Origin: a phage
Sequence record: PZ674596.1
Direction: 5' to 3' (one strand)
Length of the DNA stretch: 64,000 bases
Made by a program: the position numbers and the translations under genes. A model generated the notes under the pieces. The model had not been told where the DNA came from. It saw nothing but the letters and a program-made list of their open reading frames with translations, and did not search any database. Shown in pieces: positions 1 to 64,000 of the stretch. How positions within the stretch are numbered: the first letter of the stretch is position 1; every line of letters begins with the position of its first letter.

Positions 1-293
1 TGGATGGTGAAAGCATAGCCAGCCTTGCATCGTTATTTTCCGGTCGCTTGGAGGACAGGAAGATCATGCTTGTTCTGAGTGATGGCGCGCCGTGGGCTGT
101 TGGGAGAGGTTTTGACGCTCATTTGCGTTCAGTTGCGAAGCAAATTGAAACGCAGACTGATATTGATTTGATGGCAATTGGCATCATGACTGACGCACCG
201 GAGAGATTTTACTCAAATCATGCCCTGGTAACGAGCGTTGATAGTCTTGGTTCATCTGTAGTTACTGAACTATCTCGTATCATTTTAAAGTGA
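1..293 (+). CDS. vWA-domain protein, C-terminal fragment (CobT-like); 5' end lies outside window
   Basis: Open frame runs from window edge to stop at 293 (table ORF 48..293 is its tail); LVLSDGAP vWA-like motif; followed by an AAA ATPase as in phage cobT/cobS-like pairs. Confidence 0.4.
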   Translation, partial: DGESIASLASLFSGRLEDRKIMLVLSDGAPWAVGRGFDAHLRSVAKQIETQTDIDLMAIGIMTDAPERFYSNHALVTSVDSLGSSVVTELSRIILK

Positions 294-388
294 ACAAAAC
301 AGCCTTAATGATAAGTAACCACTTACGATAGATGATGATATATTTATATAAGAAGTTGAACGCTCATTAGAGAACAAAGGAAAAACGC

Positions 389-1624
389 ATGACGACTACT
401 GCACTGCAAAATGAAAAAAATCCTTCTGATTACCTTGTTTGCAAGTGGTGCGGCAAATCATTTCACTATTTTAAGTCCCATGTAGCCAATGGTAATTGCG
501 AGGGCATTCCTGAGTCAGTAAAAGATGCCGATCCTGACACCGTACTGAAAATGTACACAACGCAGTTTCCAGATGAACCAACGCTATCGAAAAAGGCACT
601 TGATGCAATTCAAGCTAAACGTGCCGAGCAAAAAAGCGAAATGGCCAAATCTTCTGGCTTGACCAGTAGCCCTGGCTACACAGGCACAGTTGAGTACAAG
701 ACAGATCTGGTCGCAGCTCACGAACTGCTAAACGTAACGGTGGAAGAACTCGGAACAAAACGTGGGACGCCGCTCATGGTTAGCGTCAACGTCAATACGC
801 CGTATCCAGAGTTCGTTCCCGAAGTGAAGAAAGGCTACGTATATGGCGACTTCGAACTGATCAAAGATATTTTCATGATGCTTGAACTTGGCATACCTGG
901 CTATTTGTGGGGTCATGCAGGAACAGGCAAATCGTCATTGCCTACACAGCTATGTGCTTTGCTCAATCGTCCGTTGATCCGTGCCCAACATACAGCATCA
1001 ATGGAAGAGGCACATGTTACGGGGCAAATTCTGGCGCGTGATGGCTCTACGTATTTCGAACCTGGCTTGCTTGCGCTCGCAATGAAGCATGGCTGGGTTT
1101 ACCTCGCGGATGAATACGACTTTGCGTTTCCACAAATTCTTGGCGTGTATCAGCCAGTGCTGGAAGGTGAAGCGTTGGTCATCAAAGAGGCAACTCCAGA
1201 ATGGCGTCGCATTACTCCGCATGAACGGTTTGCTTTCATTGGCACTGGCAACACGAACGGATCTGGTGATGAAACCGGCTTGTACCAGGGTACAAACATC
1301 CAGAACGCCGCGAACTTTTCGCGTTTTGGCATCGTTTCGAATGTGAAATACATGAGCAAAGACGCAGAGATCAACATGCTGACAAATGCAGGCATCGTGG
1401 ATGAATACGCTGAAAAGATGGTTAAGTTTGCCGGTATCGTTCGCGATGGATACGAAGAACACCTCATTAGTCAGCCAATTGGCCCTCGTGAACTTTTGTT
1501 GTCGGCCAAGATTGGAATGATGCGAGGCGACTTTGTGACAGGTATTGAGCGTTCTTTCATTAACAAACTCCCTTCAGCTTCTGCACAAGCGGCTCGTGAA
1601 GTTGTTCAAAAAATATTTGGTTAA
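389..1624 (+). CDS. AAA+ ATPase, CobS/MoxR-like
   Basis: 411 aa; ATG after AAAGGAAAAACGC; Walker A GHAGTGKSS; N-terminal CxxC...C zinc-ribbon-like motif. Confidence 0.6.
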   Translation: MTTTALQNEKNPSDYLVCKWCGKSFHYFKSHVANGNCEGIPESVKDADPDTVLKMYTTQFPDEPTLSKKALDAIQAKRAEQKSEMAKSSGLTSSPGYTGTVEYKTDLVAAHELLNVTVEELGTKRGTPLMVSVNVNTPYPEFVPEVKKGYVYGDFELIKDIFMMLELGIPGYLWGHAGTGKSSLPTQLCALLNRPLIRAQHTASMEEAHVTGQILARDGSTYFEPGLLALAMKHGWVYLADEYDFAFPQILGVYQPVLEGEALVIKEATPEWRRITPHERFAFIGTGNTNGSGDETGLYQGTNIQNAANFSRFGIVSNVKYMSKDAEINMLTNAGIVDEYAEKMVKFAGIVRDGYEEHLISQPIGPRELLLSAKIGMMRGDFVTGIERSFINKLPSASAQAAREVVQKIFG

Positions 1625-1804
1625 TCGTGCGTAAAGGATGTTTCGGCTCTCTTATCGCTGCTTCTGAAACTGGTAAGGCTTGTCTGGTGTGTCCAGACAA
1701 GCCCGATTGTCACCAATCAGCAAAAGAAGTTGCGATTTCGATGCATGGGAAGTTCGTAGGCTTCCCCAATGACAAAATCAAAAAAACCAGAAAGGTAAAA
1801 ACAC

Positions 1805-4800
1805 ATGAAGGCACTGATGGTTCGAACTGACTTCTCACTTGGGGAGTCGGCTCTAAAAGCAGAAAACGCGGTGAAGATTGCCAGAGAAGCTGGCTACACC
1901 GCTGTAATTTCAGCAGATAGCATGAATATTGCGAGCGTTATTCCACTACAACGTGCCGCTGGTGACGACATGGCGGTTATTTGTGGTGTGAAACTAAACA
2001 TTGTTGATGATCCCACATACGAGCACCGGGCTAAACTTGCTAAAGAATCTATGAGATGTATGGAATCATTAGAGCGAGGACGTAACTACTCGTTTACCGC
2101 TCTAATTAAAAATGAGAAAGGATATCGCGACATCTGCGAACTAATGACGGCGGCCAACACACGAGAACAGTTCTACTTTGTACCGCGTCTCTCGCTCGAA
2201 CAGTTGGTTTCTACATATGCCAAAGGCAACATCATCCTGCTTACTTCCGACATCGGTAGCGTGTTCCAACGCAACGATTTTGCAAAAATCATAAGCACAC
2301 TGATTACAGCGGGTGGAAAAGACAACTTCTATAGTGTGGTTTATCCGCACCCTACCCCATTCTACGACCAGATTAACGTCCGGGCGATGAAAGTCGCCAG
2401 CGCATTGAAAATAGAGCCAGTGGCGTTCTATCCCGCTTATTACGAATCGATCGACGATGCAGACATTAAAGACATTGCGCACATGGTTACGAACAACATC
2501 AAAATCGACCAGCCGCATCGTCTGCGTATCCCCCACCAGCGAGATAACGCCGTCAATGGTCGCCGCCATCTCCTTGAGGCGCTTAAAGCCTTCTCCGTTC
2601 GCATGGATGTGCCGGTAACAGCTGCAATGGCCTCAACAACGCAGGATACCATTATCGATGCCTGCACATGGCGCTGGCATGAATTGCCGCCAGCACTGCC
2701 AAAGATGGCAGACGACGAGCCTGCAACGCTGATGAAACTGGCTGTTGCAGGGCTGCGTAAACGTCTTACCACAAAAGAGTTTGGATACACACCACCTGCT
2801 TCTGAGAACAGGGTTTATGTTGAGCGGCTAAAGTACGAAATGGACACGCTGACTCGCCTGGGATTCTGTGGTTACTTCCTGATGGTACGCGATCTGATGA
2901 ATCACAGCCGTGAAACTGGCATTCCTGTCGGGCCTGGTCGTGGTTCCTCCGCTGGATCTCTGGTGGCATGGTGCATAGGCATAACCAACGTCGACCCAAT
3001 CCGTCACGGTCTTCTGTTTGAGCGTTTCATCAACCCTGAGCGTCTCGACTTGCCAGATGCGGATTTGGACTTCAGCCAGGCACGTCGCCATGAGGTGATC
3101 GAGTATCTGAATGAACGATACGGCGAAGATTACGTTGCAGGTATTCCTAACTTCACATATCTGGGCGCAGCCTCTGCACTACGTGACACCGCTCGTATTT
3201 ATGGTGTGGAGTCCGCAGATATGGCGGTATCAAAAGAGCTGAGGAACGTCGAGGATGATAGCCTTCCATTGGAAGAGCTGCGCGAACAACTGGCAAGTCT
3301 CGACAAATACGCGACAAAATACCCTGATGCATTCAATGCAGCCTGCAAGTTACAAAGCCTTATGCGTGGCTTTGGTAGACATGCGGCAGGGATGATTGTA
3401 GCAGGTGTTCCTCTGACAGAACGTACACCGGTTGAACGACGTGGTGACGCGCGTTGTATCGCATTTGACAAGCGTTACTGCGAGGCTATGGGCCTAATTA
3501 AGCTGGACGTGCTTGGCCTGGCAACTCTCGATTTGCTCGATAGTGCAAAACGCTACATAAAAGAGAACACAGGTGAAGATATCAATCTTGATGCCATTTC
3601 TCTTGAAGATCGCAAGGTGCTGGATGGTTTTGCTGCTGGGTACACTCAAGGTGTTTTCCAGCTTGAATCAGGCCCAATGCGCAAGCTGCTTAAAGATTTA
3701 GGTGGTGGAATTGAGCCAATGAGCTTTAAAACGGTCGTTGCTACGACTGCGCTCTTCCGGCCGGGGCCAATTCAGTCAGGCATGTTGGATGATTATGTTT
3801 CTGTCGCCAAAGGCTTTATGACGCCGGAATCATTACACCCCGTTCTTGATGAACTTACCGCAGAAACAAATGGCGTGATTCTTTATCAGGAACAGACGAT
3901 GAACGCGACTCGATTGCTTGCTGGCTTCACAATGGCTGAAGCTGACGGCGTTCGTAAAGCGATCGGCAAAAAAGACATGGAGAAAATGAAGAGCATGGGT
4001 GAGAAGTTCATCGTTCAGGCTCAAGCTGGCTGGATAGACGTTGAGCTGGAAGATGGCACTACACAGCGCATTCACCGTGCGGAACATTTTAAATGCGAAG
4101 ACGGAACACTGAAAACTGTCGAAGAGGCACTTGAGTACGGCGCAAAACTACCTATAAACGCAGTACGCGTTACAGCGTCACATCCAGGGCTATCAGAGAT
4201 GAAAGCGAAGGAGATCTGGACCGCATTCGAAAAGAATGGTGCCTACCAGTTCAACAAATCACACTCTGTTGCTTACTCCTTAATCAGTTATCAATCTATG
4301 TGGTTGAAAACTCATTATCCCGCAGAGTTTTTCGCTGCTGCTCTCACTATTCTTGGCGAAGATAAACACCAGGGGCTGGTTAAAGATGCGCTGACCTATG
4401 GTATTCGCGTATTGCCACCAGACGTTAACGTGTCATCTAACCGAATCGAGATCCGCACGCTTGAAGATGGCAGCCAGGTGCTGTATGCGCCCTTCTCTGC
4501 TGTGAAAGGGTGTTCTGAGAATGGCTGCCAAGCCATCATGAGAGCGCGAGAAAAAGTTGGCGGCAAATTCGAGTCACTGGCGCAATTCGAAGAAGCTGTC
4601 GAGAAACGTGCCTGTAATAGTCGAGTGCGCGAATCACTGCAAAAAGTAGGTGCGTTTGCATCCATCGAGCCAGGTAGTCTGCCAGCAACTGATCCAGAGC
4701 GTCTCCGCGACCAGGCTGAATTGATGGGAAACCTTGTCATAGACGCAGTTAAAGCCTCACGTCCGTTTGAGATGAACCCCAAACGTTCGGCTGAAATTAA

Positions 4801-5323
4801 CGCACTCATGACACGGATGGCGGCTGAAATGGGCTTAGGTGATGAACTAATCCGCCCCAGCATTGGTATTAAGCCGAAAATCATGATCATTCTGGACAAT
4901 GCGAACGGCAATGATGCTCGAACCGGTTACTTCATGGAGAACGGATACGACGACTTTAAGGCCAAGCTATTGACGGCTGGAGATTTACGCATGGGCGATC
5001 TCTATGTCACAGGCGTTTGCAAGAAGGTTAAAGACAAAGAAAAAGACTACACCAAAGACGAGATCGGCCAGTTCACCGACTTTATACGTGAAGAGATCAA
5101 TCTGGTGCGTCCGACCTATGTGCTGACGTGTGGCAGCCGGGCAACGGCATTGTTTAACAACAAAAACAAGCCATCCGATTTGGTCGGCAGGAAGGAGTAT
5201 CTTCCAGACCTTGACGTTACTGTCTTTTACGGGTTTAACCCCAACATTCTTTACTTCAGACCTGAAGAGGGAGAACGACTAGAAGCGATATTAGCCGACG
5301 TAGCAGAAACTATTAAGACGTGA
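1805..5323 (+). CDS. dnaE: DNA polymerase III alpha-subunit-like replicative polymerase (DnaE family) with divergent C-terminal ~170 aa
   Basis: 1172 aa; conserved DnaE core GYFLMVRDL...GPGRGSSAGSLVAWCIGIT..DPI..GLLFERFINPER; RBS AAAGGTAAAAACAC before ATG. Confidence 0.9.
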   Translation: MKALMVRTDFSLGESALKAENAVKIAREAGYTAVISADSMNIASVIPLQRAAGDDMAVICGVKLNIVDDPTYEHRAKLAKESMRCMESLERGRNYSFTALIKNEKGYRDICELMTAANTREQFYFVPRLSLEQLVSTYAKGNIILLTSDIGSVFQRNDFAKIISTLITAGGKDNFYSVVYPHPTPFYDQINVRAMKVASALKIEPVAFYPAYYESIDDADIKDIAHMVTNNIKIDQPHRLRIPHQRDNAVNGRRHLLEALKAFSVRMDVPVTAAMASTTQDTIIDACTWRWHELPPALPKMADDEPATLMKLAVAGLRKRLTTKEFGYTPPASENRVYVERLKYEMDTLTRLGFCGYFLMVRDLMNHSRETGIPVGPGRGSSAGSLVAWCIGITNVDPIRHGLLFERFINPERLDLPDADLDFSQARRHEVIEYLNERYGEDYVAGIPNFTYLGAASALRDTARIYGVESADMAVSKELRNVEDDSLPLEELREQLASLDKYATKYPDAFNAACKLQSLMRGFGRHAAGMIVAGVPLTERTPVERRGDARCIAFDKRYCEAMGLIKLDVLGLATLDLLDSAKRYIKENTGEDINLDAISLEDRKVLDGFAAGYTQGVFQLESGPMRKLLKDLGGGIEPMSFKTVVATTALFRPGPIQSGMLDDYVSVAKGFMTPESLHPVLDELTAETNGVILYQEQTMNATRLLAGFTMAEADGVRKAIGKKDMEKMKSMGEKFIVQAQAGWIDVELEDGTTQRIHRAEHFKCEDGTLKTVEEALEYGAKLPINAVRVTASHPGLSEMKAKEIWTAFEKNGAYQFNKSHSVAYSLISYQSMWLKTHYPAEFFAAALTILGEDKHQGLVKDALTYGIRVLPPDVNVSSNRIEIRTLEDGSQVLYAPFSAVKGCSENGCQAIMRAREKVGGKFESLAQFEEAVEKRACNSRVRESLQKVGAFASIEPGSLPATDPERLRDQAELMGNLVIDAVKASRPFEMNPKRSAEINALMTRMAAEMGLGDELIRPSIGIKPKIMIILDNANGNDARTGYFMENGYDDFKAKLLTAGDLRMGDLYVTGVCKKVKDKEKDYTKDEIGQFTDFIREEINLVRPTYVLTCGSRATALFNNKNKPSDLVGRKEYLPDLDVTVFYGFNPNILYFRPEEGERLEAILADVAETIKT

Positions 5324-5448
5324 TCCCATAAACATGGCCTCTATGGCCATGTTTTCCCTTATCCCCTCATATCCCCTATCCTCGAACTCCTTGCCTTATC
5401 ATCACAATGATATAATCAATATAAGATGATAAGTAAAAAGGAAAGCAC

Positions 5449-5880
5449 ATGATCACCGATATTTACGAGAAAATAATGTCTGATCTCGAGTTTGACCGAG
5501 ACAATCTGGAGGAAGTCTGGCGTAGACAACCCCGCCTTTTAATGGAGTATGGCTCAAAACTCGCTCATGCAGAAAGAAGTGTCGCAGAGGCAAAACTTAA
5601 CCTTGAAGCTGTTGAAGCAAAGCTATACGACACAGAGCGTAAGAACTTGAGTATGAACGGCATTAAGTTCAACGAATCTGTACTGGACGCTAAGGTTAAA
5701 ACAAACCCACAGTATCTGTCTAAACGGCAGAAGTTGGATGAAGCACGGCACATCGCAGACATATACAAACATGCTGTCGCCGCCTTTTCGCATCGCCGAG
5801 ACATGATCGTTCAGGCGTCAAAGATGGCCATCGTTGAATTAGAGCGATTAGGCTCTGAACGCTTTATTACTCCCCGTTGA
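5449..5880 (+). CDS. hypothetical protein (possible UvsY-like recombination mediator)
   Basis: 143 aa helical/charged protein; start context AAAAGGAAAGCACATG; lies between polymerase and SSB/RecA-like genes; homology not verifiable here. Confidence 0.45.
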   Translation: MITDIYEKIMSDLEFDRDNLEEVWRRQPRLLMEYGSKLAHAERSVAEAKLNLEAVEAKLYDTERKNLSMNGIKFNESVLDAKVKTNPQYLSKRQKLDEARHIADIYKHAVAAFSHRRDMIVQASKMAIVELERLGSERFITPR

Positions 5881-5997
5881 TTTTTGATAGATAATAAGTA
5901 AGTACTGATCTATCATTTAACAGCTCGAAAGAGCCACGAATGAACGAAAGCCCAACGCGCATAGCGCCATCGGCCAAATCACAACAAGGAGAAACAC

Positions 5998-7026
5998 ATG
6001 TCTAAGACATTACTTGATTTGCTTAACAAAACTCGTGAAGACATTGCCGCCAAACGTGGTAACAACGTTGATCTGACTCGCTTAAAAGACGGCGTCAACT
6101 ATATTCGCATCTTCCCGAATAAAGACGACCCAAACGGTAAGTTCTTCCAGACTTTCGGTATGCACTACGTTAAGTATCAGAACGAGGAAGGTAAAGAAGC
6201 AACCAACGCTTATATTTGTGAGCAACATACTCACGGTCGCGCTTGTCAGCTATGCGAAATGGTGATGGAAGGTCGCGCTCGTCACAAGGGTAACAAAGCA
6301 ATGGAAGAACGCATCGGTCAAATGCGTGCCACTCCTCGCTACCTGGTCAACGGCATTCTTTCTGCTCGTGAGGATTTCGCAGATGCTGAGAAATGCCAGT
6401 TAATCGAGCTGCCGTCTACTGTATTCGATGATATCTGCAAAGCAATCACCGAAGACATCGCTGATGATATCGGCAATCCACTGAGCAAAGAGGAAGGCTA
6501 CGCATTCCTGATTAAACGTACTGGCTCTGGTCGCGATACCAAATATGACGTCTCGCCTAAGCGTAAAGTCTACAAAGGCGATATCGAAGATAAATTCTGG
6601 AATACCCAGCATGATCTGATCGCATACGCAAATCAGGCTGATGAAACTCGTCTTCTGTCGACAGTTCGCACTATGGGTCGTCTGATTGGCATCGCTGCAC
6701 CAACTGCCGCAGCATCTGCACCAGCAATTTCCTCAACCGCGAAAACATCGGCTGCGGCACTACCTGGATTTGGCTCTGTCACTGGTCATACGGAGGGTGC
6801 GACTGCTGTAGCTACCGCTCATACCCCAGCTTCTGAACCAACCAGTCTGGTTGATGAAGAAATCCTCCGTGCCGTTGAAACTGAATTTAAACCAGAAGCA
6901 AGTCCCGCTGCCGTTGCAGTATCAGTCAAAGAGTCTGAAGCAGTCGCAGCGACATCTGTAGCAGCCGCATCTGCGACGGAAGATGAAGGTCTGGATGACC
7001 TACTGAGAGAGCTGGACTCTCTGTAA
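5998..7026 (+). CDS. ssDNA-binding protein, T4 gp32-like
   Basis: 342 aa; His/Cys zinc-site-like cluster CEQHTHGRACQLC; Ala/Ser/Thr-rich linker; acidic C-terminal tail DEGLDDLLRELDSL. Confidence 0.65.
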   Translation: MSKTLLDLLNKTREDIAAKRGNNVDLTRLKDGVNYIRIFPNKDDPNGKFFQTFGMHYVKYQNEEGKEATNAYICEQHTHGRACQLCEMVMEGRARHKGNKAMEERIGQMRATPRYLVNGILSAREDFADAEKCQLIELPSTVFDDICKAITEDIADDIGNPLSKEEGYAFLIKRTGSGRDTKYDVSPKRKVYKGDIEDKFWNTQHDLIAYANQADETRLLSTVRTMGRLIGIAAPTAAASAPAISSTAKTSAAALPGFGSVTGHTEGATAVATAHTPASEPTSLVDEEILRAVETEFKPEASPAAVAVSVKESEAVAATSVAAASATEDEGLDDLLRELDSL

Positions 7027-7043
7027 TCCCATTACGTGACCAG

Positions 7044-7072
7044 TAAGGCGTCTACGGACGCCTTACTTTTTG
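7044..7072 (+). terminator. Rho-independent terminator after SSB gene
   Basis: Hairpin TAAGGCGTC-tac-GGACGCCTTA followed by CTTTTT. Confidence 0.6.
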
Positions 7073-7086
7073 GAAGGAATGTACCG

Positions 7087-8031
7087 GTGAATTATCTCTT
7101 CGTAGATGGCAATAGCCTGGGTTATTACCACCAACAATCTGACAAATTGCACAACGGCGAAATGGAAGTACAGGCTGCTTTCGGCTTTGTTAAGAACGTC
7201 CGTCGTTATGCCTCCATCCTCCATGCCCGACCTATGATTCTTTGGGATGGATTTAGTGACAAGCGCCGCGACTTTTACCCGGACTACAAAGCAAATCGCG
7301 ACGACGATCCTGATATGAAAAAGATGAAGGAAGGCTTTGCTATCCAGAAGCCATACATCCTCAAAATGATGACCGCGCTTGGAGTTACCCAACTCATTGC
7401 AAAAGATGCAGAAGCGGATGATCTGGCCGGGCTGCTGGTAGCCAGCATTGCACCGCAGCCAATCGTTGAACACATCTATCTGTTAACAGGCGATAGCGAC
7501 TGGCTTCAGTTAGTTCGCGAAAACGTAAGCTGGGTAAGCCTGCGCGAAGACGCCAAAAACAAGCAGGTTAATTTTGAGCAATTTGCGGAACTGACAGGAT
7601 TCGCTACTCCTCGCGCATTTTTGGAAGCAAAAGCATTACAAGGCGATAACTCGGACAACATTAGCGGTGTTGGTGGCATTGGTGCTGGCGGTGCGAAAGA
7701 GCTGCTGCATGAATGGGGAAGTGTCGCAACGATGGTACGCGGCATCAACGACGGCTCAATCGTGGTTGACAAAGGACGCCATAAGACCGCCTTCAACAAA
7801 CTAGCGAAGAATGCCTTCAACGAGAAAACAGGCTGTCGAATGCTCGAAGCGTTCAAGAGAAACATCACGCTAATGAACCTGATTGAGACGAAGTTTCCGC
7901 CTACCGAAATCGAAACAATCAAAGGCAATCGTGACGTGAAAGCATTCGAGCAACTGTGCTACGAGCTGAATTTCCGTTCGTTCCTTGAAGACCTTGAAGT
8001 GTTTGTTCTTCCATTCGAAAGGTATTGCTAA
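7087..8031 (+). CDS. 5'-3' exonuclease / flap endonuclease (T4 RNase H / T5 D15-like)
   Basis: FVDGNSLGYY N-terminal nuclease motif and H3TH motif GDNSDNISGVGGIGAGGAKELL; start placed at in-frame GTG 7087 after GGAAGGA, because table start 7036 lies inside the upstream terminator hairpin. Confidence 0.8.
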   Translation: MNYLFVDGNSLGYYHQQSDKLHNGEMEVQAAFGFVKNVRRYASILHARPMILWDGFSDKRRDFYPDYKANRDDDPDMKKMKEGFAIQKPYILKMMTALGVTQLIAKDAEADDLAGLLVASIAPQPIVEHIYLLTGDSDWLQLVRENVSWVSLREDAKNKQVNFEQFAELTGFATPRAFLEAKALQGDNSDNISGVGGIGAGGAKELLHEWGSVATMVRGINDGSIVVDKGRHKTAFNKLAKNAFNEKTGCRMLEAFKRNITLMNLIETKFPPTEIETIKGNRDVKAFEQLCYELNFRSFLEDLEVFVLPFERYC

Positions 8032-8297
8032 TGCTTAAATCGATTATCAATGGCGCTACAACCACCCCTGCCCAACTGGCAAAAGAAATTGTCTTTTATC
8101 ACGGTGAGTACGCTGTCATCGCACTGCCGTCAATTCTAGGCGCTGCCGGAATGAAAGCGACAGATCGCGAGTTTGGATTAGTCAGCGAGCAGGTCGTAAA
8201 AATCCTCGCTCGTGTATCCAGACTCCTTAACCACGATGCGATTGTATTCGACGAATCCGCCGCTTTAAAACGAATCAACGAAACAAAAGGAGCCTGA
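8031..8297 (+). CDS. hypothetical protein
   Basis: 88 aa from ATG overlapping upstream stop (TAATG); table ORF starts 6 nt earlier at TTG. Confidence 0.4.
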   Translation: MLKSIINGATTTPAQLAKEIVFYHGEYAVIALPSILGAAGMKATDREFGLVSEQVVKILARVSRLLNHDAIVFDESAALKRINETKGA

Positions 8298-8299
8298 TC

Positions 8300-9373
8300 A
8301 TGGCAAAAGGAAAATCCGCACTGGCACTTGCTCTGAAAAAGAAAATCGGTAGCAACGACGAAATTCAGAAAGTAACTCATTGGATTGATACAGGCTTTCC
8401 ACCGTTAAACAAAGCTATTTCTGGTCGTTACGATGGCGGCTTCCCATGTGGTCGTATCGTCGAAGTATTCGGTCCTCCAAGTGCAGGGAAAACGTTCCTT
8501 GCAACAGCAGCGATGATCTCCGCTCAAAAACAAGATGGTCTGGCGGTATTCCTCGATCATGAAAACAGTTTTGACGTTGGCCTGGCTGTAGCCAATGGCC
8601 TGAACGCAGATGAGGATGACGGTCAGTGGGTATACAAGCAGCCTGATACCTTCGAAGACTCTGTAGAGTTGATCGGCACAATTCTTAAATTGGTACGTGA
8701 TGAAGAGCTTATTCCTGAATCAGCACCTATCTGTATCGTGGCTGACTCACTTGCGTCTATGGTTCCGAACTCCAAAGCCGAGAAGTTCGAAAAGATGGCT
8801 GAAGGCACTGCCAAAGACAAAGATCAGCTAAACATGAACGACAATACGGCACTGGCTCGTGCGACAAGTGCGAACTTCCCTACTCTGGCTTTGTGGGCAC
8901 GCAAATACAACGCCTGCATCATCTTCTTGAATCAGGTTCGCACAAAAATCGGTGTAATGTTTGGCGACCCTACTACGTCGCCAGGTGGAGATTCACCGAA
9001 GTTCTACGCTTCTGTACGTATCCGTCTTGGTGCATCGGTGATGAAGGATGGTAAAGAGAAGATCGGCCAGGACGTAGGCGCAGAATGCATCAAAAACAAA
9101 GTTGCACCACCGTATGGCAAATGCACCTGGAAATTCTACTTCGATCCTACTCGTGGCCTCGACGTTATCGAATCGCTCGTCGAGTACATGCTGGAAGAAG
9201 GATACCTGCCAAAGAACGCCAGCGGGCGAGTTGAAATTGGTGACAAGAAATACACCAAATCGCAGATCGTCGAGATGTATCGGGAGAAGCCACTGGCTGA
9301 AATCATTGCGGCTTTGCAGGCAATCGACGACCGAAGAGCAAAAGACAACCCCACCGAGTCAGTAGAAGAGTAA
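8300..9373 (+). CDS. RecA-family recombinase (UvsX/RecA-like)
   Basis: 357 aa; RecA-type Walker A VEVFGPPSAGKTFLA; RBS AAAGGAG. Confidence 0.75.
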   Translation: MAKGKSALALALKKKIGSNDEIQKVTHWIDTGFPPLNKAISGRYDGGFPCGRIVEVFGPPSAGKTFLATAAMISAQKQDGLAVFLDHENSFDVGLAVANGLNADEDDGQWVYKQPDTFEDSVELIGTILKLVRDEELIPESAPICIVADSLASMVPNSKAEKFEKMAEGTAKDKDQLNMNDNTALARATSANFPTLALWARKYNACIIFLNQVRTKIGVMFGDPTTSPGGDSPKFYASVRIRLGASVMKDGKEKIGQDVGAECIKNKVAPPYGKCTWKFYFDPTRGLDVIESLVEYMLEEGYLPKNASGRVEIGDKKYTKSQIVEMYREKPLAEIIAALQAIDDRRAKDNPTESVEE

Positions 9374-9377
9374 ACAC

Positions 9378-9402
9378 AAGGCGTCCACAGGACGCCTTTT
9401 TT
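9378..9402 (+). terminator. Rho-independent terminator
   Basis: AAGGCGTCC-aca-GGACGCCTT followed by TTTT. Confidence 0.7.
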
Positions 9403-9465
9403 ATCTCTTGAAAATATATAAGTACTTACTTATTATTTTCGCATAACAACCACATAGGAAAACAC

Positions 9466-9666
9466 ATGATCAAAATCTATCTATTGGCAGTAGCCACAGG
9501 CGTTTCAGTGGCTCTCATCTACGGTTTACTGGTTCCGTCGCTGATTTCTACCAAGAGTGATTTAGCCGTCATGTTTGGAGTTATCGTTGGTTTTGGTGCT
9601 CCTGTAATCGGTCTTATTGCTGGTCGTAAGTTTATCAACTCATTAATCAAAGCAAAGGGGAAATAA
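9466..9666 (+). CDS. small hydrophobic membrane protein (possible NfeD-like partner of SPFH protein)
   Basis: 66 aa, two hydrophobic helices, basic C-terminus; 3 nt upstream of SPFH gene. Confidence 0.45.
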   Translation: MIKIYLLAVATGVSVALIYGLLVPSLISTKSDLAVMFGVIVGFGAPVIGLIAGRKFINSLIKAKGK

Positions 9667-9669
9667 GTA

Positions 9670-10500
9670 ATGAAGAAAGGTTTACTTGCAGTTGCTCTGG
9701 CGGCTATTTGCACAATGGGTCTTACTGGCTGTGATCGCGTGGAGCCTGGATACGTTGGCATCAAAGTAAACAAATTAGGTGAAGACAAAGGGATCGGTGA
9801 AGTGGTTGGCGTTGGTCGCCAATGGACAGGTCTTAACACCGAACTTTACGTATTCCCGACCTTCAAACAAATGAAGACCTACGACGAACCGTTCACATTC
9901 CAGATGAGTGACGGTACTGCTATTGGTCACAAAATTGGCGTTGCGTATCTGGTTAATCGTGACAAGGTAACGACGGTGTTCCAGACCTATCGCAAAGGCG
10001 TAGACGATATCACCGAATCAGATCTGCGTCAGAAAATTGCCGACTCTCTAAACCGTTTGGCCAGCCGTATGACCACTGACTCATTTATCGACGGTGGTAA
10101 GGCGCAATTGCTGGACAACGCACTGAAAGATATTCAGAAAGAGATGTCTCCGGTTGGTATTGAGGTACTGAGCCTGTCATGGGTTGGAAAGCCTGATTAC
10201 CCAAAAACCGTCATTGAATCTATCAACGCCAAAGTAACGGCTAACCAGCGTACTCTGCAACGTCAGCAGGAAGTTGAACAACGTAAAGCTGAGGCGAATA
10301 TGCTACGTGAACAGGCTAATGGTGAAGCTGATGCTATCCGTGCTCGTGCGCAAGCAGAAGCAGACGCCATTCGTCTGCGCGGTGAAGCTCTGCGTCAAAA
10401 CCCGAACGTTATGGAACTGGAAGCCATCAATAAATGGAATGGCCAGTTACCGCAGTACATGACTCAAGGGGCTAACACTCCTTTCATTACAGTGAAATAA
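9670..10500 (+). CDS. SPFH/band-7 (prohibitin/HflC-like) domain lipoprotein
   Basis: 276 aa; signal peptide with lipobox LTGC; C-terminal A/E/R/Q-rich coiled coil typical of SPFH proteins. Confidence 0.6.
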   Translation: MKKGLLAVALAAICTMGLTGCDRVEPGYVGIKVNKLGEDKGIGEVVGVGRQWTGLNTELYVFPTFKQMKTYDEPFTFQMSDGTAIGHKIGVAYLVNRDKVTTVFQTYRKGVDDITESDLRQKIADSLNRLASRMTTDSFIDGGKAQLLDNALKDIQKEMSPVGIEVLSLSWVGKPDYPKTVIESINAKVTANQRTLQRQQEVEQRKAEANMLREQANGEADAIRARAQAEADAIRLRGEALRQNPNVMELEAINKWNGQLPQYMTQGANTPFITVK

Positions 10501-10516
10501 CTCCCCTAAAAAGTTC

Positions 10517-10542
10517 AGGCGTCCAGTTGGACGCCTTTTTTA
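10517..10542 (+). terminator. Rho-independent terminator
   Basis: AGGCGTCC-agtt-GGACGCCT followed by TTTTTT. Confidence 0.7.
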
Positions 10543-10591
10543 TCGCAATTATCTTATTAAGAAAATAATTTGTTTAAAAGGATAAGAAAAC

Positions 10592-11017
10592 ATGACAGCT
10601 ATTAAGAAACTCTACGATGCCGCAAACGTGGCTCTGGATGTTATTGATGATGAAGCAGCAAAAGGCTTTCCTGAACCTGATTGGGCGCATCAGCTACGAA
10701 ACGCTATCGCAGAAATGACCCCACCAGATCCAACCCCCGAGGAGACAGACTGGCAGCGATTCATCCGTATGTACGCTCAGGAAATAGGTCCAACGCCAAC
10801 GGCAGAGCAGGCAATGCTGCTGAAATACTTCAAAGAGGCGGGAGAGGATTTACCAATTGATGACTCAGCATATTGGTTCCACTGCGCATGGCGTAAGTAT
10901 GACGTGATATTCACACAAGGCATGGGAAGCAAAGATATGGTTGTGTGGCATCTACTCCATATAGACACAGCCGTTGACAGAGTTATTGAACAGTTTTTCC
11001 CTAAACAAGAAGATTGA
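10592..11017 (+). CDS. hypothetical protein
   Basis: 141 aa; ATG after GGATAAGAAAAC; no recognisable motif. Confidence 0.45.
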   Translation: MTAIKKLYDAANVALDVIDDEAAKGFPEPDWAHQLRNAIAEMTPPDPTPEETDWQRFIRMYAQEIGPTPTAEQAMLLKYFKEAGEDLPIDDSAYWFHCAWRKYDVIFTQGMGSKDMVVWHLLHIDTAVDRVIEQFFPKQED

Positions 11018-11072
11018 TCGCCTATTCATAACTAACAAAATAAGTAAACACTAACCACAAAAGGAAAAACAC

Positions 11073-11348
11073 ATGAGAGTTTTAGTTCGAATCGTTACCA
11101 CCACTGTCTATGACGTGTTTCCGCTTTTTATGGTCAAAGTCGATGGCCTTAACGATGAAGAAACTGACGCGCTGATCCAGCGTACTCTTGTTGAATATAC
11201 AGGTCATGACGCTGATTCAGTGATGGTTGATGACGATGGTGTTTGTTGGCATAACGGCAACTGTTGGTACGTAGAAGAGACTCAACAAATCAGTAATGAA
11301 GATGCTGAACATCTTGAGCGTATTTTAAGCATCAGCACTTTTGAGTGA
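11073..11348 (+). CDS. hypothetical protein
   Basis: 91 aa; conserved start context AAAAGGAAAAACACATG. Confidence 0.4.
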   Translation: MRVLVRIVTTTVYDVFPLFMVKVDGLNDEETDALIQRTLVEYTGHDADSVMVDDDGVCWHNGNCWYVEETQQISNEDAEHLERILSISTFE

Positions 11349-11563
11349 GTTTACAGTAAAGTTTATATAAGTTAGTATCTACCTATCATGAAGATTTTTA
11401 TTGAATACTTGTTACTCATCGTTTCAATAGCTTTTGTCATCGACTGCATTTTCACTGGTGTCATTCGTAAAGTCTTTTCCCCGGTGCACGACGTAGTCAT
11501 AAACGCTTTGGCTATCGTGCTCGTATTTAATTCAGCATTTGATGTAATCAAAGAGGTGGCAGC

Positions 11564-11899
11564 ATGAAGACCATTCCATTCGCGCTGTTGTTTCTTTCTT
11601 CGATCGTTGTGGCCGACACCACTGTTTATCAGTGTGAAATGTCTGTAGCCGACGTTAAGAATGGCGCTCTTACCGACGTCATAAAAGCACCATATGGAGC
11701 GATGGTCGTAGACAGCGGCGACCAGTTCTATGTTGTGCGTGACGATCGAGTGTTGTCATCCCCATATCTCACAAATCGTAATGGCAAATTAACCGGCGTC
11801 GGAGAAGACCACTTCGTATACAACAAATACAAGGGCTTCTATGGCGTTCACGCTTCTCAGCAAAGCTACCTTTTCGATGACTGCAAGGAGGTTGGGTAA
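11564..11899 (+). CDS. secreted hypothetical protein
   Basis: 111 aa; N-terminal signal peptide MKTIPFALLFLSSIVVA. Confidence 0.45.
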   Translation: MKTIPFALLFLSSIVVADTTVYQCEMSVADVKNGALTDVIKAPYGAMVVDSGDQFYVVRDDRVLSSPYLTNRNGKLTGVGEDHFVYNKYKGFYGVHASQQSYLFDDCKEVG

Positions 11900-12111
11900 T
11901 GGCATTAACACTGGCAGGTCTGGAAATCGAGAAAACAAGCGGCTACTGGCGTGCTAAGGGTTTCAAGCAGCCTGGCATTCTTGAGCGTCTGGAACGTGAA
12001 GATGGGTATATCGTCCACCAGCGGCGTGAATGGCGTATGTACGATCCAGAAACAGGAAAACTGACTACAAAAGCCGGAACACTTTGGGGTCTGTTAAAGA
12101 AAATACACTAA
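11899..12111 (+). CDS. hypothetical protein
   Basis: 70 aa; ATG overlaps upstream stop (TAATG). Confidence 0.35.
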   Translation: MALTLAGLEIEKTSGYWRAKGFKQPGILERLEREDGYIVHQRREWRMYDPETGKLTTKAGTLWGLLKKIH

Positions 12112-12158
12112 ATGCAAACTGACTGCGGCACGTTCCGCAGTCATATTTCATAGTCGTC

Positions 12159-12691
12159 ACCGCTGACAGCATACACAATCAACTACCGCTGATAGCATAT
12201 CGAGAGTCTATCTCACCGCTCACAGCATACTTTACTCGATTTTTTACCGCTGACAGCATACTTAAGAAATTGCATGAATAATGTGTCCCGGTATGGGTAT
12301 AACCAGAACAAAATTACCGCTGGCAGCATACGAATGTCTGACATATACCATTAATTACCGCTGATAGCATATCCAAACAAAAATTCCTCAATAAAACACC
12401 GCTGACAGCATACGTTCTATCAGGGAGTAGCAGGCAATAAATGCCTTTCACTACAAGCAATCAGCGCAATAGCAATAGAATGTTAGTGAGCGCAAACCTA
12501 TATGGAATGCACTCTTCGAGGTTAGTAACCACTGGGGAGGTATGACAGAGCATTGAGTGGTGATAGATGATTTACCGCTCACAGCATACGTTCATCTCAC
12601 TATACCGCTGGTAGCATATCTTTAACCGTTCACAGCATACTTTTCAGAAAAATAGCCGCTGATAGCATACATTTCACCGCTGACAGCATAT
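12159..12691. repeat. iteron array: 12 direct copies of 16-bp ACCGCTGACAGCATAC (incA-like, downstream of repA)
   Basis: Copies start near 12159, 12185, 12215, 12246, 12316, 12357, 12398, 12574, 12604, 12625, 12655, 12676; all in one orientation, 1-2 mismatches each. Confidence 0.85.
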
Positions 12692-13785
12692 CAAAGCAGT
12701 TTGAGACTATTGGAAAGGATCTCAATCATCTTGATATTTTCAGGCGTCAAATTCTGCGAAAGTTCGGTTATCTTGTTGATAATGTTCTGTTTGGCATCAA
12801 TTTCCCCAGCTTTCTCATCTGGTTTTTTGGGTTCGATGTCTTCAGGTTTTGGCGGTGCGACTTTGAGTTTTGGATTGCGGCTGTGAATCTGGATATAGAT
12901 CGACCGCCCACGCTTAATCTCGCTGTATTCGAGATAGCCCAAATCTTGGAGAGCTTTTAAGCCGTTACGTATAGTCTGATTCTGCGAGCTGACATTCCTG
13001 CTACTCAAATTGAGTCGCGCACGCAATCGAGCAAGCGATACCGGCGCAGGCTTGGTTGGAAGACTTTCGATGAAGGTGTACAGAGCCTGTGCTGTTTCTT
13101 TGCGTGGTAGCTTATTGATAACCTTTAACTGCAAAAGAACCTTATGGTCAAAGCGATATAGTTCGGCCAGCTTCGGTTCTGCATAGAACACCACCGTATC
13201 TTTCTGCTCGTTGTAGTCCACGCTATTGATGAGGTGCACCATCAGAAGCGAGATCTTGTTAGAGCCGTCGACGTTCTTTTCTTCATACGTTCTCTGGAAA
13301 GACAGAGTTGTACGCATGATCTTCAAAAGACTGTTTGTAAGCCGGTCGCGGAGTGTTTTGCGGATCTGTGACGATGGATAGCCACAAAACTTAGCAAATT
13401 TCGTGATGCTTAACTCGACACGACCGTTAGGTTCGCCGTATTCTGCCAGCGAACGCACAACGCCCACCCACGTTTTGAAATCATGATCCATGTCGAGACG
13501 AGGACCGGTTATCTTGATATCGGAATAGCCTTCAGAACGGGCTACTTCGAGCTGGACAAGCTCCTTTGAAGCATCGATCTCATTTGGCTTGTTACGTTTA
13601 CTGTATTTTGTTCCCTTAAGCGTGGGGACGAACAACCCCAGTCGCATCAACGCAATTGGTTGGACTGTATTGTTGCTATTAGGGACAAGTTCCCCTGTGT
13701 ACAATTCAAGGGAACCTTCTTCAAAGTTGTCGATGTTATCTTCTACTTCTTTGTTATTTTTACCTTTTTTATTTTTTGTGGACAT
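12691..13785 (-). CDS. repA: plasmid replication initiator RepA (P1 RepA / RepFIB-like)
   Basis: 364 aa from ATG 13785 (the table's N-terminal 40 aa is read-through of the iteron region); motifs SNNTVQPIALMRLG, DIKITGPRLDMD, LYTFIESLP, HSRNPKLK match my recollection of P1 RepA; flanked by iterons on both sides. Confidence 0.8.
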   Translation of the reverse strand: MSTKNKKGKNNKEVEDNIDNFEEGSLELYTGELVPNSNNTVQPIALMRLGLFVPTLKGTKYSKRNKPNEIDASKELVQLEVARSEGYSDIKITGPRLDMDHDFKTWVGVVRSLAEYGEPNGRVELSITKFAKFCGYPSSQIRKTLRDRLTNSLLKIMRTTLSFQRTYEEKNVDGSNKISLLMVHLINSVDYNEQKDTVVFYAEPKLAELYRFDHKVLLQLKVINKLPRKETAQALYTFIESLPTKPAPVSLARLRARLNLSSRNVSSQNQTIRNGLKALQDLGYLEYSEIKRGRSIYIQIHSRNPKLKVAPPKPEDIEPKKPDEKAGEIDAKQNIINKITELSQNLTPENIKMIEILSNSLKLL

Positions 13786-13805
13786 GTGGACACCTTTGTC
13801 ATTCA

Positions 13806-13907
13806 ACCGCTGACAGCATACTTGATTTGCCGCTGACAGAATACCAAAAACAGTTGGCAGCATACGGTGAACCGCTGACAGACTATCAATTACCGCTGAC
13901 AGCATAC
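13806..13907. repeat. upstream iterons (4 full + 1 half copy), incC/origin-like
   Basis: Same 16-bp iteron near 13806, 13829, 13871, 13892 plus half-site GGCAGCATAC near 13856. Confidence 0.75.
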
Positions 13908-13947
13908 ATGAACATGACTTCAGACCAGTCGTGGCGCGGGTTACAGC

Positions 13948-14020
13948 GATCGGGGATCTTATTTGATCTATATAAGGATCTATCTATGGATCTCTTTATT
14001 AGGATCTATCCTGTGGATAT
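13948..14020. promoter_or_regulatory. origin-like region: six GATC sites in ~60 bp plus DnaA-box-like TGTGGATAT
   Basis: GATC at about 13948, 13955, 13965, 13977, 13989, 14003; CCTGTGGATAT at 14010-14020; next to the iterons. Confidence 0.55.
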
Positions 14021-14106
14021 GTGAATAATTAAAACAGGCATTTACTACCTTCGGCGCACCTGGTGGGTTATCGTTGCCTCGGCTAACAATCACAGAAAAA
14101 TGACAT

Positions 14107-14751
14107 ATGGATCTAAAACGCACGCGCTGGGTTCGTCGTCTTGAAGACGGCTCCTACACTATCGAATCAAATTCCAACCTGAATAAGCAGAAGTTGCTTT
14201 GTGACATCTGCGGTATAGCGGCGAAGTGCCCGATCTACGAAACCAGAATTAAACTTGATAAGGCTGGTGTGAATTTTCATTTAAACAGTTGCATCAGGTA
14301 CGTTCCATTACTCGCATTTCGTAAACCGATCATCGGATTGGATGCCCCCTACTTCAACACACTCCGTTCAGGTGTGACGTGGCGAGATCGTTTATCACCA
14401 GACAAGCTGATTTGCCTCGTATCCGCAGACACAGGGAAAATCATCCGTTTTGGGAAAGTAGACAAGGTTTACTCAGGCCCAGTAGACGAAATGTTGCGGA
14501 AACACAGCCGGTTTAATCATCTCTGTATGGGTGGTGAGAAAATCGAGAAGGTAGAAGAAGTGATCCGCAAATCCTACGGACACTTTCTGACCAAAGATAG
14601 CCTGCTCACCGCAATCTACATCAGACATGTAAAACGTGAGTTCGACCTCGAATACCACAGCGAAGAAGAGCTTAACCTTGTTGACCCACGTCCAAAAGCT
14701 GGCGTCATAAGCATAAACGCAGCGCGTAAAAAGCCCACTGACGCGCTGTAA
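14107..14751 (+). CDS. hypothetical protein
   Basis: 214 aa; first gene after replicon; no recognised motif. Confidence 0.45.
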   Translation: MDLKRTRWVRRLEDGSYTIESNSNLNKQKLLCDICGIAAKCPIYETRIKLDKAGVNFHLNSCIRYVPLLAFRKPIIGLDAPYFNTLRSGVTWRDRLSPDKLICLVSADTGKIIRFGKVDKVYSGPVDEMLRKHSRFNHLCMGGEKIEKVEEVIRKSYGHFLTKDSLLTAIYIRHVKREFDLEYHSEEELNLVDPRPKAGVISINAARKKPTDAL

Positions 14752-15005
14752 CCCTCCAGATCGTATATTGGCGTAGATAGAATCTACGCCTCCTCAAAAT
14801 AGCTCTCATAGCGTTCTACAGTGATCCTGTCTTATTTTTAGTCATACAGACAAGCAAAGTTGCGCCACAATAAATAGGTATATACTTACTTATAAATTTT
14901 GTATATTAAGGCGCTCGTTTCATTCATAACATACCGTTATGCATAGTTGTTTACCTTCTCATTGCTCTTAAAATTTGTATCAAAATAACCACAAAGGAAA
15001 AACAC

Positions 15006-16091
15006 ATGACTTTGCCATACGGCGTCATTTCTGACTGCCACTACCACAAATGGGATGCGTTCTCCACGACGAACGCAGAGGGACTTAACTCCAGACTTGA
15101 AATACAGTTGGAAGCAACGAAAGAAGCAGCCATCGCCATGAAGAAGGCCGGTTGTAAGTACATGTTGGTTGCCGGTGATACATTTCACGTCCGAGGAACT
15201 GTGTCCCCTTCTGTTTTGCATTACGTAACTGAAACGTACAAGTGGATTATCAACGAGCTTGATCTGACAGTAGTAATGCTGGCCGGTAATCACGATCTTG
15301 AAACCAACGATTCAGTATATAGCGCCAACGCAGCAGCATCGCTGAGTTCTATCGGCGTGGTAATCGTATGTGGCAAACGCCCACACTCAATAAAAATTGG
15401 TGATGTGACTGTCCACCTGATTAGCTGGCGTAACAATCATGCGGAGCTTATCAGCGATCTGAAAGCATTACGTAAGAGCGTAGAAGGTGATAATCATGAC
15501 GTTGTTATCCATACATCCATTAACAAAGCCATTCCAACAATGCCTGACGTCGGTATCGATGCGCAGGAGTTAAAGGATATCGGCTTTCGTCTCGTGCTTA
15601 GTGGGCATTACCACAACCACAAAGAGGTCATTCCTGGAGTTATCAGTGTCGGTGCGCTGACCCATCAAAATTGGGGAGATGTTGGATCTCTGGCTGGTTA
15701 CATGATCGTAAACCCGGACGGCAGTTTCAGTCACTACGAAACCAGTGCGCCTAAATTCATTAACCTGGAAGATTATGTTGCCGATGACCAAATTCGCGGC
15801 AACTACGTGCGTTTCCGCGCCGTAATTGAGAACGATGAAGAAGGCATTAAGTACCAGAACATCCTCAAAACAATGGGTGCAAAAGGTGTCGTGTGCAACT
15901 TCATCCGTAAGTCATCAATGATGGAAGGGACAGCAAGCACAACGGAAACCAGCAAAATCGATAGCCTGGGAGAGTCGGTATCTGCTTATTGCAAGATTGT
16001 CCACGATACTGACGGCGGATTTGATCTGAGCAAGTTGGATATTTTGTGTCAGGAAATCCTCACCGAAGCGGAGAGTTCGGAGGCTGTGTGA
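15006..16091 (+). CDS. SbcD/Mre11-like nuclease (T4 gp47-like)
   Basis: Calcineurin-like phosphoesterase motifs DCHYH, GDTFH, GNHD, GHYH in order; start context AAAGGAAAAACACATG. Confidence 0.8.
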   Translation: MTLPYGVISDCHYHKWDAFSTTNAEGLNSRLEIQLEATKEAAIAMKKAGCKYMLVAGDTFHVRGTVSPSVLHYVTETYKWIINELDLTVVMLAGNHDLETNDSVYSANAAASLSSIGVVIVCGKRPHSIKIGDVTVHLISWRNNHAELISDLKALRKSVEGDNHDVVIHTSINKAIPTMPDVGIDAQELKDIGFRLVLSGHYHNHKEVIPGVISVGALTHQNWGDVGSLAGYMIVNPDGSFSHYETSAPKFINLEDYVADDQIRGNYVRFRAVIENDEEGIKYQNILKTMGAKGVVCNFIRKSSMMEGTASTTETSKIDSLGESVSAYCKIVHDTDGGFDLSKLDILCQEILTEAESSEAV

Positions 16092-16132
16092 GGCAAAGTC
16101 GTTATGGGAGCTTTCGAGACTTTGCCATCACG

Positions 16133-16324
16133 ATGAAAAGACTTGAACGAGGCCAGACGGTGATGTTTCACAAGCCCTACCCGCCACAAGGAAATCCCGT
16201 AGCGTTTTATCTTGGAAGGTTAACCAGAAAAGGCGTATTGAGGCGCAGATCCTTCCCGGCGCATACGGAGTTCAGATTGAAAGAAGGTCAAAAGCTAACA
16301 CACGGTATCAAAGGTGTTATATGA
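16133..16324 (+). CDS. small hypothetical protein
   Basis: 63 aa from internal ATG of table ORF 16046..16324, which otherwise overlaps the SbcD-like gene. Confidence 0.3.
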   Translation: MKRLERGQTVMFHKPYPPQGNPVAFYLGRLTRKGVLRRRSFPAHTEFRLKEGQKLTHGIKGVI

Positions 16325-18237
16325 AGTTTTTAAAGCTCCAGGTTGAGAATTTTATGGCTATCGCCAGCGCGGAGGTCGAGTTAGATCAGCGTGGTTTAGT
16401 GCTCATTCAGGGTGTTAATAGTGATGATAGTTCCGCATCAAGTAATGGCTCTGGAAAGTCAACGCTAATGAATAGCCTGATGTGGTGTCTTTATGGCGAA
16501 ACAGCTCATGGTGTGAAGGGTGACGATGTGTTGTCTACCGACCATGAAAAGAACTGTCGTGTTGCAGTAACCATCGAGGATGAAGGCAAGAGATATGCGA
16601 TCATTCGTCACCGTAAACACAAAGAGTTCAAAAATCGGCTTATCGTTCGTGGTGAAGACGGCGATATGACGAAAGGCAAAGATGCGCTGACGCAAGAGTT
16701 CGTCGAGCGTCTGATCGGTGCATCTAAAGAGGTTTTCATGGCTTCCATCTATGCGAGCCAAGAAGCTATGCCAGATTTACCTGGAATGTCCGACAAAAAC
16801 CTCAAAACCATCGTAGAAGAAGCCGCTGGCGTTGACAGACTGACACGCGCCTACGCTATTGCTCGTGAGCGAGCTAATGCAGCTGCCGCACGTATGGATG
16901 TGGTTAAAACCAAATTGGAGTCGACAATCTCGACCATTGAGGCAACACAGTCAGAAATTGAGTCAGCGAAAGCCTCCTCTGAATCATGGGAGCAAGAGCG
17001 TTCTAAACGTTATGACGATGCCCTGGCTGGGCTGGCCAGTGCCGAAGTTGAGTTAACGGAAGTTGAACTTGAGATCCGCACTCTTCCCGAACAGATCCGT
17101 GATACCGAGAAGGCAATCGAAAGTGAGCGCAAAAAGTTAGCCTCAAAAGAAGAACATGACGCCAAGTTGCTCAAAGTTCGTGGTGCGATAACTGATATTC
17201 GGGCAAGCATCAAAGCTACAGAAAATAGTCAGGCTGATGCAATGAGCCGCGCGCGTAATTTTAAGACCAAAGCAGAAGAGGTTGGTACTAAAGTGGGATC
17301 ACCATGCCCTACTTGTGGCAAAGCCTACTGCGAAGAAGATCTATCAACGGTGAAGGAGAATTTCATTGAACAAGCACGTCAGGAAATTGGTCAGGCGAAG
17401 ACACTTGCAGAGGCAATGGCTAAACACAAAACGAATCTTGAGAAAGCGTTAAGCATTGAGTCTGCCCTTGTTAAAACGACACCTGATGTAACGGCTATCA
17501 TTGCCCGGATTGAAGAGCTTACGAAACAACTCTCATCTTTGCGTCATCGTGAGAAGGAGGTTGTTGCTATTGAGTCTCTTGTGACTCGTGCTCGTACTGA
17601 GGTCGATCGTATATCAAAAGAGATTAATCCGTTTATTGCTCTTATCGCCAGACACGAAGATAACCTGGTATCCAGTAAGTCTACCTTCAAGTCCTTAAAA
17701 GATGAGTTGAAGGCTATTCAGGAACAAACGTTGCTATTGGAAAAAGCTCGTCAGGTCTACTCTCCTGCCGGGGTGCGTTCTCATATTTTGACGTCTGTTA
17801 CGCCTTTCCTGAATACACGCACTGCCGAGTATCTCAATACGTTGTCTGACGGGAATATTACTGCTGAGTGGTCGACGATGGATGTCACTAAAAAAGGTGA
17901 GTATCGCGACAAATTCAACATTAGTGTGCAGAAGAAAGGTTCAAGTAAGTCGTTCCAGACCCTCTCTGGTAGTGAGAAGCGGAAGGTTCGCATTGCGTGT
18001 TCTTTGGCATTGCAGGATCTGGTTAGTAACCGGGCGAGTAAAAACATCGATTTGTTTATCGGCGACGAAATTGACGATGCACTCGATACAGCCGGTCTTG
18101 AACGCCTCATGGGTATTCTGGAGTCCAAAGCTCGCGAGCGAGGTACTGTGCTGATTATCTCCCATAAAGAGATGAAGTCATGGTTCCGGGAAACTATTAC
18201 GCTGGAAGTTAAAGAGGGGCGCAGCTATGTCGTTTAA
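16321..18237 (+). CDS. SbcC/Rad50-like ATPase (T4 gp46-like)
   Basis: N-terminal Walker A NGSGKST, long coiled coil with central CPTCGK zinc-hook-like motif, C-terminal DEIDD Walker B. Confidence 0.8.
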   Translation: MKFLKLQVENFMAIASAEVELDQRGLVLIQGVNSDDSSASSNGSGKSTLMNSLMWCLYGETAHGVKGDDVLSTDHEKNCRVAVTIEDEGKRYAIIRHRKHKEFKNRLIVRGEDGDMTKGKDALTQEFVERLIGASKEVFMASIYASQEAMPDLPGMSDKNLKTIVEEAAGVDRLTRAYAIARERANAAAARMDVVKTKLESTISTIEATQSEIESAKASSESWEQERSKRYDDALAGLASAEVELTEVELEIRTLPEQIRDTEKAIESERKKLASKEEHDAKLLKVRGAITDIRASIKATENSQADAMSRARNFKTKAEEVGTKVGSPCPTCGKAYCEEDLSTVKENFIEQARQEIGQAKTLAEAMAKHKTNLEKALSIESALVKTTPDVTAIIARIEELTKQLSSLRHREKEVVAIESLVTRARTEVDRISKEINPFIALIARHEDNLVSSKSTFKSLKDELKAIQEQTLLLEKARQVYSPAGVRSHILTSVTPFLNTRTAEYLNTLSDGNITAEWSTMDVTKKGEYRDKFNISVQKKGSSKSFQTLSGSEKRKVRIACSLALQDLVSNRASKNIDLFIGDEIDDALDTAGLERLMGILESKARERGTVLIISHKEMKSWFRETITLEVKEGRSYVV

Positions 18238-18970
18238 ATTAAGCCGCTCGCAGTTTTTGCAGGTATTTGCAGTGATGCAGTCGATAAAACTGATCAATGG
18301 GCATACTTCCAATGGTGCGGCTCCACGTATTCTGTGGAGCAGCAACAATATTGACGGAGTACAATTCGCCGCGTTGCTTGGTCTAATATCCGAGACACCA
18401 TTGATGCAAAGTTTGAAATCACTACCACCTGGATGTATTGCGCCGATCCTGATTAATCCTTTTGTTGAGGGGGGATATCTTCCCAACGTCGGGCCTGGGT
18501 TTATTGCATCCCATGAAACTGAAGATCTTAACATTAATAGCGAAGGGTTCTTTGGGGGAATGGGTGCGCATCACTGTATGGCTTTCACGAACCTTATTCG
18601 ACTTGCCAATAAGCGGGTGGATAGTTTGGCATCGCCAGGTGATGCTTTTACTGGTTTCCTTATCCAAAGGAGGGATAAAAAGTACAGTACGGACAAACTA
18701 CAGTTTGTTGGTAAGTATGGAGAAATGGTAGAAATCGAACTTCAGCTCCCTCATGTTTTAGCAAACGATAGTGCAGACAGTCGGAGGCTGTTGGGCATCA
18801 TGCGTCATTTCATAGCAAGTGGTGTTAAACATGCCGCAGATAAACGTGTCACGCAGGAAAATGAGTATTCAGACTTTGCAAACTATCCCCAACCAACGTT
18901 GCAAACGGCAATAGTAGCCAATTCGTTGGAGGCGAGATTATTGGAAAACCCTATATGGGGAACATGGTAA
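18227..18970 (+). CDS. hypothetical protein
   Basis: 247 aa; start overlaps SbcC-like stop. Confidence 0.45.
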   Translation: MSFKLSRSQFLQVFAVMQSIKLINGHTSNGAAPRILWSSNNIDGVQFAALLGLISETPLMQSLKSLPPGCIAPILINPFVEGGYLPNVGPGFIASHETEDLNINSEGFFGGMGAHHCMAFTNLIRLANKRVDSLASPGDAFTGFLIQRRDKKYSTDKLQFVGKYGEMVEIELQLPHVLANDSADSRRLLGIMRHFIASGVKHAADKRVTQENEYSDFANYPQPTLQTAIVANSLEARLLENPIWGTW

Positions 18971-18979
18971 GGAGACTAT

Positions 18980-19549
18980 ATGAGTAAAAAAATCAGCGTA
19001 GTTGGTGTTGATCCCTCAATGAGCAACTTTGGGCTTGCTGTGGGCACTTTAGACCTTGAGACGGACGAACTTGAGATTCACGGCCTTACTCTTGTTGAGA
19101 CTAAAGCGGGGAGTAACAAAAAGACCGTTCGTGTGAACAGTGACGATCTGCGCCGAGCCAGTGAAATATGGCGTGTTGCGAAGCCAATCATTGATAAGGC
19201 AAATATGGTTTTTTGTGAGCTACCGGTTGGGAGCCAAAACTCTCGTTCGCAGACGTCTTACGGTATTTGTATCGGTGTACTTGCGTGTGTGGATAAGCCA
19301 TTGATCCAGGTTACTCCAAACGAAATCAAGCATTTTGTCGGCAATAAACTTACTACATCGAAAGAAGAGATTATCCAGTGGGCTACGAAAAAACACCCTA
19401 AAGCACCGTGGCTGCGTCGTAAGCAATCTGGACAGGATGTTCTCGTGAACAAAAACGAACATTTGGCTGATGCGGTGGCTGCCATCCATACCGGTATGCA
19501 AACAGATCAGTTCCGCCAGGTGCGCGATGTTCTTAAGTCTCTCATTTGA
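18980..19549 (+). CDS. RuvC-like Holliday junction resolvase
   Basis: 189 aa; N-terminal VVGVDPS..FG acidic motif and later E/H/D residues in RuvC-like order; RBS GGAGACTAT. Confidence 0.55.
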   Translation: MSKKISVVGVDPSMSNFGLAVGTLDLETDELEIHGLTLVETKAGSNKKTVRVNSDDLRRASEIWRVAKPIIDKANMVFCELPVGSQNSRSQTSYGICIGVLACVDKPLIQVTPNEIKHFVGNKLTTSKEEIIQWATKKHPKAPWLRRKQSGQDVLVNKNEHLADAVAAIHTGMQTDQFRQVRDVLKSLI

Positions 19550-19583
19550 TTTCATTGATAGGTAAGTGCTTATCTATTAACAT

Positions 19584-19614
19584 GGGCCACTATATTTAGT
19601 GGCCCTCTTTATTT
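19584..19614 (+). terminator. Rho-independent terminator
   Basis: GGGCCACTA-tatt-TAGTGGCCC followed by T-rich run. Confidence 0.6.
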
Positions 19615-19622
19615 GGTGATAC

Positions 19623-21938
19623 ATGATAAGCATCGTAAAACGTAACGGCCAAACAGAGCCGTTATCCGAAGAAAAATACAACCGCGTCGTAATGTATGGC
19701 GTAGAAGGCATTCGTGGTGTAAGCGCATCCGCTGTAGCAATGGGAGCTGCGGCCAGCATTTTTGATGGGATGACCACCAGCCAGTTGCATGAGGCTTTGG
19801 TTAAATCTGCCGCTGATTTGATCTCACCAGAAGCACCAAATTACTCACAGGTGGCTGCCCGCCTGAACATTTTTAAAATCCGCAAAGATGCCTTCGGTCG
19901 TTACGACTATCCGAACTTCTACCAACACATTGTCAAGAACGTTAACAAGGGCGTTTATGACAAGGATTTGCTGACACATTATTCGTTTGAAGAGATCGAA
20001 GAACTCGGCAATTACATTAAGCCTAAACGTGACGATCTTTTTGGCTATGCAGCTACGGTGCAGTTGCAAAGCAAATACCTCGTTCAAAACCGTGTTACTG
20101 GTGAGATTCATGAGGGGCCGCAACATATCTATATGCTGGTAGGCATGTGTCTGTTCCAGAATTGGGAAGACGACTGCGCTGGCAAAACACGTATGGAGAT
20201 GGTCAAAGGTTTCTATGACGTTACAAGTACGTTCAAACTGTCTCTGCCCACACCAATCATGGCCGGCGTCCGTACTCCAACCCGTCAGTTCTCCAGTTGT
20301 GTGCTGATTGAGTCTGGCGATAGTCTGAAAGGGATTAGTGCAGCTTCAGCCGCAATTATCGACTACGTTTCACGTCGTGCTGGAATTGGTATTGGTTTTG
20401 GCCGTATCCGTGCGCTGGGCAGCGAGATCCGCAATGGTGAAGCCACCCATACCGGAGTTATTCCATTCCTGAAGCATTTCCAGACGGCTGTTAAATCTTG
20501 TTCGCAAGGTGGTGTTCGTGGTGGCGCAGCAACAGCGTTTTACCCGATCTGGCATCTTGAAGTTGAAAGTCTGCTGGTGGTGAAAAATAACCGTGGTATT
20601 GATGAAAACCGCGTTCGCCATCTTGATTACGGCGTCATGAGTAACCGTCTAATGTACCGTCGACTCGTCAGAAGCGAGAACATCACTCTGTTCAGCCCGC
20701 ATGATGTGCCTGATATGTACGAAGCCTTCTTCACAGACCAGGAGCTGTTTGAAAAGCTGTACCATAAATACGAAGCCGATGATTCAATTCGCAAGAAGTC
20801 AGTACCTGCCATTGAGCTGTTCTCATCTCTGATGCAGGAACGAGCGTCCACGGGCCGAATTTATATTGCGAACGTCGATCATATTAATGAGCATGGCGCT
20901 TTCATTCCTGCTCTTGCACCTGTCCGCCAGTCAAACCTGTGTATGGAGATCACCCTACCCACCCGTCCACTGGCATTTACCGACGACCCGAACGGTGAGA
21001 TCGCGCTATGCACTTTATCCGCTTTTAACCTCGGAGCCATCCGTTCACTGGAGTCTCTTAAAGAGGTGGCGTTCTATGCCGTTGCTGCACTGGATTCGTT
21101 ACTGGATTATCAAGACTATCCGATGGAGGCAGCCGAAGTGCCTGCCAAAGCTCGTCGTAGCTTGGGAATTGGTGTAACCAACTTTGCTTATTACCTGGCA
21201 AAGAATGGCGTTCGTTATTCTGATACCGCTGGCAATAAACTGGTGCATGAAACGTTCGAAGCTATCCAGTATTACCTTCTTGATGCCAGCTGCCGACTTG
21301 CTGAAGCAAAAGGTGAGTGTGACTGGTTTGAGCAGACCAAATACGCAATTGGTCAGTTGCCGATCGACCATTACCGTTCTTCATTAGACGAAAGTGGCGA
21401 AACCAACTTTGAGTTAAAGATGCCGTGGGAAGAACTGCGTGAACGTATTGCAAAATACGGCCTTCGCAACTCCACACTGACGGCACAAATGCCATGCGAG
21501 ACTTCCAGCCAGATCACTAATTCCACCAACGGCATCGAACCGCCTCGTGGCCCGGTGTCGGTGAAATCTTCTAAGGACGGCATCGTTAAGATGGTCGTGC
21601 CTGAGTTTGAAAAACTGAAGGAACAGTATGAATACCTGTGGGATATGCCGGACAACCGCGGCTATCTGACAAAGGTGGCGATCATCCAGAAGTTCTTTGA
21701 CCAGGCTATTTCAGCCAATACCAACTATGACCCTTCTCGCTTTGAAGGCGATAAAGTCCCAATGATGACGCTACTGTCAGATTTGCTTCTCGCCTACAAG
21801 ATGGGAGTTAAAACGCTTTACTACCACAACACCAGAGATGGTGCAGGAAAGCGTGATGACGACGAACCGCAGAATCCACTGGCGCAAGCTGTAGCCGTCG
21901 AGCCAGAAGATGAGTGCGACGGAGCCTGCAAAATCTGA
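19623..21938 (+). CDS. nrdA: ribonucleotide reductase class Ia large subunit
   Basis: 771 aa; active-site region SNLCMEITLP and overall NrdA-like sequence. Confidence 0.9.
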   Translation: MISIVKRNGQTEPLSEEKYNRVVMYGVEGIRGVSASAVAMGAAASIFDGMTTSQLHEALVKSAADLISPEAPNYSQVAARLNIFKIRKDAFGRYDYPNFYQHIVKNVNKGVYDKDLLTHYSFEEIEELGNYIKPKRDDLFGYAATVQLQSKYLVQNRVTGEIHEGPQHIYMLVGMCLFQNWEDDCAGKTRMEMVKGFYDVTSTFKLSLPTPIMAGVRTPTRQFSSCVLIESGDSLKGISAASAAIIDYVSRRAGIGIGFGRIRALGSEIRNGEATHTGVIPFLKHFQTAVKSCSQGGVRGGAATAFYPIWHLEVESLLVVKNNRGIDENRVRHLDYGVMSNRLMYRRLVRSENITLFSPHDVPDMYEAFFTDQELFEKLYHKYEADDSIRKKSVPAIELFSSLMQERASTGRIYIANVDHINEHGAFIPALAPVRQSNLCMEITLPTRPLAFTDDPNGEIALCTLSAFNLGAIRSLESLKEVAFYAVAALDSLLDYQDYPMEAAEVPAKARRSLGIGVTNFAYYLAKNGVRYSDTAGNKLVHETFEAIQYYLLDASCRLAEAKGECDWFEQTKYAIGQLPIDHYRSSLDESGETNFELKMPWEELRERIAKYGLRNSTLTAQMPCETSSQITNSTNGIEPPRGPVSVKSSKDGIVKMVVPEFEKLKEQYEYLWDMPDNRGYLTKVAIIQKFFDQAISANTNYDPSRFEGDKVPMMTLLSDLLLAYKMGVKTLYYHNTRDGAGKRDDDEPQNPLAQAVAVEPEDECDGACKI

Positions 21939-22044
21939 CATATGGTGGGGGATATCCCCACCTTCTCTTTGATTTGTAAGCCTTGTTTAAACACATAAGA
22001 TAACAACTTGTTTAAACGCACCAAAAAAGAAAAAGGAAAAACAC

Positions 22045-23187
22045 ATGTCATATTCAACGTTCCGTTTGGGTGCTAATGATGCAACCAAAGAGCCTATGTT
22101 CCTCGGACAATCTGTCAACGTGGCACGTTACGATCAGCAAAAATACCGTGATTTTGAAAAGTTGATTGAACGTCAATTGTCTTTCTTCTGGCGGCCGGAA
22201 GAAGTTGATATTTCGAGCGATCGTATCGACTTCAACACGAAGCTGCGGGACCACGAACGTCACATTTTTCTGAGCAATCTCCGTTATCAAACGTTACTCG
22301 ATTCAGTTCAGGGACGTAGTCCAAATGCAACGCTGCTGCCGCTTATCTCTATTCCTGAACTGGAAACGTGGGTTGAAACGTGGTCTTTCTCTGAGACTAT
22401 CCATAGCCGCAGCTACACCCACATTATTCGTGGCATGGTGGACGATCCGAGCATTGTTTTTGACGGTATTGTTACGGATGAAGAAATCATCAACCGAGCG
22501 ATCAGTATCTCTGCTGAATATGACAGGCTTTATGGGATGACCTGCGAGCGCCAGTCGTTAGGTGAGAAGGAATTTGAGCGTCTGTACGTAAATGAATATG
22601 GCTGGGAGCCATACCCTTTGCATCGTCAGCTTTTCCGCACGTTGGTGTCCATTAATGCGCTTGAGGCGATCCGTTTCTACGTAAGTTTTGCATGTACGTT
22701 TGCCTTTGGTGAACGGAAGTTGCTTGAGGGTAACACCAAAATTATGCGCTTTATTGCCCGTGATGAAGCTCTGCATTGCGAAGGAACTGAACGCATGATC
22801 CGCTTCATGCGTACCGGTCGCGAAGGTTTATTGTGGAAAGAGATTGCTGCTGATGAAGAAAACGTCATTTACGACACCATGAAATCAGTCGCCGAACAAG
22901 AAATGAACTGGGCAGACTATCTCTTCAAAGACGGTTCGATGATTGGTTTAAACGCGGATATTCTCAAAACCTATGTAAAATACCGCACCAATCTGGCTAT
23001 GAATCGTCTTGGCCTGAAGGCTTTATTTCCAGAAGTTACCACTGATCCGCTGGTCTGGATGAACAAGTGGTTGTTAACCGACACACTGCAAATTGCACCA
23101 CAAGAGGCAGAGCAAAGCACATATCTGGTAGGTCAGATCGATTCTACCGTGGATAAGGCTTCTCTAAGCCAGTTTGCAGACCTGTAA
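22045..23187 (+). CDS. nrdB: ribonucleotide reductase class Ia small subunit
   Basis: 380 aa; di-iron ligand motifs SETIHSRSY and DEALHCEG; start context AAAAAGGAAAAACACATG. Confidence 0.85.
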
Positions 23188-23264
23188 ACCGATACAAAGC
23201 ATTATGTGGCCTGGCAACGCTGGGCCACAATGGATCACAAGAATTAAGAAGGAGCAAAACTAGC

Positions 23265-24134
23265 ATGAACTTTACCAAACTGACTGACCACCTGAAACTT
23301 GCCACCGATCGACTCATTGGATTTAAGCCAGAACCATATGAGTTGCATGAAGGCCATGGTGTAGCCACTGAAAGTATTTACAAGATGGTCGATCAGTTTC
23401 ATGAACTCTTCCAGCATCCGAGACGCGTTATGCCGACACCAGAGCTGCTTCGTCTCCGTGCAAGCCTGATTCATGAAGAAGCTGTAGTGGAAGGTATTCC
23501 AGCCGCAATGAATGGGGATATTGAGCAACTGCTGGATGCAATGGCCGACTTTTTATACGTTGGTGTTGGTACGATGGTCGCCATCAAAGGTGGTATTTCT
23601 ACCGGCATGACTTATTACACGCAGGAACAGAGCATTGATCGCTTTATGCAGACAATTTTTGTGCCTGGTAACACTGTTTTCGATGATATGGCAATGCCAT
23701 TTCAGGAAGCTCGTGAGGCGTCATGTATGCTCGAAGAGCTGGCAGATAAACTTGAGAAGAAGACTGTTAAGGATTCTGAGCTGATTCAGGAACTGCGCCG
23801 TGTAATGAACAAAATCTATGTGGCGTGCATGATGACTTATCGACTGGCTGATTTTCTCGGTATCAATGTCGTCGAGCTGGTTGGCGAAATTCATCGGTCC
23901 AACATGACAAAATTATGGCCTGCAGATGCCGAAGAGCGTCGCCATGCTGTGGCCAACTGCAAATACGACTCTTCTGACCTGGGATTTCGCCATGCTGATG
24001 GCACCGATAAGATGATCGGTTTTCGAATTTCCGATGGAAAGATTCTGAAGTCTCCAACCTATAGTGATGTCGATTTATCCTCCTTTGTTGAGCAAGCTAA
24101 AGCCTCAGCAATGTACGGAATGATCAAAAAATAA
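23265..24134 (+). CDS. putative MazG-like all-alpha nucleotide pyrophosphohydrolase
   Basis: 289 aa; EExxE..D-like acidic motifs (HEEAVVEGI..DIEQLLDAMAD; EELADKLEKK); tentative. Confidence 0.35.
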   Translation: MNFTKLTDHLKLATDRLIGFKPEPYELHEGHGVATESIYKMVDQFHELFQHPRRVMPTPELLRLRASLIHEEAVVEGIPAAMNGDIEQLLDAMADFLYVGVGTMVAIKGGISTGMTYYTQEQSIDRFMQTIFVPGNTVFDDMAMPFQEAREASCMLEELADKLEKKTVKDSELIQELRRVMNKIYVACMMTYRLADFLGINVVELVGEIHRSNMTKLWPADAEERRHAVANCKYDSSDLGFRHADGTDKMIGFRISDGKILKSPTYSDVDLSSFVEQAKASAMYGMIKK

Positions 24135-24203
24135 TTGTAGGTAGTTATCTATCTGTGTATATTGCGCTGGCGCGTTAAATTTCTGAAACAACTATTCGTT
24201 TTT

Positions 24204-24228
24204 GGTGGCCTATGGCCACCATTTTTTT
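24204..24228 (+). terminator. Rho-independent terminator
   Basis: GGTGGCC-tat-GGCCACC followed by TTTTTTT. Confidence 0.7.
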
Positions 24229-24305
24229 ATCTGTCTGGTCTTGTTCTCTCAATAAATGTAAACTCACGCAATGAATAAGTGGTTACTTATCTTTGTGAGG
24301 TTTTT

Positions 24306-25409
24306 GTGTCACTCCTTTTGAATCGTGAGCATACGAACGGTCAGGTAACAAACGCATCGTATGCAAAAGTTATTGAGACGGTGCTTAAAAGCGGCGTGCA
24401 GGCTGATGATCGCACAGGCACTGGTACTTTAAGCACCTGTTACGTTCCCTCTTACTACATGCTTACTGGTGGGACTGTGCCGCTTATTTCTGGAAAGGCG
24501 GTAAATCTTAAGCCACTGCTTGTCGAACTTGAGTGGTATCTGAAAGGCACGGGCAACATCCAATTTCTCAAGGATAACGGCGTTAAGATTTGGGATGCAT
24601 GGGCCGATGAGAATGGCGATTTGGGGCCGGTTTACGGTAAGCAGTGGCGTCGATGGGAAGATACCCGCATCGTGAGCCATAGTGAATATCTGAGCAAGAT
24701 CGCTACTTTCCGTGAACGCGGGTACAAAGTCGAGGGATACCTGGGTATCAGTGAAGATCGCGTAGTGCTGTCCCGTGAAATCGATCAGCTACAGCGTATT
24801 GTCGATACACTGCGCACGAACCCTACCGATCGTCGCATCATGCTTAACGCATGGAACGTAGGCGAGCTTGAGGATATGAAACTGCCACCTTGCCACTTTG
24901 TCTTCTCTTTGTGGAGTCGTGAGCTGGATTTTGAAACCCGTTTAACGATGGCAACTGACATTGGTCTTCAACACAGTCGCCTCGGTTACGAGTCTATCTA
25001 CACCAAGATGCTATACGATCTGGAGATAGACGGCAGTGTTACTGAAGCTGAACTGGATGAACTTGGAATCCCCAAACGCATCCTCAACTCCTGCCTCGTA
25101 CAGCGTAGCGTAGACACTTTTGTTGGTATGCCATTCAATATTGCTGGCTATGGCATTCTCACTCATTTTCTCGCGAAGATTACGGGTCACATGGCCGGTG
25201 CATTTGTGCATTTTGGCTTTGACGTGCATTTGTACAACAACCACATGGAAGGTGTGTGTGAGCTAATGCAACGACAGGCTCCAGAGCATTCAGATCCGGT
25301 CGTTATATTCCCTAATGAATGGTCTGAGCTGGATGATTTCAAATGGGACGAGATTCTTATTCTTGGCTATGCCCCTCTACCGTGGATCAAGGTTCCAGTG
25401 GCGGTGTGA
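24306..25409 (+). CDS. thyA: thymidylate synthase (ThyA family, with insertions)
   Basis: ThyA motifs DRTGTGT, DRRIMLNAWNVGEL, PPCH, GMPFNIAGY; start uncertain: placed at in-frame GTG 24306 after GAGG, since table GTG 24279 lies inside an operator-like palindrome. Confidence 0.8.
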   Translation: MSLLLNREHTNGQVTNASYAKVIETVLKSGVQADDRTGTGTLSTCYVPSYYMLTGGTVPLISGKAVNLKPLLVELEWYLKGTGNIQFLKDNGVKIWDAWADENGDLGPVYGKQWRRWEDTRIVSHSEYLSKIATFRERGYKVEGYLGISEDRVVLSREIDQLQRIVDTLRTNPTDRRIMLNAWNVGELEDMKLPPCHFVFSLWSRELDFETRLTMATDIGLQHSRLGYESIYTKMLYDLEIDGSVTEAELDELGIPKRILNSCLVQRSVDTFVGMPFNIAGYGILTHFLAKITGHMAGAFVHFGFDVHLYNNHMEGVCELMQRQAPEHSDPVVIFPNEWSELDDFKWDEILILGYAPLPWIKVPVAV

Positions 25410-25410
25410 T

Positions 25411-25824
25411 ATGGCAAGAGGTATGTATGTCTTATGCGAAATTGAAGGTGTGCTGGCAAATACCAGCCATCGTAAATCTGTATCTGACTCGGATGCAGGC
25501 CAATTCATTGCCGGTGATGAACTCATTTTCCCCACCAGCCGTATGTTGCGTGGTTTTGCTCGCTCAGGGGCTGAAGTGGTGCTTATCAGTAGCCGCTCTG
25601 AAACTCTTGAAGCGCCCACTAAACGATGGCTGAAAGATTTTGGTGTTGATTACGACTGGCTTCACCTCGTACCGAATAGCACCAGTTATGAGAAGCATAT
25701 TAAGCGCACATTAGCGGAGCATAAAGGCGATCTGCTTATCGCTGCGCTGGTGCACGATCCTCGACTCCGTGCCGCTTTAGCTGACTCTCATCATAGACCG
25801 GTCATCTATGAGGTGAGCAAATGA
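25411..25824 (+). CDS. hypothetical protein
   Basis: 137 aa from ATG overlapping thyA stop; upstream part of table ORF overlaps thyA. Confidence 0.4.
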   Translation: MARGMYVLCEIEGVLANTSHRKSVSDSDAGQFIAGDELIFPTSRMLRGFARSGAEVVLISSRSETLEAPTKRWLKDFGVDYDWLHLVPNSTSYEKHIKRTLAEHKGDLLIAALVHDPRLRAALADSHHRPVIYEVSK

Positions 25825-26297
25825 AGATGATAGCTGCTGTTGGCCGTAACTATGAGATCGGCATAGCGAACGAACTGCCCTGGCGTTGTTCTACCGATCT
25901 GAAGCTATTTAAGAGACTCACCAAAAACGCCACTGTCGTTATGGGGCGTAAAACGATGGAAAGTCTCAAACGCCCTCTTCCAGAGCGTCATAACCTCGTT
26001 TTGACGCGCTCTCATGGCTTTGTACCAAATGGATTCTACCCTGCTGGTGTGGATGATGTGTTGCGATTACCAGAGCCTGTGTGGGTGATTGGCGGGGAAC
26101 AAATTTACTCGCTATTCATGCCGCATGTTGAAGAGATTTGGCTCTCCCACATCGGCGTTGATGTGCCAAACGCCGATGCATTCTTCCCGGCAAGCATGAT
26201 GCGTAATTTAGGCTTTGTGCCTGTTGAAACAGCTTATACCCAACGAGCCAGCGAGGAAGAGCCTGGCTTTTCGCAGATCGTATACAGAAGGTCGTAA
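25821..26297 (+). CDS. folA: dihydrofolate reductase
   Basis: 158 aa; DHFR-like N-terminus MIAAVGRNYEIG..LPW and VVMGRKT; adjacent to thyA as in T4 td/frd. Confidence 0.85.
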   Translation: MKMIAAVGRNYEIGIANELPWRCSTDLKLFKRLTKNATVVMGRKTMESLKRPLPERHNLVLTRSHGFVPNGFYPAGVDDVLRLPEPVWVIGGEQIYSLFMPHVEEIWLSHIGVDVPNADAFFPASMMRNLGFVPVETAYTQRASEEEPGFSQIVYRRS

Positions 26298-26941
26298 TGG
26301 ATTACCGGATTGGGATCACTGGTGCTCAGGGCAGTGGGAAAACAACCCTGGCTAAATATATCGACAAACATTACGGAATCCCTTACGTGGATGCTGGTGT
26401 CGGAAGTTTGATGAGCCGCCTCGGTGTTCGAGTAGGTGATTCTATGCCTCTATATGAGCGGCTTCAGATTCAAATGGAAATAGCAAAGCATATAGAGCTA
26501 CTTACGCGTGGTGCTGAAGGCTTTGTTATCGATCGCACACCTGCTGATGTTATGGCCTACACGTTGGATTTGGTCGGCCATACAAATGAAGATCGGTGTA
26601 TTGAGTTAGCCCTCGATATCGAAAAGTTTTGCCACAAAACTGCTATTTCAAACTTTAACGCCATTGCTGGCCTACGCCCGGGGGGCGCTCTCTCAGAGCG
26701 AGATTACTTGCGGTCACAACGAGCATCATTAGACCGTCTGTATGTCGCTCGTATTGATGCGTTGATGTGCGGGGAACTGACAAAAATTCACCTGCATCCG
26801 CAAAGGGGAGATCTGCAAACCTTCGTCGTTTCCAACCGGTATCGCACAGTTGAAGCAAGAGCCAGATCAGTGATGAGAATGCTAGATAACGCTGTAGAAA
26901 AGATAGAAAACCGGTTCTGTGGCCGAGTGACCGTTCATTAG
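26297..26941 (+). CDS. P-loop nucleoside/nucleotide kinase-like protein
   Basis: 214 aa; Walker A GITGAQGSGKTT at N-terminus. Confidence 0.5.
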   Translation: MDYRIGITGAQGSGKTTLAKYIDKHYGIPYVDAGVGSLMSRLGVRVGDSMPLYERLQIQMEIAKHIELLTRGAEGFVIDRTPADVMAYTLDLVGHTNEDRCIELALDIEKFCHKTAISNFNAIAGLRPGGALSERDYLRSQRASLDRLYVARIDALMCGELTKIHLHPQRGDLQTFVVSNRYRTVEARARSVMRMLDNAVEKIENRFCGRVTVH

Positions 26942-27002
26942 AAATTGTTCGCCTCTTCGACATTGCGACAATAAAACTCTCAAAATGGGTTAAGGATAAA
27001 AA

Positions 27003-27422
27003 ATGTTTAGTGAAATGTTGCTTGAAGATGAACTGGATCGGAAAACAACAGAGGCTTTGATTCGTGTAGCGGACGAACATTCCCGGTCGCTTATGAGCGA
27101 TCGAGAGGCTCGTCTGGCTATTCGTGCCATATTCGAAACTGCGCAGGGGCTTGTTGGCGCACAAGTAGGTGAAGCCATTAACATCGCCATGTCTCAGTTC
27201 AGTGAAGACAGTAAAAAGCCTCTGTTTCCTATGCATTTGATGCTGGCTGGTGGCACGGTGCTTTATATCTCTGTTTGTCTGGATAGCAACCAAATCAATA
27301 TTCTCAACACTGCGTCAGGTAAGTGGAAAGATCCGATTGTCTGTGAAACCAGTGAAGAAACTTTGAAAAAAGCGGCTCAATTTGTACGTAGCGCACTACT
27401 TAAGGGCGCTAAGAAGTTGTAA
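27003..27422 (+). CDS. hypothetical protein
   Basis: 139 aa; no recognised motif. Confidence 0.45.
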   Translation: MFSEMLLEDELDRKTTEALIRVADEHSRSLMSDREARLAIRAIFETAQGLVGAQVGEAINIAMSQFSEDSKKPLFPMHLMLAGGTVLYISVCLDSNQINILNTASGKWKDPIVCETSEETLKKAAQFVRSALLKGAKKL

Positions 27423-27431
27423 GGAGTAGTA

Positions 27432-28226
27432 ATGGGACAACCGGTAGACATAACAGGTAAACGTTTTGGAAAGTTGGTTGCACTTAAATATTCCGGTATT
27501 TCAAACAAACAAGGGCGACTTTGGGATTGCATCTGCGATTGCGGCAACACCTGCCTGGTTAGTTACGGGAAGCTAAATCACGGGGCGACAATATCGTGTG
27601 GCTGTGTCTACAACGCACATCGCCGTAGCGTAAAGCCTCATGGTATGAGTAAAACGCCAATTTATCGTATATGGCTGGGTATGCGGGAACGATGTGAAAA
27701 ACCAACCCATCACGCCTATAAGTGGTATGGCGGCCGAGGTATCAAAGTCTGCGAGCGGTGGCAAATATTTGAAAATTTTTATGCTGACATGGGAGAGCGA
27801 CCAGAGGGGATGTCTCTTGATCGCAAAGATGTGAATGGTGACTACGAACCTGAAAATTGCAGATGGGCGACTTTTGAAGAACAGGCCAATAACACGCGTT
27901 CAAACTTAATTTTGGAGCATAAGGGGGAAAAGCTGACTCTCTCACAATGGGCTAAAAGAGCCGGGATTCAGACATCAACTCTTCACTATCGAATCAAGAA
28001 AGGGTGGCCATTAGATCGCGCGCTTAACGCCAGCGTCGACACGTATGCCAACCGAGATAGTAAGCGTCTGATCGAGTGTCGCGGCAGAACTCAGCGAATT
28101 ACCGAATGGGCTAGAGAGGTTGGCTTGACTGCGACCATTATCTCGCAGCGAATTTTGAGGGGGTGGGATGTTGAAGCTGCCATCTTCACACCGTCCAAAC
28201 GACCAGTAAAAGGAGATAAAAAGTGA
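27432..28226 (+). CDS. HNH endonuclease (homing-endonuclease-like)
   Basis: 264 aa; Cys cluster CDCGNTC..SCGC and HNH-like core DRKDVNGDYEPENCRWATFEEQANN. Confidence 0.6.
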   Translation: MGQPVDITGKRFGKLVALKYSGISNKQGRLWDCICDCGNTCLVSYGKLNHGATISCGCVYNAHRRSVKPHGMSKTPIYRIWLGMRERCEKPTHHAYKWYGGRGIKVCERWQIFENFYADMGERPEGMSLDRKDVNGDYEPENCRWATFEEQANNTRSNLILEHKGEKLTLSQWAKRAGIQTSTLHYRIKKGWPLDRALNASVDTYANRDSKRLIECRGRTQRITEWAREVGLTATIISQRILRGWDVEAAIFTPSKRPVKGDKK

Positions 28227-28771
28227 TTGCTACAGGGGTGGACATCGAATCAACAGGTCTTGATTTCCTCTCAGGCCATAAAATCATTGAAATCGCAATG
28301 GTGAAGTACGAAATTGAGACACAGACAATGGTTGATAGTTTTGTAATGCGGTTCAACCCGCGTCGCAGTATCGATCCGAAAGCGCAAGCGGTACACGGCA
28401 TCAGTCTTGAAGATTTAGCCGCCGAGCCGTTACTAGCCGATCACGCTTCATCTGTCGCTTCGTATCTCTCTTCTTCCGATATTTGGATAGCCCACAACGG
28501 CGAAGCGTTCGATATTCCGTTTATTAGGCATGAGCTGAAAAGTTACGGTTTTTCGCTTCCAGACATCCCATTGATTGACACTCTATTTTCCCTGTGGGCC
28601 ACAGAAGACGGTAAACGTCCCCGCCTTGAAGAGTTGGCCTTCTCTCTTGGCTTTATATACGATCATGCCAAAGCACATAGTGCCTTATATGACACAAACT
28701 TAATGATGCAATGCTTCTTTAAGGCACGTAATAAGTACGGATTTTTTAAATTACCCTCTGAAATTGTGTAA
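28223..28771 (+). CDS. DnaQ-like 3'-5' exonuclease (DEDDh)
   Basis: Exo motifs GVDIESTGLD, HNGEAFDIPF, H-x4-D (AHSALYD); GTG start after AAAGGAG. Confidence 0.8.
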   Translation: MIATGVDIESTGLDFLSGHKIIEIAMVKYEIETQTMVDSFVMRFNPRRSIDPKAQAVHGISLEDLAAEPLLADHASSVASYLSSSDIWIAHNGEAFDIPFIRHELKSYGFSLPDIPLIDTLFSLWATEDGKRPRLEELAFSLGFIYDHAKAHSALYDTNLMMQCFFKARNKYGFFKLPSEIV

Positions 28772-28775
28772 AACA

Positions 28776-28814
28776 AAAGCCTACTTTAAAAAGTTTAAAG
28801 TAGGCTTTCTTTTA
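28776..28814 (+). terminator. Rho-independent terminator
   Basis: 15-bp stem AAAGCCTACTTTAAA / TTTAAAGTAGGCTTT followed by T-rich run. Confidence 0.7.
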
Positions 28815-28929
28815 AAGAACAGTCGCCTTTCAATCATTTCCTGCCTGTATTTAATACTTTTCCGCCTGATAGGTTTAGTCAAAATGCAGCCATCGAAACG
28901 CAAATGTAACCAAACAGAAGGAGACTTAC

Positions 28930-29739
28930 ATGAGTTCGGTTGAAAATGTAATGACAAATGATGATCTGGACGAGCTGACAGCCATGTTGCAATCACTTGA
29001 TGAACCAGTAAAAAAAGCTGCACAGGTTGAAAATACTGATGATATTGACGATCTGCTGCTCGGCCTAGATGCTGGCGTAGCCATGAGTTCTGATGATGTT
29101 GCCGAAGAACTGTTCAATGAAGAAAAAGCAGGTGATTTCAGCTCTGCTTTAAATGAGTTGGAGTTAGCGCATGAGCCTATAAACATAATTAACGCTGAAA
29201 GTGTTGAAGCTGCCGAAAACGAGCCAGAACAATTGGGATTTATTGAGGTTGAAGAGTGTGTTGAGGTTAATGATGAATTAAAAGTTCAACAGTCAAATGA
29301 TAGCAATACAAATAAAAAAGCTCGTACTGCAAGAGGTCCTCGTTTTACTTTAAGTGATAAAGATGATTCGTTTTTCAATAAAGCGGGCTTAGAAAAAGAT
29401 ATTTTCTTAGACGCTTACGATAACGCGCCTGTCAAAGCAAAGGATAAGATATTAAACCTTCTTAATTGGTTTAGCGGAGGTCCAGATATTAGTGTTTACA
29501 CGGTAATTTCCATGAGACACCTTCTCACAGAAAAGAAGGCTACAAGTAATAGTATTAAGATTGCTTTAATGAGCAATCCAGAAAAACCGTATCCGCTTAA
29601 TACTGCGTCAACTCAGGCTGGGCAAATGATGGCTGTATTTCCAGCGACAGGAATTGCCGTTAGAGACGGTGGAAATCTAACATTGAACGAAGAATCACCG
29701 ATCGTTAAGAAGTTTGTCGCGGAGTACACTATTGGATGA
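28930..29739 (+). CDS. acidic hypothetical protein (candidate DNA mimic)
   Basis: 269 aa; N-terminal ~120 aa very rich in D/E; RBS AAGGAG. Confidence 0.5.
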   Translation: MSSVENVMTNDDLDELTAMLQSLDEPVKKAAQVENTDDIDDLLLGLDAGVAMSSDDVAEELFNEEKAGDFSSALNELELAHEPINIINAESVEAAENEPEQLGFIEVEECVEVNDELKVQQSNDSNTNKKARTARGPRFTLSDKDDSFFNKAGLEKDIFLDAYDNAPVKAKDKILNLLNWFSGGPDISVYTVISMRHLLTEKKATSNSIKIALMSNPEKPYPLNTASTQAGQMMAVFPATGIAVRDGGNLTLNEESPIVKKFVAEYTIG

Positions 29740-29813
29740 CGTTCCCCTACTTAAAATAAAGCCCATAGAGAGCTTTATAGTACTGGGTAAGCCAATCACA
29801 TACCCAGCACCAC

Positions 29814-29860
29814 AAAAACGCGCCAGAGAGCTTCTCGTTTGCATTTCTGGCGCGTTTTAT
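29814..29860. terminator. bidirectional hairpin terminator
   Basis: AAAACGCGCCAGA...TCTGGCGCGTTTT perfect inverted repeat. Confidence 0.6.
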
Positions 29861-29922
29861 TTGATTGCCAGACATAAAATCAAATGCAAAAATAGGTATA
29901 TACTTACCTATCGAGAAAGAAG

Positions 29923-30516
29923 ATGATTGCAGCCGAAAAAATCAAACAGCGAAAGCGCGACAACTCTCTTCGTGACCTCTGGAGAACACCTGACTGGCTG
30001 TTTTCTGCCATTCAACGTTATCTTGGAGTGACATTTGATGTTGACGTTGCCTGCAACAAGGACAATGCAAAGCTGCCTAATTTCATAGGCGTTGAGCGTG
30101 ATGCTTTGAAATCTGAATGGGGACAGCCAGGTACAATTGCCTTCCTCAATCCACCCTACTCCAAAATCTACCCCTGGATTGATGCGGCTATACGTGAGCA
30201 GGCTCGTGGAGTTACAACAGTGATGCTAATTCCTCAATCCCTAGATACAAAGTGGTATGAGCGTGCAACAGAGTGTGCGAATGAGACGATTATTCTGTCT
30301 GGTGGCCGCGTAGCGTTTGTCGAGCCTGACGTAAATCTGGGTCAGGTAGAAGTAAACATCAACCCAGGTGGCAGTATGCTCGTTGTTTTTCGAGGATTCT
30401 GTCAGGACGCTGGGCACTCTATAAGCAAGATCCCTTTGGACGTCATGAAAAGTCTGGGAGGGTATGATCCTGCGAATGTGATCAGGAAAAAAAGACCATC
30501 AAAGAAGGCTGCTTAG
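29923..30516 (+). CDS. phage-type N6-adenine DNA methyltransferase (Dam-like)
   Basis: 197 aa; catalytic motif FLNPPYS; small size typical of phage Dam family. Confidence 0.75.
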   Translation: MIAAEKIKQRKRDNSLRDLWRTPDWLFSAIQRYLGVTFDVDVACNKDNAKLPNFIGVERDALKSEWGQPGTIAFLNPPYSKIYPWIDAAIREQARGVTTVMLIPQSLDTKWYERATECANETIILSGGRVAFVEPDVNLGQVEVNINPGGSMLVVFRGFCQDAGHSISKIPLDVMKSLGGYDPANVIRKKRPSKKAA

Positions 30517-30537
30517 TTTGTTCTGGCGTCTGTAATT

Positions 30538-30595
30538 AGCCTGCTTCTGTATATATAAATAACTACATATTAATTATTAATATACGGAAGCAGGC
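30538..30595. repeat. large AT-rich palindrome (copy 1 of 2)
   Basis: AGCCTGCTTCTGTATATATAAAT...ATATACGGAAGCAGGC; near-identical arms recur at 63197-63251. Confidence 0.7.
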
Positions 30596-30701
30596 AGCTT
30601 TGTATCAGAGACTCCAGACCTGAACATCACTACAGAATCCACTAGAACCCCTTCCCAGACGCTTTAAAATCGATTTTATGAACCACTTTAAGGAAACCAA
30701 C

Positions 30702-30932
30702 ATGTCATACCCGACTAATGTCGTTGCGCTCGTAGAGAGCGATTTTCTGGCCCAGGCTCGTGAAATGATGAAAGATCGTGAGCAGGCTTTCAACTTGTAC
30801 GAATGGGCAATTAAGTGCTTGCATCTTGGCGAGCATCGCGAACTTGTTGAACAGCTTTTAGGTGAGTTGATCAATGAGGTGTTTGCCTTGAATGTTCAAC
30901 TACATGGTAGAGAAAATAATCAATCACAATGA
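30702..30932 (+). CDS. hypothetical protein
   Basis: 76 aa from ATG after AAGGAAACC; table ORF starts 24 nt earlier. Confidence 0.4.
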   Translation: MSYPTNVVALVESDFLAQAREMMKDREQAFNLYEWAIKCLHLGEHRELVEQLLGELINEVFALNVQLHGRENNQSQ

Positions 30933-31514
30933 TAGATAAGTACAAACTATTCATAAAGTGAATTGTAAGTGCTAAGATCTGATAGTTTCCAGTCGTAGAC
31001 TGGAGACTCGACCTGATGGGTGGGGGTAAGCGTCACTGGCGTCAGGTTTAAAAAAGCTCACTACCAGCGTAGAACTGGTGCCGTTTAGGTGTCGGGGAAG
31101 GGGGAACCAAAGTGAGCAGAGACAAGGGTCACTTTATGATTGTCGAGTCTGGGGTGTTTCGAGAGGTTGAATCCAGTACTCCCCTTCATAAAGTGTGGGA
31201 AGATCTCGGTTCTGGGGTGCTGTCATCCATAACTTCCCAAGTCTAAGCTGGCAGTAGACTTAGACCATAACTTTTCAGGTTATGAAACGACCAGGTTGGT
31301 GAGAGATTTTTATACTCACCTCCCTGGGAGAGTATTACCTGAAAAGACAACCTCTCACTTCGTTCGAGGTGAACTTCACTCACTTCGTTCGTTCAGTTCA
31401 GGTTTATAAAAACCTGTTCTGGGAAGTAATTTGTTTATTTTAATAATTATTAACACGCACGCGTGTGCGCACGCGCGAGGAAAAATCGGCGCGGCGCTTG
31501 ATTCAGGAGTTTAT

Positions 31515-32105
31515 ATGACGACGAAGACACCAGCCCGATCGCAAGCAAAAACTCGCAAAAAAGCCAAAAACAAAAATTCCCCCCGCACCAATCCCACAAC
31601 GCCTGTCGTAGAGTTCAATCCCCAGCTTAAAACCGTGAAAATCTTTAGTGATGGCTCTTGCCTTAAAAATCCGGGTGGCCCGGGCGGTTACGGTATCGTT
31701 CTCCAGTATCGTGGTGAGGAACGCGAGTTCTCAGATGGTTTTCATAGCACCACCAATAACCGCATGGAGATGATGGGGGCACTTATCGGGCTGGAGCGTT
31801 TGAAATATCCATGCAACGTTATTTTGCACTCTGATAGCCAGTATCTGAAAAACGGCATGACACAGTGGATGAAATGGTGGAAACGCAATGGATGGATGAC
31901 TTCTGACAAAAAACCGGTAAAGAATGTTGATCTGTGGAAGCGTCTGGATGAGGCCGCAAGTCGACATAATGTTCGCTGGAAGTGGGTTAAAGGTCACGCC
32001 GGGCATCGTGAAAATGAAATATGTGATCGACTCGCGAAGATCGCAGCTTTTTCAGCAGCAGATATGCCTCACAAGAAAGATATTGGTTTTGTTTATAATA
32101 AATAG
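31515..32105 (+). CDS. rnhA: ribonuclease HI with basic N-terminal extension
   Basis: Near-complete match to RNase HI core ([35 protein letters not shown]); start at ATG 31515 after CAGGAG. Confidence 0.85.
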
Positions 32106-32253
32106 TAAGTAAGTGTTTACCTATCATTTTAAATCATGTATCTTATCGGCGTCAGGATGACAATGTGTCGGTAAGACACAGTTCCAGGATGGAACGAGAA
32201 AGGCGGCTGGCAATCGCCAGCCGCAACTCTTTCTGACACTGGATGGAGTCCAC

Positions 32254-32748
32254 ATGGCACGTCAAACCTATTTCACTTCTGTAACTAAACGCCCTCGTTC
32301 TTTACGTCAAATTTTGGCCGAATTATTTAGCGGTCGTGTTATGTCACGCCTTGAAGAACTAGAGACTACCGTTCGGTTGCTGAATGAACGTTTAGATAAT
32401 CAAGCGTCAGTTGTTGCGAACGTGGGGGCGATTGTTGCCTCTGGCTCTTCACGCGAAGCGAAAAATGCACGGCCTTTAGTGAAGGAGAAAAACAACAAGG
32501 ACAGTTCGAATGGAAAATTTTCAAAGAAAGAGGCTGAAACCAATGGCCTACGTTCTCATTATAGTTTCACTGGCGACGGTAGCCGTTCCAGCCGGTCAGA
32601 GCCTTTTGATGCCGGATTCATCCATCACCACACCTTCGTCGACGACAATTACCACCACTCCAGTGGAGCGTCCTGTCACTCTGGATGGGATGGCGGTGGA
32701 TGCGATACCTCAAGTTCATCCAGTTACTCAGGATCATGCTGTGACTAA
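32254..32748 (+). CDS. hypothetical protein (frame uncertain)
   Basis: 164 aa; 3' part is low-complexity S/G/C-rich and overlaps an alternative frame 32510..32761. Confidence 0.3.
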   Translation: MARQTYFTSVTKRPRSLRQILAELFSGRVMSRLEELETTVRLLNERLDNQASVVANVGAIVASGSSREAKNARPLVKEKNNKDSSNGKFSKKEAETNGLRSHYSFTGDGSRSSRSEPFDAGFIHHHTFVDDNYHHSSGASCHSGWDGGGCDTSSSSSYSGSCCD

Positions 32749-32757
32749 GGCGGTTGT

Positions 32758-32946
32758 ATGAACTGGTTTTCAAATCACTTTGGAAAAATTTGGCTGGCAA
32801 TTCTTGCCCTTATGGCCGCCGGTTGGGTATCGAACATTATAAAACTTGTTTGCTCTGGCGATCTCCAGTTTCAGGCTGGCATGACCTTGGCTCGTGTAGT
32901 TGGGATTTTTGTTTTTCCAGTTGGTTCGGTACTTGGTTATTTCTGA
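32758..32946 (+). CDS. small membrane protein
   Basis: 62 aa with two hydrophobic segments; overlapped by alternative ORF 32754..32984. Confidence 0.35.
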   Translation: MNWFSNHFGKIWLAILALMAAGWVSNIIKLVCSGDLQFQAGMTLARVVGIFVFPVGSVLGYF

Positions 32947-33039
32947 CGGCTGTTAGTGCATATGCATTGACCATCTCTGCGTAAGCAATTTATGTAATTA
33001 GAAAACAACTTGTTTTGACAAATAATAAAAGGAAAGCAC

Positions 33040-33465
33040 ATGTTAGGTTTCTTCAAAAAGAAAACTCGTAAAGCTGTTATCGAAGTCAAAAAAATGGAGA
33101 ACCGTGATGCGGTTGAGGCCACCGTGTGGGGCGCGTACATGATCTCCTATGCCGACGGCACATGTGACGCAAAAGAAATTGCCATTCTTGAGAAGACAAT
33201 TGCAGCTCTGCCTGCGTTTTCTCCGTTTGCTGGTGAAATTGCCCAAATGAGCGCCAATATCCGTGCTCGTTACGAAGCGTCCCCTCGTTCTGCTAATGCA
33301 CAGGCTATTCGTGAGCTGTCTGATATTGCGGGTACTCCAGAGGCGGTCGATGTTCTGTGTCTGTGCCTTGATATTGCCGATCAGGACGGCATTGGTGAAC
33401 AAGAAGAGCAGGCACTGAAAAAGATCGCCCAGGCGCTTCAGTTGTCACTGGATGCTTATCTCTAA
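33040..33465 (+). CDS. TerB-like (tellurite-resistance-type) domain protein
   Basis: 141 aa; size and helical acidic pattern reminiscent of TerB; start context AAAAGGAAAGCACATG. Confidence 0.4.
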   Translation: MLGFFKKKTRKAVIEVKKMENRDAVEATVWGAYMISYADGTCDAKEIAILEKTIAALPAFSPFAGEIAQMSANIRARYEASPRSANAQAIRELSDIAGTPEAVDVLCLCLDIADQDGIGEQEEQALKKIAQALQLSLDAYL

Positions 33466-33623
33466 TGCTTGAGAGATTCCGGCTTGTGATCGTCATTGCT
33501 CTTCTGGTGATGGCGGTGTTGGTGGATTTTACGGGAAAGATGATGTCTGTCATTTCTGATGGCGTCCTCATTGGTCTGGCGATCTACTTCGCTTATCCGT
33601 TAGTTCGTAAAGCAAAGTGTTAA
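33465..33623 (+). CDS. small membrane protein (52 aa, not in ORF table)
   Basis: ATG overlaps upstream stop (TAATG); translation MLERFRLVIVIALLVMAVLVDFTGKMMSVISDGVLIGLAIYFAYPLVRKAKC; followed by a terminator hairpin. Confidence 0.4.
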   Translation: MLERFRLVIVIALLVMAVLVDFTGKMMSVISDGVLIGLAIYFAYPLVRKAKC

Positions 33624-33626
33624 TGA

Positions 33627-33653
33627 CAAGGGCCAAATGGCCCTTGTGTTTCG
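33627..33653 (+). terminator. Rho-independent terminator
   Basis: CAAGGGCC-aaat-GGCCCTTG followed by TGTTTCGTT. Confidence 0.6.
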
Positions 33654-33762
33654 TTGACCGAAATAGAGAGTTTGCACCTTTACGTTTAGCTTGCTCCCCT
33701 TTTATGCCACATCACAATAAAGCCAATAAGAAAACAACTTGTTTAAGCATTAGGAAAAACAC

Positions 33763-34329
33763 ATGTGCAAGAAATGCAAAGCGATAGCTGATGAACAAAA
33801 CGCCTTATTCGAAGAAATGGATGCTAATGAACTGGTCAAAATGTTAGCCATTCTTCGAGGAATAGAAGACGTTTCCATATTTGAGAGACTGTTTACAATA
33901 CTTAATTTTAATTCCACCTTTGAAGAGCCAACTCAGATTGTAGCTTTGGCACACCATTTCGGTGTTCATTACCTTGCTGAAAAAGAGAGAGCTGATAAGT
34001 TGCAAGCGACTTTGGATATGGTGAGCGAGACTCAAGAAACTGATGACGGTAACAAAAGTGAGACGATTATTGCCAGCAAAGATCGTGAAATTGCCGGGCT
34101 TAAATCCTCTCTAACGATGTTGATGTCTGCAATCAACCTTATGTCTTCTAAAGCAGGTTCTAAAATGCCATCACTAAACAGCGACGATCCGATGGCCGTT
34201 CGCCAGCTTTTAGGTGCAATGGCCGACCAGCTCGACGACACAAAGAGTCGCCTTGAAGACATGATGCGGGAGCTCACGCATCGCCATGACTTGAATAAGC
34301 AGCCGCACAAAACGCAATACGCACTCTAA
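33763..34329 (+). CDS. hypothetical protein
   Basis: 188 aa; start context AGGAAAAACACATG. Confidence 0.5.
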   Translation: MCKKCKAIADEQNALFEEMDANELVKMLAILRGIEDVSIFERLFTILNFNSTFEEPTQIVALAHHFGVHYLAEKERADKLQATLDMVSETQETDDGNKSETIIASKDREIAGLKSSLTMLMSAINLMSSKAGSKMPSLNSDDPMAVRQLLGAMADQLDDTKSRLEDMMRELTHRHDLNKQPHKTQYAL

Positions 34330-34346
34330 TACAGCACCAGTCGACA

Positions 34347-34369
34347 GGGGGCGACAGCCCCCATTTTTA
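34347..34369 (+). terminator. Rho-independent terminator
   Basis: GGGGGC-gaca-GCCCCC followed by ATTTTTA. Confidence 0.65.
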
Positions 34370-34470
34370 CGCCTTAAATCTGCTGTAACGCCTATGAATG
34401 CAGCTTTTATGCCTTTTCAAGTTTGCGATAATTACACCAATCAGAAAACAAATTATTTAATGGTGTAATT

Positions 34471-36156
34471 ATGAATACAGCCCTTTCCATCATCGACGAT
34501 GCCAGCTCAAACACGGCTATCGACTATCGTCAGGAAATGAATGTCATCCACGAAATCGTGGCCGAGTGCGAGAAAGAGATCGCCTTCATGTATCAGGTAC
34601 ACGACTTCGTTTATGGCGACGAACGCCACAACATGATTAATCGCCTGCTGAGACTAAACCATCGACCAGATGAAGATCGCTCGCGTTTAAATCGAGGTTG
34701 GTTGGATAAAGTCGATCTGGAATGGGTGAAACAGAATATTTGGGCCGAGTACTGGAGGAAGGTCACGGACATGACTAACGTTTTGCTGATCATGCCAGCT
34801 TCCCGTCGAGATGAGTGGCGCGAGCAGTTTATAGAGGGCAAACAGGAAGTCATCAAAACTGACAGAACCGGCTACCAGATGAAGGTTAAAGAGTTCGTTG
34901 GTGTACCGGAGTTCAAAGCAGAAACGGTCATACCCACGATGCTTAATTTGCTGAATGACAGGCACAAATATCTCTCTGAGCGCGTGTATGGCTTGTTTAA
35001 GGCGCTGAGTCCTGCGCACAAGACAAATAAGACAAACGGTTTCAGCGAGCGGCTGATAATCGCTGACTGCATTTCTGATTTCTGGCGGGACAGCGTTAGC
35101 GTGAACTATCGCAAAGAGGACTACATCGACGATCTGCGTGTCTTGCTTCATTTCTTCGCGCACAAAGAATTTATTACCATCAACCGCACTGCTGAGGTGC
35201 TATCAGCTGCGTATCGGGCAAACGACTGCCAGACCGGTGACTGGATGAACGTCGATGGAAATCTGATGCGCGTGAAGATGTTCAAGAACGGCAACGTTCA
35301 CTTTGAAATACATCCTGACGTGGCCTGGAAGTTGAATGAGGTGCTGGCTTACAGTATGCCTGCTGCAATCCCCGCGCCATGTCGCACCGCGCCAAAAACA
35401 CGGGCACCAAAGCAGTTCGGGTTAATCCAGAAGACGATCTCCGTGCCGGTTCGCACTGCGCTTCGTGACGGGCGATTGAGCAAAGACAAAGGCGTATGGT
35501 ACTTCTCTGATTCAGCTCTCCAGAAGTCGCAGGTGGAAGAGCTTGAGCGCACACTGAGCTTCATTGGCGGCGTGCAGGAGAAAAAACACTGGCAGTTCCC
35601 GTATGACATCGTCCATACGCTAAATACGATTGTGGCTACCGGATTAATACCGGATACAAAATCACACCAGTTCTACCCTACCCCACGCTTGATTGCTGAG
35701 TACGTTGCCAGAGCCACTGAATTGAAGCCTGGTGAGAAGCTGCTGGAGCCTCAAGCCGGACGTGGGGATCTTCTGGCCTATATTAACGCCGATCTGGAAG
35801 ATGTTACCTGCATAGAAATCGCACCTCTCTTCGCTGATATCCTGCGTGGAAAAGGGTATACGAACACGATTTGCTGCGACTTCATAAAGTGGTCTGAGGA
35901 CAACGCAGGTTATCAGTTCGACAAAATCGTTATGAACCCGCCGTACTCGCTTGGTCGTCATAGAGAGCACACTCTGGCTGCGCTTGGGCATCTGAAAGTC
36001 GGCGGGCGTCTTGTAGCAGTATTGCCGGGCACTGCGCCAATACTGGACTGGATGACGATGGATAATTACGTTTATGCCAGAGGGAAGTCGTTTACCAACG
36101 AGTTTGAAGACACAGGGATCACAGTCAGCGTATACGTTTTCAAACGCGTTAAATGA
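34471..36156 (+). CDS. large protein with C-terminal N6-adenine DNA methyltransferase domain
   Basis: 561 aa; SAM-binding-like LEPQAGRGDL then catalytic VMNPPYS near C-terminus; ~400 aa N-terminal region of unknown function. Confidence 0.6.
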   Translation: MNTALSIIDDASSNTAIDYRQEMNVIHEIVAECEKEIAFMYQVHDFVYGDERHNMINRLLRLNHRPDEDRSRLNRGWLDKVDLEWVKQNIWAEYWRKVTDMTNVLLIMPASRRDEWREQFIEGKQEVIKTDRTGYQMKVKEFVGVPEFKAETVIPTMLNLLNDRHKYLSERVYGLFKALSPAHKTNKTNGFSERLIIADCISDFWRDSVSVNYRKEDYIDDLRVLLHFFAHKEFITINRTAEVLSAAYRANDCQTGDWMNVDGNLMRVKMFKNGNVHFEIHPDVAWKLNEVLAYSMPAAIPAPCRTAPKTRAPKQFGLIQKTISVPVRTALRDGRLSKDKGVWYFSDSALQKSQVEELERTLSFIGGVQEKKHWQFPYDIVHTLNTIVATGLIPDTKSHQFYPTPRLIAEYVARATELKPGEKLLEPQAGRGDLLAYINADLEDVTCIEIAPLFADILRGKGYTNTICCDFIKWSEDNAGYQFDKIVMNPPYSLGRHREHTLAALGHLKVGGRLVAVLPGTAPILDWMTMDNYVYARGKSFTNEFEDTGITVSVYVFKRVK

Positions 36157-36217
36157 TAGGTAAATACTTACCTAATTTGTGTAAGAATGTAGTTACTAAA
36201 CGATAAGAGAAAAACAC

Positions 36218-36922
36218 ATGAACAACCTCCAGTTAGAGCATTTTAACGTCACAGGCCATTCTGATTTTCCTTTCAAGTTTACATTGAAAGGTTATGCAGA
36301 GGATGCGGTAGGCCAGATCATTATTGATAAAGGCATCGTTAAGTTTGAGGGGAATTTTGATGAATCCGCGAAAACATTCATAGACTTCGTTGCCAAACGT
36401 TGGAGCGAGCAATGGAAAGACCTGGAAAAGCGCGCTAATGAGTTTGATCGGTTCATGGATGCAATGGATACAGCAAAAGAGGCTCTTGCTGCCGGGACTC
36501 CGTTAGATCTGGAGTCACTTTTCAACGGCGAAGTGGCCTCTGCGATGTTCGCCACCATGTTCGCGGGTGAGTTCGTCCGCAGCGGTGCCAAAAACTACCT
36601 TGAGCTGGATTACAACGTCCCTGCAATTGGCGACTTCGTCGTTACCATCCAACGCAAAGAAGGTAAGACGCCAGGTGAACGCGTCGCAGAGCTTGAGGCC
36701 GTTGTGGATCAGCGTAACGGAGAGTGTGACCGTTTGATCAACGAGCTTCATGCACTTCGGGAAGAAAGAATATGTGCGGGTAGCAATACACGTAATGCTG
36801 CGGATATCTACTTCCAGTTAGTCGAGGAATGCCAGATTCCACCAGGTGGCTCTCTTGTCGATTACGTCAGACATTTAATGGCGGAAGTTAACTCCAGCCA
36901 TAAAGATGGTGAGGTGCGCTGA
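36218..36922 (+). CDS. hypothetical protein (shares C-terminal module with 39406..40098)
   Basis: 234 aa; C-terminal NTRNAADIYFQLVEECQIPPGGSLVDYV also present in a second protein. Confidence 0.5.
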   Translation: MNNLQLEHFNVTGHSDFPFKFTLKGYAEDAVGQIIIDKGIVKFEGNFDESAKTFIDFVAKRWSEQWKDLEKRANEFDRFMDAMDTAKEALAAGTPLDLESLFNGEVASAMFATMFAGEFVRSGAKNYLELDYNVPAIGDFVVTIQRKEGKTPGERVAELEAVVDQRNGECDRLINELHALREERICAGSNTRNAADIYFQLVEECQIPPGGSLVDYVRHLMAEVNSSHKDGEVR

Positions 36923-37302
36923 TGTTTGGCATTGACGCACAGCGTGTAGCCGCTTTTGCAAAAAGCCCTCTTGATAATCCCTTGTCTCGTAGTGAGCAAA
37001 TGGAGCTGGCAAGGCTTTTTCTTCACATTCAAAAACAGGCAGACATTTTCAATAACATGCCTAATCAACCTATTCTGGATGGTCACATCCAGATGGTCAT
37101 TAACAGTCATGAGAAAGGCTGGGCTGCAATCGTCCCCTGCACAATTACATACAAGTTGGCGAAAGAGGTTCAAGAGTTTCGAAAAGCCAGTGTCGAATCG
37201 GAGGCTACCAAAGCCGCAATAAACACTCTTATTCGCATGGGGTTCACATGGAACGGTGGAGCCTACTGGCAAGCACCTCACCCCATTTTATCCGGCAATT
37301 AG
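36922..37302 (+). CDS. hypothetical protein
   Basis: 126 aa; start overlaps upstream stop. Confidence 0.45.
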   Translation: MFGIDAQRVAAFAKSPLDNPLSRSEQMELARLFLHIQKQADIFNNMPNQPILDGHIQMVINSHEKGWAAIVPCTITYKLAKEVQEFRKASVESEATKAAINTLIRMGFTWNGGAYWQAPHPILSGN

Positions 37303-37332
37303 ACGCTACAAATCCTTCGGCATGAATAAATA

Positions 37333-37395
37333 AAGGCCATAAGTTGTGGCCTTAAATAAATTGTTTTCCACCTTTTCTTATTTGTGAAAATAACC
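37333..37395 (+). promoter_or_regulatory. conserved terminator-promoter cassette
   Basis: Hairpin AAGGCCATAAGTTGTGGCCTT followed by AAATAAATTGTTTTCCACCTTTTCTTATTTGTGAAAATAACC; related copies near 42960, 46910, 50971, 51577. Confidence 0.55.
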
Positions 37396-37421
37396 ACAAC
37401 TAGAAAACAACGGAGTTAAGA

Positions 37422-38063
37422 ATGTCTAGTATTTCCGAAGCTCATATGTTCGCCGCTGGCGCTCATGGTGGCGTTGGTCAGAAAAGAAAATATACCGGCG
37501 AAGACTACATCAACCACCCGGTTGCGGTCCGAGAGATTGTTGCATTGCATGACGGAACCGTGGAGATGCAAATCGCGGCGCTTCTGCATGATGTGGTCGA
37601 AGACACCCATGTAACCATAGAGATGGTTCGTGATCACTTCGGTGAGCGCGTAGCTGAAATGGTTCAGGCTCTGACCAACATTGCAAGGCCAGAAGACGGC
37701 AATCGAATACAGCGTTTCATCATCAATGTCCGGGAGCTGGAGCAAAATCTCGACATGCAGACGCGCATGATCAAGCTGGCTGACCTGCTCGACAATACCT
37801 CTTCTATCGTGAGTCGCGATCCCGAGTTTTCAGCTGTCTACCTCGCAGAGAAAGAACTGATGCTGGACGTACTCTTTCACGGCAAAGAGATTGGTGCCAA
37901 CGCTGATGTTGTCGAGTACATGGAGAGGATAGGTATAGAACACCCGTTGCTATTAAGCGCAATGGCGAAAGTCACTGAAGGTATTGCGCTTCTGAAACCG
38001 GTACACATCAAACGTTATGAAAAACACAAATCGCTGATCTGGAGCGCGTGGGAGGCTGCATGA
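37422..38063 (+). CDS. SpoT/RelA-type HD-domain (p)ppGpp hydrolase-like protein (small alarmone hydrolase)
   Basis: 213 aa; aligns to RelA/SpoT hydrolase domain: EDYINHPVAV..IAALLHDVVEDT..FGERVAEMV..IKLADLLDN. Confidence 0.7.
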   Translation: MSSISEAHMFAAGAHGGVGQKRKYTGEDYINHPVAVREIVALHDGTVEMQIAALLHDVVEDTHVTIEMVRDHFGERVAEMVQALTNIARPEDGNRIQRFIINVRELEQNLDMQTRMIKLADLLDNTSSIVSRDPEFSAVYLAEKELMLDVLFHGKEIGANADVVEYMERIGIEHPLLLSAMAKVTEGIALLKPVHIKRYEKHKSLIWSAWEAA

Positions 38064-38602
38064 AGGTCGAAAAAATAGATGTTCTTTCCTTTGTGCTGAC
38101 GGATCTGGAACGCCTCGATCCGGTTCGAGTAATGATTGAAAACTACGAACCTGGTAAGGGAAGAATCACCATCATCTGCTACGGAAAAGCGTGGACTGCG
38201 GCTTGGTTTGCTATGGGCGGTGATGATGTGCAGACGTTCATTAAGCGGGTCAGCAACGAGTATCTAATCGGCTATTTCGACTCTCAACTGCGAAGCACGG
38301 TCGACGATGACAACGATGCAAATCTGCTTTTCGTGAAGTCAGAAATCATAAAGTTACGAAGAGAGAGAGAAATCGACGCCGTACTGGCTCGTGAAATGTG
38401 GGACGAGGCGGAAAACGCCGATGACGTAAAAGAAAGCTGCTGTTGTTTCGGCGTCGGTAACAAACTGCTGAATCTCTTTGGTGATGATCCGTGGTATGCC
38501 GACTGGCCAACGGTACCAAACCCGAAATACCAGTATCTGGAACGCATTGTGAACGCGGTACGTGAAGGGCTGAAAGAGTTAGACAAGTTAGAGGCATCGT
38601 AA
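38060..38602 (+). CDS. hypothetical protein
   Basis: 180 aa from ATG 38060 overlapping upstream stop. Confidence 0.45.
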   Translation: MKVEKIDVLSFVLTDLERLDPVRVMIENYEPGKGRITIICYGKAWTAAWFAMGGDDVQTFIKRVSNEYLIGYFDSQLRSTVDDDNDANLLFVKSEIIKLRREREIDAVLAREMWDEAENADDVKESCCCFGVGNKLLNLFGDDPWYADWPTVPNPKYQYLERIVNAVREGLKELDKLEAS

Positions 38603-39108
38603 TGAGAGAGAAAATCAAGAACCCGGTCGTCGTATTGTATAAACGGGAAACCAGCGATTCTTATGCGGTATCCATCACTGATGGAAGCCAGAACATGCAC
38701 GATGGTCTGCTAATGGCCGCCGTATCTCCTGATGATTCGGACTACCCTTTCGCCACTTTCGCTATGGTTGGTTACTACATGGCTGCCGAAATTGAGAAGT
38801 TGCGGGCGCAGAGAGACGCATTAGCGGCGGAGAATGTGGCATTGCGATCTAAGGCTGCGGAACTGGCACATGAAGCGTCAAAAATTTACTCGGCATATAA
38901 CGCCACTATCACAGAGCCTGACGGGGATTTTATGGACATGCAGACATTGCATGAAATGCAGTGCATAGAAACTCCAGCCACCGACGCTTTTCTGGCTGAA
39001 GTACGTGCGCAGGGCGTGGAGATGTTTGCGGAGTGTGCATACACACTTGAACATCATGATCACGCATTAGCTTTTGCCGCCGAGCTACGTGAAGGAGGCA
39101 ACCAGTGA
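38602..39108 (+). CDS. hypothetical protein
   Basis: 168 aa; start overlaps upstream stop. Confidence 0.45.
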   Translation: MREKIKNPVVVLYKRETSDSYAVSITDGSQNMHDGLLMAAVSPDDSDYPFATFAMVGYYMAAEIEKLRAQRDALAAENVALRSKAAELAHEASKIYSAYNATITEPDGDFMDMQTLHEMQCIETPATDAFLAEVRAQGVEMFAECAYTLEHHDHALAFAAELREGGNQ

Positions 39109-39404
39109 CTGTATGTCTTATTGATAAACGTCGACGTGGGCAACAAATACCATCTGTTGAAATGCCGAATCACACATGGTTTTGCGTACTTGATATCGAT
39201 GGTATCGATACGTTGATCGACACTCGTCATTACTGCGAAACCGCAACAGCTACTCCTGCAAAAGCAAAGAAAATGGCTGCTCTGATAGAAAACTGGACTC
39301 CACCTGATGGTTGGTGCAATGGGAATGATCGAGATTGGCACGAAAAAATGAAGGGCTATATCTGCGATTTTTTACGTAAATGCAACGGATTCAGGGTGAT
39401 GTGA
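39105..39404 (+). CDS. hypothetical protein
   Basis: 99 aa; GTG start after GAAGGAGG. Confidence 0.4.
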   Translation: MTVCLIDKRRRGQQIPSVEMPNHTWFCVLDIDGIDTLIDTRHYCETATATPAKAKKMAALIENWTPPDGWCNGNDRDWHEKMKGYICDFLRKCNGFRVM

Positions 39405-39405
39405 T

Positions 39406-40098
39406 ATGACCAACATTAACTATCAGGCACTGCGTGAAAAGGCAGAAAAAGCAACGTGGGGAGACTGGGACTCATATAAACCACACCGTGGCGCACGTGG
39501 TTATAAGGTCCGACTAAGTGGTCAGGCCATTGCGCAACACGTTCTGAAAAACAACGCTGAATTTATTGCTGCCTTTAATCCAAAGGTTGCTTTGGCATTA
39601 CTGGATGAACTGGAAAGAAACCAGCAATACATCAAACGCCGTGACCAGGAGAACGAGGAAATTGCGCTAACGGTAGGGAGGCTTCGCGTTGAGCTGGAAG
39701 GCAAAGACAGCAAAATAGCCAATCTTACCGCCGAACGCGATGCTCTTCGTGAAGGTGAGATGGGCGACGCTAGGCATAGCAACACACGGGCCGCAGCTGA
39801 TATCTACTTCCAACTGGTCGAGGAGTGCGAAATTCCTGCTGGCGGTTCTCTGGTCGAGTACGTTGACGATATGCGCGAGAAGTTGGAAGCCGCAGAGAAG
39901 CGCATTGCAGAGTTAGAAAGTGGTTCTCAGGCACAAAAGTTAGTTGAAGCAATCATTGTTGCGATAGAAAACGAACAGGAAAGGCTTTTTGATGAAGATT
40001 ACCTAATGGATTCGAAAGAATGCATTGACGTAATTCGTGAAGAAGTAAAGCGATGGAATGATTCCCGTGCCGCTGGCATTCGCATCAAAGGAGAGTGA
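39406..40098 (+). CDS. hypothetical protein (paralogous C-terminal module)
   Basis: 230 aa; NTRAAADIYFQLVEECEIPAGGSLVEYV matches C-terminus of 36218..36922. Confidence 0.5.
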   Translation: MTNINYQALREKAEKATWGDWDSYKPHRGARGYKVRLSGQAIAQHVLKNNAEFIAAFNPKVALALLDELERNQQYIKRRDQENEEIALTVGRLRVELEGKDSKIANLTAERDALREGEMGDARHSNTRAAADIYFQLVEECEIPAGGSLVEYVDDMREKLEAAEKRIAELESGSQAQKLVEAIIVAIENEQERLFDEDYLMDSKECIDVIREEVKRWNDSRAAGIRIKGE

Positions 40099-40099
40099 T

Positions 40100-40363
40100 A
40101 TGGCAACTTTGACAAAAAAAGAACAAGCATGGTTGAGCGAATTACAGGACGTTCTTGATCGCTGCCCATCACCGAAAAAAATTGGTTTTTACACCATTGG
40201 CGATAAAAGCATTTACCTGTATGACCTGCGCCGCATGGATGAAATCATGGAGGCTCTTGATAATCGTTCGTCGATGGATTGGTGTGTTGCTGTCCATGAT
40301 ATGAATGCCGGATTTGATGAAAGGATTTTGTTCCCCTCGTCAGTTGAAAGCACTGCGGGTTAA
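40100..40363 (+). CDS. hypothetical protein
   Basis: 87 aa from ATG 40100 after AAAGGAGAG; table ORF extends into upstream gene. Confidence 0.4.
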   Translation: MATLTKKEQAWLSELQDVLDRCPSPKKIGFYTIGDKSIYLYDLRRMDEIMEALDNRSSMDWCVAVHDMNAGFDERILFPSSVESTAG

Positions 40364-40373
40364 GGAGTAACAC

Positions 40374-41213
40374 ATGACCACTATAACCGATAAGAAACAG
40401 TATCCAGGCGAGCAATATCTTAATGAGCTAATCACCAACATAGAGTTTGCTGCAAGGGCACCAGTTGAAGTCGTGAGAGCGATGGCAGCAGAGCTACAGA
40501 AGCGGCGCGAAGCTGATAGTGCAGAACCTGCAAGTAATCATGAAGAGTTGCCGCTTGATTATCTCCAAGGTCAAAAAGATGGTCTTGAATGGGCTGCGCA
40601 GCTTGCAGAAGCAAATCACCCACAAACTGGCGACTGGCTTTACGATGACCCGCTGGAGCTGGCTAAAGCTATCAGAAAAGGTCCTGACATGCCCGAATTC
40701 GATGGACCAACTCCGGTAACTCCGGATGGTTGGATAAGCTGTAGTGAGCGAATGCCTGTAATTGGCGAGCTAAATTGGAGAACTAGTTTTCCTTTACTGG
40801 TTATGTGTGAGATCGGCGTTATACCTGCTTATTACGGCTTTGTGAGCGTTAATGGTGATAGGCATTATGGCTTTATGGAGAGTCTTAAATACGGAGACGA
40901 TAACGGCAACCATCCTCAAACTAATGAATATGGTCTGATTAGCAATGTCACACACTGGATGCCACTACCAGAACGCCGCAGGAGTCGAACAGTGAATAAA
41001 GCAGAGTTATTTCAGAAAATATCGGCTCTCGCGACTGAATGTCACGCTATAGCATCTGAGCTTGATGTTGGCGGTGAACGAACCGAGATGTTCGAAATAT
41101 ACAGTGTGCTGCGCAATCTCTGTCGGCGTGGCTACGCTACTCAGGTAGGGCGAATGACTAACCCACTACTTTCATTCTGTGATGAGGATGACTCGGATGA
41201 GGATGACGAATGA
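40374..41213 (+). CDS. hypothetical protein with acidic C-terminal tail
   Basis: 279 aa; ends DEDDSDEDDE; central W..C..RMP / THWMPLP segment. Confidence 0.45.
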   Translation: MTTITDKKQYPGEQYLNELITNIEFAARAPVEVVRAMAAELQKRREADSAEPASNHEELPLDYLQGQKDGLEWAAQLAEANHPQTGDWLYDDPLELAKAIRKGPDMPEFDGPTPVTPDGWISCSERMPVIGELNWRTSFPLLVMCEIGVIPAYYGFVSVNGDRHYGFMESLKYGDDNGNHPQTNEYGLISNVTHWMPLPERRRSRTVNKAELFQKISALATECHAIASELDVGGERTEMFEIYSVLRNLCRRGYATQVGRMTNPLLSFCDEDDSDEDDE

Positions 41214-41593
41214 TGCATAAATCAGTAGCCGGTGAGCTTCAGAAGGAAGTCGATAATACCACTGATCTATTGGACGATATTTTAAGCATTCTCGCGCTGC
41301 TTGAGGCTGGTGATTGGTCAGAACATTGCACTAAAACAGAGCTAGGCGGTCGGCTTGAAAGAGAGATTACACGACTGATTAGCGATGCCCAAAATGATTT
41401 GTCACCTGAGCATCTCCCCTGCGATGTAGTTCTTGTGCCAGGGATGAGGATACACGAAGGCGTCAGAACGAAAACATTATTAACCGCATTACAGAGAAGA
41501 GCCGAACTAAGCTCGCGGATAAAGTTGATGCCATCCAAAATATTTGATGTCGTCAAATTTACGCCATCGCAACATACTGAGAGAGATAAATGA
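41210..41593 (+). CDS. hypothetical protein
   Basis: 127 aa; start overlaps upstream stop. Confidence 0.4.
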   Translation: MMHKSVAGELQKEVDNTTDLLDDILSILALLEAGDWSEHCTKTELGGRLEREITRLISDAQNDLSPEHLPCDVVLVPGMRIHEGVRTKTLLTALQRRAELSSRIKLMPSKIFDVVKFTPSQHTERDK

Positions 41594-42405
41594 GCACGGT
41601 AGCGAAAGATCTCACAGAAGATATTCTCAATGAAATTATTGCTGGTGCAAATACCTCGCTTGAGCAACTTCTTGCGTTAGCACTGAGAGCCGAACGTCGA
41701 GACAGAAATCGTTTTTATGAGCGATTACCAGGGAAGCGACCAGATAGATCGGATGAAGAAGGTTGCGATATAGACTACATGGAGCCTTCAGAGATTTATC
41801 AACTTGGTAAAGATGACGGCTGGAACGCTTATCACGATGCTGTGATGAAGTTGGATGAAAAAGTTAAACCTCTTTCTCGACCGGTAGATCACGGTTTCCG
41901 CGATAACTGCGAATGCTCTAGTTGCCAGACCACGGCCCGTATTTGTTCCGAATTGACAGATAAGTCCAGCCTAATCTACGAAGTTAATGTAGGCGGTAAT
42001 ACATGGGTCGAATGCACAAGAGCTGCATACGTAAGAGCAAAAGACAAGGGTGAATTAACCAGAGTTGTTACCCATCACCCAAATAATGAGCTTAAAGATC
42101 ACCAGATTAGAGAACTGGTGAACGAGTTGCGGGATATTGCGGTTACGTATCACGGAACGCAGCAATTGCGGGAGAAAATTGCCAGAGCAGTGAACAACTC
42201 GCTCAAAGGTGGACAATCCCAACCGAAACGTATACGAATTACACATATAGGTGAAAACGGAACAGAAATCCCCCAATTTTCTGTTGGGGACATCTTTGAT
42301 GTACATGGAGAAGAGTTTGGCGAGCCTCACATCACTATGCCTAGTGGCCATGTTTATTGGCTAAGAGCTATGGAGAAATATGGTGATAAATGGGAAGTGT
42401 TATGA
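41590..42405 (+). CDS. hypothetical protein with Cys-rich motif
   Basis: 271 aa; CECSSCQ..C motif; overlaps next gene start. Confidence 0.45.
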   Translation: MSTVAKDLTEDILNEIIAGANTSLEQLLALALRAERRDRNRFYERLPGKRPDRSDEEGCDIDYMEPSEIYQLGKDDGWNAYHDAVMKLDEKVKPLSRPVDHGFRDNCECSSCQTTARICSELTDKSSLIYEVNVGGNTWVECTRAAYVRAKDKGELTRVVTHHPNNELKDHQIRELVNELRDIAVTYHGTQQLREKIARAVNNSLKGGQSQPKRIRITHIGENGTEIPQFSVGDIFDVHGEEFGEPHITMPSGHVYWLRAMEKYGDKWEVL

Positions 42406-42418
42406 GGGATGCGAAGTT

Positions 42419-42943
42419 ATGACTAAATTTGGAAAGCTGGAAGCTCATTTGCTAACTCGTAACTACCGCCATGATGTGCATCCATATAGACAGTGGATCG
42501 ATGAAAGCGAAGGAGTTGTTACATTCCCTCTATACAGGTTTGATGGGATGTTGGCCGGGTATCAGACATACAGACCAGGCGCTCCTAAGCAGCATAGCAA
42601 TCCGAAGATGGCCCGGTATTTCACACGAGCGCACGGCAGACAGCTACTATGGGGAACCTATCTTCCTTTAAAAGATGGACCGATATGGATAACTGAGTCG
42701 ATTTTTAAAAGTGCAGCAGTGCACAACGCGGGCGGAAATTCGTGGGCGCTGTTAGGTTCGACTTTCTCAGCAGGATTACGTCGTCAACTGGCAATGCTGC
42801 CGTATGACTTTCGCGTAATAGGTGACAATGATGCGGCTGGTGAATCACTTGTGAAGTCTTTCGGAAAAGGTTTTGTGGCCCCGGATCTTGACGAGCTACA
42901 ACCAAATGAAGTGTCTCATTTGATTTTTAGCCATAGCCAATAA
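42419..42943 (+). CDS. Toprim-like domain protein (tentative)
   Basis: 174 aa from ATG 42419; acidic motifs ITESIF and GDNDAAGE spaced like Toprim E and DxD. Confidence 0.4.
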   Translation: MTKFGKLEAHLLTRNYRHDVHPYRQWIDESEGVVTFPLYRFDGMLAGYQTYRPGAPKQHSNPKMARYFTRAHGRQLLWGTYLPLKDGPIWITESIFKSAAVHNAGGNSWALLGSTFSAGLRRQLAMLPYDFRVIGDNDAAGESLVKSFGKGFVAPDLDELQPNEVSHLIFSHSQ

Positions 42944-42959
42944 GCATCCCTTCTCCATT

Positions 42960-43022
42960 AAGGCCACTAGTTGTGGCCTTAAACAATTTGTTTTCTACCT
43001 TTTCTTGTTCGAGAAAATAACG
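42960..43022 (+). promoter_or_regulatory. conserved terminator-promoter cassette
   Basis: AAGGCCACTAGTTGTGGCCTT followed by AAACAATTTGTTTTCTACCTTTTCTTGTTCGAGAAAATAAC. Confidence 0.55.
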
Positions 43023-43079
43023 TTCATTTGTCTGGTGCTATGTACCGATCAGTTGCACTGAGTGAGCTTCTTTCATGTA

Positions 43080-43099
43080 TACTGTATAAATGAACAGTA
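43080..43099 (+). promoter_or_regulatory. LexA (SOS) box upstream of humD-like gene
   Basis: TACTGTATAAATGAACAGTA fits CTGT-N8-ACAG; 17 nt upstream of ATG 43116. Confidence 0.7.
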
Positions 43100-43115
43100 T
43101 TGAGGGCAAAACGCT

Positions 43116-43505
43116 ATGGGCTTCCCTTCTCCTGCGGCGGATTATGCTGAGAGCCGTATTTCTCTTGATCAGCAGATAATTAGACATCCTTCAGCGACCT
43201 ACTTCATGAGAGCGGCTGACAGCCATCATCGTGAGGGAATATTGCAGGGCGCATTGCTGGTGGTCGATTCCTCACTTACCCCGGTTGATGGTTCTCTGCT
43301 TGTATGCGCTCTGGATGGGGAATATCGCGTAAAAAGATACCGGAAGTATCCACGTCAGCATCTGGAGGATTTAAGAACTGGTAAGAAGGAAGCATTGCCA
43401 AAGGATGACGATGGATGCACGGGCAGCAATGCCGTGTTTGGTGTGATCACTCACATTATCAACGACGCAAGAAGTGGCGAGTTTGATGATTGTCCCGTGA
43501 TGTAG
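43116..43505 (+). CDS. humD: UmuD'-like protein lacking the N-terminal arm (HumD-like)
   Basis: 129 aa beginning MGFPSPAADY, i.e. at the UmuD Cys24-Gly25 processing site; Ser and Lys of the catalytic dyad alignable (ADSH; VKR); P1 HumD has the same form. Confidence 0.75.
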   Translation: MGFPSPAADYAESRISLDQQIIRHPSATYFMRAADSHHREGILQGALLVVDSSLTPVDGSLLVCALDGEYRVKRYRKYPRQHLEDLRTGKKEALPKDDDGCTGSNAVFGVITHIINDARSGEFDDCPVM

Positions 43506-43516
43506 GAGAACTGATT

Positions 43517-43542
43517 AGGCGGTGCATTGCACCGCCTTTTTA
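43517..43542 (+). terminator. Rho-independent terminator between convergent humD and mrp
   Basis: AGGCGGTGCA-tt-GCACCGCCT followed by TTTTT. Confidence 0.7.
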
Positions 43543-44643
43543 TCACACTGCGCGGAATGCGATTTCGCCAGGTATTACTTCACCTTGCCAATACATTTGG
43601 GCAGCAACGCGATCTGCGAGGTCACGATAAATAGCTGTAAATTCGCTATCTGGACGACTAATAACGGTTGGTGTTCCGTTATCCAGATCTTCACGAAGAG
43701 AGATATGAAGTGGCATTTGGCCTAACAACTGCGTGTTGTATTTCTCGGCCAGTTTCTGTGCGCCACCGGTGCCAAAAATTGGCTCGTGATGACCGCAGTT
43801 ACTGCAAATATGCACACTCATGTTTTCAACGATACCCAGTACCGGCACTTCGACTTTTTCGAACATCACAATGCCTTTCTTCGCATCGATCAGCGCGATG
43901 TCTTGCGGCGTAGTTACCACAACCGCACCAGTTACAGGAATGTTCTGCGCCAGCGTCAACTGAATATCACCAGTGCCCGGCGGCATATCGAGAACAAGAT
44001 AGTCCAGATCAGGCCACAATGTTTCCTGCAACATCTGCATTAACGCCTTGCTCGCCATCGGTCCACGCCACACCATTGCATTGTCGTCGGTGACCAGATA
44101 ACCAATAGAGTTGGTTGCCAGGCCATGAGACATGATAGGTGCCATGTGAGTACCGTCAGGTGAGGTTGGACGTTGGTTTTCCGCGCCCAGCATGGTTGGA
44201 ATTGATGGACCATAGATATCGGCATCCAAAATACCAACTTTCGCACCTTCAGCAGCCAACGCCAGTGCCAGGTTTACCGCCGTGGAGGATTTACCCACGC
44301 CGCCCTTGCCTGAGCTGACGGCGATAATGTTCTTAACGCCATTAATGCCTGGTTGGTTTTTGACGCGCTTAAGCGTGGCAATGTTGTACGACAGCTTCCA
44401 GTCAATAGCCTTTGCGCCAGTGATACGGAGCAGATCACCACTACATTGCTCTTTCAGGTCTTCAAAAGGCTTATTCCACACGAAAGGCATGATTAGTTCG
44501 ACATGCAGTGTGTCATCCATCAACGCAACATGGTGTAACGCTTTAAGCGTAGTCAGGTTGTGTTTCAGGGTTGGGTGCTGAAAATTAGCCAGCGTACCGG
44601 CTACCATTGCTCTCAGGGCATCCGGCGATTTGGACTCGCTCAT
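43543..44643 (-). CDS. mrp: Fe-S cluster carrier ATPase Mrp/ApbC (host-type)
   Basis: 366 aa; deviant Walker A SGKGGVGKSS; matches my recollection of enterobacterial Mrp. Confidence 0.9.
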   Translation of the reverse strand: MSESKSPDALRAMVAGTLANFQHPTLKHNLTTLKALHHVALMDDTLHVELIMPFVWNKPFEDLKEQCSGDLLRITGAKAIDWKLSYNIATLKRVKNQPGINGVKNIIAVSSGKGGVGKSSTAVNLALALAAEGAKVGILDADIYGPSIPTMLGAENQRPTSPDGTHMAPIMSHGLATNSIGYLVTDDNAMVWRGPMASKALMQMLQETLWPDLDYLVLDMPPGTGDIQLTLAQNIPVTGAVVVTTPQDIALIDAKKGIVMFEKVEVPVLGIVENMSVHICSNCGHHEPIFGTGGAQKLAEKYNTQLLGQMPLHISLREDLDNGTPTVISRPDSEFTAIYRDLADRVAAQMYWQGEVIPGEIAFRAV

Positions 44644-44800
44644 CCCGTCTCCTTTATTTTAATTTGCGCAATTGTCGCCTTGTAGTGTACTCCAGCTACG
44701 ACATTTAATCATTTATGAGAAATGCTGTTATCACATGGCAGACATAAGGCCATTTTGTTACTATCAAGCCCCTTTTCACTACAAAGAAGTAATGCCTACT

Positions 44801-46834
44801 ATGACCCAAGTCGCGAAGAAAATTCTGGTGACGTGCGCGCTGCCGTACGCTAACGGCTCAATCCACCTCGGCCATATGCTGGAGCACATCCAGGCTGATG
44901 TCTGGGTTCGTTACCAGCGAATGCGCGGCCACGAGGTTAATTTCATCTGTGCCGACGATGCCCACGGTACGCCGATCATGTTGAAAGCACAGCAGCTTGG
45001 TATCACACCGGAGCAGATGATTGGCGAAATGAGTCAGGAACATCAGACTGATTTCGCAGGCTTTAACATCAGCTATGACAACTATCACTCGACGCACAGC
45101 GAAGAGAACCGTCAGTTGTCCGAGCTTATCTATACTCGCCTGAAAGAGAACGGTTTTATTAAAAACCGCACCATCTCTCAGCTGTACGACCCGGAAAAAG
45201 GCATGTTCCTGCCGGACCGTTTTGTAAAAGGCACATGCCCGAAATGTAAAGCGCCGGATCAATACGGCGATAACTGTGAAGTCTGCGGCGCTACTTACAG
45301 CCCGACTGAACTGATCGAGCCGAAATCGGTAGTTTCTGGTGCTACGCCGGTAATGCGTGATTCCGAACACTTCTTCTTTGATCTGCCTTCTTTCAGCGAA
45401 ATGTTGCAGGCATGGACCCGCAGCGGTGCGTTGCAGGAGCAGGTGGCAAACAAAATGCAGGAGTGGTTTGAATCTGGCCTGCAACAGTGGGATATCTCCC
45501 GCGATGCGCCGTACTTCGGTTTTGAAATTCCGAACGCACCGGGCAAATATTTCTACGTCTGGCTGGACGCGCCGATTGGCTACATGGGTTCCTTCAAGAA
45601 TCTGTGCGACAAACGCGGCGACACTACCAGCTTCGACGAATACTGGAAGAAAGACTCCACCGCCGAGCTGTACCACTTCATCGGTAAAGATATCGTTTAC
45701 TTCCACAGCCTGTTCTGGCCTGCCATGCTGGAAGGCAGCAACTTCCGCAAGCCGACCAACCTGTTTGTTCACGGCTATGTGACGGTGAACGGCGCGAAGA
45801 TGTCCAAGTCTCGCGGCACCTTTATTAAAGCCAGCACCTGGCTGAATCATTTTGACGCCGACAGCCTGCGTTACTACTACACTGCGAAACTCTCTTCGCG
45901 CATTGATGATATCGATCTCAATCTGGAAGATTTCGTTCAGCGTGTGAATGCCGATATCGTTAACAAAGTGGTTAACCTGGCCTCCCGTAATGCAGGCTTT
46001 ATCAACAAGCGTTTTGACGGCGTGCTGGCAAGCGAACTGGCTGACCCGCAACTGTACAAAACCTTTACTGATGCCGCTGAAGTGATTGGCGAAGCATGGG
46101 AAAGCCGCGAATTTGGCAAAGCTATCCGTGAAATCATGGCACTGGCTGACCTGGCTAACCGCTATGTTGATGAACAGGCTCCGTGGGTGGTGGCGAAGCA
46201 GGAAGGACGCGATGCCGATCTGCAGGCGATTTGCTCTATGGGCATTAACCTGTTCCGCGTGCTGATGACGTACCTGAAACCGGTACTGCCGAAACTGACT
46301 GAACGTGCAGAAGCATTCCTGAATACAGAACTGACCTGGGATGGTATCCAGCAACCGCTGCTGGGCCATAAAGTGAATCCGTTCAAGGCACTGTATAACC
46401 GTATCGATATGAAACAGGTGGAAGCACTGGTGGAAGCATCCAAAGAAGAAGTGAAAGCCACAGCTGCACCGGTAACTGGCCCACTGGCTGACGACCCGAT
46501 TCAGGAAACCATCACCTTTGACGACTTCGCCAAAGTTGACCTGCGTGTGGCGCTGATTGAAAACGCGGAGTTTGTCGAAGGTTCTGACAAACTGCTTCGC
46601 CTGACGCTGGATCTCGGTGGTGAAAAGCGTAATGTCTTCTCAGGCATCCGTTCCGCTTATCCAGATCCACAGGCACTGATTGGTCGTCACACCATTATGG
46701 TGGCTAACCTGGCACCACGTAAAATGCGCTTCGGTATCTCTGAAGGCATGGTGATGGCTGCTGGCCCCGGCGGGAAAGATATCTTCCTGTTAAGCCCGGA
46801 TGCTGGTGCTAAACCTGGCCACCAGGTTAAGTAA
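44801..46834 (+). CDS. metG: methionyl-tRNA synthetase (host-type)
   Basis: 677 aa from ATG 44801 (table ORF has spurious 43-aa extension); [16 protein letters not shown], Zn knuckle CPKCK..CEVCG; near-identical to enterobacterial MetG as I recall it. Confidence 0.95.
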
Positions 46835-46856
46835 TTAAACAACCTCTCTTCGCAAT

Positions 46857-46880
46857 GCCCGGCAACACGCCGGGCATTTT
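46857..46880 (+). terminator. Rho-independent terminator after metG
   Basis: GCCCGGC-aacac-GCCGGGC followed by ATTTT. Confidence 0.7.
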
Positions 46881-46995
46881 CATATAGACACAATCCCTCC
46901 TGATTTACACAAGCCCTAAAACAATTTGTTTTCTACCTTTTGTTGATTGAGATAATAAGCCACATAAGAAAACAACTTGTTTTGGAGTAGTTGAA

Positions 46996-47295
46996 ATGTT
47001 GAACATTACCCAAGCCTACCAGGTGGCATTGATCAGTTCATCTCATACATCAGAGGAAGATGCTCGCCGATTCATGATCGCAAGCAATGAGCTGGATTGG
47101 GTTTCACAAATTGATGGCGGTTGTATTGTTCACGCCGGGTTACAGGATGATGTCTGGAAAGACGACTTGCGTCGATATGGTATATCCGAAGGCGCGATTG
47201 CTAACATTCAGAAAGTACTTGATGTAGGCTTTGACTCTGTACATTTTGATTGTGGAGCACCAGTCGTTGAAGGGCTTGAGTGCTGGAACTGGTAA
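46996..47295 (+). CDS. hypothetical protein
   Basis: 99 aa; preceded by AAAACAACTTGTTTT palindrome and GGAG. Confidence 0.45.
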   Translation: MLNITQAYQVALISSSHTSEEDARRFMIASNELDWVSQIDGGCIVHAGLQDDVWKDDLRRYGISEGAIANIQKVLDVGFDSVHFDCGAPVVEGLECWNW

Positions 47296-47340
47296 CAGAT
47301 ATTAAAGCATTGGTAGTTTGTTTTTAGGATTATCAAAGAA

Positions 47341-48075
47341 ATGAAAAAGTTGAAAAGTTTAGAAATCCCTGGGACTGGTTATAAATTCTTTATGGACAAC
47401 GCGGAGTGTGCGCCTAACGCGTTGGAAAAAATACAAAGTCTTATCAACAGCCTTACTGAAGAAGCGAAAGAACTGAAGAGCGAGGCGACAAAGGACAATA
47501 CAGCTAAAATCCAATGCTTAAATCTCGTTTCTTATTGTTTATATCAAGTGTCCAAAACACTGATTAAAGGCAATATCTATTACGACGATGAAGACACCTC
47601 GACACCTGAAGAAAAAGATAGCGATGAAGAACTCTATGAAGATATCTCTACCAGTGCGGGTCACGCTGCCTTCGATGCTATGGGTGAATCGTCAGGCATC
47701 AGATCGTTTGTTGAACAGAACAATTCGACAATAATGATTGAGTACTGTGAACAAACAAGCTCCAAGGCCATACATGTTCTTCACGATGTTGCTGCAGGGG
47801 TTCGCTGTGAGGCTGAAGCGGTCAGAAAAGATGTATTTGGTGCAGACAGTAATACCGTGAAAGCGTTCATCAACAGTGCTCTGCTAAATTCTTACTCAAA
47901 CCTTATCGTCAATGCGGCACTATGCGCAAATTCAGGTGAAGAACACATTGTCATAACTGAAACCAAACATGAGCATCAACAGTCACCAACCATAGAAGAG
48001 GTAACTGCATTGGCTATCAAACAGGCGAGTGAAATTAGTGATGAAATTCTCTCTCTGCTAAACAAAACTATGTAA
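47341..48075 (+). CDS. hypothetical protein
   Basis: 244 aa; acidic central region. Confidence 0.5.
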   Translation: MKKLKSLEIPGTGYKFFMDNAECAPNALEKIQSLINSLTEEAKELKSEATKDNTAKIQCLNLVSYCLYQVSKTLIKGNIYYDDEDTSTPEEKDSDEELYEDISTSAGHAAFDAMGESSGIRSFVEQNNSTIMIEYCEQTSSKAIHVLHDVAAGVRCEAEAVRKDVFGADSNTVKAFINSALLNSYSNLIVNAALCANSGEEHIVITETKHEHQQSPTIEEVTALAIKQASEISDEILSLLNKTM

Positions 48076-48189
48076 AACATTGATAATGGCGGTCAAAATT
48101 TGATTCTTTTCTATAAGAATCCGTTGATCGCCACTACTCCCCTTCCATACCTGCAATCATACCCTTAAATATCAATAGGTTATGGTTGT

Positions 48190-48935
48190 TTATACAAATA
48201 AGAAAACAACTAAATAACAGATCAACGAAACGTCAACGCTTTCACCCGATTTGGTCTAAAAAATTGACGTTTTCACACATCACTTCTTATACCCGTAACT
48301 CTACGCAGCAGACAGCGCCACAGCGTCCAATTTTCACCACAGACGACCCAACACACTACCAACAAAAACACACGCTCAAAATCGCTCCCGTTGCGTTACA
48401 CAACCATATAAACAACTTATTTTCAGGCATAACAAAACAACTAAATAACACACATGCCATTCCCAAAAACAACCAACCTCTTTATGGCAGGCTACCGAAA
48501 AGACCCACCTCTTCTCCCCAGGCTACCGGACAACCAACCTAACTTTCACAGGCAATCCGAAAACATTCATACGCGCGATACCCACGACACGCCATTCCCC
48601 AAACAGCGAAGAAACACCAGAATCACTGAAACCCCAACGAAGCCTGTAACCGCAAGGATTCTCTCAATCCCAAAAGACACGAAACAGAACAATCACGGGA
48701 AACGCCATTACCCAATACACGAATAACTACAAAAGCCTTTCACACACTCCAGACAAACAACTCAAACACAATAACGAAAGGAATCGCCCACCTGCCATTA
48801 CTCCATACACGGAGAAGAACAATCACCAAAACGACGAGAACACCCCATAGAAGAACCACCGCAAAACGAACGAAACCACATACACCGACAGAGAAAACAG
48901 CACACCCAATTCACCAACAGAAATAGTCGCCGTAT
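48190..48935 (+). repeat. G-depleted A/C-rich low-complexity tract with dispersed direct repeats
   Basis: ~750 bp with almost no G on plus strand; 17-mer AAAACAACTAAATAACA twice (near 48199 and 48434); GCCATT(C/A)C(C/T)C-type repeats near 48456, 48591, 48704, 48794. Confidence 0.7.
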
Positions 48936-49127
48936 AGAACATTCTGGAAGGAGTGAGCATTAACGCCTATAGAGAGGTTGAGACAGATAAAACACAACAT
49001 GTATAGCGAAGAAGCCAGGTATGTATAAGTGGGGAGGGAAGGAGGGGTGTCGCCTCCTTTTTCGTATTTATTCAACTCCTGATTTTATCCCCCGTAACAC
49101 CCCTACGGTCAGCCTTCGGTCCATACA

Positions 49128-49266
49128 GGGAAAAGGCTGCATCCCGCTACAGAAACGGCTGGGTTGCCTTCGGGGAACGGCTGGGGATTTTCAGGGAAAC
49201 GGTCGAGTTGCCTGTGTGGATTTCGGGAAAAGGCTCGATGCCGGTTCAGGAACGGTGGCGTACCGG
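49128..49266 (+). repeat. tandem imperfect repeats RGGAAAMGGCT (6 copies, ~21-31 bp period)
   Basis: GGGAAAAGGCTGCATCCCGC, AGAAACGGCTGGG, GGGGAACGGCTGGGG, AGGGAAACGGTCGAG, GGGAAAAGGCTCGATGCCGG, AGGAACGGTGGCG; related 20-mers at 52353-52395. Confidence 0.7.
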
Positions 49267-49616
49267 TATAGCGAGAGGGAGAGTTGCGGCTACCCACCTG
49301 TAATGTGCGGGAAGAAGAGAGGCGCTCACGTAGGCGGACTTGCTTACCGCTGGATTCCCTCTGAATGCCCAGCTACAGCGTAATTGTGCCAGACAGCCAA
49401 CGGGTCACAATCGATTTCAGTAGGTTTTTGGGGAGAGGATTACTCTGCCACCAGCCACTTTCGGCCACTAAATCAGAATAATGTAAAAAGTGTACTCGGT
49501 ACTGAACCTGAAAACTCACTGCCAAAACCACATTCACCGGAATAAAATCCTTTTTCGCCTGTGCGTTATTGCGATAATAACACCATCAAGAAAACATGTT
49601 GTTTAAGGATTGCTTT

Positions 49617-49946
49617 ATGTTTACAAACATCGACATCAACCAAATCAAGAAATTAACTCAAAAAGAGTTTGATCAGTTTTATGAGTTAGAAGGTTGGTCT
49701 TCCACTCTGATCAATTCAAGATGGGTGCTGGAACTGATGACTCGTGATGACGCACCTGCTTTGATGATTTGCGACATGGGTGAAGATGCTGACTTTATGG
49801 ATATGAGCGAATTTTGTGTGGACACATACAACCGCAGCCAGAAGTACTACTTCACATGCGATAGCGAGAATGACGTTATTTCTAAGGTCTATCTTCACCT
49901 TGTCCAGCATTGGGACGTTCAGGAGTTTCTTGAAGTATTCGAGTAA
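49617..49946 (+). CDS. hypothetical protein
   Basis: 109 aa from ATG 49617 after AAGGA; table start 49596 lies in the promoter palindrome. Confidence 0.4.
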   Translation: MFTNIDINQIKKLTQKEFDQFYELEGWSSTLINSRWVLELMTRDDAPALMICDMGEDADFMDMSEFCVDTYNRSQKYYFTCDSENDVISKVYLHLVQHWDVQEFLEVFE

Positions 49947-50099
49947 CCCCAACCAAAGCCAGCATTGCTGGCTTAATTTCTCTATAGCCGCAGGGAAGAA
50001 CCTGCATATCGCTCATGCACCTGATCAATATGCTTTGTAGCCGTTTTCTTACTGGTATTATTTACGCCATTGAGAAAACAAGTTGTTTACGGAGTTGTA

Positions 50100-50411
50100 A
50101 TGAAAAAATCATTGGTTCTTGGTCTGGACAAAGACCAGAAGAGAAAAGAGAAGCCTGCGCTGGTTGCTCAATTAACTTTGCTGGACATCGTTGCCAATGG
50201 AACCTCTATTCGTCTGTTCCGTGAAACAGCGGTGTCTTTCGATAAAAACACCTTTACTCGTTATGTAATGAATGTTCGTCGCCAGCGTGGAAAAGGCTGG
50301 GTGGCATTTCAAAGAATGTGGCCGGAACATCAGCTCGAACTGGCTTTGATGGAAGTTAACCGCGTGGCCCAGCAAGAGATTCAGAGAGCATCAGTGATGG
50401 CAATAGCCTGA
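50100..50411 (+). CDS. hypothetical protein
   Basis: 103 aa from ATG 50100 after ACGGAG. Confidence 0.45.
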   Translation: MKKSLVLGLDKDQKRKEKPALVAQLTLLDIVANGTSIRLFRETAVSFDKNTFTRYVMNVRRQRGKGWVAFQRMWPEHQLELALMEVNRVAQQEIQRASVMAIA

Positions 50412-50446
50412 TAATGTGCAAGTGGCAATTAGTCGACAGTACGACA

Positions 50447-50473
50447 GCCCCGCCATCCTTACGGGGCTTTTTT
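50447..50473 (+). terminator. Rho-independent terminator
   Basis: GCCCCG-ccatccttac-GGGGC followed by TTTTTT. Confidence 0.65.
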
Positions 50474-50537
50474 GTATTGTAAGTACATACTTACGATCAT
50501 AGAATATAAAAATAATCAAAACACTACGGAGAGTGAA

Positions 50538-50933
50538 ATGACCGTTAAACGCGAAAAACTGACAGTTGATGTTTACTATGCCTCTGAAACCGCCGAAGGT
50601 AAGAATGTGGCAAAAATCACCGTTGTTACGTACAACACCGAAACTGGTGCCGAAGTACAGGCCAGTACGATCGTGCGTAAAGGTGATGCCTCCGGCGGCG
50701 AGTACGCGACTCAATACCAGTCCATTCTCGATGCAACTGACCCGCTGCTGCTGAAAATCGAGAACTACTTCCGCCAGGTTGATGAAGAGGTGTTTGAAAC
50801 CATGATGAATATGGTTAACACCGTATTCGCCTCCAGCCTGAATACCAACACTACCTGGATTGGTCAGTACGGCCTGCGCATTACCTCTGGCATTCCTGCC
50901 GACACCTTAATCCCTGAAAGCGTATTCGCTTAA
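50538..50933 (+). CDS. hypothetical protein
   Basis: 131 aa from ATG 50538 after GGAGAG. Confidence 0.5.
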   Translation: MTVKREKLTVDVYYASETAEGKNVAKITVVTYNTETGAEVQASTIVRKGDASGGEYATQYQSILDATDPLLLKIENYFRQVDEEVFETMMNMVNTVFASSLNTNTTWIGQYGLRITSGIPADTLIPESVFA

Positions 50934-50942
50934 TCCTCTTTA

Positions 50943-50970
50943 AATGGCGCGTAAACCGCGCCATTTTATT
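50943..50970 (+). terminator. Rho-independent terminator
   Basis: AATGGCGCG-taaac-CGCGCCATT followed by TTATT. Confidence 0.65.
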
Positions 50971-51050
50971 AAGCCCGATAACAATTTGTTTTCTGCCTTA
51001 TCTGATTTGTGAAAATGATTTCACTGAAGCAAGTTAATAAGGAAACCATC

Positions 51051-51425
51051 ATGGGACTTGATATCTATATCGAGACACAGCCTAAAAACGATCTGAATAA
51101 CGAGGCATCCAGAAAGCAGGTTGCTTACTTCCGTAAGTTCAATGCGCTCGTTGGGTGGATGGAGCGCAACGTAGGTGAAGTCGAAAATTGTGAGCTTTTA
51201 GAATTAACGATGAATGACATTTGTTTTCTGAAGGCTCATTTGATGCACATAAACGAAAGTAATTGCGAAGAGTACTTGCCTACCCGGGAAGGTTTTTTCT
51301 TCGGCAGTCAGGAGTACGATGAAGGTTACTGGCATGATGTGGGGCAGTTGAAAGAGCTTGTGGAAGATCTGATTAAGAACCACGACTTTCACAATAACAG
51401 ACTGACCTTCTGCGCCTGGTGGTAA
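51051..51425 (+). CDS. hypothetical protein
   Basis: 124 aa from ATG 51051 after AAGGAAACC. Confidence 0.45.
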   Translation: MGLDIYIETQPKNDLNNEASRKQVAYFRKFNALVGWMERNVGEVENCELLELTMNDICFLKAHLMHINESNCEEYLPTREGFFFGSQEYDEGYWHDVGQLKELVEDLIKNHDFHNNRLTFCAWW

Positions 51426-51775
51426 ATATGGGCGATTTCAAGAAACGCCTGAAGGAAAGAGCCGAGATGGTCAGAAAGCAAAACGCCTCTTCTGTCATCA
51501 GATACGCAAGGCAGTTTAGTCGCAACAACAAATCAGTTGAGGAAAAGATCCTTAGCGTAATCGTGCGATAATTATTAAGGCCACCAGCATTGGTGGTCTT
51601 AAATGACCATCCTGTTTCCCTCAGGCTAATAACACCAACCTCTTACCTCCAGGCAACCGACAAACCCACCTGTTCCCGTCCGGCTACCGCAACTTTCCAC
51701 TTTGACGCCTTATTCGTACAACGATAATTAACGCCAACAAGAAAACAATTTGTTATTTACGATAAGGAATTAATC

Positions 51776-52258
51776 ATGAATTTTATCGCTACTGTAAACG
51801 CACCCGCACATGGCAATATCGCTGTAACGTTCTCTGACATTGAAAAACGAGTACTTGGTGCATGGCGCGACAATGAGACGGTAGAACTGTCAGCACAAGA
51901 AAAATGCATTATTGCACGCGACATCATTGGCAATCGTCGTTACTCGAGGGTATTTGAGAAAGCATATGTGGTAAATTCTGGATTCGGAACGTTCGTCTTT
52001 CCGGTGCGCTCCGGGCGATTCTGCCAGTCCAAGCTGATTGAGTTCGCTACGCAGATTTCTTTCTGGATTAAAACTCAATCGTCGTTCAAATTTTCCGACG
52101 ATGAAGCAGTATCGCAGGGGATGCGGATCGCCAACAATGCGATTAAATGCAAAAACATTACGTATACCGCTGGCGTTGATACATGGAAACTGTTTTGCGC
52201 TAACTTTATGCTGAATGTATACGCAAGCAACCGCATCCACATCCTTGATGGCGTGTAA
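51776..52258 (+). CDS. hypothetical protein
   Basis: 160 aa; ATG after AAGGAATTAATC. Confidence 0.5.
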   Translation: MNFIATVNAPAHGNIAVTFSDIEKRVLGAWRDNETVELSAQEKCIIARDIIGNRRYSRVFEKAYVVNSGFGTFVFPVRSGRFCQSKLIEFATQISFWIKTQSSFKFSDDEAVSQGMRIANNAIKCKNITYTAGVDTWKLFCANFMLNVYASNRIHILDGV

Positions 52259-52267
52259 CTGAGAAGA

Positions 52268-52288
52268 GGGCCAGAAACGGCCCTTTAT
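52268..52288 (+). terminator. Rho-independent terminator
   Basis: GGGCC-agaaac-GGCCC followed by TTTAT. Confidence 0.6.
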
Positions 52289-52511
52289 CTATAGCCACCA
52301 GCTGCCGCAGGGAAATTTTCAGAAGCGGCGAGGAACGTATTCATGAGCCGACGGGGGAACGGCCAGGATTTTTTCGGGAAACGGCTGCATTCGCCTTTGT
52401 GTAGAAAAAACATCGGGAAGCTGGTGGAATCCAACCAGCGGTTGTCGGACAGGTGAGCGGGGAAAATTATGATGACTTTCGTCACCTGAGACATCCAGAT
52501 TTCTTTCGTAG

Positions 52512-52557
52512 CATAATCACATACGTGATTAAGTGGTGTGATTAAGTGAAAAATCAC
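52512..52557. promoter_or_regulatory. two adjacent operator-like palindromes (GTGATTA / TAATCAC family)
   Basis: TAATCAC-atac-GTGATTA and GTGATT-aagtgaaa-AATCAC, with direct repeat GTGATTAAGTG x2. Confidence 0.45.
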
Positions 52558-52804
52558 GCGCACATAATACGCGAGCGGATACAGAACAAAACAAAATACC
52601 GATCCGCACCGACAAATAAGCGCGGATCACATAGCAAGACTAAAAGCCAATGATTAACCATACTCTATAGCGCAATATAACGCGTTTTAAGCGCGTTAAT
52701 GTGTTAAGTAATGGGCATGTACTGGTAAGGATATAAAAGCGCGTCTATGGCGTTATTTTGGCGCTTATTTTTATGTTGTTGGAGTGAGTTAAAGACAATA
52801 AAAA

Positions 52805-52871
52805 ACGCGCCATCAATGGCGCGTTATTGTGGAAGTATTGGAAACGAAAAAAGCGCCCATAGTGGGCGCTC
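52805..52871 (-). terminator. tandem hairpin terminators downstream of minus-strand island genes
   Basis: AACGCGCCAT-ca-ATGGCGCGTT and AGCGCCCA-tag-TGGGCGCT, each with A-run on plus strand (T-run on minus); second hairpin recurs near 53347. Confidence 0.55.
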
Positions 52872-52875
52872 GATT

Positions 52876-53106
52876 TTATTTGTGTAAACTGATTTTAAAT
52901 CCCATTTCTACGAACGCTTTTAACATTAAAAATATATCAGCGTCGTTCACGTCTGCTTTTTTTCGCTCCTGGTCGCTCAATAAGTCAATTTTGCGCGTCG
53001 TTTCATCTATAAGCTCGACTGCGCGCCCAGCGTAACCAGCGATCCCAGCGATGCGATTAACATAATATTCATTATGGACGTTAACGCCAGCGATAAGAAC
53101 AAACAT
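52876..53106 (-). CDS. small hypothetical protein
   Basis: 76 aa; RBS AAGGAG 6 nt upstream of ATG. Confidence 0.45.
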   Translation of the reverse strand: MFVLIAGVNVHNEYYVNRIAGIAGYAGRAVELIDETTRKIDLLSDQERKKADVNDADIFLMLKAFVEMGFKISLHK

Positions 53107-53126
53107 GATTAAGCTCCTTAAAAAAA

Positions 53127-53330
53127 TTAAATAGAATTTTGAAGTTTTCCGATTAATGCGCTTAAACGTAAGTATTCACGTTTGCGCTTGCAATCTCGCT
53201 TGCTGTTAAGCAAATCAGAAAACGTAAAATTTAATTGGTCGCGTTGCGCGATCAAATCATCGATTAATTCCAGTTTATAAGCGCGATACTTTGCGCGATA
53301 TTCTGCGCGGATCTTGTCATAGCTGACCAT
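53127..53330 (-). CDS. small basic hypothetical protein
   Basis: 67 aa from ATG 53330 with RBS AAAGGAG; table N-terminal extension covers a hairpin. Confidence 0.4.
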   Translation of the reverse strand: MVSYDKIRAEYRAKYRAYKLELIDDLIAQRDQLNFTFSDLLNSKRDCKRKREYLRLSALIGKLQNSI

Positions 53331-53378
53331 TTTTAAAGCTCCTTTAAAGCGCCCATAGTGGGCGCTTGATTCCATTAA

Positions 53379-54029
53379 TTACGCTTTGAAAGCATCAGCT
53401 AAATAATTGTAGAAATCATTTTTAATGAAGCGATATTGCTGAGTACCAGCTTTTGCGCTCCCAGCTCCTTTGACTTTCTCAACAAGTCCGAGACGTTCGC
53501 AAAGATTGATCAACTGGTTGGCTTGAGTATAGCCAGCGTCCAATTTAATTTCGCACGCTTTTTTAGCTTCATTCATTAAATCGAAAACAGCGCCATTAGT
53601 GAACGTGTCGATCTCGTCGTTAATCATATCGATTAAAGCGAATACACGAGATCCTGACATATCAGCGACGGAATAAACGCATTTACCAGCTTTAATGGAT
53701 TTAACCAGATAAACCAGTTTTTCCAGTGAATAACTATTAGTCATTGCATCACGGAAAAATACTTCTGGCGCTTGTTTGCTTGCTTTAATCGCATAGTAGA
53801 AAACAGAGCATAATTTTTCGTCTTCAACAGCGTTTACAACGTTGTTGATGAAGTAAGCAAGTTTAGTGGTAGCAGCTTGCATATTTGCTTTATCTGCTTT
53901 GGTGTGCGTACCATTTTTATAATGTTCGTTATATGTTTGAGTTGCCAGATCTGCTTTTTCTTTTAATTCATTTGTTACAACACGCGCAGCTTCAACGATG
54001 GATTTTTTAGATAAGATAATATTGGTCAT
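53379..54029 (-). CDS. hypothetical protein
   Basis: 216 aa from ATG 54029 with RBS AGGAA; low-GC coding region. Confidence 0.5.
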   Translation of the reverse strand: MTNIILSKKSIVEAARVVTNELKEKADLATQTYNEHYKNGTHTKADKANMQAATTKLAYFINNVVNAVEDEKLCSVFYYAIKASKQAPEVFFRDAMTNSYSLEKLVYLVKSIKAGKCVYSVADMSGSRVFALIDMINDEIDTFTNGAVFDLMNEAKKACEIKLDAGYTQANQLINLCERLGLVEKVKGAGSAKAGTQQYRFIKNDFYNYLADAFKA

Positions 54030-54322
54030 GGTTTTATTCCTTACAAAAATTAAAATGAATTTATTTTTTACTGTCGTTAGCCAGTTCGCTTTCGACGAGT
54101 TCAATTATCGATACGCAAAAAAAGATTGCAAGTGTTTTTTTTAGTTTTTTGCAGGGACGAAAGTCCTAGAAATAAAAGCGAGATCGTCGAAGGTGTTCCC
54201 TAAATAAATAATTAATTCCGGCTTATAACCTTATATGTTTATACGGAGTAGAATTGGAGGTGTATTTAATAAATGGCATTTAAAAAAATAACCGGACTTA
54301 GCCGGTTATTACCCTTATACAT

Positions 54323-54619
54323 TTATCGGACTGATTCTACAGCCTTACGATTGGTGTCAAATAACGCATCAACGAACTGCACAGAAGAGTTGTTCGATTC
54401 ACATGGTTCATAATTTTCCACTTGTTCACATAGTTGAGCGGTCTTACCAATGTTTATCCCTAATTTTACAGCTGCTGAAAGTTTAAACATGCAAACTGGT
54501 ACATTCTGAGACGTTGAGCATACGTCATTCATCAGCGACTGAATAATTGCGATATCATCCTTTGCATTGGCCGAAATTGAGTAAACTAAAAATAAAGATG
54601 TCAATAGTATCGATTTCAT
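54323..54619 (-). CDS. small secreted Cys-rich protein
   Basis: 98 aa; signal peptide MKSILLTSLFLVYSISANA; six Cys in mature part. Confidence 0.5.
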   Translation of the reverse strand: MKSILLTSLFLVYSISANAKDDIAIIQSLMNDVCSTSQNVPVCMFKLSAAVKLGINIGKTAQLCEQVENYEPCESNNSSVQFVDALFDTNRKAVESVR

Positions 54620-54622
54620 AAC

Positions 54623-55144
54623 TCAAAACGGTAAAATTCGTTCAACCCAATCGAAGAATACAAGTGTTTTTCTGCCGTCTTCTAACTTAAGAGTGACCTG
54701 GCAAGCATCAACGCCTCTTGATATCCCTTCTATTTCACGACCGTCTGCCATGTAGACCCTTATAGATTTGCCGTTTTGGTAAGCCTGACGACATATCTTA
54801 AAAAAGTCACGACGTGATGGCTGATTGTCAACATAGTCTGGATGTATTGTTAGCCTACCTTTGAACTCGCGAGCAATGCCATCGATTACACCTGATTCAA
54901 TTGTGCTAATGCGCTCAAGTGGGAGTCTTATACGATTTTCTTTATCATATGGAAGCGGGCATAAATCTAGCTTATTGCGGGAAGGCATTGTCCCCTGAAC
55001 GTACATGCAAAACACCTGACCGTCTTCAAGCGTGACTCTTACAGGAATGTTGTTTTTCCGCCAGAACATAAGTATGTTTTCAGCATGTTCGTAGTCTCGT
55101 GGCCAGACTTCTGCTGGAATGCCGTAGGTGATGTCTTTAACCAT
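54623..55144 (-). CDS. hypothetical protein with internal tandem repeat of ~80-aa domain (weak Sm/Hfq-like signature)
   Basis: 173 aa; halves share R..N.IPVRVTLEDGQV / GKSIRVYMADGREIEG pattern; ends 3 nt before the secreted-protein gene. Confidence 0.45.
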   Translation of the reverse strand: MVKDITYGIPAEVWPRDYEHAENILMFWRKNNIPVRVTLEDGQVFCMYVQGTMPSRNKLDLCPLPYDKENRIRLPLERISTIESGVIDGIAREFKGRLTIHPDYVDNQPSRRDFFKICRQAYQNGKSIRVYMADGREIEGISRGVDACQVTLKLEDGRKTLVFFDWVERILPF

Positions 55145-55246
55145 AGTCTACCTTTTTAAGTCTTTTTTGGTCATTATATACATCTCTATGATGCGTAGAC
55201 AGACTAACCGTACATTCCAACAAAAATTGATTATGGAACAAGTTTC

Positions 55247-56047
55247 ATGAAGAATGGGGTGAATAAAAAATACTCATTAGCATTGTTAATAGCGGCTTTA
55301 CTATTAACAGGTTGTGATTCTGATGAAGAGCGAGCCATAAATCTGGTCGAGAAGGATATTCGCTCTACACTGCTAGATCCTGATGCTGGTCGGTTCACGA
55401 ATATGCGAGCTATTCAGTTAGGTGAAAATAGCTATTCATATATGGTATGTGGAGAGGTGAATGGCAAAAACGTCTTGAACGCCTATACAGGTGCGACCGC
55501 ATTCAATGCACACATCTTTGATGTTCGTGAACGTAACCCGATTGTATTCGTTGCAATGGATAAAAATACCAACTCGGCAAGAGAACGATTACGTTTTGAA
55601 CGCCAAAATCTAGCATGTAAAGAAAATGGTGTGAAACTTTATCTGGAAAACGAATCTAATATCAGGAAGGAAAAAGAGAAAATAGATGATTTAAAAAAAA
55701 CTCCATTAGGTCAGGCTGTGTTTGATGCTGCAAGTGATTCGACATATGTGAGTAGAGAGTTGGGCGAATCGAGAGGTGTTAGTGAAGTGTATGCAAGAGA
55801 AAATGATAAATATGCTCTTGTTAGCGTCACCAATTATGACACTCCTGACTTTTACAAATTTAGGAAAAAAGATAACGGTGAACTAGAACCTGTTAGAGGA
55901 CTGTCTTACACCGGCTATCCATTCGCGGTTACACTGTGCCATTCTGAACAAACAGATTATGACAAATGCATAACAGAAGAAGAAATCAAGTTGCTTCGAG
56001 ACGAAAAGAATAAGCTGGATGATTTTGTCGTGCCACCAGAAGAATAA
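55247..56047 (+). CDS. lipoprotein of unknown function
   Basis: 266 aa; signal peptide with lipobox LLTGC; only plus-strand gene in the low-GC island. Confidence 0.55.
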   Translation: MKNGVNKKYSLALLIAALLLTGCDSDEERAINLVEKDIRSTLLDPDAGRFTNMRAIQLGENSYSYMVCGEVNGKNVLNAYTGATAFNAHIFDVRERNPIVFVAMDKNTNSARERLRFERQNLACKENGVKLYLENESNIRKEKEKIDDLKKTPLGQAVFDAASDSTYVSRELGESRGVSEVYARENDKYALVSVTNYDTPDFYKFRKKDNGELEPVRGLSYTGYPFAVTLCHSEQTDYDKCITEEEIKLLRDEKNKLDDFVVPPEE

Positions 56048-56106
56048 CATATACAAAATATTTAATTGCTGTTAACATTTAATCGTTCAGACATAGGGAA
56101 AGTCCT

Positions 56107-56144
56107 ATGCCCTCGACAAATCTTTCTGGTATTGTCGAGGGCAT
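56107..56144. terminator. bidirectional hairpin between convergent genes
   Basis: ATGCCCTCGACAA...TTGTCGAGGGCAT inverted repeat. Confidence 0.6.
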
Positions 56145-56169
56145 GTTTCACATTTATAGGTAGATAGCG

Positions 56170-57303
56170 TTAATTGGCGTTTTCGTTCTTCTCTTTTTTG
56201 CTAATTTCATCACATGCAAGGTTCATTATGTCTATGTTTTCTTGTTTTTGAAGGTTGCCGACAATTTTTTGGCGCAATTCATAAAATCGCTCGCGTGGTA
56301 TAGCTTCCTTGTTGCCGCTGATGTGAAGTATTGCGTGACAGCTAGGGCAGACGGCAATCAGATCTGTTTTTGGGTTCACGCTTCGTGCACCTTCGCCTTG
56401 TGAAAGTGGGATGATGTGGTGAGCGTGTAGCAGCGTTTTCGTTTCTTTACCGTCAATTTCCTTGCCGTATATTTCCGACATCGTTCTGCAACATAGTTGA
56501 CACCTGTAGTCTGCGTTTGCCAGAACGTCATTCCTTAACCCGGATACGCGGCTACGATGTTGCGACTGGATTAATCTTGTTTCGCCCTCTATATATTCCT
56601 CAACTTCTTCTTTCTGGAGGTCGTAGCTGATTTCTTCTTGAGTTACGTTGTCTTCTGCTTTGGCTGAGACTGCATGAATCTCTTTCTTATTCAACGAGAA
56701 AGGTGATTTGAGAGCATCAGCACTGTTTTGCCCTCTTGAATGTTGTGATTTTAGAGCAAGATTGTAAATCTCTTTTAATTTGACATTTTTTTTGTTTGTT
56801 CTAAAGAACTTTCTGCTCTCTACTTGTGAGATAATCCCTGATTCTATATATTGAATTAACACACGAAGAAAATGTTCTATAGATTTTTTACTTTTGAATG
56901 AAAAGGAATAGCCGACTTTCTTTCTCAACTCGTTTTCGCTAAAGAACTCTTTCAGATTTTCGTCGTCAGTCAGGTTAATGGTTGCACCTGCCCAGGTTGA
57001 AGCTTCTACAATTTCAGGAATAACCTCTTGGTCGCCAAGCTGATTGTTTATTTCATCCAGCATTTTAAAGACTGTCAATATTGGATACGGATTCGTCACC
57101 AGACCGTTAGAGGATTTCGTTCTAGGCCCATTCTTTTTTATAATGATGGGGTGCTGTTGAGAAGTTTTCTTTAATTGTAAATAATAAAGGTTTATATTAT
57201 TATTCGTTGATATACCTGCCGGTTTTATCAAGGATAATTTTTCATCACATGCAATATCATCTATTATATTTCTTAGGTCACACGTTTTTATAAATTGACG
57301 CAT
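56170..57303 (-). CDS. HNH-nuclease-domain protein with unknown N-terminal domain
   Basis: 377 aa; C-terminal CQLCC...HAHHIIPLS...CPSCH HNH signature; low GC; RBS GGAGGA lies in a CCTCCGAA/TTCGGAGG hairpin. Confidence 0.6.
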   Translation of the reverse strand: MRQFIKTCDLRNIIDDIACDEKLSLIKPAGISTNNNINLYYLQLKKTSQQHPIIIKKNGPRTKSSNGLVTNPYPILTVFKMLDEINNQLGDQEVIPEIVEASTWAGATINLTDDENLKEFFSENELRKKVGYSFSFKSKKSIEHFLRVLIQYIESGIISQVESRKFFRTNKKNVKLKEIYNLALKSQHSRGQNSADALKSPFSLNKKEIHAVSAKAEDNVTQEEISYDLQKEEVEEYIEGETRLIQSQHRSRVSGLRNDVLANADYRCQLCCRTMSEIYGKEIDGKETKTLLHAHHIIPLSQGEGARSVNPKTDLIAVCPSCHAILHISGNKEAIPRERFYELRQKIVGNLQKQENIDIMNLACDEISKKEKNENAN

Positions 57304-57443
57304 ATATCCTCCGAATTTCTTCGGAGGCGGAGCCTACAAATATCGTTCAGCCAATCAAGAAATTTTTTCAGCCGGAGGTGTACATTTCAAAAAATGTGAC
57401 GAATGTCACATGCAGGTGCTCTCATACACCTGCATGTAGACTA

Positions 57444-58010
57444 TTAATCATTCAATAATCTATATTTTCTTTTGATTAAATCTTCACCTTTTTTGGTGAA
57501 CACAAAACCAAATTGCGATTTTTTGTTTAGACGAAGGACTCTGTTATCCAACGCATCGGTTGATGGAATCAATGTTTGATCATCTATCCAATTAAGTAGC
57601 GTAAGAAAGTTCAGCAGCCTCAACGTTGTTGTGCGAAGCTCTTTCGATATATTTTCAATGCTGGCAATTCGTCTTTCTTTTTTCTCAGGTGGTACAGATA
57701 ATTGTTCTTGAGGTTTCGTGGATAGATAATCAATTTCGTTTGCTGCATCGAATGATATGTGTGGCGTAATTTTGCTAAAAAAGCCTTTCGCTGACTCACT
57801 TGATAATAAACCAGACCTATTCATATCGTTTGTTATTCTGTACAGGAGTGGACTGTGTTTCATTTCAGGATAACGTTGATAAAAGTTAAGCAATTCAAAA
57901 GCAGCATTAGCGCCAACAAGAAAATCAGAAGGATCGCTGACTTTCCAGAAAGAATGATTTTTCTTAGCGCCAGTGGTGTCAACAAATGATAATTCTTTTA
58001 ACCAACTCAT
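57444..58010 (-). CDS. hypothetical protein
   Basis: 188 aa from ATG 58010 with RBS AAGGAG; inverted repeat GATGTGCTC-N13-GAGCACATC overlaps the RBS. Confidence 0.45.
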   Translation of the reverse strand: MSWLKELSFVDTTGAKKNHSFWKVSDPSDFLVGANAAFELLNFYQRYPEMKHSPLLYRITNDMNRSGLLSSESAKGFFSKITPHISFDAANEIDYLSTKPQEQLSVPPEKKERRIASIENISKELRTTTLRLLNFLTLLNWIDDQTLIPSTDALDNRVLRLNKKSQFGFVFTKKGEDLIKRKYRLLND

Positions 58011-58075
58011 GATGTGCTCCTTTCTAACAAGTGAGCACATCATAGAATTAGTAGATAGGGGGTAAATATGAAATG

Positions 58076-58354
58076 TTACGGCAACCTGCTCAGTATTTCC
58101 TCTAAATCTTTTTTTGTCATATTGGAGTTTTCATAGATGCGCATGATTTTCTCACGCGTCTTAGCGGAAACCCCAACGGCAGATGTGACTTTGTCAAATT
58201 CAGCCATAGTCATCGTCTCCAGAATGGCATTGATAACTTCAGCCTTAGACATCTTGATTTTTTTCTCTTTGAGTTTTATTTGAAATTTTCCAAGTTTTTC
58301 ATTGGCCTTATCAGACAATGCCACTTGGCAATAAGTTGTTTTTTTTTCGCTCAT
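58076..58354 (-). CDS. small hypothetical protein
   Basis: 92 aa, Lys-rich; starts 2 nt after helicase stop. Confidence 0.4.
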   Translation of the reverse strand: MSEKKTTYCQVALSDKANEKLGKFQIKLKEKKIKMSKAEVINAILETMTMAEFDKVTSAVGVSAKTREKIMRIYENSNMTKKDLEEILSRLP

Positions 58355-58356
58355 AA

Positions 58357-59916
58357 CTAATCTCGTTTCAGAATTCCAAAATCGAATGCGCCATCAACAG
58401 GCAATACACCTTCCGCAAAGCCAGGTGTGGTGTCGATGATGTGTTTTCGCTCATAAGAGTGAGACAACAGGTATTTGTTGCTAGTGTCAATGAAATCAGT
58501 GATAAAACACACGTTTGCCTGATTCTTCTTGGCTCGTAAGCCACGACCGACACGCTGCCTCATTTCAACTTCTGCTTTCCCACCACCAGCCAGAATGACC
58601 GCACCAACGCTTGGCACATCAACACCGACATCCAGAATAGTCGAGCCTATTAAAACATCTATGTCGCCAGACGCTAAACTGTTCAGCTTTGCTTGCCTTG
58701 TCGACTGGTTCGATTCCCCATAAATGAAGTCAACTCTAAGGCCGGACTCTTTCATCATTTCCATCAGGATTTGCCCGTGGCGTTTAAGACGAACCAGAGT
58801 CATACAATTGAGAGAATGTTGCTTATAGAGCAATGCTTCGCGAACAATGGCCTCATTACGTCCCAAATTATACACGATCCCCAACTGATAAGCCTTTTGG
58901 TAGGCAGTGCTCATACCTACTCTAAAATTGAGGTATTTGTTGGCAAGTTCTGCCTTGATTCTGGCCTCGTCCGGCTTGTAGGCAACTTTATGATAAAGGA
59001 AGTATGGTTTTGCCAGAATGCCTCTATCAATCAGGTACTTTTCTGTGACTTTAATTTCAATTCGCCCGGCCACCGCCATCAGGCGCATGTTGGCTTCCGT
59101 CGAATCCTTCATGAACGGCGTGGCTGTAAGCGCCAGACGATAGTCTGCGTTCACACATAATCTGGCGATGTCATAGAAATTTGAGCCTGAAGACTCATGC
59201 GCCTCTTCCAGAATAAGAAGAGAGACACTTGAAAGGAAGCGTTTCACCAACTCCCGACGTTTGAGGTGGTAGCTTTTCTTATCTGGTGTTGCATCGCGTG
59301 GTGGTTCTTCGAGGAAACTTGCAAGAGTTTGAACTGTAGCGACGTTGATATGTCGTGATACCTGGAACTCACCCGAGCCAATGACTCCAACCTTTTGGTC
59401 CTTTAACCACGGTTCGCCATTTTCGGCGCGGTAGTCGATGGATCTCTGGAAGTTTTCGGCCATTTGAAACATCAGAACAGAGCGGGTTGTTAAAAATAAT
59501 GTCATTCGACCGATACGTGCAGCTGCTTTGCAGGCAACGTTAGATTTCCCACCACCAGTAGCGATCTGGGCAATCATCATTCCCTCGCGAACTAGTGTTT
59601 CCACAGCCTGATCCTGATATGCATAATCAGGATTGTATGGGAATGGGTTAACCGCCGGATTTGGCTTTCCAAGCGCCGGGGCTTTGTCTTTGCGGATATG
59701 AACACATTTGATGCCCGCCTTGTTCAAGTTCGCCGCTACAGGCTTGGCAAAGCCAGCAGGGAACGAGTTTTTACTCCAGTTGAACATCGTGCTTGTGCCC
59801 TTCCAGTCGCCAGTCTCGACTTCGTAGCTCAACATTTGCTGCACCAGTTGCTTTACCTTGTCATCTGCGCCAGAAATAAGCGCATTTACTGCGTTAGATA
59901 CAATCCGAACAGTCAT
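58357..59916 (-). CDS. SF2 helicase (UvsW-like, tentative)
   Basis: 519 aa; motif I ATGGGKS, motif II ILEEAHE, motif III TATP, motif VI QRVGRGLR; N-terminal region loosely resembles UvsW N-domain. Confidence 0.65.
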   Translation of the reverse strand: MTVRIVSNAVNALISGADDKVKQLVQQMLSYEVETGDWKGTSTMFNWSKNSFPAGFAKPVAANLNKAGIKCVHIRKDKAPALGKPNPAVNPFPYNPDYAYQDQAVETLVREGMMIAQIATGGGKSNVACKAAARIGRMTLFLTTRSVLMFQMAENFQRSIDYRAENGEPWLKDQKVGVIGSGEFQVSRHINVATVQTLASFLEEPPRDATPDKKSYHLKRRELVKRFLSSVSLLILEEAHESSGSNFYDIARLCVNADYRLALTATPFMKDSTEANMRLMAVAGRIEIKVTEKYLIDRGILAKPYFLYHKVAYKPDEARIKAELANKYLNFRVGMSTAYQKAYQLGIVYNLGRNEAIVREALLYKQHSLNCMTLVRLKRHGQILMEMMKESGLRVDFIYGESNQSTRQAKLNSLASGDIDVLIGSTILDVGVDVPSVGAVILAGGGKAEVEMRQRVGRGLRAKKNQANVCFITDFIDTSNKYLLSHSYERKHIIDTTPGFAEGVLPVDGAFDFGILKRD

Positions 59917-59998
59917 AAACCTCTTTCCTTAGTGCCTTTTGTATGTTATTTGGCTATTATAATAAGTAAGTGATTACTTAGTGGATTGTAGCAATAAA

Positions 59999-60679
59999 AT
60001 GGATGTAAAAATCACGATTTTGCAGGTTGATGTTGCCAACCTTCGCCCGAATACCTGGAACACCAATTCGGTTGGTGCGCAGAATTTTGAAAAACTGAAA
60101 GGTTCTATCGAAAAATTGGGCTTTTTTAAGCCAATTTTGGCTCGTGAACTTGAAGATGGATTTTTTGAAATCCTCGGCGGCGAACATCGCTGGCGTGCTG
60201 CTATTGAGCAAGGAATTTCAACGGTTCCGGTGCTTTCTGTGGGCAAAATTAGCGATGTCGTAGCTAAACAGATGTCACTGGTGGACAACGAGCGATACGG
60301 TGAAGACGACCAAATCGCATTGCAACGCTTCATTGAAGAAATTCAGTCAGAACTTGACTATCAACTGTCTGAAATCGCCCCGTATGACGACGAAATCTCG
60401 ATGGTTTTAGCAAAAGAGGCGGCAATCGACCTTGAAGCACTGGAGGCGTTGTCTCGTGGTAGTGATGAGCCTGTCGATACCGACAAACGAGAGAAAACCG
60501 AACGTGTGGGTGCGGAACATCAGACCATGCGCTTCAAAGTAACTTTCGATGCGTCAGATCGTGTTGCAGAAACCATAAAAAACATCATCAAAGAGCAGGC
60601 TATTAACACCGGTAATGAAATGGAGAACGCTGGTGAGGCTCTGGTGTGGCTGGTCGACTACTACAAGGAGCGTATGTAA
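59999..60679 (+). CDS. ParB N-terminal-domain (ParB/Srx-like) protein 1
   Basis: GGEHRWRAA ParB box-II-like motif; start uncertain (ATG 59999 or GTG 59981). Confidence 0.5.
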   Translation: MDVKITILQVDVANLRPNTWNTNSVGAQNFEKLKGSIEKLGFFKPILARELEDGFFEILGGEHRWRAAIEQGISTVPVLSVGKISDVVAKQMSLVDNERYGEDDQIALQRFIEEIQSELDYQLSEIAPYDDEISMVLAKEAAIDLEALEALSRGSDEPVDTDKREKTERVGAEHQTMRFKVTFDASDRVAETIKNIIKEQAINTGNEMENAGEALVWLVDYYKERM

Positions 60680-61347
60680 TGACCAAAAAGTTTGAAATCG
60701 TATATCGCGACCCGGCAGATCTTATTCCCTATGAGATGAATGCCAAAAAGCATGATGAACAGCAGATCCGAGATCTGGCCGCAGCCATTAAAAAGCGCGG
60801 ATTTGACCAGCCAATTACGGTCGATAAGAACGACGTAATTATTACTGGCCACGGCCGCCGTGAGGCTGCAATTTTTGCTGGACTTGAGCGCGTACCGGTT
60901 ATTGTTCGCGATGATCTCAGTGATGACGAGGTTCGTGCGAAGCGCCTTGAAGATAACCGACTTGCCAGCATTGATTACGATGCAATTAAGCTACAGAAAG
61001 AGCTTGAGTCGCTTGTTCTGGACGATATCGAGGTTTTCGGCTTTGAAGAGCGTGAGTTGAATGTTCTCGTTGGCAGTATGACAGAAGAAATGGACACCGA
61101 TTCGCTAGTTATCGATCTTGGCGAAGAAACTAAACGACAGAAGGATGAACACACCGAGATCAGTCGTGAAGTTGCAGCGGAAGAAGTACGTGTTGTCGAC
61201 GTATTGGGCTTTAAAACGCTCCCTGCTGGCTCTGCCATTGTTGTTGGTGATTTGCTTGCCCACATGGAAGAAATGACGGGAGAAAGCGGGGTAGACGCAT
61301 TTGTGGCATATGCGGAGAAGATCTCTTCCGGGGAGATGGCTGCATGA
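60679..61347 (+). CDS. ParB N-terminal-domain (ParB/Srx-like) protein 2
   Basis: 222 aa from ATG overlapping upstream stop; ITGHGRREAA motif; acidic C-terminal half. Confidence 0.5.
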   Translation: MTKKFEIVYRDPADLIPYEMNAKKHDEQQIRDLAAAIKKRGFDQPITVDKNDVIITGHGRREAAIFAGLERVPVIVRDDLSDDEVRAKRLEDNRLASIDYDAIKLQKELESLVLDDIEVFGFEERELNVLVGSMTEEMDTDSLVIDLGEETKRQKDEHTEISREVAAEEVRVVDVLGFKTLPAGSAIVVGDLLAHMEEMTGESGVDAFVAYAEKISSGEMAA

Positions 61348-62009
61348 GCAAATACATCATCAACGTATCGTTTCAGACACGCGTAAATAAAACCACGCGC
61401 ACGTTGGAAATCGCTGAGTCGTTCGGGCTTGGCCTGGACGAAAAAGAGTGGACGCTTTACGACAATCTGGAGCTGGAAGTGAAGCAGGGCGATGTGGTGT
61501 ACATCACCGGCCAATCCGGTTCTGGCAAATCCGTTGTGCTGCGCGAGTTGCAACGCCAGATGAAGGATGAAGGGCTTTCTGTAGCCTCCATCGATGATTT
61601 TACCTTCGATAATGAGGTTAACGTCATCGATCAGTTGGGCAAAACGACCAGTGATGCGCTTGGGTTGTTATCTATGGCTGGTCTGAACGATGCATATCTG
61701 TTTGTTCGCAAGCCTTCTGAAATGTCAGACGGCCAGAAATATCGTCTCAAGATTGCCAAACTGATTGAGTCAGGCGCTAAAGTGTGGGCTGCTGACGAGT
61801 TCGGCGCTGTTCTCGACCGTGTAACCGCTCAGGTTGTGGCGTCTAACCTCCAGCGTGCCGCTCGAAAGGTTGGTGCGACGGTAATGGTGGCGACGACTCA
61901 CGAAGACCTGAAGAACGCGCTGCGCCCGGATATGCAGATCACCAAGCACTACAAAGAACGCGTGAAGGTGGAATATCACAATGGTAGTCACGATGAGGTC
62001 CATTCATGA
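61344..62009 (+). CDS. soluble ABC-type ATPase
   Basis: 221 aa; Walker A GQSGSGKS, signature-like SDGQKYRL, Walker B VWAADEF, H-loop TTHED; no membrane domain. Confidence 0.55.
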   Translation: MSKYIINVSFQTRVNKTTRTLEIAESFGLGLDEKEWTLYDNLELEVKQGDVVYITGQSGSGKSVVLRELQRQMKDEGLSVASIDDFTFDNEVNVIDQLGKTTSDALGLLSMAGLNDAYLFVRKPSEMSDGQKYRLKIAKLIESGAKVWAADEFGAVLDRVTAQVVASNLQRAARKVGATVMVATTHEDLKNALRPDMQITKHYKERVKVEYHNGSHDEVHS

Positions 62010-62896
62010 CGGACATCATCATTAAACGCTACCGCCCTGAAGAGTTTCCGCGTCATCTGGACTTTCTGGAGCGAATGACTGTTACAAAGGGAACTGTAGA
62101 GGACTGGCACGCTCTTAAGTCGCTTCACTACAAAACAGACGGCAAACCTTTCGCGCCAACTTACTATCGCTGCGAACTTGATGACCGTCTGGTGGGCGTC
62201 GTGGTTATGGCTTACCCGAAACTACTGTTGGCACCTCGCCACCGCATGTTTCCTAAGTTGAAACCAACCACTAATACCACCGTGGCTAACCAGTACTGGG
62301 GTCGGTACGTGAATAACAACTTTGCGGTGATCAGTCGCTCAGTTGTGGATACTCAGTATCGTGGCGTAGGCGTCTCTTATCGAATGATTAACCTGGTTAG
62401 CAGGATGCATGACCGGCCAATCATTGAGATCCAGTCCTCGATGAGCAAATACAATCCCTTCGCCATGAAAGCAGGGTTTAAGTTCATCCGCCCTGAGCGA
62501 CCGAAGAGCTATGAAAGTGCACTGCGTGTATTCCAGCGCCATTTCCGTTCTGACCCGGGTAATAACGAGGCGATCGTCAAAGAGTTGTTCGCAATGAGCG
62601 AGTCTCGTCGTCGCCGTGCACTGCGTGATCTGGTGGCGGACTACCACAAGAACAGTTCCCTGGCAAAAGCTGGGCGGAATCGTGGCACGACGATTCAGGA
62701 CATTGCCGACAGTCTGGTGGACGAGGCCAGCATTGTGAAGCTGCTCAAGGACATTCACAACCTGAGCTTTACGTCTCCGTTGTATGGTGTGTACCGAAAC
62801 CCTGACTTTGGCCGTCGACTGCCTGACACGCTGCCACTGCTGGCATTCGACAAACAACCTTTGGATAAACCGTTAGAAATTGCTTTACCGGCATAA
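62006..62896 (+). CDS. hypothetical protein (possible GNAT-like fold)
   Basis: 296 aa; RSVVDTQYRGVGVSYRMINLV resembles acetyl-CoA-binding motif; overlaps ATPase stop. Confidence 0.4.
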   Translation: MTDIIIKRYRPEEFPRHLDFLERMTVTKGTVEDWHALKSLHYKTDGKPFAPTYYRCELDDRLVGVVVMAYPKLLLAPRHRMFPKLKPTTNTTVANQYWGRYVNNNFAVISRSVVDTQYRGVGVSYRMINLVSRMHDRPIIEIQSSMSKYNPFAMKAGFKFIRPERPKSYESALRVFQRHFRSDPGNNEAIVKELFAMSESRRRRALRDLVADYHKNSSLAKAGRNRGTTIQDIADSLVDEASIVKLLKDIHNLSFTSPLYGVYRNPDFGRRLPDTLPLLAFDKQPLDKPLEIALPA

Positions 62897-62905
62897 GGAT
62901 TTGCC

Positions 62906-63172
62906 ATGACGTTAACCGACAAACAAAAGGACATCATCAAAACGCTCAATCTCGGTTATGAGCGAGGTCATCTACTTGATCTGGACGAATTGCTTGAAGT
63001 TTTGCCGTACAAGACAACAAAGCAAAGTATCCAGTTCTCAATTCGCGCTCTGATAAAAAAGGGGCTGGTGGAGAAAGGGCATACGCGCCAACGCAGTGAC
63101 AATCGCTATCACCGCCGGACTCTTGGGTTAACCACTTTAGGTCGAGCCAAAGCGAAGTTACTGGTGATGTAA
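62906..63172 (+). CDS. small basic protein, possible winged-helix DNA-binding
   Basis: 88 aa; helix-turn-wing-like segment; last gene of operon. Confidence 0.4.
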   Translation: MTLTDKQKDIIKTLNLGYERGHLLDLDELLEVLPYKTTKQSIQFSIRALIKKGLVEKGHTRQRSDNRYHRRTLGLTTLGRAKAKLLVM

Positions 63173-63196
63173 TCGGTCTGGGAGCTTATTTAAAGA

Positions 63197-63251
63197 CCTG
63201 CTTCTGTATATATAAATAATAAGTAACTTATTAAATATATACGGAAGCAGG
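63197..63251. repeat. large AT-rich palindrome (copy 2 of 2)
   Basis: CCTGCTTCTGTATATATAAATAATAAGTAACTTATTAAATATATACGGAAGCAGG; centre is ATAAGT-A-ACTTAT. Confidence 0.7.
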
Positions 63252-63368
63252 CTTAGTAAGACATGCCCAGACCTAATTAAACACCCCAGAAAACAAGTTG
63301 GTTAGCATACGCAGTAAACAAGTTGTTTTAGAGCGCATGGACGCGCTCTGTGTGTTTTAGAGGGATCT

Positions 63369-64000
63369 ATGACGGTCGAAAAAGACGAGGTAAAAACTCG
63401 CCTGACACCAGCGGAGTGGGCCGAAGCTGAAGCCAAATGGACGTCAGGCGAATATACACTCTCAAAGCTGGAGGAAGAGTACGGCATTCGTCGTGAAACA
63501 CTCTCCAGACATTTCAAAAAGCGAGGATTAGAGAAAGGCGCGGACTCTGTTGGGAAGATGGTTCGTGAGTCTCTTAAATCTGACGCAGAGCTTCGCGCTA
63601 AAGCTCGTGCGGAAAAGATAGAAGAACGTCGTACACGTTATGACGGCTGGGCGTATGCGTTGGGGCAGATGGTGATGGTCGAAGTCACTACGGCCAAACG
63701 TGAGGGTAAGCCTTTAGGGGCGATTGAGGATTCTCTCAAGAGCTTACAGAGAGCCAGTAATACCCTTGCAAAATGCTTTGAAGTTTCGTCCAAAGCATTG
63801 GGCATGGATCATGCGGAAAATGACGAGGAAGAAATTCCGAACCTGGTATTTGGTGAGCTTACGCCTTCCCAGGTGGCGAAATTACGTCAGGAAGACGACG
63901 AGCCTGAAATCATCGATGACGAATTGCTTGAGACGTTGGAAGAAGAAGCTCTAAGCGAATTTGATGCGACAGATGATGGAAGTGAAGGGGAGGACGAATA
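63369..64000 (+). CDS. hypothetical protein, 3' end outside window (possible DNA-binding / terminase small subunit-like)
   Basis: Open frame from ATG 63369 to window end (not in ORF table); very acidic downstream part; preceded by AAACAAGTTGTTTT motifs. Confidence 0.4.
   Translation, partial: MTVEKDEVKTRLTPAEWAEAEAKWTSGEYTLSKLEEEYGIRRETLSRHFKKRGLEKGADSVGKMVRESLKSDAELRAKARAEKIEERRTRYDGWAYALGQMVMVEVTTAKREGKPLGAIEDSLKSLQRASNTLAKCFEVSSKALGMDHAENDEEEIPNLVFGELTPSQVAKLRQEDDEPEIIDDELLETLEEEALSEFDATDDGSEGEDE

Follow-up and report, generated by a model that had tools for sequence, protein, structure and literature searches.

What occupies the gap between two co-directional genes of a phage-plasmid when no protein of any size seems to be encoded there? 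The question is raised by a 64,000-nt stretch of phage DNA (record PZ674596.1; hereafter the window), which belongs to an SSU5/pHCM2-like phage-plasmid. On the + strand, the gap is bounded on the left by an 84-aa ORF (30678-30932, PHROG 5343) that is syntenic in all lineages, and on the right by rnhA (31515-32105), which encodes an RNase HI (PF00075) with a 39-aa basic N-terminal extension and has the ribosome binding site AGGAG at 31505-31509. Pfam and PHROGs searches of the context proteins identified Dam, RNase H and TerB, leaving the others without an assigned function, and found no RNA-binding or RT-like partner protein nearby. An initial annotation, made from the sequence alone, had described the gap as GC-rich and hairpin-dense, and had proposed that it may encode a small RNA or a regulatory leader.

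We conclude that positions ~30985-31441 of the + strand are probably a free-standing gene for a highly structured noncoding RNA (ncRNA) of ~455 nt, specific to SSU5/pHCM2-type phage-plasmids and part of their core. Its limits are drawn from the conservation profile, covariation, a strand test, recombination breakpoints near ~31441 and RNA-seq of an orthologue in phage Cyrano, and its conserved, covarying core spans 31007-31430. The earlier proposal is thus borne out with respect to RNA, through covariation, a conserved promoter and published RNA-seq, but at ~455 nt the RNA is not small, and a role as an rnhA leader did not survive.

A structured gap without a conserved protein

The scarcity of ORFs holds up. 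Between 30935 and 31430 the longest on either strand is 46 aa, the one exception being a spurious TTG extension of rnhA from 31431, whose real ATG is at 31515. A protein-coding reading was rejected: the ORFs of 30-46 aa are not conserved, a 44-aa ORF carries frameshifts in two lineages (L007 and L005), and clade B has lost its start codon. A type I or type III toxin-antitoxin system was rejected as well, given that the small ORFs are neither hydrophobic nor conserved, there is no tandem array, and the downstream gene varies.

The sequence features first reported are all present: the hairpin CCAGTC-gta-GACTGG (30989-31003), GGTGAGAG at 31298 with ACTCACC at 31314, GGTTT-ataa-AAACC (31401-31414), the direct repeats CTCACTTCGTTCG (31354 and 31379) and TCTGGGGTG (31148 and 31211), and a 25-nt alternating purine-pyrimidine run, ACACGCACGCGTGTGCGCACGCGCG (31453-31477). 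The stretch is not GC-rich, however, having 45.5% GC against 46.0% for the window; 60% GC is reached only in its last 60 nt, and a 25-nt spacer at 31428-31452 has 4% GC. Its + strand is rich in G over C, with a GC skew of +0.15 compared to +0.04 for the window. Folded as RNA, the + strand from 30980 to 31450 reaches -169.5 kcal/mol (z = -5.1), and none of 100 shuffled sequences folds as low.

Searches for known RNA families, which the initial annotation had suggested, returned nothing. Rfam 15 (4227 models, including riboswitches, C4, RNAI, 6S, tmRNA, RNase P and introns) gave no match in the whole window at gathering thresholds, and an E-value scan of 30700-31700 gave chance-level hits only, the best being 21.5 bits against a 56-bit cut-off, in the GC tract. 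The same scan of the element in four other lineages, for five lineages in total, found no match, and ARAGORN found no tRNA or tmRNA.

Conservation and distribution of the element

Among elements from E. coli, Salmonella, Klebsiella, Enterobacter and Citrobacter, identity in the core is 0.90-1.00, while in the same comparison the flanking genes reach 0.77-0.89 (Dam), 0.77-0.88 (the 84-aa ORF) and 0.63-0.89 (rnhA), and a neighboring protein of 269 aa is 53-58% identical. Positions 31198-31237 are 100% identical in 10 lineages. At the sequence level, the element is conserved beyond its neighboring protein genes, and part of this conservation could come from an overlapping DNA-level function. Conservation falls sharply past ~31437, and the stretch of lowest identity within the gap (0.44-0.74) includes the alternating purine-pyrimidine tract.

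The element is a regular component of its backbone. Of 741 plasmids with the backbone marker protein, 687 carry the element and 30 carry an analogue that we call clade C; 310 of the 687 PLSDB carriers are Klebsiella plasmids. It is also found, unannotated, in 232 of 5,426 complete E. coli genomes (~4%). Pattern scans of genome, viral and metagenome contigs, together with BLAST using the clade B sequence, recovered only two sequence clades, A and B. The other pattern matches from the contig scans are attributed to chance, nhmmer being negative in them, and a match in an Acidobacteria MAG (L015) was judged to be chance as well. Separately, three sequences (L034, L061 and L025) share a 23-nt identity with a clade B hairpin, located in the linker of a phage replication-initiator gene; we do not rely on this observation.

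Covariation and strand

We assessed covariation in a structure-blind MAFFT alignment of 34 sequences (A2), using slid pairing partners and 500 shuffles as controls. Paired cells make up 95.5% of the proposed helices, compared to 33-47% in the slid controls. Pairs changed on both sides number 25 against 3-7 in controls, cells changed on both sides number 139 against 13-30, and none of the 500 shuffles matches the observed values for pairing and covariation. RNAalifold predicts 92 pairs, 25 of them compensatory. The number of independent compensatory events is modest, since most of the signal comes from one deep split, between clade A and clade B, with a few changes within clade A.

Strand can be read from the same data. 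There are 289 G·U cells and 33 A·C cells, which indicates that it is the + strand that folds as RNA, and the alifold energy is -92 for the + strand compared to -59 for the - strand. Selection thus acts on the + strand to keep an RNA fold with 12 or more helices. The initial annotation had named a transcript and conserved structure as the checks to make; an RNA-seq signal and covariation were both found.

Architecture of the folded RNA

The RNA opens with a hairpin at its extreme 5' end, P1 (30984-31008, AGUUUCCAGUC-GUA-GACUGGAGACU), whose sequence differs in all 10 lineages tested while a 6-11 bp hairpin is formed at that place in each. P2 (31012-31046; 31012-18 with 31040-46) holds the invariant GGGUGGRGG in its apical region, and its stem runs through a compensatory series: CCUGAUG/CGUCAGG, UCUGGUG/CACCAGA and GCAGAUG/CGUCUGC. 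P3 (31056-31117; 31056-61 with 31112-17), in which three of six pairs are changed on both sides, encloses P4 (31075-82 with 31088-95) and the G-runs at 31094-31104. As read from the alignment, P4 is re-made with other sequence and another loop in Klebsiella, in the L055 lineage and in clade B (loop GAAA or GGAA).

P6 (31130-31195; 31130-39 with 31186-95) encloses P7 (31149-53 with 31172-76) and a GAGA-loop stem (31159-66); each of the two helices has three pairs changed on both sides, and across this region CACUUUAUGA/UCAUAAAGUG is replaced by CAUUCUAUGA/UCAUAGAAUG and by CACUGUAGG/CCUACAGUG. P8 (31196-31239; 31196-202 with 31233-39) encloses the invariant GAUCUYGRUUCUGGGGU and P9 (31215-19 with 31224-28). 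Here 100% of cells are paired, with three compensatory pairs in P8 and one in P9. P10 (31241-50 with 31255-65) is likewise paired in 100% of cells and has five pairs changed on both sides, while the adjoining P11 (31266-71 with 31279-84; the two together span 31241-31284) has one. P12 is formed by 31291-95 with 31323-27 and 31298-303 with 31315-20, and has two compensatory pairs. A predicted pseudoknot spanning P12 (31272-31345) would join the P11 loop at 31272-79 (UUUUCAGG) to 31338-45 (CCUGAAAA). Its clade B equivalent, UUCUGG with CCAGAA, was read from the alignment, and because MAFFT shifts the pseudoknot columns, the tool count understates the support for this pairing.

The 3' domain (31347-31400) contains the direct repeats CUCACUUCGUUCG (31354-66 and 31379-91) in the loops of P13 (31351-54 with 31366-69) and P14 (31370-75 with 31395-400); clade B has three such repeat loops where clade A has two. 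P13 shows no covariation and P14 only a hand-read difference between the clades, as the 3' part of the RNA (31347-31430) is invariant in clade A. The domain permits several mutually exclusive pairings, and RNAalifold additionally predicts a long-range pairing of the invariant GUGGRGG (31020-26) with CCUC-U-CAC (31351-58), that is, GUGGRGG/CCUCUCAC. The final hairpin, P15 (31399-405 with 31410-16), covaries in two lineages (L069 and L055) and is followed by the invariant UCUGGG (31418-23) and a U-rich tract (31430-46), the whole covering 31399-31446. A long-range stem of ACUUCCCA (31233-40) with UGGGAAGU (31420-27), which we set aside as a terminator but which may form, is perfect in clade A and absent in clade B, and competes with the covarying P8.

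Predicted promoter and transcript ends, and expression

Upstream of P1 lies a predicted sigma-70 promoter on the + strand (30950-30978), with a -35 element TTCATA (30950-55), a 17-bp spacer, a TG at 30970-71 and a -10 element TAAGAT (30973-78). In an alignment of 13 sequences that includes the distant clade B, G30969, T30970, T30973, A30974, A30977 and T30978 are invariant, and G30971 of the TG varies in Klebsiella. Promoter scanning yields a + strand call at the corresponding place in three lineages, namely SSU5 (TTTAAA-17-TAAAAT, with TG), Klebsiella (TTTACA-17-TAGAAT, 10/12) and L055; the window's own copy scores 8/12 and is not called. Transcription would start at ~30985, ~7 nt past the extended -10, which would place a protective hairpin at the very 5' end of the RNA. 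The transcript likely ends at a hairpin and U tract at ~31420-31445, judging from the sequence. In clade B and L055, a scan calls terminator-like hairpins that include UCUGGG; the window lineage has a weak local stem (CCUG/UGGG).

Expression can be judged from an LF82 lysogen of Cyrano, whose element is 97% identical to the window's and whose element region is transcribed 8-40 times as strongly as both flanking genes. The published data (PMC9928086) list CYRAN_81, which corresponds to window positions 31112-31246, at 12 times the local background (Table 1), and give FPKM values of 117 for CYRAN_81, 9.5 for CYRAN_80 and 8.4 for rnhA (S1 Table), figures that cover the 135 nt of CYRAN_81 only and may not be strand-specific. 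Across 10 samples, CYRAN_81 has log2 values of 6.8-10.35 compared to 2.6-5.8 for its neighbors (PMC9928086). The element's RNA is about as abundant as the prophage repressor mRNA in the lysogen, and rises ~10-fold inside macrophages (PMC9928086). Under the conditions sampled, the LF82 element is not co-transcribed with rnhA (FPKM 117 versus 8.4, and the same in 10 samples). This drop of ~14-fold from element to rnhA speaks against the proposed leader function.

Exchange of downstream genes and a clade C analogue

Evidence against an rnhA leader also comes from genomes in which rnhA has been replaced. The element is kept intact where the downstream gene is betT cargo (L011), other ORFs (L012) or, in clade B, a different gene (L003), and it is therefore independent of rnhA. 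The recombination breakpoints that exchange downstream cargo cluster at 31441-31490, adjoining the alternating purine-pyrimidine tract at 31453-31477.

That tract was correctly noted as Z-DNA-like, yet it lies outside the conserved RNA core, beyond the AT-rich spacer and on the RNA side of the breakpoints. At 25 nt it is the longest such run in the window, ahead of one of 14 nt, and in 200 shuffles the maximum averages 16 nt and never exceeds 24. As a long alternating run rich in CG and CA, it is predicted to be prone to forming Z-DNA; as RNA, it would form two GC hairpins. Its length and sequence vary by lineage (pHCM2 is shorter by 12 nt), it is retained in L011 and L012, where rnhA is gone, and its motif has no second copy in the 64-kb window.

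In clade C, found in Klebsiella SSU5-like phage-plasmids (e.g., CP018360.1, 80.5-81.07 kb), the slot holds a structured RNA that is unrelated to clades A and B. We rejected homology between them, as nhmmer detects none and a covariance model built on the central domain, with filters off, is negative too. The arrangement is nevertheless alike: a small ORF, the RNA, then rnhA or other cargo. The promoter and the hairpin region upstream are homologous, and the RNA likewise has a 5' hairpin, a terminator and a G-rich structured core of ~400 nt. Unlike the window's element, clade C has a canonical terminator, a 7-bp GC stem followed by U7, and in two members (L119 and L120) the next gene is convergent.

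Comparison with known RNAs

Prophage immunity RNAs offer one comparison. The CI RNA of P4, c4 of P1/P7 and CA of N15 are processed to ~70-80 nt and correspond to the Rfam family C4. Like them, the element sits on a plasmid-type or satellite prophage and has internal repeated motifs. Its promoter, which looks constitutive and precedes a series of co-directional early genes, is used in the lysogen, and transcription stops short of those genes. The RNA is also strongly conserved within a lineage and replaced between lineages, which is what one would expect of a specificity determinant. The LF82 RNA-seq fits this pattern, in that the RNA is made in the lysogen and ends before the early genes. The window's RNA differs in its length of ~455 nt, its 12 or more helices and pseudoknot, the lack of an Rfam match in five lineages and, in the window lineage, the lack of an antirepressor gene downstream. 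Self-complementarity of the immunity-RNA kind is not kept: GAAC-C-AAAGUGAG (31104-16) complements the CUCACUUCGUUC repeats in clade A, but this is lost in clade B, where the sequence reads GAAUCAAAGCAGGAG.

A second comparison is with GOLLD, ROOL, OLE, raiA and HEARO, large ornate ncRNA classes of bacteria and phages. The element resembles them in its length of several hundred nucleotides, its many covarying helices, its invariant unpaired segments and its location on a phage or mobile element. It differs in that cmscan finds no Rfam similarity, it does not lie beside tRNA genes, and it has an ordinary sigma-70 promoter and terminator. Its distribution is also narrow, being confined to two sequence clades of one Enterobacteriaceae phage-plasmid backbone.

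The RNA fits no described family, and a full-text literature search found no description of such an RNA; an ncRNA gene that runs from promoter to terminator on a prophage is, at the same time, of a familiar general kind. More tentatively, and as a suggestion that we hold with some doubt, it could represent a new class of large, complex-folded RNA, marked by a length of ~455 nt, 12 or more helices, pseudoknots and unpaired segments that do not vary. In that case SSU5/pHCM2-type phage-plasmids would have in it a functional component of their core, which could act as an RNA-based specificity determinant (in immunity, incompatibility, or control of replication or induction) or as a ribonucleoprotein or catalytic RNA, and which relatives would swap as a cassette.

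Alternative explanations

Of the alternatives, a cis-acting leader or attenuator survives best, though we consider it unlikely. Here the folded domain would sense a signal, and alternative terminator and antiterminator helices at the 3' end would gate transcription into rnhA and the early DNA-metabolism genes, in the manner of P4 CI or a riboswitch, and closed in lysogens. The neighboring genes are all co-directional, and transcription in the lysogen does stop short of rnhA. Both clades also offer a chain of exclusive 3' helices, in which consecutive segments pair as 1:2 (P13), 2:3 (GAGG-tetraloop-CYUC), 3:4 (P14), 4:5 (P15) and 5:6 (the UCUGGG hairpin), with the partner of UCUGGG re-made per lineage as CCUG, ACUUCC, AAACC or ACCCA, and to these RNAalifold adds the long-range pairing of GUGGRGG with the 3' domain. 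These helices are, however, thermodynamic possibilities that lack covariation support because the 3' domain is invariant in clade A. The element is also unchanged where the gene that it would regulate has been swapped, the clade C analogue ends in a canonical terminator that can be followed by a convergent gene, and a sensor of ~430 nt would far exceed the size of any known riboswitch.

A role in replication is considerably less probable. ColE1 RNA II is a long, structured, G-rich transcript, and the element could by analogy be a pre-primer or an R-loop origin for lytic replication, in which a G-rich transcript enters an AT-rich unwinding region and is processed by the adjacent RNase H, possibly with the repeats acting as iterons at the DNA level. 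In its size (~450-550 nt), promoter, dense structure and G-runs the element is like RNA II; both are long transcripts on a plasmid-like replicon, made in the carrier state. The 25-nt spacer of 4% GC follows the RNA, and most members have rnhA directly after the element. RNA-based prophage replication has been reported in mycobacteriophage phage-plasmids, whose replicons share the same likeness (PMC7157519). The same slot in an Aeromonas relative is clearly an origin, with a DnaA box and at least six iterons, and the linker of a replication-initiator gene, in which the 23-nt identity to the clade B hairpin lies, is a typical place for an origin.

Against this, the phage-plasmid has its own Rep_3 initiator 17 kb away (12691-13905, - strand), adjacent to GATC-rich direct repeats (13965-14018); these plasmids are typed IncFIB. 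There is no conserved antisense promoter of the RNA I kind, the promoter-like sites on the - strand not being conserved in position among the window, SSU5, Klebsiella and clade B. GC skew shows no inflection at 31 kb, conservation within the gap is lowest from the AT-rich spacer onward, and the element persists without rnhA. Terminator-like 3' ends in clade B, in the L055 lineage of clade A and in the clade C analogue do not suit read-through into an origin, and in clade A the 13-nt repeat occurs just twice, at a spacing of 25 nt, with neither a DnaA box nor an adjacent initiator gene.

We give least credence to an element that works at the DNA level only (a protein-binding, recombination or packaging site, or single-strand hairpins), with the RNA structure a by-product and the RNA-seq signal an unstable transcript: very high conservation at unpaired and paired positions alike and the clustering of cargo-swap breakpoints beside the Z-DNA-prone tract would suit it, but pairing is kept by compensatory change in 25 pairs, the tolerance of G·U and avoidance of A·C point to one strand folding as RNA, the promoter and 5' hairpin keep their position and not their sequence, and the transcript reaches the abundance of the prophage repressor mRNA.

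Possible function and significance

How might a free-standing ncRNA gene of this kind serve the phage-plasmid? With low confidence, we suggest that the product acts as RNA in the plasmid-prophage state. Its invariant unpaired segments (GGGUGGRGG, GAUCUYGRUUCUGGGGU and the repeated UCACUUCGUUC loops) would contact a partner, either a protein or a nucleic acid, and the RNA would determine maintenance or immunity in a lineage-specific manner. The 3' chain of mutually exclusive helices may also set the level of read-through into the downstream early genes. Sites complementary to the repeated loop motif do not occur above chance in the 64-kb window.

These proposals are easily tested. Inducible, culturable hosts exist (LF82/Cyrano, and PhiR41_1 on MG1655), the public LF82 RNA-seq (GEO GSE154648) can be re-read at nucleotide resolution, and the natural swap of clade A, B and C cassettes is a ready-made specificity experiment. 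Several database records draw spurious ORFs or an over-extended rnhA across the ncRNA gene and need correction. Bacterial RNAs that are this large and complex and without known function are few, and the ones that have been studied led to new biochemistry. SSU5/pHCM2-like phage-plasmids are common in clinical Enterobacteriaceae and carry resistance genes, and their most conserved non-protein feature is an unannotated RNA.

Genomic context and distribution

Non-mobilizable E. coli plasmids of ~110 kb contain the region studied here at 100% identity. Further matches are to Salmonella phage SSU5, to pHCM2, to E. coli phage Cyrano (pLF82) and to Klebsiella, Enterobacter and Citrobacter plasmids, several hundred in number. 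These matches indicate that the window is an SSU5/pHCM2-type phage-plasmid. The element sits within a long co-directional run of DNA-metabolism genes (nrdAB, thyA, dhfr, an epsilon-like exonuclease, Dam and an 84-aa ORF), in the gap before rnhA. The plasmid replicon (12691-14018) lies 17 kb upstream and consists of a 404-aa Rep_3-family initiator (12691-13905, minus strand) and adjoining GATC-rich direct repeats of period 12/26 (13965-14018) that look like an origin and its Dam sites. The phage-plasmid itself encodes a DnaE-like Pol III alpha subunit (1805-5323). A near-identical plasmid, locus L115 (NZ_CP082122.1), matches the window in full across 30600-31700. In its variable region 3' of the RNA are a type I restriction-modification system and apparently captured chromosomal genes, metG and apbC (L115 21358-27282 and 29203-32494).

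When ten lineages are aligned from Dam to rnhA, mean pairwise identity is 0.90-1.00 across 31038-31397, with 31198-31237 invariant. The neighbors reach 0.77-0.89 (Dam), 0.77-0.88 (84-aa ORF) and 0.63-0.89 (rnhA), and identity collapses to 0.44 past ~31437. A 269-aa protein two genes upstream has only 53-58% amino-acid identity when the E. coli type is compared with those of Klebsiella and Salmonella. Our scan of plasmids, phages, species-representative genomes, viral contigs and metagenomes yielded two sequence clades: clade A, the SSU5 group, with at least 81% identity inside the clade, and clade B, ~110-kb Cronobacter-like elements with 57-68% identity to clade A. The 687 PLSDB records matched in the plasmid search are clade A and a few clade B. 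The element also occurs in 12 phage records and in 232 of 5,426 complete E. coli genomes, nearly always plasmid-borne, and none of these E. coli records annotates it. A Buttiauxella gaviniae contig (L013 4830-5163) has a 5'-truncated copy that begins at about window 31108, without helices P1-P4, and may be a decayed or recombined remnant.

A conserved fold on the plus strand

The initial annotation had described 30935-31514 as a structured, GC-rich, noncoding stretch that may encode a small RNA or regulatory leader. The hairpins and repeats that it named are all present where it placed them, and no ORF longer than 46 aa lies within 30935-31430; the ORF with a TTG start at 31431 is rnhA, whose true ATG is at 31515. 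The plus strand folds at -169.5 kcal/mol, far more stably than shuffled sequence (z = -5.1). The stretch is not GC-rich, at 45.5% GC vs 46% window-wide; it is skewed toward G over C and holds a 25-nt spacer of 4% GC at 31428-31452.

Covariation bears out the proposed structure. RNAalifold on 34 non-redundant sequences gave 92 pairs, 25 of which still pair after changes on both sides. We curated a fold of 15 helices and a pseudoknot (97 pairs) and counted it on a structure-blind MAFFT alignment, with pairing partners slid by 1-3 columns and 500 shuffles as controls. Standard pairs fill 95.5% of cells vs 33-47% with slid partners, 25 pairs are changed on both sides vs 3-7, and 139 cells vs 13-30; 0 of the 500 shuffles match the observed pairing values. 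Compensatory series run from CCUGAUG/CGUCAGG to UCUGGUG/CACCAGA and GCAGAUG/CGUCUGC, and from CACUUUAUGA/UCAUAAAGUG to CAUUCUAUGA/UCAUAGAAUG and CACUGUAGG/CCUACAGUG, while GUCUAAG/CUUAGAC becomes ACCGGGA/UCUCGGU. The loop of helix P11 (UUUUCAGG, 31272-79) is complementary, as read from the alignment, to CCUGAAAA 60 nt downstream. Because clade B keeps this pairing with UUCUGG and CCAGAA, the two segments point to a pseudoknot, which the tool count understates because MAFFT shifts columns. The alifold energies (-92 kcal/mol for the plus strand vs -59 for the minus) and the 289 G·U vs 33 A·C among paired cells assign the fold to the plus strand.

The transcription unit and its expression

Upstream of the core, G30969, T30970, T30973, A30974, A30977 and T30978 are invariant, clade B included. 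TGnTAnnAT forms an extended -10 in most lineages; Klebsiella elements vary at G30971 of the TG, and for them the scanner gives no TG. A plus-strand promoter is called at the aligned site in SSU5, Klebsiella and locus L055, and the window's own version, TTCATA-17-TAAGAT with TG, scores 8/12 and is left uncalled. A hairpin 6-7 bases past the -10 differs in sequence in each of ten lineages and folds in all, as protective 5' stem-loops usually do. At the other end, a terminator-like hairpin takes its 3' half from the invariant UCUGGG and runs into a U-rich tract. Such a hairpin is called in clade B (ACCCAUUCUGGGU + AUUAUUUCAU) and in L055 (ACUUCC...GGAAGU + AAGUUCUUUU), and the local stem is weak in the window's lineage. 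From the promoter, the 5' hairpin and the terminator-like 3' end we infer both ends of a predicted RNA of ~455 nt, from ~30985 to ~31441.

Expression data come from a study of the LF82 lysogen (PMC9928086), in which CYRAN_81, a 135-nt "hypothetical protein", is annotated inside the Cyrano copy of the element. This copy is 97% identical to the window's, and CYRAN_81 corresponds to window 31112-31246. It stands at 12x the local prophage background in LB (Table 1 of PMC9928086), with an FPKM of 117 vs 9.5 for the upstream ORF and 8.4 for rnhA (S1 Table), and at log2 6.8-10.35 vs 2.6-5.8 for flanking genes in all ten samples, with peak values at 6 h inside macrophages. Given this level relative to both neighbors, the element's transcript is discrete, with an abundance close to that of the prophage repressor mRNA, although the RNA-seq reads possibly come from either strand.

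We considered CYRAN_81 as a real ORF of 44 aa and judged it spurious, because indels frameshift it in loci L007 and L005 and clade B lacks the start codon. Public records mis-annotate the RNA gene: CYRAN_81 (Cyrano locus L002 3213-3347) is placed inside the RNA, and SSU5_090 (rnhA; SSU5 locus L001 3471-3636) starts ~55 codons early and overlaps the RNA 3' end, as does the TTG-start extension of the window's rnhA ORF (31431-31514).

Several signals flank the unit. Directly after the small-ORF stop codon, a hairpin or palindrome overlaps the -35 of the RNA promoter (window 30935-30965) and could be a terminator of the upstream gene, or an operator; its versions are GGTAAGTACTTACC in SSU5 (L001 3036-3050), AAATAGCTGTTTAGCTATTT in clade B and GTAAGTAATAATTTACTTAC in the Klebsiella unit that we call clade C (L116 7081-7100). 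A minus-strand terminator-like site just upstream of rnhA (UCGCGCGCCGCGA + CGAUUUUUUU; L001 3601-3613, Klebsiella locus L004 2994-3006, window ~31478-31500) would keep antisense transcription out of the RNA gene. The gap between rnhA and the next gene (32106-32253) has a strong bidirectional terminator-like hairpin, GCGGCTGGC-AATC-GCCAGCCGC, at 32203-32224, plus more hairpins; the clade B counterpart is of other sequence (L003 3476-3497).

The alternating purine-pyrimidine run at 31453-31477, a Z-DNA-like tract, is the longest in the window and longer than in all 200 shuffles. It falls in the poorly conserved part past ~31437 and varies in length and sequence, with only CGCGCG remaining in clade B. 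The tract stays on the RNA side of cargo-swap breakpoints and is retained in loci L011 and L012. As RNA it is predicted to form two GC hairpins just 5' of the rnhA ribosome-binding site, and an A-tract immediately 3' of it supplies, as its complement, the U tail of the minus-strand terminator-like site in SSU5 and Klebsiella. The tract may be a hotspot for recombination, a barrier, or a part of the rnhA 5' UTR.

Independence from rnhA and cassette exchange

The proposal of a small RNA or regulatory leader stands as to the RNA; at ~455 nt predicted it is not small, and it is no rnhA leader, since the element is intact in three plasmids in which other genes replace rnhA (one from Cronobacter, one from Citrobacter with betT as cargo and one from E. 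coli). Homology to rnhA-less variants stops at ~31441-31490.

In thirty Klebsiella phage-plasmids that share the backbone, the element is missing and its slot is taken by a different ~400-nt unit, clade C (L116 7081-7652, equal to CP018360.1 80.5-81.07 kb; also L118, L119 and L120). Its upstream region is homologous and contains a promoter-like site; the unit has its own 5' hairpin, its core is G-rich and its terminator canonical (UUCGGCC..GGCCGAAG+U7), and it folds at -124 kcal/mol with 111 pairs, 11 of them compensatory across four sequences only. The next gene is convergent in two members. Neither nhmmer nor a covariance model found similarity between clade C and the window's RNA, and clade C probably represents another novel class of RNA. 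Of the 741 plasmids with the backbone marker protein, ~717 carry an element of clade A, B or C, which indicates that the slot nearly always holds a structured RNA gene and that the RNA is exchanged as a cassette. Such exchange in a near-constant slot fits less well with a leader or accessory gene than with a determinant that is core and lineage-specific.

Possible roles of the RNA

The fold, its strand, its independence from rnhA and its discrete expression in lysogens are established. The RNA may work in trans via its invariant unpaired segments; the 64-kb window holds no site complementary to its loops, and no partner was found.

A role of the element in replication is a less likely possibility. 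In a distant Aeromonas caviae relative (NZ_CP091177.1; L117 6150-6700) the same slot is a plasmid origin, where a perfect DnaA box (TGTGGATAA) and six or more iterons (AGATCAGTTTGTCCACCTT) adjoin a long minus-strand ORF. Another phage's initiator gene contains, within a putative origin, a 23-nt identity to the clade B hairpin (ACAACCTCTCACTACGTTCGAGG), followed by the palindrome CGTGCGCGCACG (L034 6284-6350; also L061 and L025). This identity falls within the linker of the encoded protein (442 aa, PHROG 'replication initiation protein'), and such a linker is a typical site of a phage origin. A chance match (~0.03 expected) and a shared module are both possible.

A termination or read-through switch is possible because the 3' domain could form a chain of mutually exclusive helices, the last being the UCUGGG hairpin, and the invariant GUGGRGG is able to pair with CCUCUCAC, 330 nt away, but covariation lends this switch no support.

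The Rfam and tRNA scans proposed in the initial annotation returned no family match in the window or four other lineages, and no tRNA or tmRNA. The P4 CI and P1 c4 RNAs are likewise made in lysogens, stop before early genes, have internal repeats and are lineage-specific; unlike them, the element loses its clade A internal complementarity in clade B, and its size and fold are quite different. There is neither a toxin ORF nor a tandem antitoxin array at the element, and a ColE1 RNA II reading fails on three testable features: the Rep initiator, the terminator-like 3' ends and the lack of a conserved antisense promoter.

Rfam 15, RefSeq annotation and the literature open to searching contain no earlier description of the element. 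It represents a new class of large structured RNA, carried by a family of phage-plasmids that is widespread in clinical settings.

Follow-up and report, generated by a model that had tools for sequence, protein, structure and literature searches.

The tci operon of P1 and other TerB systems

Phage P1 carries a tciA-tciB(-tciC) operon, which is reportedly described in the P1 genome paper of Lobocka et al. from 2004. In the GenBank record of P1 (AF234173), the function of tci is assigned 'by homology', and we found no functional test or phenotype of any TciA or TciB in the literature. A transcriptome preprint on P1vir reports tciA/B/C transcripts during infection, a genome-wide CRISPRi screen placed P1 tciA, tciB, and tciC among the non-essential genes (PMC10695390), and a survey of P1-like elements counted the operon among eight variable regions and found that about half of one subgroup had lost it (PMC9603915).

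The TerB family is also known from other settings. The core of the ter system is reported to be a TerC-TerB complex (PMC11003894, PMC12054061), and terB, terC, terD, and terE are all reported to be required for tellurite resistance (PMC3823874). Proteins of the TerB type further belong to the anti-phage systems Shango, Bunzi, and Dionysus, where membrane surveillance is their proposed role, and TerB has been described as an amphitropic protein that is paired with membrane proteins in Dionysus (bioRxiv 10.1101/2025.09.30.679545). Finally, a comparison of jumbo phages treated the TerB of Erwinia phages as a standalone gene and suggested that it serves in competition with superinfecting phages (PMC7824862).

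The locus analyzed here lies in a 64,000-nt stretch of phage DNA (record PZ674596.1; referred to below as the window) and is almost certainly an already annotated, ordinary copy of the P1 tciA-tciB operon. The pair is already known, since its genes are named, belong to established Pfam and PHROG families, and are annotated in near-identical records. The window itself is a phage-plasmid of E. coli of the pSLy3 type (SSU5-like supercommunity), pSLy3 being the type element of one SSU5-like phage-plasmid group; the two are collinear from 28593 to 37464 (99.3% identity), with a few indels elsewhere. A 1.2-kb segment around the locus shows 99.8–99.9% identity to ~110-kb non-mobilizable plasmids of E. 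coli/Shigella and matched 416 plasmid records (239 from Klebsiella and 168 from Escherichia), and its identity to phage records, among them that of Escherichia phage Cyrano, is 98–99%. RefSeq labels the two pSLy3 genes 'tellurite/colicin resistance protein' (tciA) and 'DUF3927 family protein' (tciB), and in Cyrano they appear as 'P1 TciA-like protein' and 'P1 TciB-like protein'. This variant is carried by 209 of the 5,426 complete E. coli genomes, with 211 of its 213 copies on plasmids. As one of over 200 annotated, nearly identical copies in these genomes, the locus adds little by itself.

Comparison with the P1 operon revealed both shared and divergent features. The two TciA proteins are 78.7% identical over their full length, both TciB proteins belong to the DUF3927 family and have the motif D-F..S...D-G....P, the genes overlap at their stop and start codons (TGATG in P1 and TAATG here), and both carriers are phage-plasmids of E. 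coli. However, TciB is only 38% identical to its P1 counterpart (with the same invariant motif in the alignment), and P1 has tciC, another small hydrophobic gene, whereas here a terminator directly follows tciB. Moreover, the genes form a self-contained cassette with an element-specific palindrome in an nrd/thyA/DHFR/Dam/RNase H block, while in P1 tciAB belongs to the C1-controlled ban operon and has tRNA genes around it.

Layout and signals of the cassette

The cassette comprises the element-specific palindrome, tciA, tciB overlapping it by 1 base, and the terminator. It is positioned inside a (+)-strand block of nucleotide-metabolism and replication genes, and its immediate neighbours encode unrelated hypothetical proteins. 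The GC content of tciA (49%) and tciB (46%) is close to that of the window (46%), and base composition thus gives no hint that the genes came recently from a foreign source. On the (+) strand, tciA (33040 to 33465) is an ATG-initiated ORF of 141 aa, with the Shine-Dalgarno sequence AGGAAAG read at 33030 to 33036 on the same strand, and tciB (33465 to 33623) is an ATG-initiated ORF for a hydrophobic protein of 52 aa. The original prediction described the two as overlapping through TAATG, and this overlap is indeed seen in the sequence and in the ORF list at 33463 to 33467 on the (+) strand, with one A common to the TAA stop of tciA (33463–33465) and the ATG start of tciB (33465–33467). There is no good Shine-Dalgarno sequence at canonical spacing before the tciB start. 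Judged from the sequence, the overlap has the pattern expected for termination-reinitiation coupling.

Upstream of tciA, the palindrome AAAACAACTTGTTTT (33002 to 33016, (+) strand) is located 24–38 nt 5′ of the ATG, as a candidate operator or promoter-associated site, and a candidate −10 hexamer, TGTAAT, is present at 32993–32998. With up to 2 mismatches allowed, AAAACAACTTGTTTT has 29 strand matches in the window where 1.19 would be expected, and the phage-plasmid contains about 13 such sites, which precede the starts of many (+)-strand genes by 18–38 nt and often stand 12–13 nt 3′ of a GATAAT-like hexamer. At −38/−41 of tciA, the palindrome has been kept in 34 SSU5-type loci from E. coli and Klebsiella despite diverged flanks. 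It thus looks like a candidate operator or promoter element of the early gene block. A clean sigma-70 promoter was not found 5′ of tciA; the sole consensus-type match was rejected, as it would put the start site inside the Shine-Dalgarno sequence. There is no terminator between tciA and the two upstream ORFs (164 and 62 aa), and read-through from further upstream is therefore possible. The context 'AAAAGGAAAG..CAC ATG' of tciA is also found in lambdoid copies and marks the left edge of the module that they share.

The right edge of the cassette is an intrinsic-terminator-like hairpin followed by GTTTCGTT (33626 to 33655, (+) strand), in agreement with the terminator originally predicted downstream of the small ORF. 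The GC-rich hairpin (ACAAGGGCC-AAAT-GGCCCTTGT, 33626–33647) starts 3 bases after the tciB stop codon and consists of a 9-bp stem with 6 GC pairs and a 4-nt loop (about −21 kcal/mol with flanks). A GC-rich hairpin 3′ of tciB is present in nearly all lineages, with stem sequences that differ among the E. coli, Klebsiella, and lambdoid copies. Neither tciC nor any other ORF follows tciB before this terminator, and an Rfam scan of the operon returned nothing meaningful.

Properties of TciA and TciB and the linkage between them

The first gene had been predicted to encode a TerB-like protein, with a profile search proposed as the check. Such a search matched TciA to the Pfam TerB family (PF05099; residues 33–136) at 31.5 bits (gathering threshold, 24.4; E = 2.4e-7), and the same domain is precomputed on nearly all TciA homologues. 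TciA also matches PHROG 632 and, at the sequence level, the solved TerB structure (PDB 2JXU), and its structure model is a confident six-helix bundle, all-alpha like solved TerB-type structures. Together with the homology to P1 TciA, these results bear out the prediction: TciA is a genuine TerB-family member and, according to the model, has the TerB fold. The protein is divided into a basic, disordered N-terminal tail (residues 1–21; net charge +4.5) and an acidic six-helix bundle (residues 22–141; net charge −10), an arrangement that fits an amphitropic protein. The bundle hosts two A-D-G...E motifs (D39 G40 E46 and D116 G117 E122), and D39, G40, E46, D116 (≥90%), G117, and E122 are invariant or nearly so across relatives with 30–99% identity to TciA. 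The repeated A-D-G....E acidic motifs of TerB are said to have been proposed as a ligand or metal site by Anantharaman et al. in 2012. The median pairwise dN/dS (omega) of tciA is about 0.03.

The TerB proteins of terZABCDE operons (R478, E. coli O157, and Klebsiella; 2JXU) share the Pfam family and fold with TciA, are of similar length (151 versus 141 aa), have two A-D-G...E motifs and a basic N-terminus, and work with a membrane protein, TerC. In contrast to these operons, the present element lacks TerC, TerD, TerE, TerZ, and TerA: besides tciA, no terC, terD, terE, or terZ is annotated in the 114-kb pSLy3, with which the window is collinear around the locus, and TerA is absent as well. The partner here is instead a 52-aa protein unrelated to TerC, and the genes are phage-borne and located among early/lytic genes.

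That partner was originally put forward as a small hydrophobic ORF of 52 aa, a description that the family search supports. TciB matches the Pfam family DUF3927 (PF13064) at 46.6 bits (gathering threshold, 25) and PHROG 1470 ('TciB-like'). The DUF3927 motif D-F-T-x-x-x-x-S-x-x-x-D-G is present, and residues D21, F22, S28, D32, G33, and P45 proved invariant in alignments. The hydropathy profile displays two hydrophobic segments (approximately residues 7–20 and 26–47; GRAVY, 1.36), with a conserved D-F-T-[GS]-[KR] motif between them and basic residues at both ends of the protein. A helical hairpin would be expected from this profile, but the AF2 model consists of one uninterrupted helix (residues 2–51; pLDDT, 92); for this reason, we do not claim a topology with two transmembrane segments, and TciB could form either a hairpin or one helix that is long or kinked. 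At 90% identity, the DUF3927 members in a set of 5.8 billion proteins fall into 504 clusters, nearly all of about 51 aa and from Enterobacteriaceae, with members ranging from 45 to 65 aa in length, and a profile search run exhaustively against 1.84 billion representatives recovered only 154 clusters at 50% identity. TciB shows no detectable similarity to TerC (hhalign) and no match to any holin, toxin, or type I toxin family of Pfam at E ≤ 1. The operon gave no hits in NCBIfam, and PADLOC returned no match for TciA, TciB, or the neighbouring proteins.

An ORF as short as this one, with no strong Shine-Dalgarno sequence of its own, might have arisen by chance next to a TerB gene that alone is real. 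We give this idea a negligible probability, since the DUF3927 match lies above threshold and the ORF is represented by 51 distinct intact sequences in 79 of the 80 viral loci fetched via TciA, with the overlap conserved. Its median pairwise omega of about 0.29 indicates purifying selection, and the conserved motifs are kept at 30–40% identity across phages of Escherichia, Klebsiella, Salmonella, Erwinia, Pantoea, and Pseudomonas. The TciB signature extends to very distant copies, i.e., those of the Salmonella N4-like phages SP-058, As2, and Pollock, of phage D6, of an Erwinia jumbo phage (23 bits), and of Pantoea phage LIET2 (37 bits). A 60-codon ORF of Pseudomonas phage Nican01 that lacks an annotation also carries it (46 bits). 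A spurious small ORF is thus excluded by the comparative data, and on this comparative evidence the 52-aa ORF is a real gene.

The linkage between the two genes holds in both directions. When loci were fetched via TciA, tciB was found beside tciA in 79 of 80 viral loci; when they were fetched via TciB, a TerB ORF ended within a few bases of tciB in 79 of 80, and the sole exception is a locus cut off by a contig end. Wherever tciB accompanies tciA (79 loci), the two genes overlap, by 1 nt in 37 cases (TAATG or TGATG) and by 4 nt in the other 42 (GTGA or ATGA), and an overlap is kept in the P1, D6, lambdoid, N4-like, and P2/186-like copies. A genuine fusion of TciA and TciB was not found among the matches, as the few long ones (P0221, P0290, P0300, P0255, and P0304) all turned out to be frameshifted or chimeric products of single contigs. 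To judge from these loci, tciA and tciB are an obligate pair that travels together from phage to phage, even where these are unrelated.

Phage backbones and possible roles of the pair

The tciAB pair is shared by no fewer than eight unrelated types of phage backbone, where early or lytic genes mostly surround it. In P1, where tciC accompanies them, the genes are located between the C1-controlled Pban operator and ban; tciC is missing from most non-P1 copies. The pair is also present in D6 and a P1 variant, in SSU5-type phage-plasmids of E. coli and Klebsiella, in lambdoid prophages (directly following Q and preceding the lysis genes for holin and endolysin), in P2/186-like prophages (within the early operon, flanked by fil [PF10893] and the replication genes), in N4-like phages and Erwinia jumbo phages, which are virulent, and in phages of Pantoea and Pseudomonas. 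Its presence in virulent phages and its placement in repressor-controlled early/late operons argue for expression of tciAB during lytic growth.

Some phage TerB genes have other neighbours. In the Vibrio N4-like phages vB_VpaP-MS02 and BUCT194, a TerB with 34–35% identity occupies the same early region and likewise adjoins a membrane protein; unlike TciB, however, this partner is a 340-aa protein of the TerC family whose gene lies upstream of that of TerB, and TerB is not followed by a DUF3927 ORF. In phage Zuri, the position of TciB is taken by an unrelated membrane protein of 67 aa, and in phages PMBT3 and Cygsa01 TerB has no visible membrane partner.

These contexts bear on the function implied by the database label, namely, that tciAB is a lysogenic-conversion cassette conferring resistance to tellurite and/or colicins in the manner of the ter operon. 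TciA is a full-length TerB homologue, ter operons provide resistance to tellurite, colicins, and phages, and both the P1 GenBank note and the PHROG entry place the gene among morons. However, either terB, terC, terD, and terE are all essential for such resistance or TerC-TerD is its minimal unit, and the element has no TerC, TerD, or TerE; the lack of other ter genes makes literal tellurite resistance doubtful. In addition, the N4-like and jumbo phages that carry the pair are strictly virulent, which makes lysogenic conversion impossible there, its operons in temperate phages are repressor-controlled early/late ones, and the name was given 'by homology' only. We therefore consider a resistance cassette of this kind unlikely. 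Likewise, the two-way linkage, the TerC that takes the place of TciB in Vibrio phages, the early/lytic placement, and the absence of other ter genes indicate that the label 'tellurite/colicin resistance' is probably misleading.

A second possibility takes up the 'inhibition of cell division' in the tci name and holds that tciAB blocks division or acts on the envelope so that infected cells filament. It draws on the position of the pair directly after the filamentation gene fil in the P2/186-like early operon, on a reported link between the Yersinia ter operon and filamentous growth (PMC4633105), and on the P1vir preprint, which groups tciA/B/C with icd and kilA. But the whole argument is one of guilt by association, the grouping in the preprint follows annotation rather than experiment, no filamentation phenotype of TciA or TciB has been reported, and the genes are dispensable for plaque formation by P1. 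A role in blocking division is accordingly quite unlikely in our estimation.

The lambdoid copies, which sit just upstream of holin and endolysin, raise the question of whether TciB might be a membrane-depolarizing or holin-like effector, with TciA as its cytoplasmic regulator or antidote, i.e., a toxin-antidote or lysis-timing pair. TciB is ~50 aa long and very hydrophobic, with the conserved acidic residues D21 and D32 in its hydrophobic region, and the putative translational coupling would fix the ratio of the two products. Nevertheless, the pair adjoins the holin and endolysin genes only in the lambdoid copies and not here or in the P1, P2-like, or N4-like copies, as most backbones keep it far from the lysis genes in early or replication blocks; where lysis cassettes lie nearby, separate holins are annotated, and TciB has no match among the holin and type I toxin families of Pfam. 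The chance that TciB is such an effector seems slim.

The likeness to host defence systems suggests yet another role. Shango (SngA), Bunzi (BnzA), and Dionysus (DinB, together with the transmembrane DinA and the pore-forming DinC) all combine a TerB-type protein with one or more membrane proteins, as tciAB appears to do, and a phage TerB placed at the membrane by TciB could mimic or titrate the TerB sensors of the host (Ter, Shango, Bunzi, and Dionysus) as an anti-defence decoy. In line with this, TerB domains are found in several validated anti-phage systems, the pair is widespread in virulent phages, and the omega of 0.03 for TciA is as expected if the protein matches a conserved host target. 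On the other hand, tciAB has no helicase, ATPase, or pore-forming toxin partner, and while those systems reside in host defence islands, tciAB is phage-encoded, including in virulent phages. Furthermore, no TerB-type model of PADLOC matches TciA, there is no evidence of an interaction with host systems, and the E. coli hosts of the element are usually devoid of such systems, leaving a decoy with a rather slim probability.

Overall, we consider it somewhat more probable than otherwise that the best explanation is a P1-type tciAB operon that forms a module of TerB and a membrane partner. In this module, TciB would reside in the inner membrane as the anchor or effector partner of an amphitropic TciA, either recruiting TciA or being regulated by it, and the two would be, in function, a minimal counterpart of the TerB-TerC complex. 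Made together with the early/lytic genes, they would alter the physiology of the inner membrane such that secondary insults to the membrane, e.g., superinfecting phages, pore-forming colicins, or ionic/oxidative stress, are tolerated or excluded by the infected cell; tellurite detoxification is not part of the proposed role. The specific mechanism, in which a membrane-located TciB partners TciA and thereby alters the inner membrane, is put forward tentatively and is rated as less likely than not. It is favoured by the strong hydrophobicity and basic termini of TciB alongside the basic tail and acidic bundle of TciA, by the TerB-TerC complex reported for ter operons, and by the pairing of TerB with membrane proteins in Dionysus. 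The presence of TerC beside TerB in the Vibrio phages also suggests that TciB may be a functional, non-homologous substitute for TerC, a parallel that is an analogy only, given the lack of similarity in hhalign. Several observations weigh against the mechanism, including the non-essentiality of tciA/B/C in P1 (PMC10695390), the loss of the operon from about half of one P1-like subgroup (PMC9603915), and the phage TerB genes of PMBT3 and Cygsa01 that stand without a visible membrane partner, as well as the absence of a genuine TerB-DUF3927 fusion, the single helix in the AF2 model of TciB, and the lack of a match to any PADLOC model.

A further-reaching form of the membrane-partner idea, to which we assign a rather low probability, is that tciAB represents a minimal lytic-phase module of TerB and a membrane partner in which TciB functionally replaces TerC, and that it serves at the inner membrane in conflicts among phages or between phage and host, through superinfection exclusion or the neutralization of TerB-based host defences. 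If this is true, both the 'standalone' TerB of the Erwinia jumbo phages and the TerB of Nican01 would belong to the tciAB module. Among naturally recurring TerB units, tciA-tciB is the smallest, it is found in genetically tractable phages such as P1 and the N4-like phages, and the comparative facts described above make a simple two-protein model of TerB testable. TerB is part of both the ter operon and validated anti-phage systems, and tciAB could show what the TerB domain does at the membrane and, should the proposed module be real, would provide a simple two-protein model system for this long-enigmatic domain.

Repeated palindrome and the genes upstream of tciA

Analysis of the window revealed that the palindrome AAAACAA(C/G)TTGTTTT is strongly enriched, with 29 strand matches compared with 1.2 expected. 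Copies are centred at 22007, 33009 (upstream of tciA), 33738, 42987, 46925, 46976, 48416, 49598, 50082, 50985, 51749, 63297 and 63322. Many (+) strand genes of the window have the palindrome 18–38 nt 5′ of their start codons, and a GATAAT-like hexamer often lies 12–13 nt 5′ of the palindrome copies. Those at 46925 and 46976 sit on either side of such a hexamer. The palindrome, which is retained in Klebsiella relatives, looks like an operator/promoter motif serving an early-gene regulon in the phage-plasmid.

Directly upstream of tciA are two conserved ORFs, encoding a 164-aa protein (PHROG 10411; 32254–32748) with a C-terminus rich in Ser, Cys, Gly and His and a 62-aa protein (PHROG 6006; 32758–32946) with two hydrophobic segments. 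No terminator was found between these two ORFs and tciA, and synteny of the 62-aa gene with tciAB is restricted to SSU5-type elements.

Candidate RNA elements flanking tciAB in other phages

Outside the window, the lambdoid and Erwinia copies of tciA have a conserved leader, ~90 nt long, ahead of the gene. This leader occurs in phages JLK-2012 (2400–2506 of its fetched locus, L004) and Fostie (L005:2400–2506), in ~35 IMG/VR loci and in an Erwinia jumbo phage (L088:1100–1206). Its closing helix comprises 16 bp, in which CCUUU is paired with the Shine-Dalgarno sequence AAAGG. RNAalifold returned 26 pairs, 10 of them with compensatory changes, and a covariation term that was weak because the sequences compared are close; no Rfam family matched the leader at E ≤ 1. 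The leader may represent an undescribed cis-regulator that sequesters the Shine-Dalgarno sequence.

Separately, the sRNA family STnc100 (RF02076) was detected just 3′ of tciB in JLK-2012 (L004:3159–3331; 107 bits), and a weak match (33 bits, under the gathering score) lies 5′ of tciA in P1 (L003:2848–2967).

Alleles and partner genes of the TerB homologues

The P1 isolates AF234173 (L003:3001–3590) and OP279344 (L090:1201–1799) have tciA alleles whose products are homologous to the TciA of the window, with 79% and 35% identity to it, respectively. The TciB proteins of these two isolates diverge only within the first ~20 residues and share one sequence from the D-F-T motif through to the C-terminus, which implies an allele swap with its breakpoint inside tciB.

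In Pseudomonas phage Nican01 (PP179318.1), an unannotated GTG-initiated ORF of 60 codons (L089:1635–1817) begins 2 nt past the TerB gene. It scores 46 bits (E = 1.7e-16) against the TciB/DUF3927 profile and is a gene that the deposited annotation misses. The N4-like Vibrio phages vB_VpaP-MS02 (L092:75–1623) and BUCT194 (L103:1–1723) carry a gene for a TerC/Alx-family membrane protein directly 5′ of the TerB homologue, with a second TerB gene 5′ of the TerC/Alx-family gene in BUCT194. No DUF3927 ORF was found 3′ of TerB in either Vibrio phage.

Variable cargo and predicted host-like genes

Based on the annotation of pSLy3, the best-known relative of the window, the region at ~43540–46840 is predicted to carry host-like apbC (iron-sulfur cluster carrier) and full-length metG (methionyl-tRNA synthetase), placed by collinearity with pSLy3 102173–105464 (98.6%). 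Segments 37465–43528 and 9850–11038 have no counterpart in pSLy3, and the type I restriction-modification genes and group II intron of pSLy3 are missing from the window. The segments that differ between the two are cargo regions of the phage-plasmid that vary.

Follow-up and report, generated by a model that had tools for sequence, protein, structure and literature searches.

The analysed window is a 64,000-nucleotide stretch of phage DNA, which nucleotide comparison identified as an SSU5-like phage-plasmid of E. coli. Two genes on its plus strand are considered here: gene A (36218–36922), encoding a protein of 234 aa, and gene B (39406–40098), encoding a protein of 230 aa. The region from 34.4 to 41.3 kb aligns over 86% of its length with the E. 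coli plasmid p4_0.2 (NZ_CP023851, 110 kb, non-mobilizable) at 99.2% identity, and it matches hundreds of plasmids of about 105–115 kb from Escherichia, Klebsiella, Salmonella, Enterobacter, and Citrobacter. The portion with gene A (34.4–38.6 kb) is 87.7% identical to Salmonella phage SSU5, and the portion around gene B (about 38.1–41.0 kb) is 91–96% identical to the lambdoid phages EC.W1-9 and HK140. Judged by these matches, the DNA around gene B differs in origin from the SSU5 backbone. Elsewhere in the window, the interval 54000–58000 has a G+C content of 0.38, compared with about 0.46–0.49 in the rest, and its ORFs lie mostly on the minus strand (54623–55144, 56170–57303, and 57444–58043); this interval may be a separately acquired block.

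A BLASTP comparison of the A and B proteins revealed one significant alignment, pairing residues 156–229 of A with residues 90–165 of B (34/76 identical, E 4e-16), while all the remaining HSPs had E ≥ 0.028. This pairwise alignment, which the first-pass annotation of the sequence had proposed as a check, places the resemblance far beyond chance. The shared core comprises residues 189–217 of A (nt 36782–36868; SNTRNAADIYFQLVEECQIPPGGSLVDYV) and residues 125–153 of B (nt 39778–39864), both on the plus strand and aligned as protein and as DNA, with 25 of 29 amino acids and 66 of 87 nucleotides identical. Its consensus in the two proteins is SNTR(N/A)AADIYFQLVEEC(Q/E)IP(P/A)GGSLV(D/E)YV, with an E-value of about 1e-14 for the 29 residues. 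In blastn, positions 36781–36867 and 39777–39863 were 77% identical over 87 bp (E 5e-14), bearing out the motif, its coordinates, and the nucleotide identity of about 75% noted earlier. The accompanying statement that both proteins end with this motif is wrong for B; only in A does the core lie near the C-terminus, with 17 residues after it. In B, the core is internal (125–153 of 230), and the 77 residues after it form a coiled-coil segment and a C-terminal domain ending in KGE. Searches of the 64-kb window with tblastn in six frames and with blastn gave these two copies only, the next best match having E > 0.2.

Both proteins are helix-rich, and the likeness that flanks the core (ALRE, ELE) is of a kind typical of coiled coils, as would be expected if two low-complexity coiled-coil proteins merely happened to resemble each other. 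The core, however, is free of heptad repeats and contains a Pro-Gly-Gly turn, and its sequence recurs nearly unchanged in 113 clusters. With the E-values of the pair and of the core added, the probability of a chance resemblance is negligible.

The nucleotide differences within the core are informative about its history. Between A and B there are 16 synonymous and 5 non-synonymous differences, giving a saturated pS of 0.79 and a pN of 0.075. The DNA identity of 76–77% is thus a mere footprint of amino-acid conservation, and the saturation of synonymous sites indicates that the copies are old and have been kept by purifying selection on the protein. Conservation of a nucleotide-level element, such as a recombination hotspot, a promoter, or a structured RNA, rather than a protein module, could be envisaged, given that short conserved junctions seem to serve as crossovers (for example, the KRIAELE junction of gene B at about 39895–39915). 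This explanation is highly improbable, as 16 of the 21 nucleotide differences in the core are synonymous and it is the peptide that is conserved; moreover, no Rfam match was obtained in the 33–43 kb interval, and the breakpoints fall mostly outside the module.

Gene A encodes an SSU5-like backbone protein with an N-terminal domain, a short coiled coil, and the module near its C-terminus. The phrog_8364 profile matches the protein over its full length (residues 1–234 on profile positions 1–234, E 8e-148). No Pfam match was found for A at E ≤ 0.1, nor a PF13935 match for its C-terminal fragment at E ≤ 10; A is therefore not a member of the Ea22 family and has the cassette alone in common with it. 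Its C-terminus reads DGEVR and not K/RGE. The gene is flanked by a DUF4942 methyltransferase gene and an HD-domain gene within the SSU5 backbone. In SSU5, the adjoining DUF4942 protein (34471–36156, 561 aa) carries the annotation DNA modification methylase, and its C-terminal methyltransferase region matches PADLOC mad2 (E 1.5e-15) and type II methyltransferase models. Homologues of A occur on contigs and plasmids of about 105–115 kb from Salmonella, Citrobacter, Klebsiella, and Enterobacter; the module is kept across these genera, and the QIPPGGS variant seen in A is conserved across SSU5-like plasmids of several genera. In a few members of the family (P0089, P0099, and P0105), the C-terminus is swapped just past the coiled coil.

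Gene B is an Ead/Ea22-like mosaic, in which a variable N-terminal domain is followed by a conserved ALLDELERNQQYIKRRDQENEEIALTVG stalk, the module cassette, a KRIAELE junction, a helical C-terminal domain, and the tail AAGIRIKGE. The protein matches PF13935 (Ead/Ea22-like) with 96.3 bits (E 3e-27; gathering cut-off 27 bits). The fragment 1–117 alone scores 97.7 bits, with residues 3–104 aligned to profile positions 2–113, so the score derives from the N-terminal part of B and the module lies outside the scored region. B terminates in IRIKGE and thereby has the K/R-G-E tripeptide described for the Ea22 family. More than 100 clusters are at least 94% identical to B, many of them on Mb-scale contigs of E. 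coli, Salmonella, or Shigella, which are probably chromosomal prophages.

At the DNA level, gene B shows sharp mosaic boundaries around the cassette, in line with the earlier suggestion of module shuffling. The stalk and module segment (39592–39911) is 97.5% identical in blastn to hkaG of phage HK620; the identity is limited to this segment, and the N- and C-terminal domains of B are unrelated to those of hkaG. The central cassette (residues ~94–164, 39684–39897), which contains the module, is absent from the Ea22-like gene of p4_0.2, where the stalk and the C-terminal domain are the same but the central cassette between them is unrelated. The segment encoding the C-terminal domain (39898–40102) is 97.6–98% identical to the p4_0.2 gene over that segment only. 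The hkaG-like and p4_0.2-like blocks overlap at the KRIAELE junction, which by this overlap is probably a crossover point. The window and p4_0.2 (NZ_CP023851 8733–9925) also differ just downstream of the Ea22-like gene, where p4_0.2 encodes a ClpX C4 zinc-finger protein together with other small ORFs and the window (40103–40723) contains a phrog_1714 gene as well as the beginning of a DUF551 gene. From this comparison, the region at gene B and just downstream looks like a local hot spot of replacement.

The two copies share a strand of one replicon and are separated by 3 kb, which could bring to mind a recent duplication or a gene conversion between A and B inside the element. We rejected this on the saturation of synonymous sites, about 20 of which are available in the core and 16 of which differ. 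The proposal is also hard to reconcile with the retention of the QIPPGGS variant throughout the SSU5-like plasmids, with the near-identity of the B segment to HK620 hkaG, and with the presence of two copies in only 2 of the 550 module-bearing plasmids in PLSDB, and it is even less probable than a nucleotide-level element. The nearest relative, p4_0.2, has A's copy only. The comparative evidence instead shows vertical inheritance of the A copy in the SSU5-like phage-plasmid lineage and a B copy of HK620 type that sits in lambdoid/P22-like DNA; on the same evidence, the two are ancient relatives, neither of which was derived from the other in this element.

The conserved unit is longer than the stretch of about 90 bp first noted; the core stands, and with its flanks it forms a cassette of ~55 aa. 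The cassette consists of an ERDALRE motif, a Gly-rich linker of 5–8 residues, the segment NTRAAADIYFQLVEEC, an IPxGGS turn, and LV(E/Q/G)(Y/H)(V/I)D.(M/L)(R/K)(E/D), and thereby takes in the upstream motif and linker as well as the start of the next helix downstream. Both A and B fit this definition. In A, the extended module (residues ~176–222, 36743–36883, plus strand) comprises ELHALREER, the linker ICAGS, the helix NTRNAADIYFQLVEEC, the turn QIPPGGS, and LVDYVRHLM, its upstream motif being the variant LHALREER. In B (residues 108–164, 39727–39897, plus strand), the corresponding elements are TAERDALREG, the linker EMGDARH, the helix SNTRAAADIYFQLVEEC, the turn EIPAGGS, and the helix LVEYVDDMREKLEAAE.

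A pattern search recovered the core in 113 sequences, A and B included, and disclosed a very uniform unit. The positions AAD.Y.QL..E and SL are present in all 113 sequences, and N-T-R, I, F, P, and GG each in at least 100 of them; D132, Y134, Q136, and E140 of B are among the invariant residues. In the first helix, the polar residues (T, R, D, Q, E, and E) vary no more than the hydrophobic ones. The core Cys (Cys-141 in B) is replaced by Leu in 19 of the 113 representatives. A fragment scan against Pfam found no model covering the module and only weak coiled-coil noise, a profile search of the PDB with the module gave no match at E ≤ 10, and PADLOC returned no defence-system match for A or B. 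The cassette is an unnamed, unannotated, and very strongly conserved unit of ~55 aa.

To follow the module elsewhere, as the first-pass annotation had advised, we used phmmer to search the 56-aa region of B exhaustively against 1.84 billion representatives, one per 50%-identity cluster. This gave 117 clusters at E ≤ 1e-3, 80 of them at E ≤ 1e-10; a word search with a 56-aa module query had returned only 16 short fragments and was superseded. In at least 17 clusters the 56-aa module is 100% identical, while the whole proteins are <50% identical. When the module and 22 residues on each side were removed and the remaining flanks grouped, about 113 clusters resolved into 37 unrelated N-terminal and 41 unrelated C-terminal families in 78 distinct combinations, which substantiates module shuffling. 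PF13935 was found in only 39 of 99 module-bearing proteins and DUF551 in 6, and a KGE C-terminus in 23 of the 113 module-bearing representatives. In several module-bearing database proteins (P0198, P0228, P0150, and P0151), unrelated sequence starts within or just past the module; assembly errors may account for these, or the Ea22-like genes may be frameshifted or pseudogenised, and they were not counted as separate architectures. Recombination at short conserved junctions moves the whole cassette between dozens of unrelated N- and C-terminal domains, with ALLDE(R/L)E, KRIAELE, and AAGI..KGE as the candidate junction motifs.

In tblastn, the module appeared in 31 annotated phage records. These comprise P22-like and lambdoid phages (HK620 hkaG, HK633, HK140, HK106, and HF4s), SSU5-like phage-plasmids, Yersinia phages YeP1-3, the 95-kb phages ECML-606-1 and phiT5282EW, and Klebsiella lastaviruses, in which the module lies inside a DUF551/Eaa1 protein. 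A Yersinia enterocolitica protein bears a module of the EELEVPAGGSLVGVID type. No lambda or Stx phage was among the 31 records, and the experimentally studied Ea22 proteins (lambda, V1–V3) are hence without the cassette. Among plasmids, 550 entries of PLSDB encode the module. In 95 PLSDB plasmids, an Ea22-like gene carries a module at least 99% identical to that of B; the examples listed (H62–H68) are E. coli plasmids of 89–102 kb, smaller than the SSU5-like ones. This level of identity indicates that the cassette is also in circulation among large non-mobilizable plasmids of a second group.

Domains encoded by four genes neighbouring A and B (starting at 38048, 38602, 40374, and 41210) are fused elsewhere to the module or to the N-terminus of A, which places the whole early-gene block in one domain-exchange network. 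The product of the first (38048–38602, plus strand) is fused elsewhere to the A-family N-terminal domain. In other SSU5-like plasmids, the N-terminal ~100 residues of A (36218–36520) and this entire product form one protein of 274–287 aa, as in P0120 from Enterobacter hormaechei, and phrog_3451 spans both halves; this arrangement points to gene fission, fusion, or deletion between genes that are 1.1 kb apart here. The second neighbour (38602–39108, plus strand) encodes a 168-aa coiled-coil protein whose C-terminal domain, ETPATDAFLAEVRAQGV, occurs in other proteins joined to the module (P0160) or to an A-family N-terminus (P0089). A RDALAAENVALRS motif in the 38602–39108 protein resembles the ERDALRE lead-in of the module, and in P0089 the breakpoint falls inside the module, at GSITR/FAAENVAL. 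Segments of the DUF551 gene (40374–41213, plus strand) occur elsewhere directly downstream of the module (P0185, P0154, P0153, P0161, P0148, and P0167).

To evaluate how the cassette could be built, we considered AlphaFold2 models of both proteins. The monomer model of B, from an alignment of 99 sequences, had a mean pLDDT of 83. It contains a helix at residues 59–117 (pLDDT 95–98), a break at 118–124 that coincides with the Gly-rich linker, a helix at 125–140 corresponding to NTRAAADIYFQLVEEC, a loop at 141–148 (EIPAGGS), a helix at 149–171, and a helical C-terminal domain with helices between 175 and 222. The model of A, from a 22-sequence family alignment, had a pLDDT of 45, and its secondary structure alone was used. 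It places helices at 152–182, 188–205, and 213–229, with a break after the first and a loop after the second, and, despite its low confidence, repeats the helix-loop-helix pattern of B. Both module helices are amphipathic (muH 1.1–1.3), and the core carries a net charge of −6 in B and −2 in A. In B, the hydrophobic faces are formed by T127/A130/Y134/L137/V138/C141 and by L149/V153/M156/L160/A163/I167. From the models, the cassette is predicted to form a helix-turn-helix hairpin that is acidic and amphipathic.

A Foldseek search with the B model retrieved nothing significant, the best E-values being 5.3 against the PDB and 0.39 against BFVD. Sequence searches of the PDB with A and B likewise found nothing; the best match, of the C-terminal domain of B to YbaB (E 0.21), was treated as noise. 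The replacement of Cys-141 by Leu in 19 representatives fits a buried position, and a catalytic or metal-binding role for this residue was rejected on the same substitution. A DNA-binding helix-turn-helix is unlikely, given a turn of 8 residues and the net charge of −6 in B.

The explanation that we favour, with moderate confidence, is that the shared core is part of an interchangeable Ead/Ea22-like cassette acting as a hairpin packing node in an oligomeric assembly. The hairpin, made up of the helix NTRAAADIYFQLVEEC, the IPxGGS turn, and a helix beginning LVEYVDD, would come after the Gly-rich linker, a flexible break where the coiled-coil stalk ends. By analogy with Ea22, the cassette is probably a self-contained packing node in a dimeric or tetrameric assembly of the Ea22 type, where it could present or orient the next domain. 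For A, and for minimal Ea22-like proteins like P0183, the terminal head would be the cassette itself. The whole proteins presumably play an accessory early role, modulating the lysis-lysogeny or host-stress decision in the manner of lambda and Stx Ea22. Full-length Ea22 of lambda and of P27 forms tetramers with dimeric C-terminal domains (PMC10834534), which is why we prefer a packing node; as lambda and V1–V3 are without the cassette, their pro-lysogenic phenotype and oligomeric state serve as analogy only.

The invariant polar residues of the first helix would, as a pattern of conservation, suit a specific surface for binding a partner no less well than a node of purely structural function, and they are compatible with the common interaction domain that the first-pass annotation had offered as an alternative. 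The module could accordingly be viewed as mainly a docking site, where the acidic helix-turn-helix surface of many different Ea22-like and SSU5 proteins would engage a single shared partner, be it a host factor or a conserved phage protein, while the variable N- and C-terminal domains supply different activities. Near-invariance of both polar and hydrophobic positions over 113 clusters, next to coiled-coil and terminal domains that vary freely, is what a docking surface would show, as is the acidity of the core, most pronounced in B. The C-terminal domains of Ea22 are also acidic and have been proposed to engage a host protein (PMC10834534). Variants of the module track host genus, as with the EELEVPAGGSLVGVID type of Yersinia enterocolitica, but such tracking is equally expected from simple vertical divergence. 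Two-hybrid surveys of lambda Ea22, which is without the cassette, yielded no partner, and searches of Pfam, PDB, BFVD, and PADLOC linked the module to no known interaction domain. A role mainly in docking is, in our estimation, possible though rather doubtful.

An unlikely proposal is that the cassette serves different temperate elements in common, for hetero-association or docking; otherwise unrelated accessory proteins of co-resident elements would then co-assemble or compete for the same host target. If this were true, SSU5-like phage-plasmids and lambdoid/P22-like prophages would couple their lysis-lysogeny or stress decisions, and the cassette would be a "common currency" domain across elements.

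Whatever its role, the cassette offers a clean, quantified case of sub-genic domain shuffling in phage "dark matter". It passes between lambdoid/P22-like phages, Yersinia phages, Klebsiella lastaviruses, and large non-mobilizable plasmids with Ea22-like genes, both SSU5-like and other. Ea22-like proteins influence prophage induction in pathogenic E. coli, and the 55-aa unit could become a domain model and provide a handle for finding their partner or the way in which they assemble.

Among the closest known systems is Ea22 (lambda; Stx V1–V3; PF13935/IPR025153), in which, according to published work, blocks form a mosaic, the C-terminal domains (DUF551 among them) are portable, and one genome can carry several variants (PMC7093339; PMC10834534). 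B has the same N-terminal signature, conserved stalk, and terminal K/RGE, and in its AlphaFold2 model it also has the long central coiled coil (helix 59–117) and the separate portable C-terminal domain, whereas A has only the short helix 152–182, predicted with low confidence. The NTRAAADIYFQLVEEC-IPxGGS cassette is present in A and B and was not found by tblastn in the lambda and Stx records. Ea22 genes lie in the exo-xis region (early left operon) of lambdoid phages, whereas genes A and B are in a phage-plasmid, and the pro-lysogenic, tetrameric function has been described for cassette-less relatives only.

The cassette itself is found in HK620 HkaG and the P22 EaD-type proteins (also in HK633, HK140, HK106, and HF4s), where a 35-aa stretch of the module is 97–100% identical to that of B. 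HkaG shares with B the stalk-plus-module DNA but differs in its N-terminal variable and C-terminal domains, and its function is annotated as "unknown". In the phrog_8364 family (SSU5, pHCM2-like plasmids, Cyrano, and PhiR41_1), most aligned members carry the module C-terminally, as A does; these proteins have no Pfam domain, their N-terminal two thirds are unrelated to Ea22, and they end in GEVR or ERCAA, not KGE. DUF551 (PF04448)/Eaa-type proteins, such as Eaa1 of Klebsiella Lastavirus and YfdS of E. coli, include some with the module fused directly upstream; DUF551 is a different domain, absent from A and B, although a DUF551 gene adjoins B in the window. The shared module is therefore no new kind of system, but a real, well-supported case of the published mosaic Ea22 phenomenon, to which it adds one sharply defined cassette.

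Follow-up and report, generated by a model that had tools for sequence, protein, structure and literature searches.

A stand-alone RelA/SpoT-type hydrolase encoded by an SSU5-like phage-plasmid, a probable counter-defence enzyme against toxic synthetases

Toxic small alarmone synthetases (toxSAS), CapRel among them, are known to defend enterobacteria against phages, to which a phage-borne hydrolase reversing their action represents an obvious counter-measure. CapRel systems are found in Escherichia coli prophages, Enterobacter and Klebsiella, where they are protective against coliphages, and these CapRel-bearing bacteria correspond to the host range of SSU5-like elements. The closest described system is the small alarmone hydrolase (SAH) of Salmonella phage SSU5, which was classed as PaSpo by Jimmy 2020 (PMC7229694) in the subfamily scheme of Atkinson 2011 and Jimmy 2020. 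This enzyme, PaSpo^SSU5, was shown to neutralise five of five toxSAS, i.e. CapRel, PhRel2, FaRel2, PhRel and the (pp)pApp-producing FaRel (PMC7229694, Table 1), all such data being derived from plasmid co-expression in E. coli, outside phage-plasmid infection or lysogeny. The use of alarmone hydrolases by incoming phages to bypass toxSAS-type defences was proposed in the discussion of the same paper (Jimmy et al. 2020; PMC7229694). [quoted passage not shown] Leaky expression of PaSpo^SSU5 is sufficient to detoxify FaRel2, which its authors state to involve removal of the tRNA modification (bioRxiv 2024.07.05.602228), and the enzyme serves as a reagent in the purification of CapRel^SJ46 (PMC9712102) and as a laboratory detoxifier for the expression and purification of PhRel2. 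The literature yielded neither an assay of PaSpo^SSU5 in vitro nor a paper linking SSU5 phage-plasmids to ppGpp.

Other SAHs occur in different genetic settings. ATfaRel of Cellulomonas marina, also a single-domain RSH hydrolase, neutralises all toxSAS by degrading their products and restores tRNA aminoacylation in vitro, but is encoded beside the toxin FaRel in a toxin–antitoxin operon, whereas the SAH described here has no synthetase neighbour on its element. A stand-alone SAH of a virulent phage, compared here by its description, lacks a cognate toxin and neutralises all toxSAS against which it was tested, yet belongs to an SAH subfamily other than that of the present protein. Metazoan MESH1 (HDDC3; 3NR1 and 5VXA) also rescues FaRel2 toxicity, although it is a eukaryotic protein of 179 aa with a reported NADPH phosphatase activity. 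The SAHs of Pseudomonas aeruginosa (6YVC) and Leptospira (7QOE) and RelH of Corynebacterium glutamicum (7QOC/7QOD) are chromosomally encoded, with housekeeping or immunity roles.

The gene analysed here is located in a stretch of 64,000 nucleotides of phage sequence record PZ674596.1, referred to below as the window. An earlier reading of this DNA, based on the sequence only, had described an element-encoded protein of 213 aa that aligns along the RelA/SpoT hydrolase domain with an intact HD motif and without a synthetase domain, and that might blunt alarmone-based host responses. The ORF, which extends from an ATG at position 37422 to a stop codon ending at 38063 on the plus strand, was found to encode exactly 213 aa. 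Profile searches identified the RelA/SpoT-type hydrolase domain HD_4 (PF13328) with an E-value of 1.2e-18 and a score of 67.8 bits, compared with a curated threshold of 27.2 bits, across residues 8-135, the second Pfam match being a generic HD domain (6e-06). The NCBIfam model TIGR00691 (spoT_relA) was matched at 1.4e-24, but only at positions 1-123 of its 687, indicating that just the hydrolase part is present, and the protein was assigned to phrog_990, 'metal-dependent phosphohydrolase', in PHROGs (2.9e-55). Among solved structures, sequence matches comprised SpoT/Rel hydrolase domains, MESH1 and bacterial SAHs (1e-13 to 1e-5), the best being SpoT of Acinetobacter baumannii (1.7e-13) and Rel of Mycobacterium tuberculosis (5e-13). 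These profile and structure-sequence match values exceed chance by far. No synthetase, TGS or ACT domain was matched in the profile searches, which returned only HD_4 and HD. The protein thus consists of the hydrolase domain alone, as SAHs are defined, and carries the same motifs as the hydrolase domain of the long RSHs SpoT and Rel, while lacking the synthetase, TGS and ACT domains by which the latter are recognised. The sequence-only reading was therefore accurate as to the reading frame, the domain and the lack of a synthetase. An antisense ORF of 109 aa with a TTG start (37416..37745), fully contained within the SAH gene on the opposite strand, was rejected as spurious.

Comparison with SSU5 revealed a single matching locus, SSU5_099 (gp099, YP_006906731.1), which is also the sole HD_4 gene of that phage and must therefore encode the enzyme published as the 'Salmonella phage SSU5 SAH (PaSpo)'. 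The two proteins share 87% identity across 213 of 213 residues without gaps, and 19 of the 27 substitutions are located in the C-terminal 78 residues. Both genes are carried by SSU5-group phage-plasmids, follow a DUF4942 methyltransferase gene and have in common the upstream motif, the region of the ribosome-binding site and the overlapping downstream PF26211 gene; apart from the substitutions, they differ in host, being Salmonella for SSU5 and Escherichia for the window element. Based on this orthology and synteny with an SAH classified by its authors, the window protein appears to belong to the PaSpo subfamily. In GenBank, the SSU5 gene is labelled 'putative guanosine polyphosphate pyrophosphohydrolase/synthetase', and in RefSeq the window gene (WP_021533175.1) is labelled 'HD domain-containing protein'.

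A HMMER alignment with human MESH1 (3NR1) placed H32 of the SAH at H35, H56-D57 at H61-D62, E60-D61 at E65-D66, D121 at D122, N125 at N126 and R22 at R24, MESH1 residues being given in UniProt numbering, with the PDB chain index one lower. Metal ligands and catalytic residues thus correspond one-to-one, as we take H35, H61, D62 and D122 of MESH1 to be the Mn2+ ligands and E65-D66 the catalytic pair, following the structural literature on MESH1 and Rel. Loss of metal-binding residues, which would argue against hydrolase activity, was looked for in the alignment; the H...HD...D set (H32, H56-D57 and D121) is complete in the SAH and in 81 of 81 homologs, including the HD motif that had been read from the sequence. 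The catalytic pair E60-D61 and the substrate-contact residues R22, Y29, K118 and N125 were likewise aligned and invariant in this 81-homolog alignment, as were H15, Q20, Y24, P33, T62, R95 and R98.

Structure prediction with AlphaFold2, based on the same 81 homologs, yielded an all-helical model with a mean pLDDT of 96.6 and a pTM of 0.92. When this predicted structure was compared with the PDB using Foldseek, all 43 matches at E<1e-3 were RSH hydrolases, comprising MESH1, P. aeruginosa SAH, C. glutamicum RelH, Leptospira SAH, a Bacteroides (p)ppApp hydrolase and Rel/SpoT hydrolase domains. MESH1 was the best structural match (TM ~0.75, normalised to MESH1; 26-28% identity), and the bacterial SAHs 6YVC, 7QOC/7QOD and 7QOE share the fold and single-domain architecture at 21-24% identity. 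Similar predicted proteins are common among phages. The C-terminal part of the model contains helices at residues 134-152, 161-170, 175-189 and 193-212 (pLDDT >93). Two of its elements, an insertion specific to this clade (~157-175) and the terminal helix at 193-212, are absent from shorter SAHs such as MESH1. The coordinates of the gene and its surrounding features are listed in Table 1.

Table 1. Positions of the SAH gene, its parts and adjoining features in the window
Feature	Position	Strand	Remarks
Palindromic hairpin AAGGCCAtaaGTTGTGGCCTT	37333..37353		Second copy at 42960-42980; 0 expected by chance; conserved upstream of SSU5 gp099
Conserved intergenic motif TTGTTTTCCACCTTTTCTTATTTGTGAAAATAAC	37361..37394	+	Promoter-like; possible extended -10 TGnGAAAAT
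SAH + PF26211 two-gene cassette	37397..38601	+	1,205 bp; in window and SSU5; 43 bp instead in Escherichia phage Cyrano
SAH ribosome-binding site GGAG	37412..37415	+	6 nt 5' of ATG; direct sequence reading
SAH gene	37422..38063	+	213 aa; SSU5 gp099 / PaSpo^SSU5 ortholog; WP_021533175.1 of plasmid p4_0.2 at 100% nt identity
RSH hydrolase (HD_4) core	37443..37826	+	Residues 8-135; Pfam envelope; holds R22, Y29, H32, H56-D57, E60-D61, K118, D121 and N125
SAH C-terminal helical part	37827..38060	+	Residues 136-213; alignment and model
PF26211 (Phage_phiTE_072) gene	38060..38602	+	180 aa; start overlaps SAH stop by 4 nt (ATGA)
Second hairpin and motif copy	42960..43009	+	Putative end of the SAH-headed unit

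The 4 kb around the SAH gene exhibit 99.5% identity to E. coli plasmid p4_0.2 (NZ_CP023851.1, 110 kb) and 86% identity to Salmonella phage SSU5, and ~88% of the 64-kb window aligns to p4_0.2 at 95-99.8% identity. As p4_0.2 combines plasmid functions (RepB and ParB) with those of a phage (portal, terminase, tail and tape-measure genes), the window was assigned to an SSU5-group phage-plasmid, and the SAH is indeed element-encoded, as had been read. The plasmid also carries the replication and nucleotide-metabolism genes nrdB, thyA, dfr and dnaE. No RelA/SpoT synthetase is annotated on p4_0.2 and none was present among the window-specific ORFs, which rules out the SAH as the antitoxin of a toxSAS module on the element. 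Consistent with this, the SAH is not flanked by a toxSAS, as are type IV antitoxins of the ATfaRel type, but by genes of phage early type (Ead/Ea22, DUF7739 and DUF551). PADLOC analysis of the SAH and its neighbours gave no hits other than methyltransferase-type ones for the DUF4942 protein, whose orphan methyltransferase gene lies upstream of the SAH; with no PADLOC hit for the SAH itself, its being a component of a defence system was rejected.

The 119-bp intergenic region 5' of the SAH gene holds the hairpin AAGGCCAtaaGTTGTGGCCTT followed by the conserved motif TTGTTTTCCACCTTTTCTTATTTGTGAAAATAAC. Four copies of the latter are present in the window (at 37361, 42988, 46926 and 50986), where none would be expected by chance; all are on the plus strand and each is situated just 5' of an ORF start. 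The motif was also observed in SSU5, in Cyrano and in one more distant lineage. Judged by its sequence, the hairpin resembles a terminator, or a boundary closing the unit before it, and hairpin and motif together may constitute a module boundary composed of a terminator-like and a promoter-like element. On this boundary reading, the SAH would be the first gene of a unit spanning 37422..42943 and closed by the second hairpin at 42960.

Furthermore, the distribution of the gene was shown to be patchy. It was detected in 144 plasmids of Escherichia, Enterobacter, Salmonella, Citrobacter and Shigella, 39 of them from Salmonella, with at least 80% of the gene present in 122 of the 144. Among 5,426 complete E. 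coli genomes, 44 carry it (36 with at least 80% of the gene), on a plasmid every time and never on the chromosome, while the two genes directly upstream were found in 190 E. coli genomes (163 when coverage of 80% or more is required), indicating that approximately one-fifth of such E. coli elements possess the SAH. A deletion associated with IS1, reaching from nt 43 of the SAH gene to apbC, has cost pM160133_p3 the whole unit, indicative of a dispensable gene. Altered alleles were also observed, namely P0009, in which HD is changed to HG, and the chimeric P0010 and P0012, in which the HD-bearing N-terminus is replaced. The window allele is, however, under purifying selection, with a dN/dS relative to SSU5 of 0.185 overall, 0.09 for the HD core and 0.30 for the C-terminal part; the core value and the intact catalytic residues rule out a decaying pseudogene. 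Such a pattern is typical of an accessory gene, of use in certain hosts but not needed in the rest.

On the basis of what was observed in this analysis, from domain, residues and fold to orthology, selection, the structure of the cassette and its context, the protein is regarded as probably a catalytically competent single-domain RSH hydrolase of PaSpo type whose most likely role is broad counter-defence against toxSAS. Counter-defence is favoured because the SAH gene apparently heads an accessory unit of early type and because the element carries no synthetase toxin. As a mechanism, it is proposed that H32, H56, D57 and D121 would hold a metal ion, presumably Mn2+ as in MESH1 and Rel, and that a water molecule activated by the E60-D61 pair would remove the 3'-pyrophosphate from the substrate. 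The substrate might be (p)ppGpp, (pp)pApp or tRNA carrying a pyrophosphorylated 3'-CCA end; as four of the five toxins neutralised by PaSpo^SSU5 modify the tRNA CCA end, modified tRNA may be no less relevant a substrate than (p)ppGpp or (p)ppApp. The products of toxic synthetases of the CapRel, PhRel and FaRel types, encoded by the host or its prophages, would thereby be undone, where infection or establishment might otherwise be aborted; (p)ppGpp is probably degraded too, and lowering of its level in the host may be an additional effect. The blunting of alarmone-based responses suggested in the sequence-only reading gains support by analogy, given that the SSU5 ortholog, at 87% identity, relieved E. 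coli of the toxicity of each of the five toxSAS tested, including FaRel (PMC7229694).

Modulation of the host stringent response, with host (p)ppGpp as the main substrate and a growth-like state favouring replication of the phage-plasmid, is unlikely to be the principal role, although it is the alternative with most in its favour. The proteins with which the SAH aligns best, i.e. SpoT/Rel hydrolase domains and MESH1, are all (p)ppGpp hydrolases, and the substrate-contact residues that these have in common are kept in the SAH; the presence of nrdB, thyA, dfr and dnaE on the element, together with the link between phage infection and alarmone accumulation reported in PMC7229694, would also fit. 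However, no published measurement was found of (p)ppGpp being hydrolysed by PaSpo^SSU5, for which the phenotype on record is the neutralisation of toxSAS, four of the five being toxins that do not act through alarmones. A core aid to replication would, moreover, be expected in most SSU5-like elements, whereas ~80% of those in E. coli lack the SAH. Modulation of the stringent response is nonetheless compatible with counter-defence.

Protection of the lysogen, in which the SAH of a resident plasmid would act against secreted (p)ppApp-synthetase toxins of the Tas1 type or against the toxSAS of rival prophages, to the benefit of host and element alike, is considered improbable. SAHs of other systems do confer immunity to (pp)pApp toxins or serve as their type IV antitoxins, as exemplified by ATfaRel, the fold matches include the P. 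aeruginosa SAH and the Bacteroides (p)ppApp hydrolase, and FaRel, which produces (pp)pApp, is among the toxins that the SSU5 enzyme neutralises. Yet the neighbours of the gene are of phage early type, a repeated motif specific to phages precedes it, and no evidence was found that secreted (p)ppApp toxins are common in enterobacterial hosts. A non-alarmone phosphoester substrate, as for a MESH1-like NADPH phosphatase or another 3'-phosphorylated nucleotide, with rescue from toxSAS as a side activity, is very improbable. RSH hydrolases are promiscuous, the best structural match is the reported NADPH phosphatase MESH1, and the matching entries include one complex of MESH1 with PAPS, but the gene context displays no sign of cofactor metabolism and the ortholog neutralises toxSAS even at leaky expression.

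The rescue of alarmone-synthetase toxicity that had been proposed as a check of the sequence-only reading is already published for the 87%-identical ortholog, and the idea of counter-defence is also in print. With the gene annotated and its ortholog classified, tested for rescue and in use as a reagent, the identification of this SAH is correct, but not new. The present analysis adds purifying selection, the presence/absence cassette, the putative motif-led unit with the SAH in first place and the lack of a synthetase toxin on the element. Furthermore, a DefenseFinder survey of phage-plasmids listed no anti-defence system for the SSU5-group elements of Salmonella, compared with 39 Salmonella plasmids carrying the SAH in this study, suggesting that the SAH is absent from standard catalogues.

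Relative to Escherichia phage Cyrano, the SAH and the PF26211 gene represent a clean 1,205-bp insertion in the window. Local blastn showed 98.4% identity between window positions 36900-37396 and Cyrano positions 3901-4397 on one side of the insertion, and 88% between 38602-39024 and 4441-4863 on the other. The two genes are gained or lost together in E. coli and Salmonella elements, and their pairing is also found in SSU5. SSU5-like phage-plasmids occur frequently among clinical E. coli, Shigella and Salmonella Typhi, and the polymorphism offers ready, isogenic-like comparisons, e.g. between the window element and Cyrano. A more far-reaching proposal, in which a polymorphic counter-defence cassette missed by catalogues decides whether SSU5-like elements enter and become established in CapRel-armed hosts, perhaps with the PF26211 protein as a second component, is speculative and rather doubtful.

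The two genes do not constitute an obligatory module. In Klebsiella-type elements, the SAH gene is located directly 5' of the DUF4942 methyltransferase gene without a PF26211 gene, and in another lineage its neighbour encodes a different protein of 156 aa. PF26211 genes without an SAH are, in turn, common in chromosomal lambdoid prophages, between genes for an MT-A70 methyltransferase and a DksA/TraR-type zinc-finger protein. The PF26211 gene was therefore treated as an unrelated neighbour of the SAH, although the two may have a joint role; its product belongs to a large family (455 clusters at E<=1e-10) and has a confidently predicted fold without a solved relative. In a related lineage, a Tad2-like gene is present near the SAH locus.

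The region surrounding the gene encoding the small alarmone hydrolase (SAH) is a recombination mosaic that encompasses ORF 36218 (36218-36922, upstream of the SAH gene), ORF 38060 (38060-38602, overlapping its stop codon) and the Ea22-like ORF 39406. Comparison with the phrog_3451 profile (287 positions) revealed that positions 13-101 match the N-terminus of ORF 36218 and positions 105-282 the entire ORF 38060, and the C-terminus of ORF 36218 is similar to ORF 39406.

Three SAH homologues from other elements represent degenerate alleles, and the metal site was not intact in any of them. Two are fusions: SAH residues ~60-213 are joined to an N-terminus with an AAA-ATPase P-loop in P0010, and SAH residues ~76-213 to the N-terminal part of a 36218-like protein in P0012. 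In the third, P0009 (231 aa), the HD motif is replaced by HG. Furthermore, in the Escherichia coli plasmid pM160133_p3 (locus L012), an IS1 remnant (2501-2680) adjoins nt 43 of the SAH gene, and a deletion extends from this nucleotide up to apbC, removing the whole accessory unit headed by the SAH gene. The same stub of 43 nt was observed in several further E. coli plasmids. In a related lineage, the SSU5-like contig L009 bears an SAH of 41% identity (P0095) and a Tad2-like gene (see table below), consistent with the idea that the SAH region gathers counter-defence genes.

A conserved intergenic motif (core TTGTTTTCYACCTTTTCTTRTTTGTGAAAATAAC) was identified in four copies, all on the + strand, with none expected by chance. 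Each copy is located immediately 5′ of an ORF start, and two of the four are preceded by the palindrome AAGGCCAnnnGTTGTGGCCTT. The motif is also carried by SSU5, Cyrano and other SSU5-like loci, and could serve as a promoter or operator specific to the phage, delimiting transcription units.

Features in the window and in the related contig L009
Feature	Location	Strand	Annotation or remark
TTGTTTTCYACCTTTTCTTRTTTGTGAAAATAAC motif copy	37361-37394	+	
TTGTTTTCYACCTTTTCTTRTTTGTGAAAATAAC motif copy	42988-43021	+	
TTGTTTTCYACCTTTTCTTRTTTGTGAAAATAAC motif copy	46926-46959	+	
TTGTTTTCYACCTTTTCTTRTTTGTGAAAATAAC motif copy	50986-51008	+	
UmuD-like S24 peptidase gene	43116-43505	+	phrog_811
apbC (iron-sulfur carrier)	43543-44643	-	host-like housekeeping gene; annotation in p4_0.2
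metG (methionyl-tRNA synthetase), full-length	44672-46834	+	host-like housekeeping gene; annotation in p4_0.2
ORF, 266 aa	within ~55139-58105	+	
HNH nuclease, 377 aa	within ~55139-58105	-	
ORF, 199 aa	within ~55139-58105	-	
Tad2-like (anti-Thoeris) gene	L009 1563-1877		PF11195; four genes 5′ of SAH P0095

The presence of a perfect LexA-box-like sequence, TACTGTATAAATGAACAGTA (43080-43099), directly upstream of the S24 peptidase gene suggests that this phage-plasmid gene is under SOS control. The tRNA synthetase gene metG is situated 6.6 kb from the SAH gene, a curious pairing given that the latter encodes a putative tRNA 3′-end repair enzyme.

A stretch at ~55139-58105, with a GC content of 0.38 compared with ~0.46 elsewhere, is missing from the closely related E. 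coli plasmid p4_0.2 and could constitute an element-specific insertion or defence hotspot. Its HNH protein exhibited only weak likeness to PADLOC type IV restriction models (E about 1e-5).
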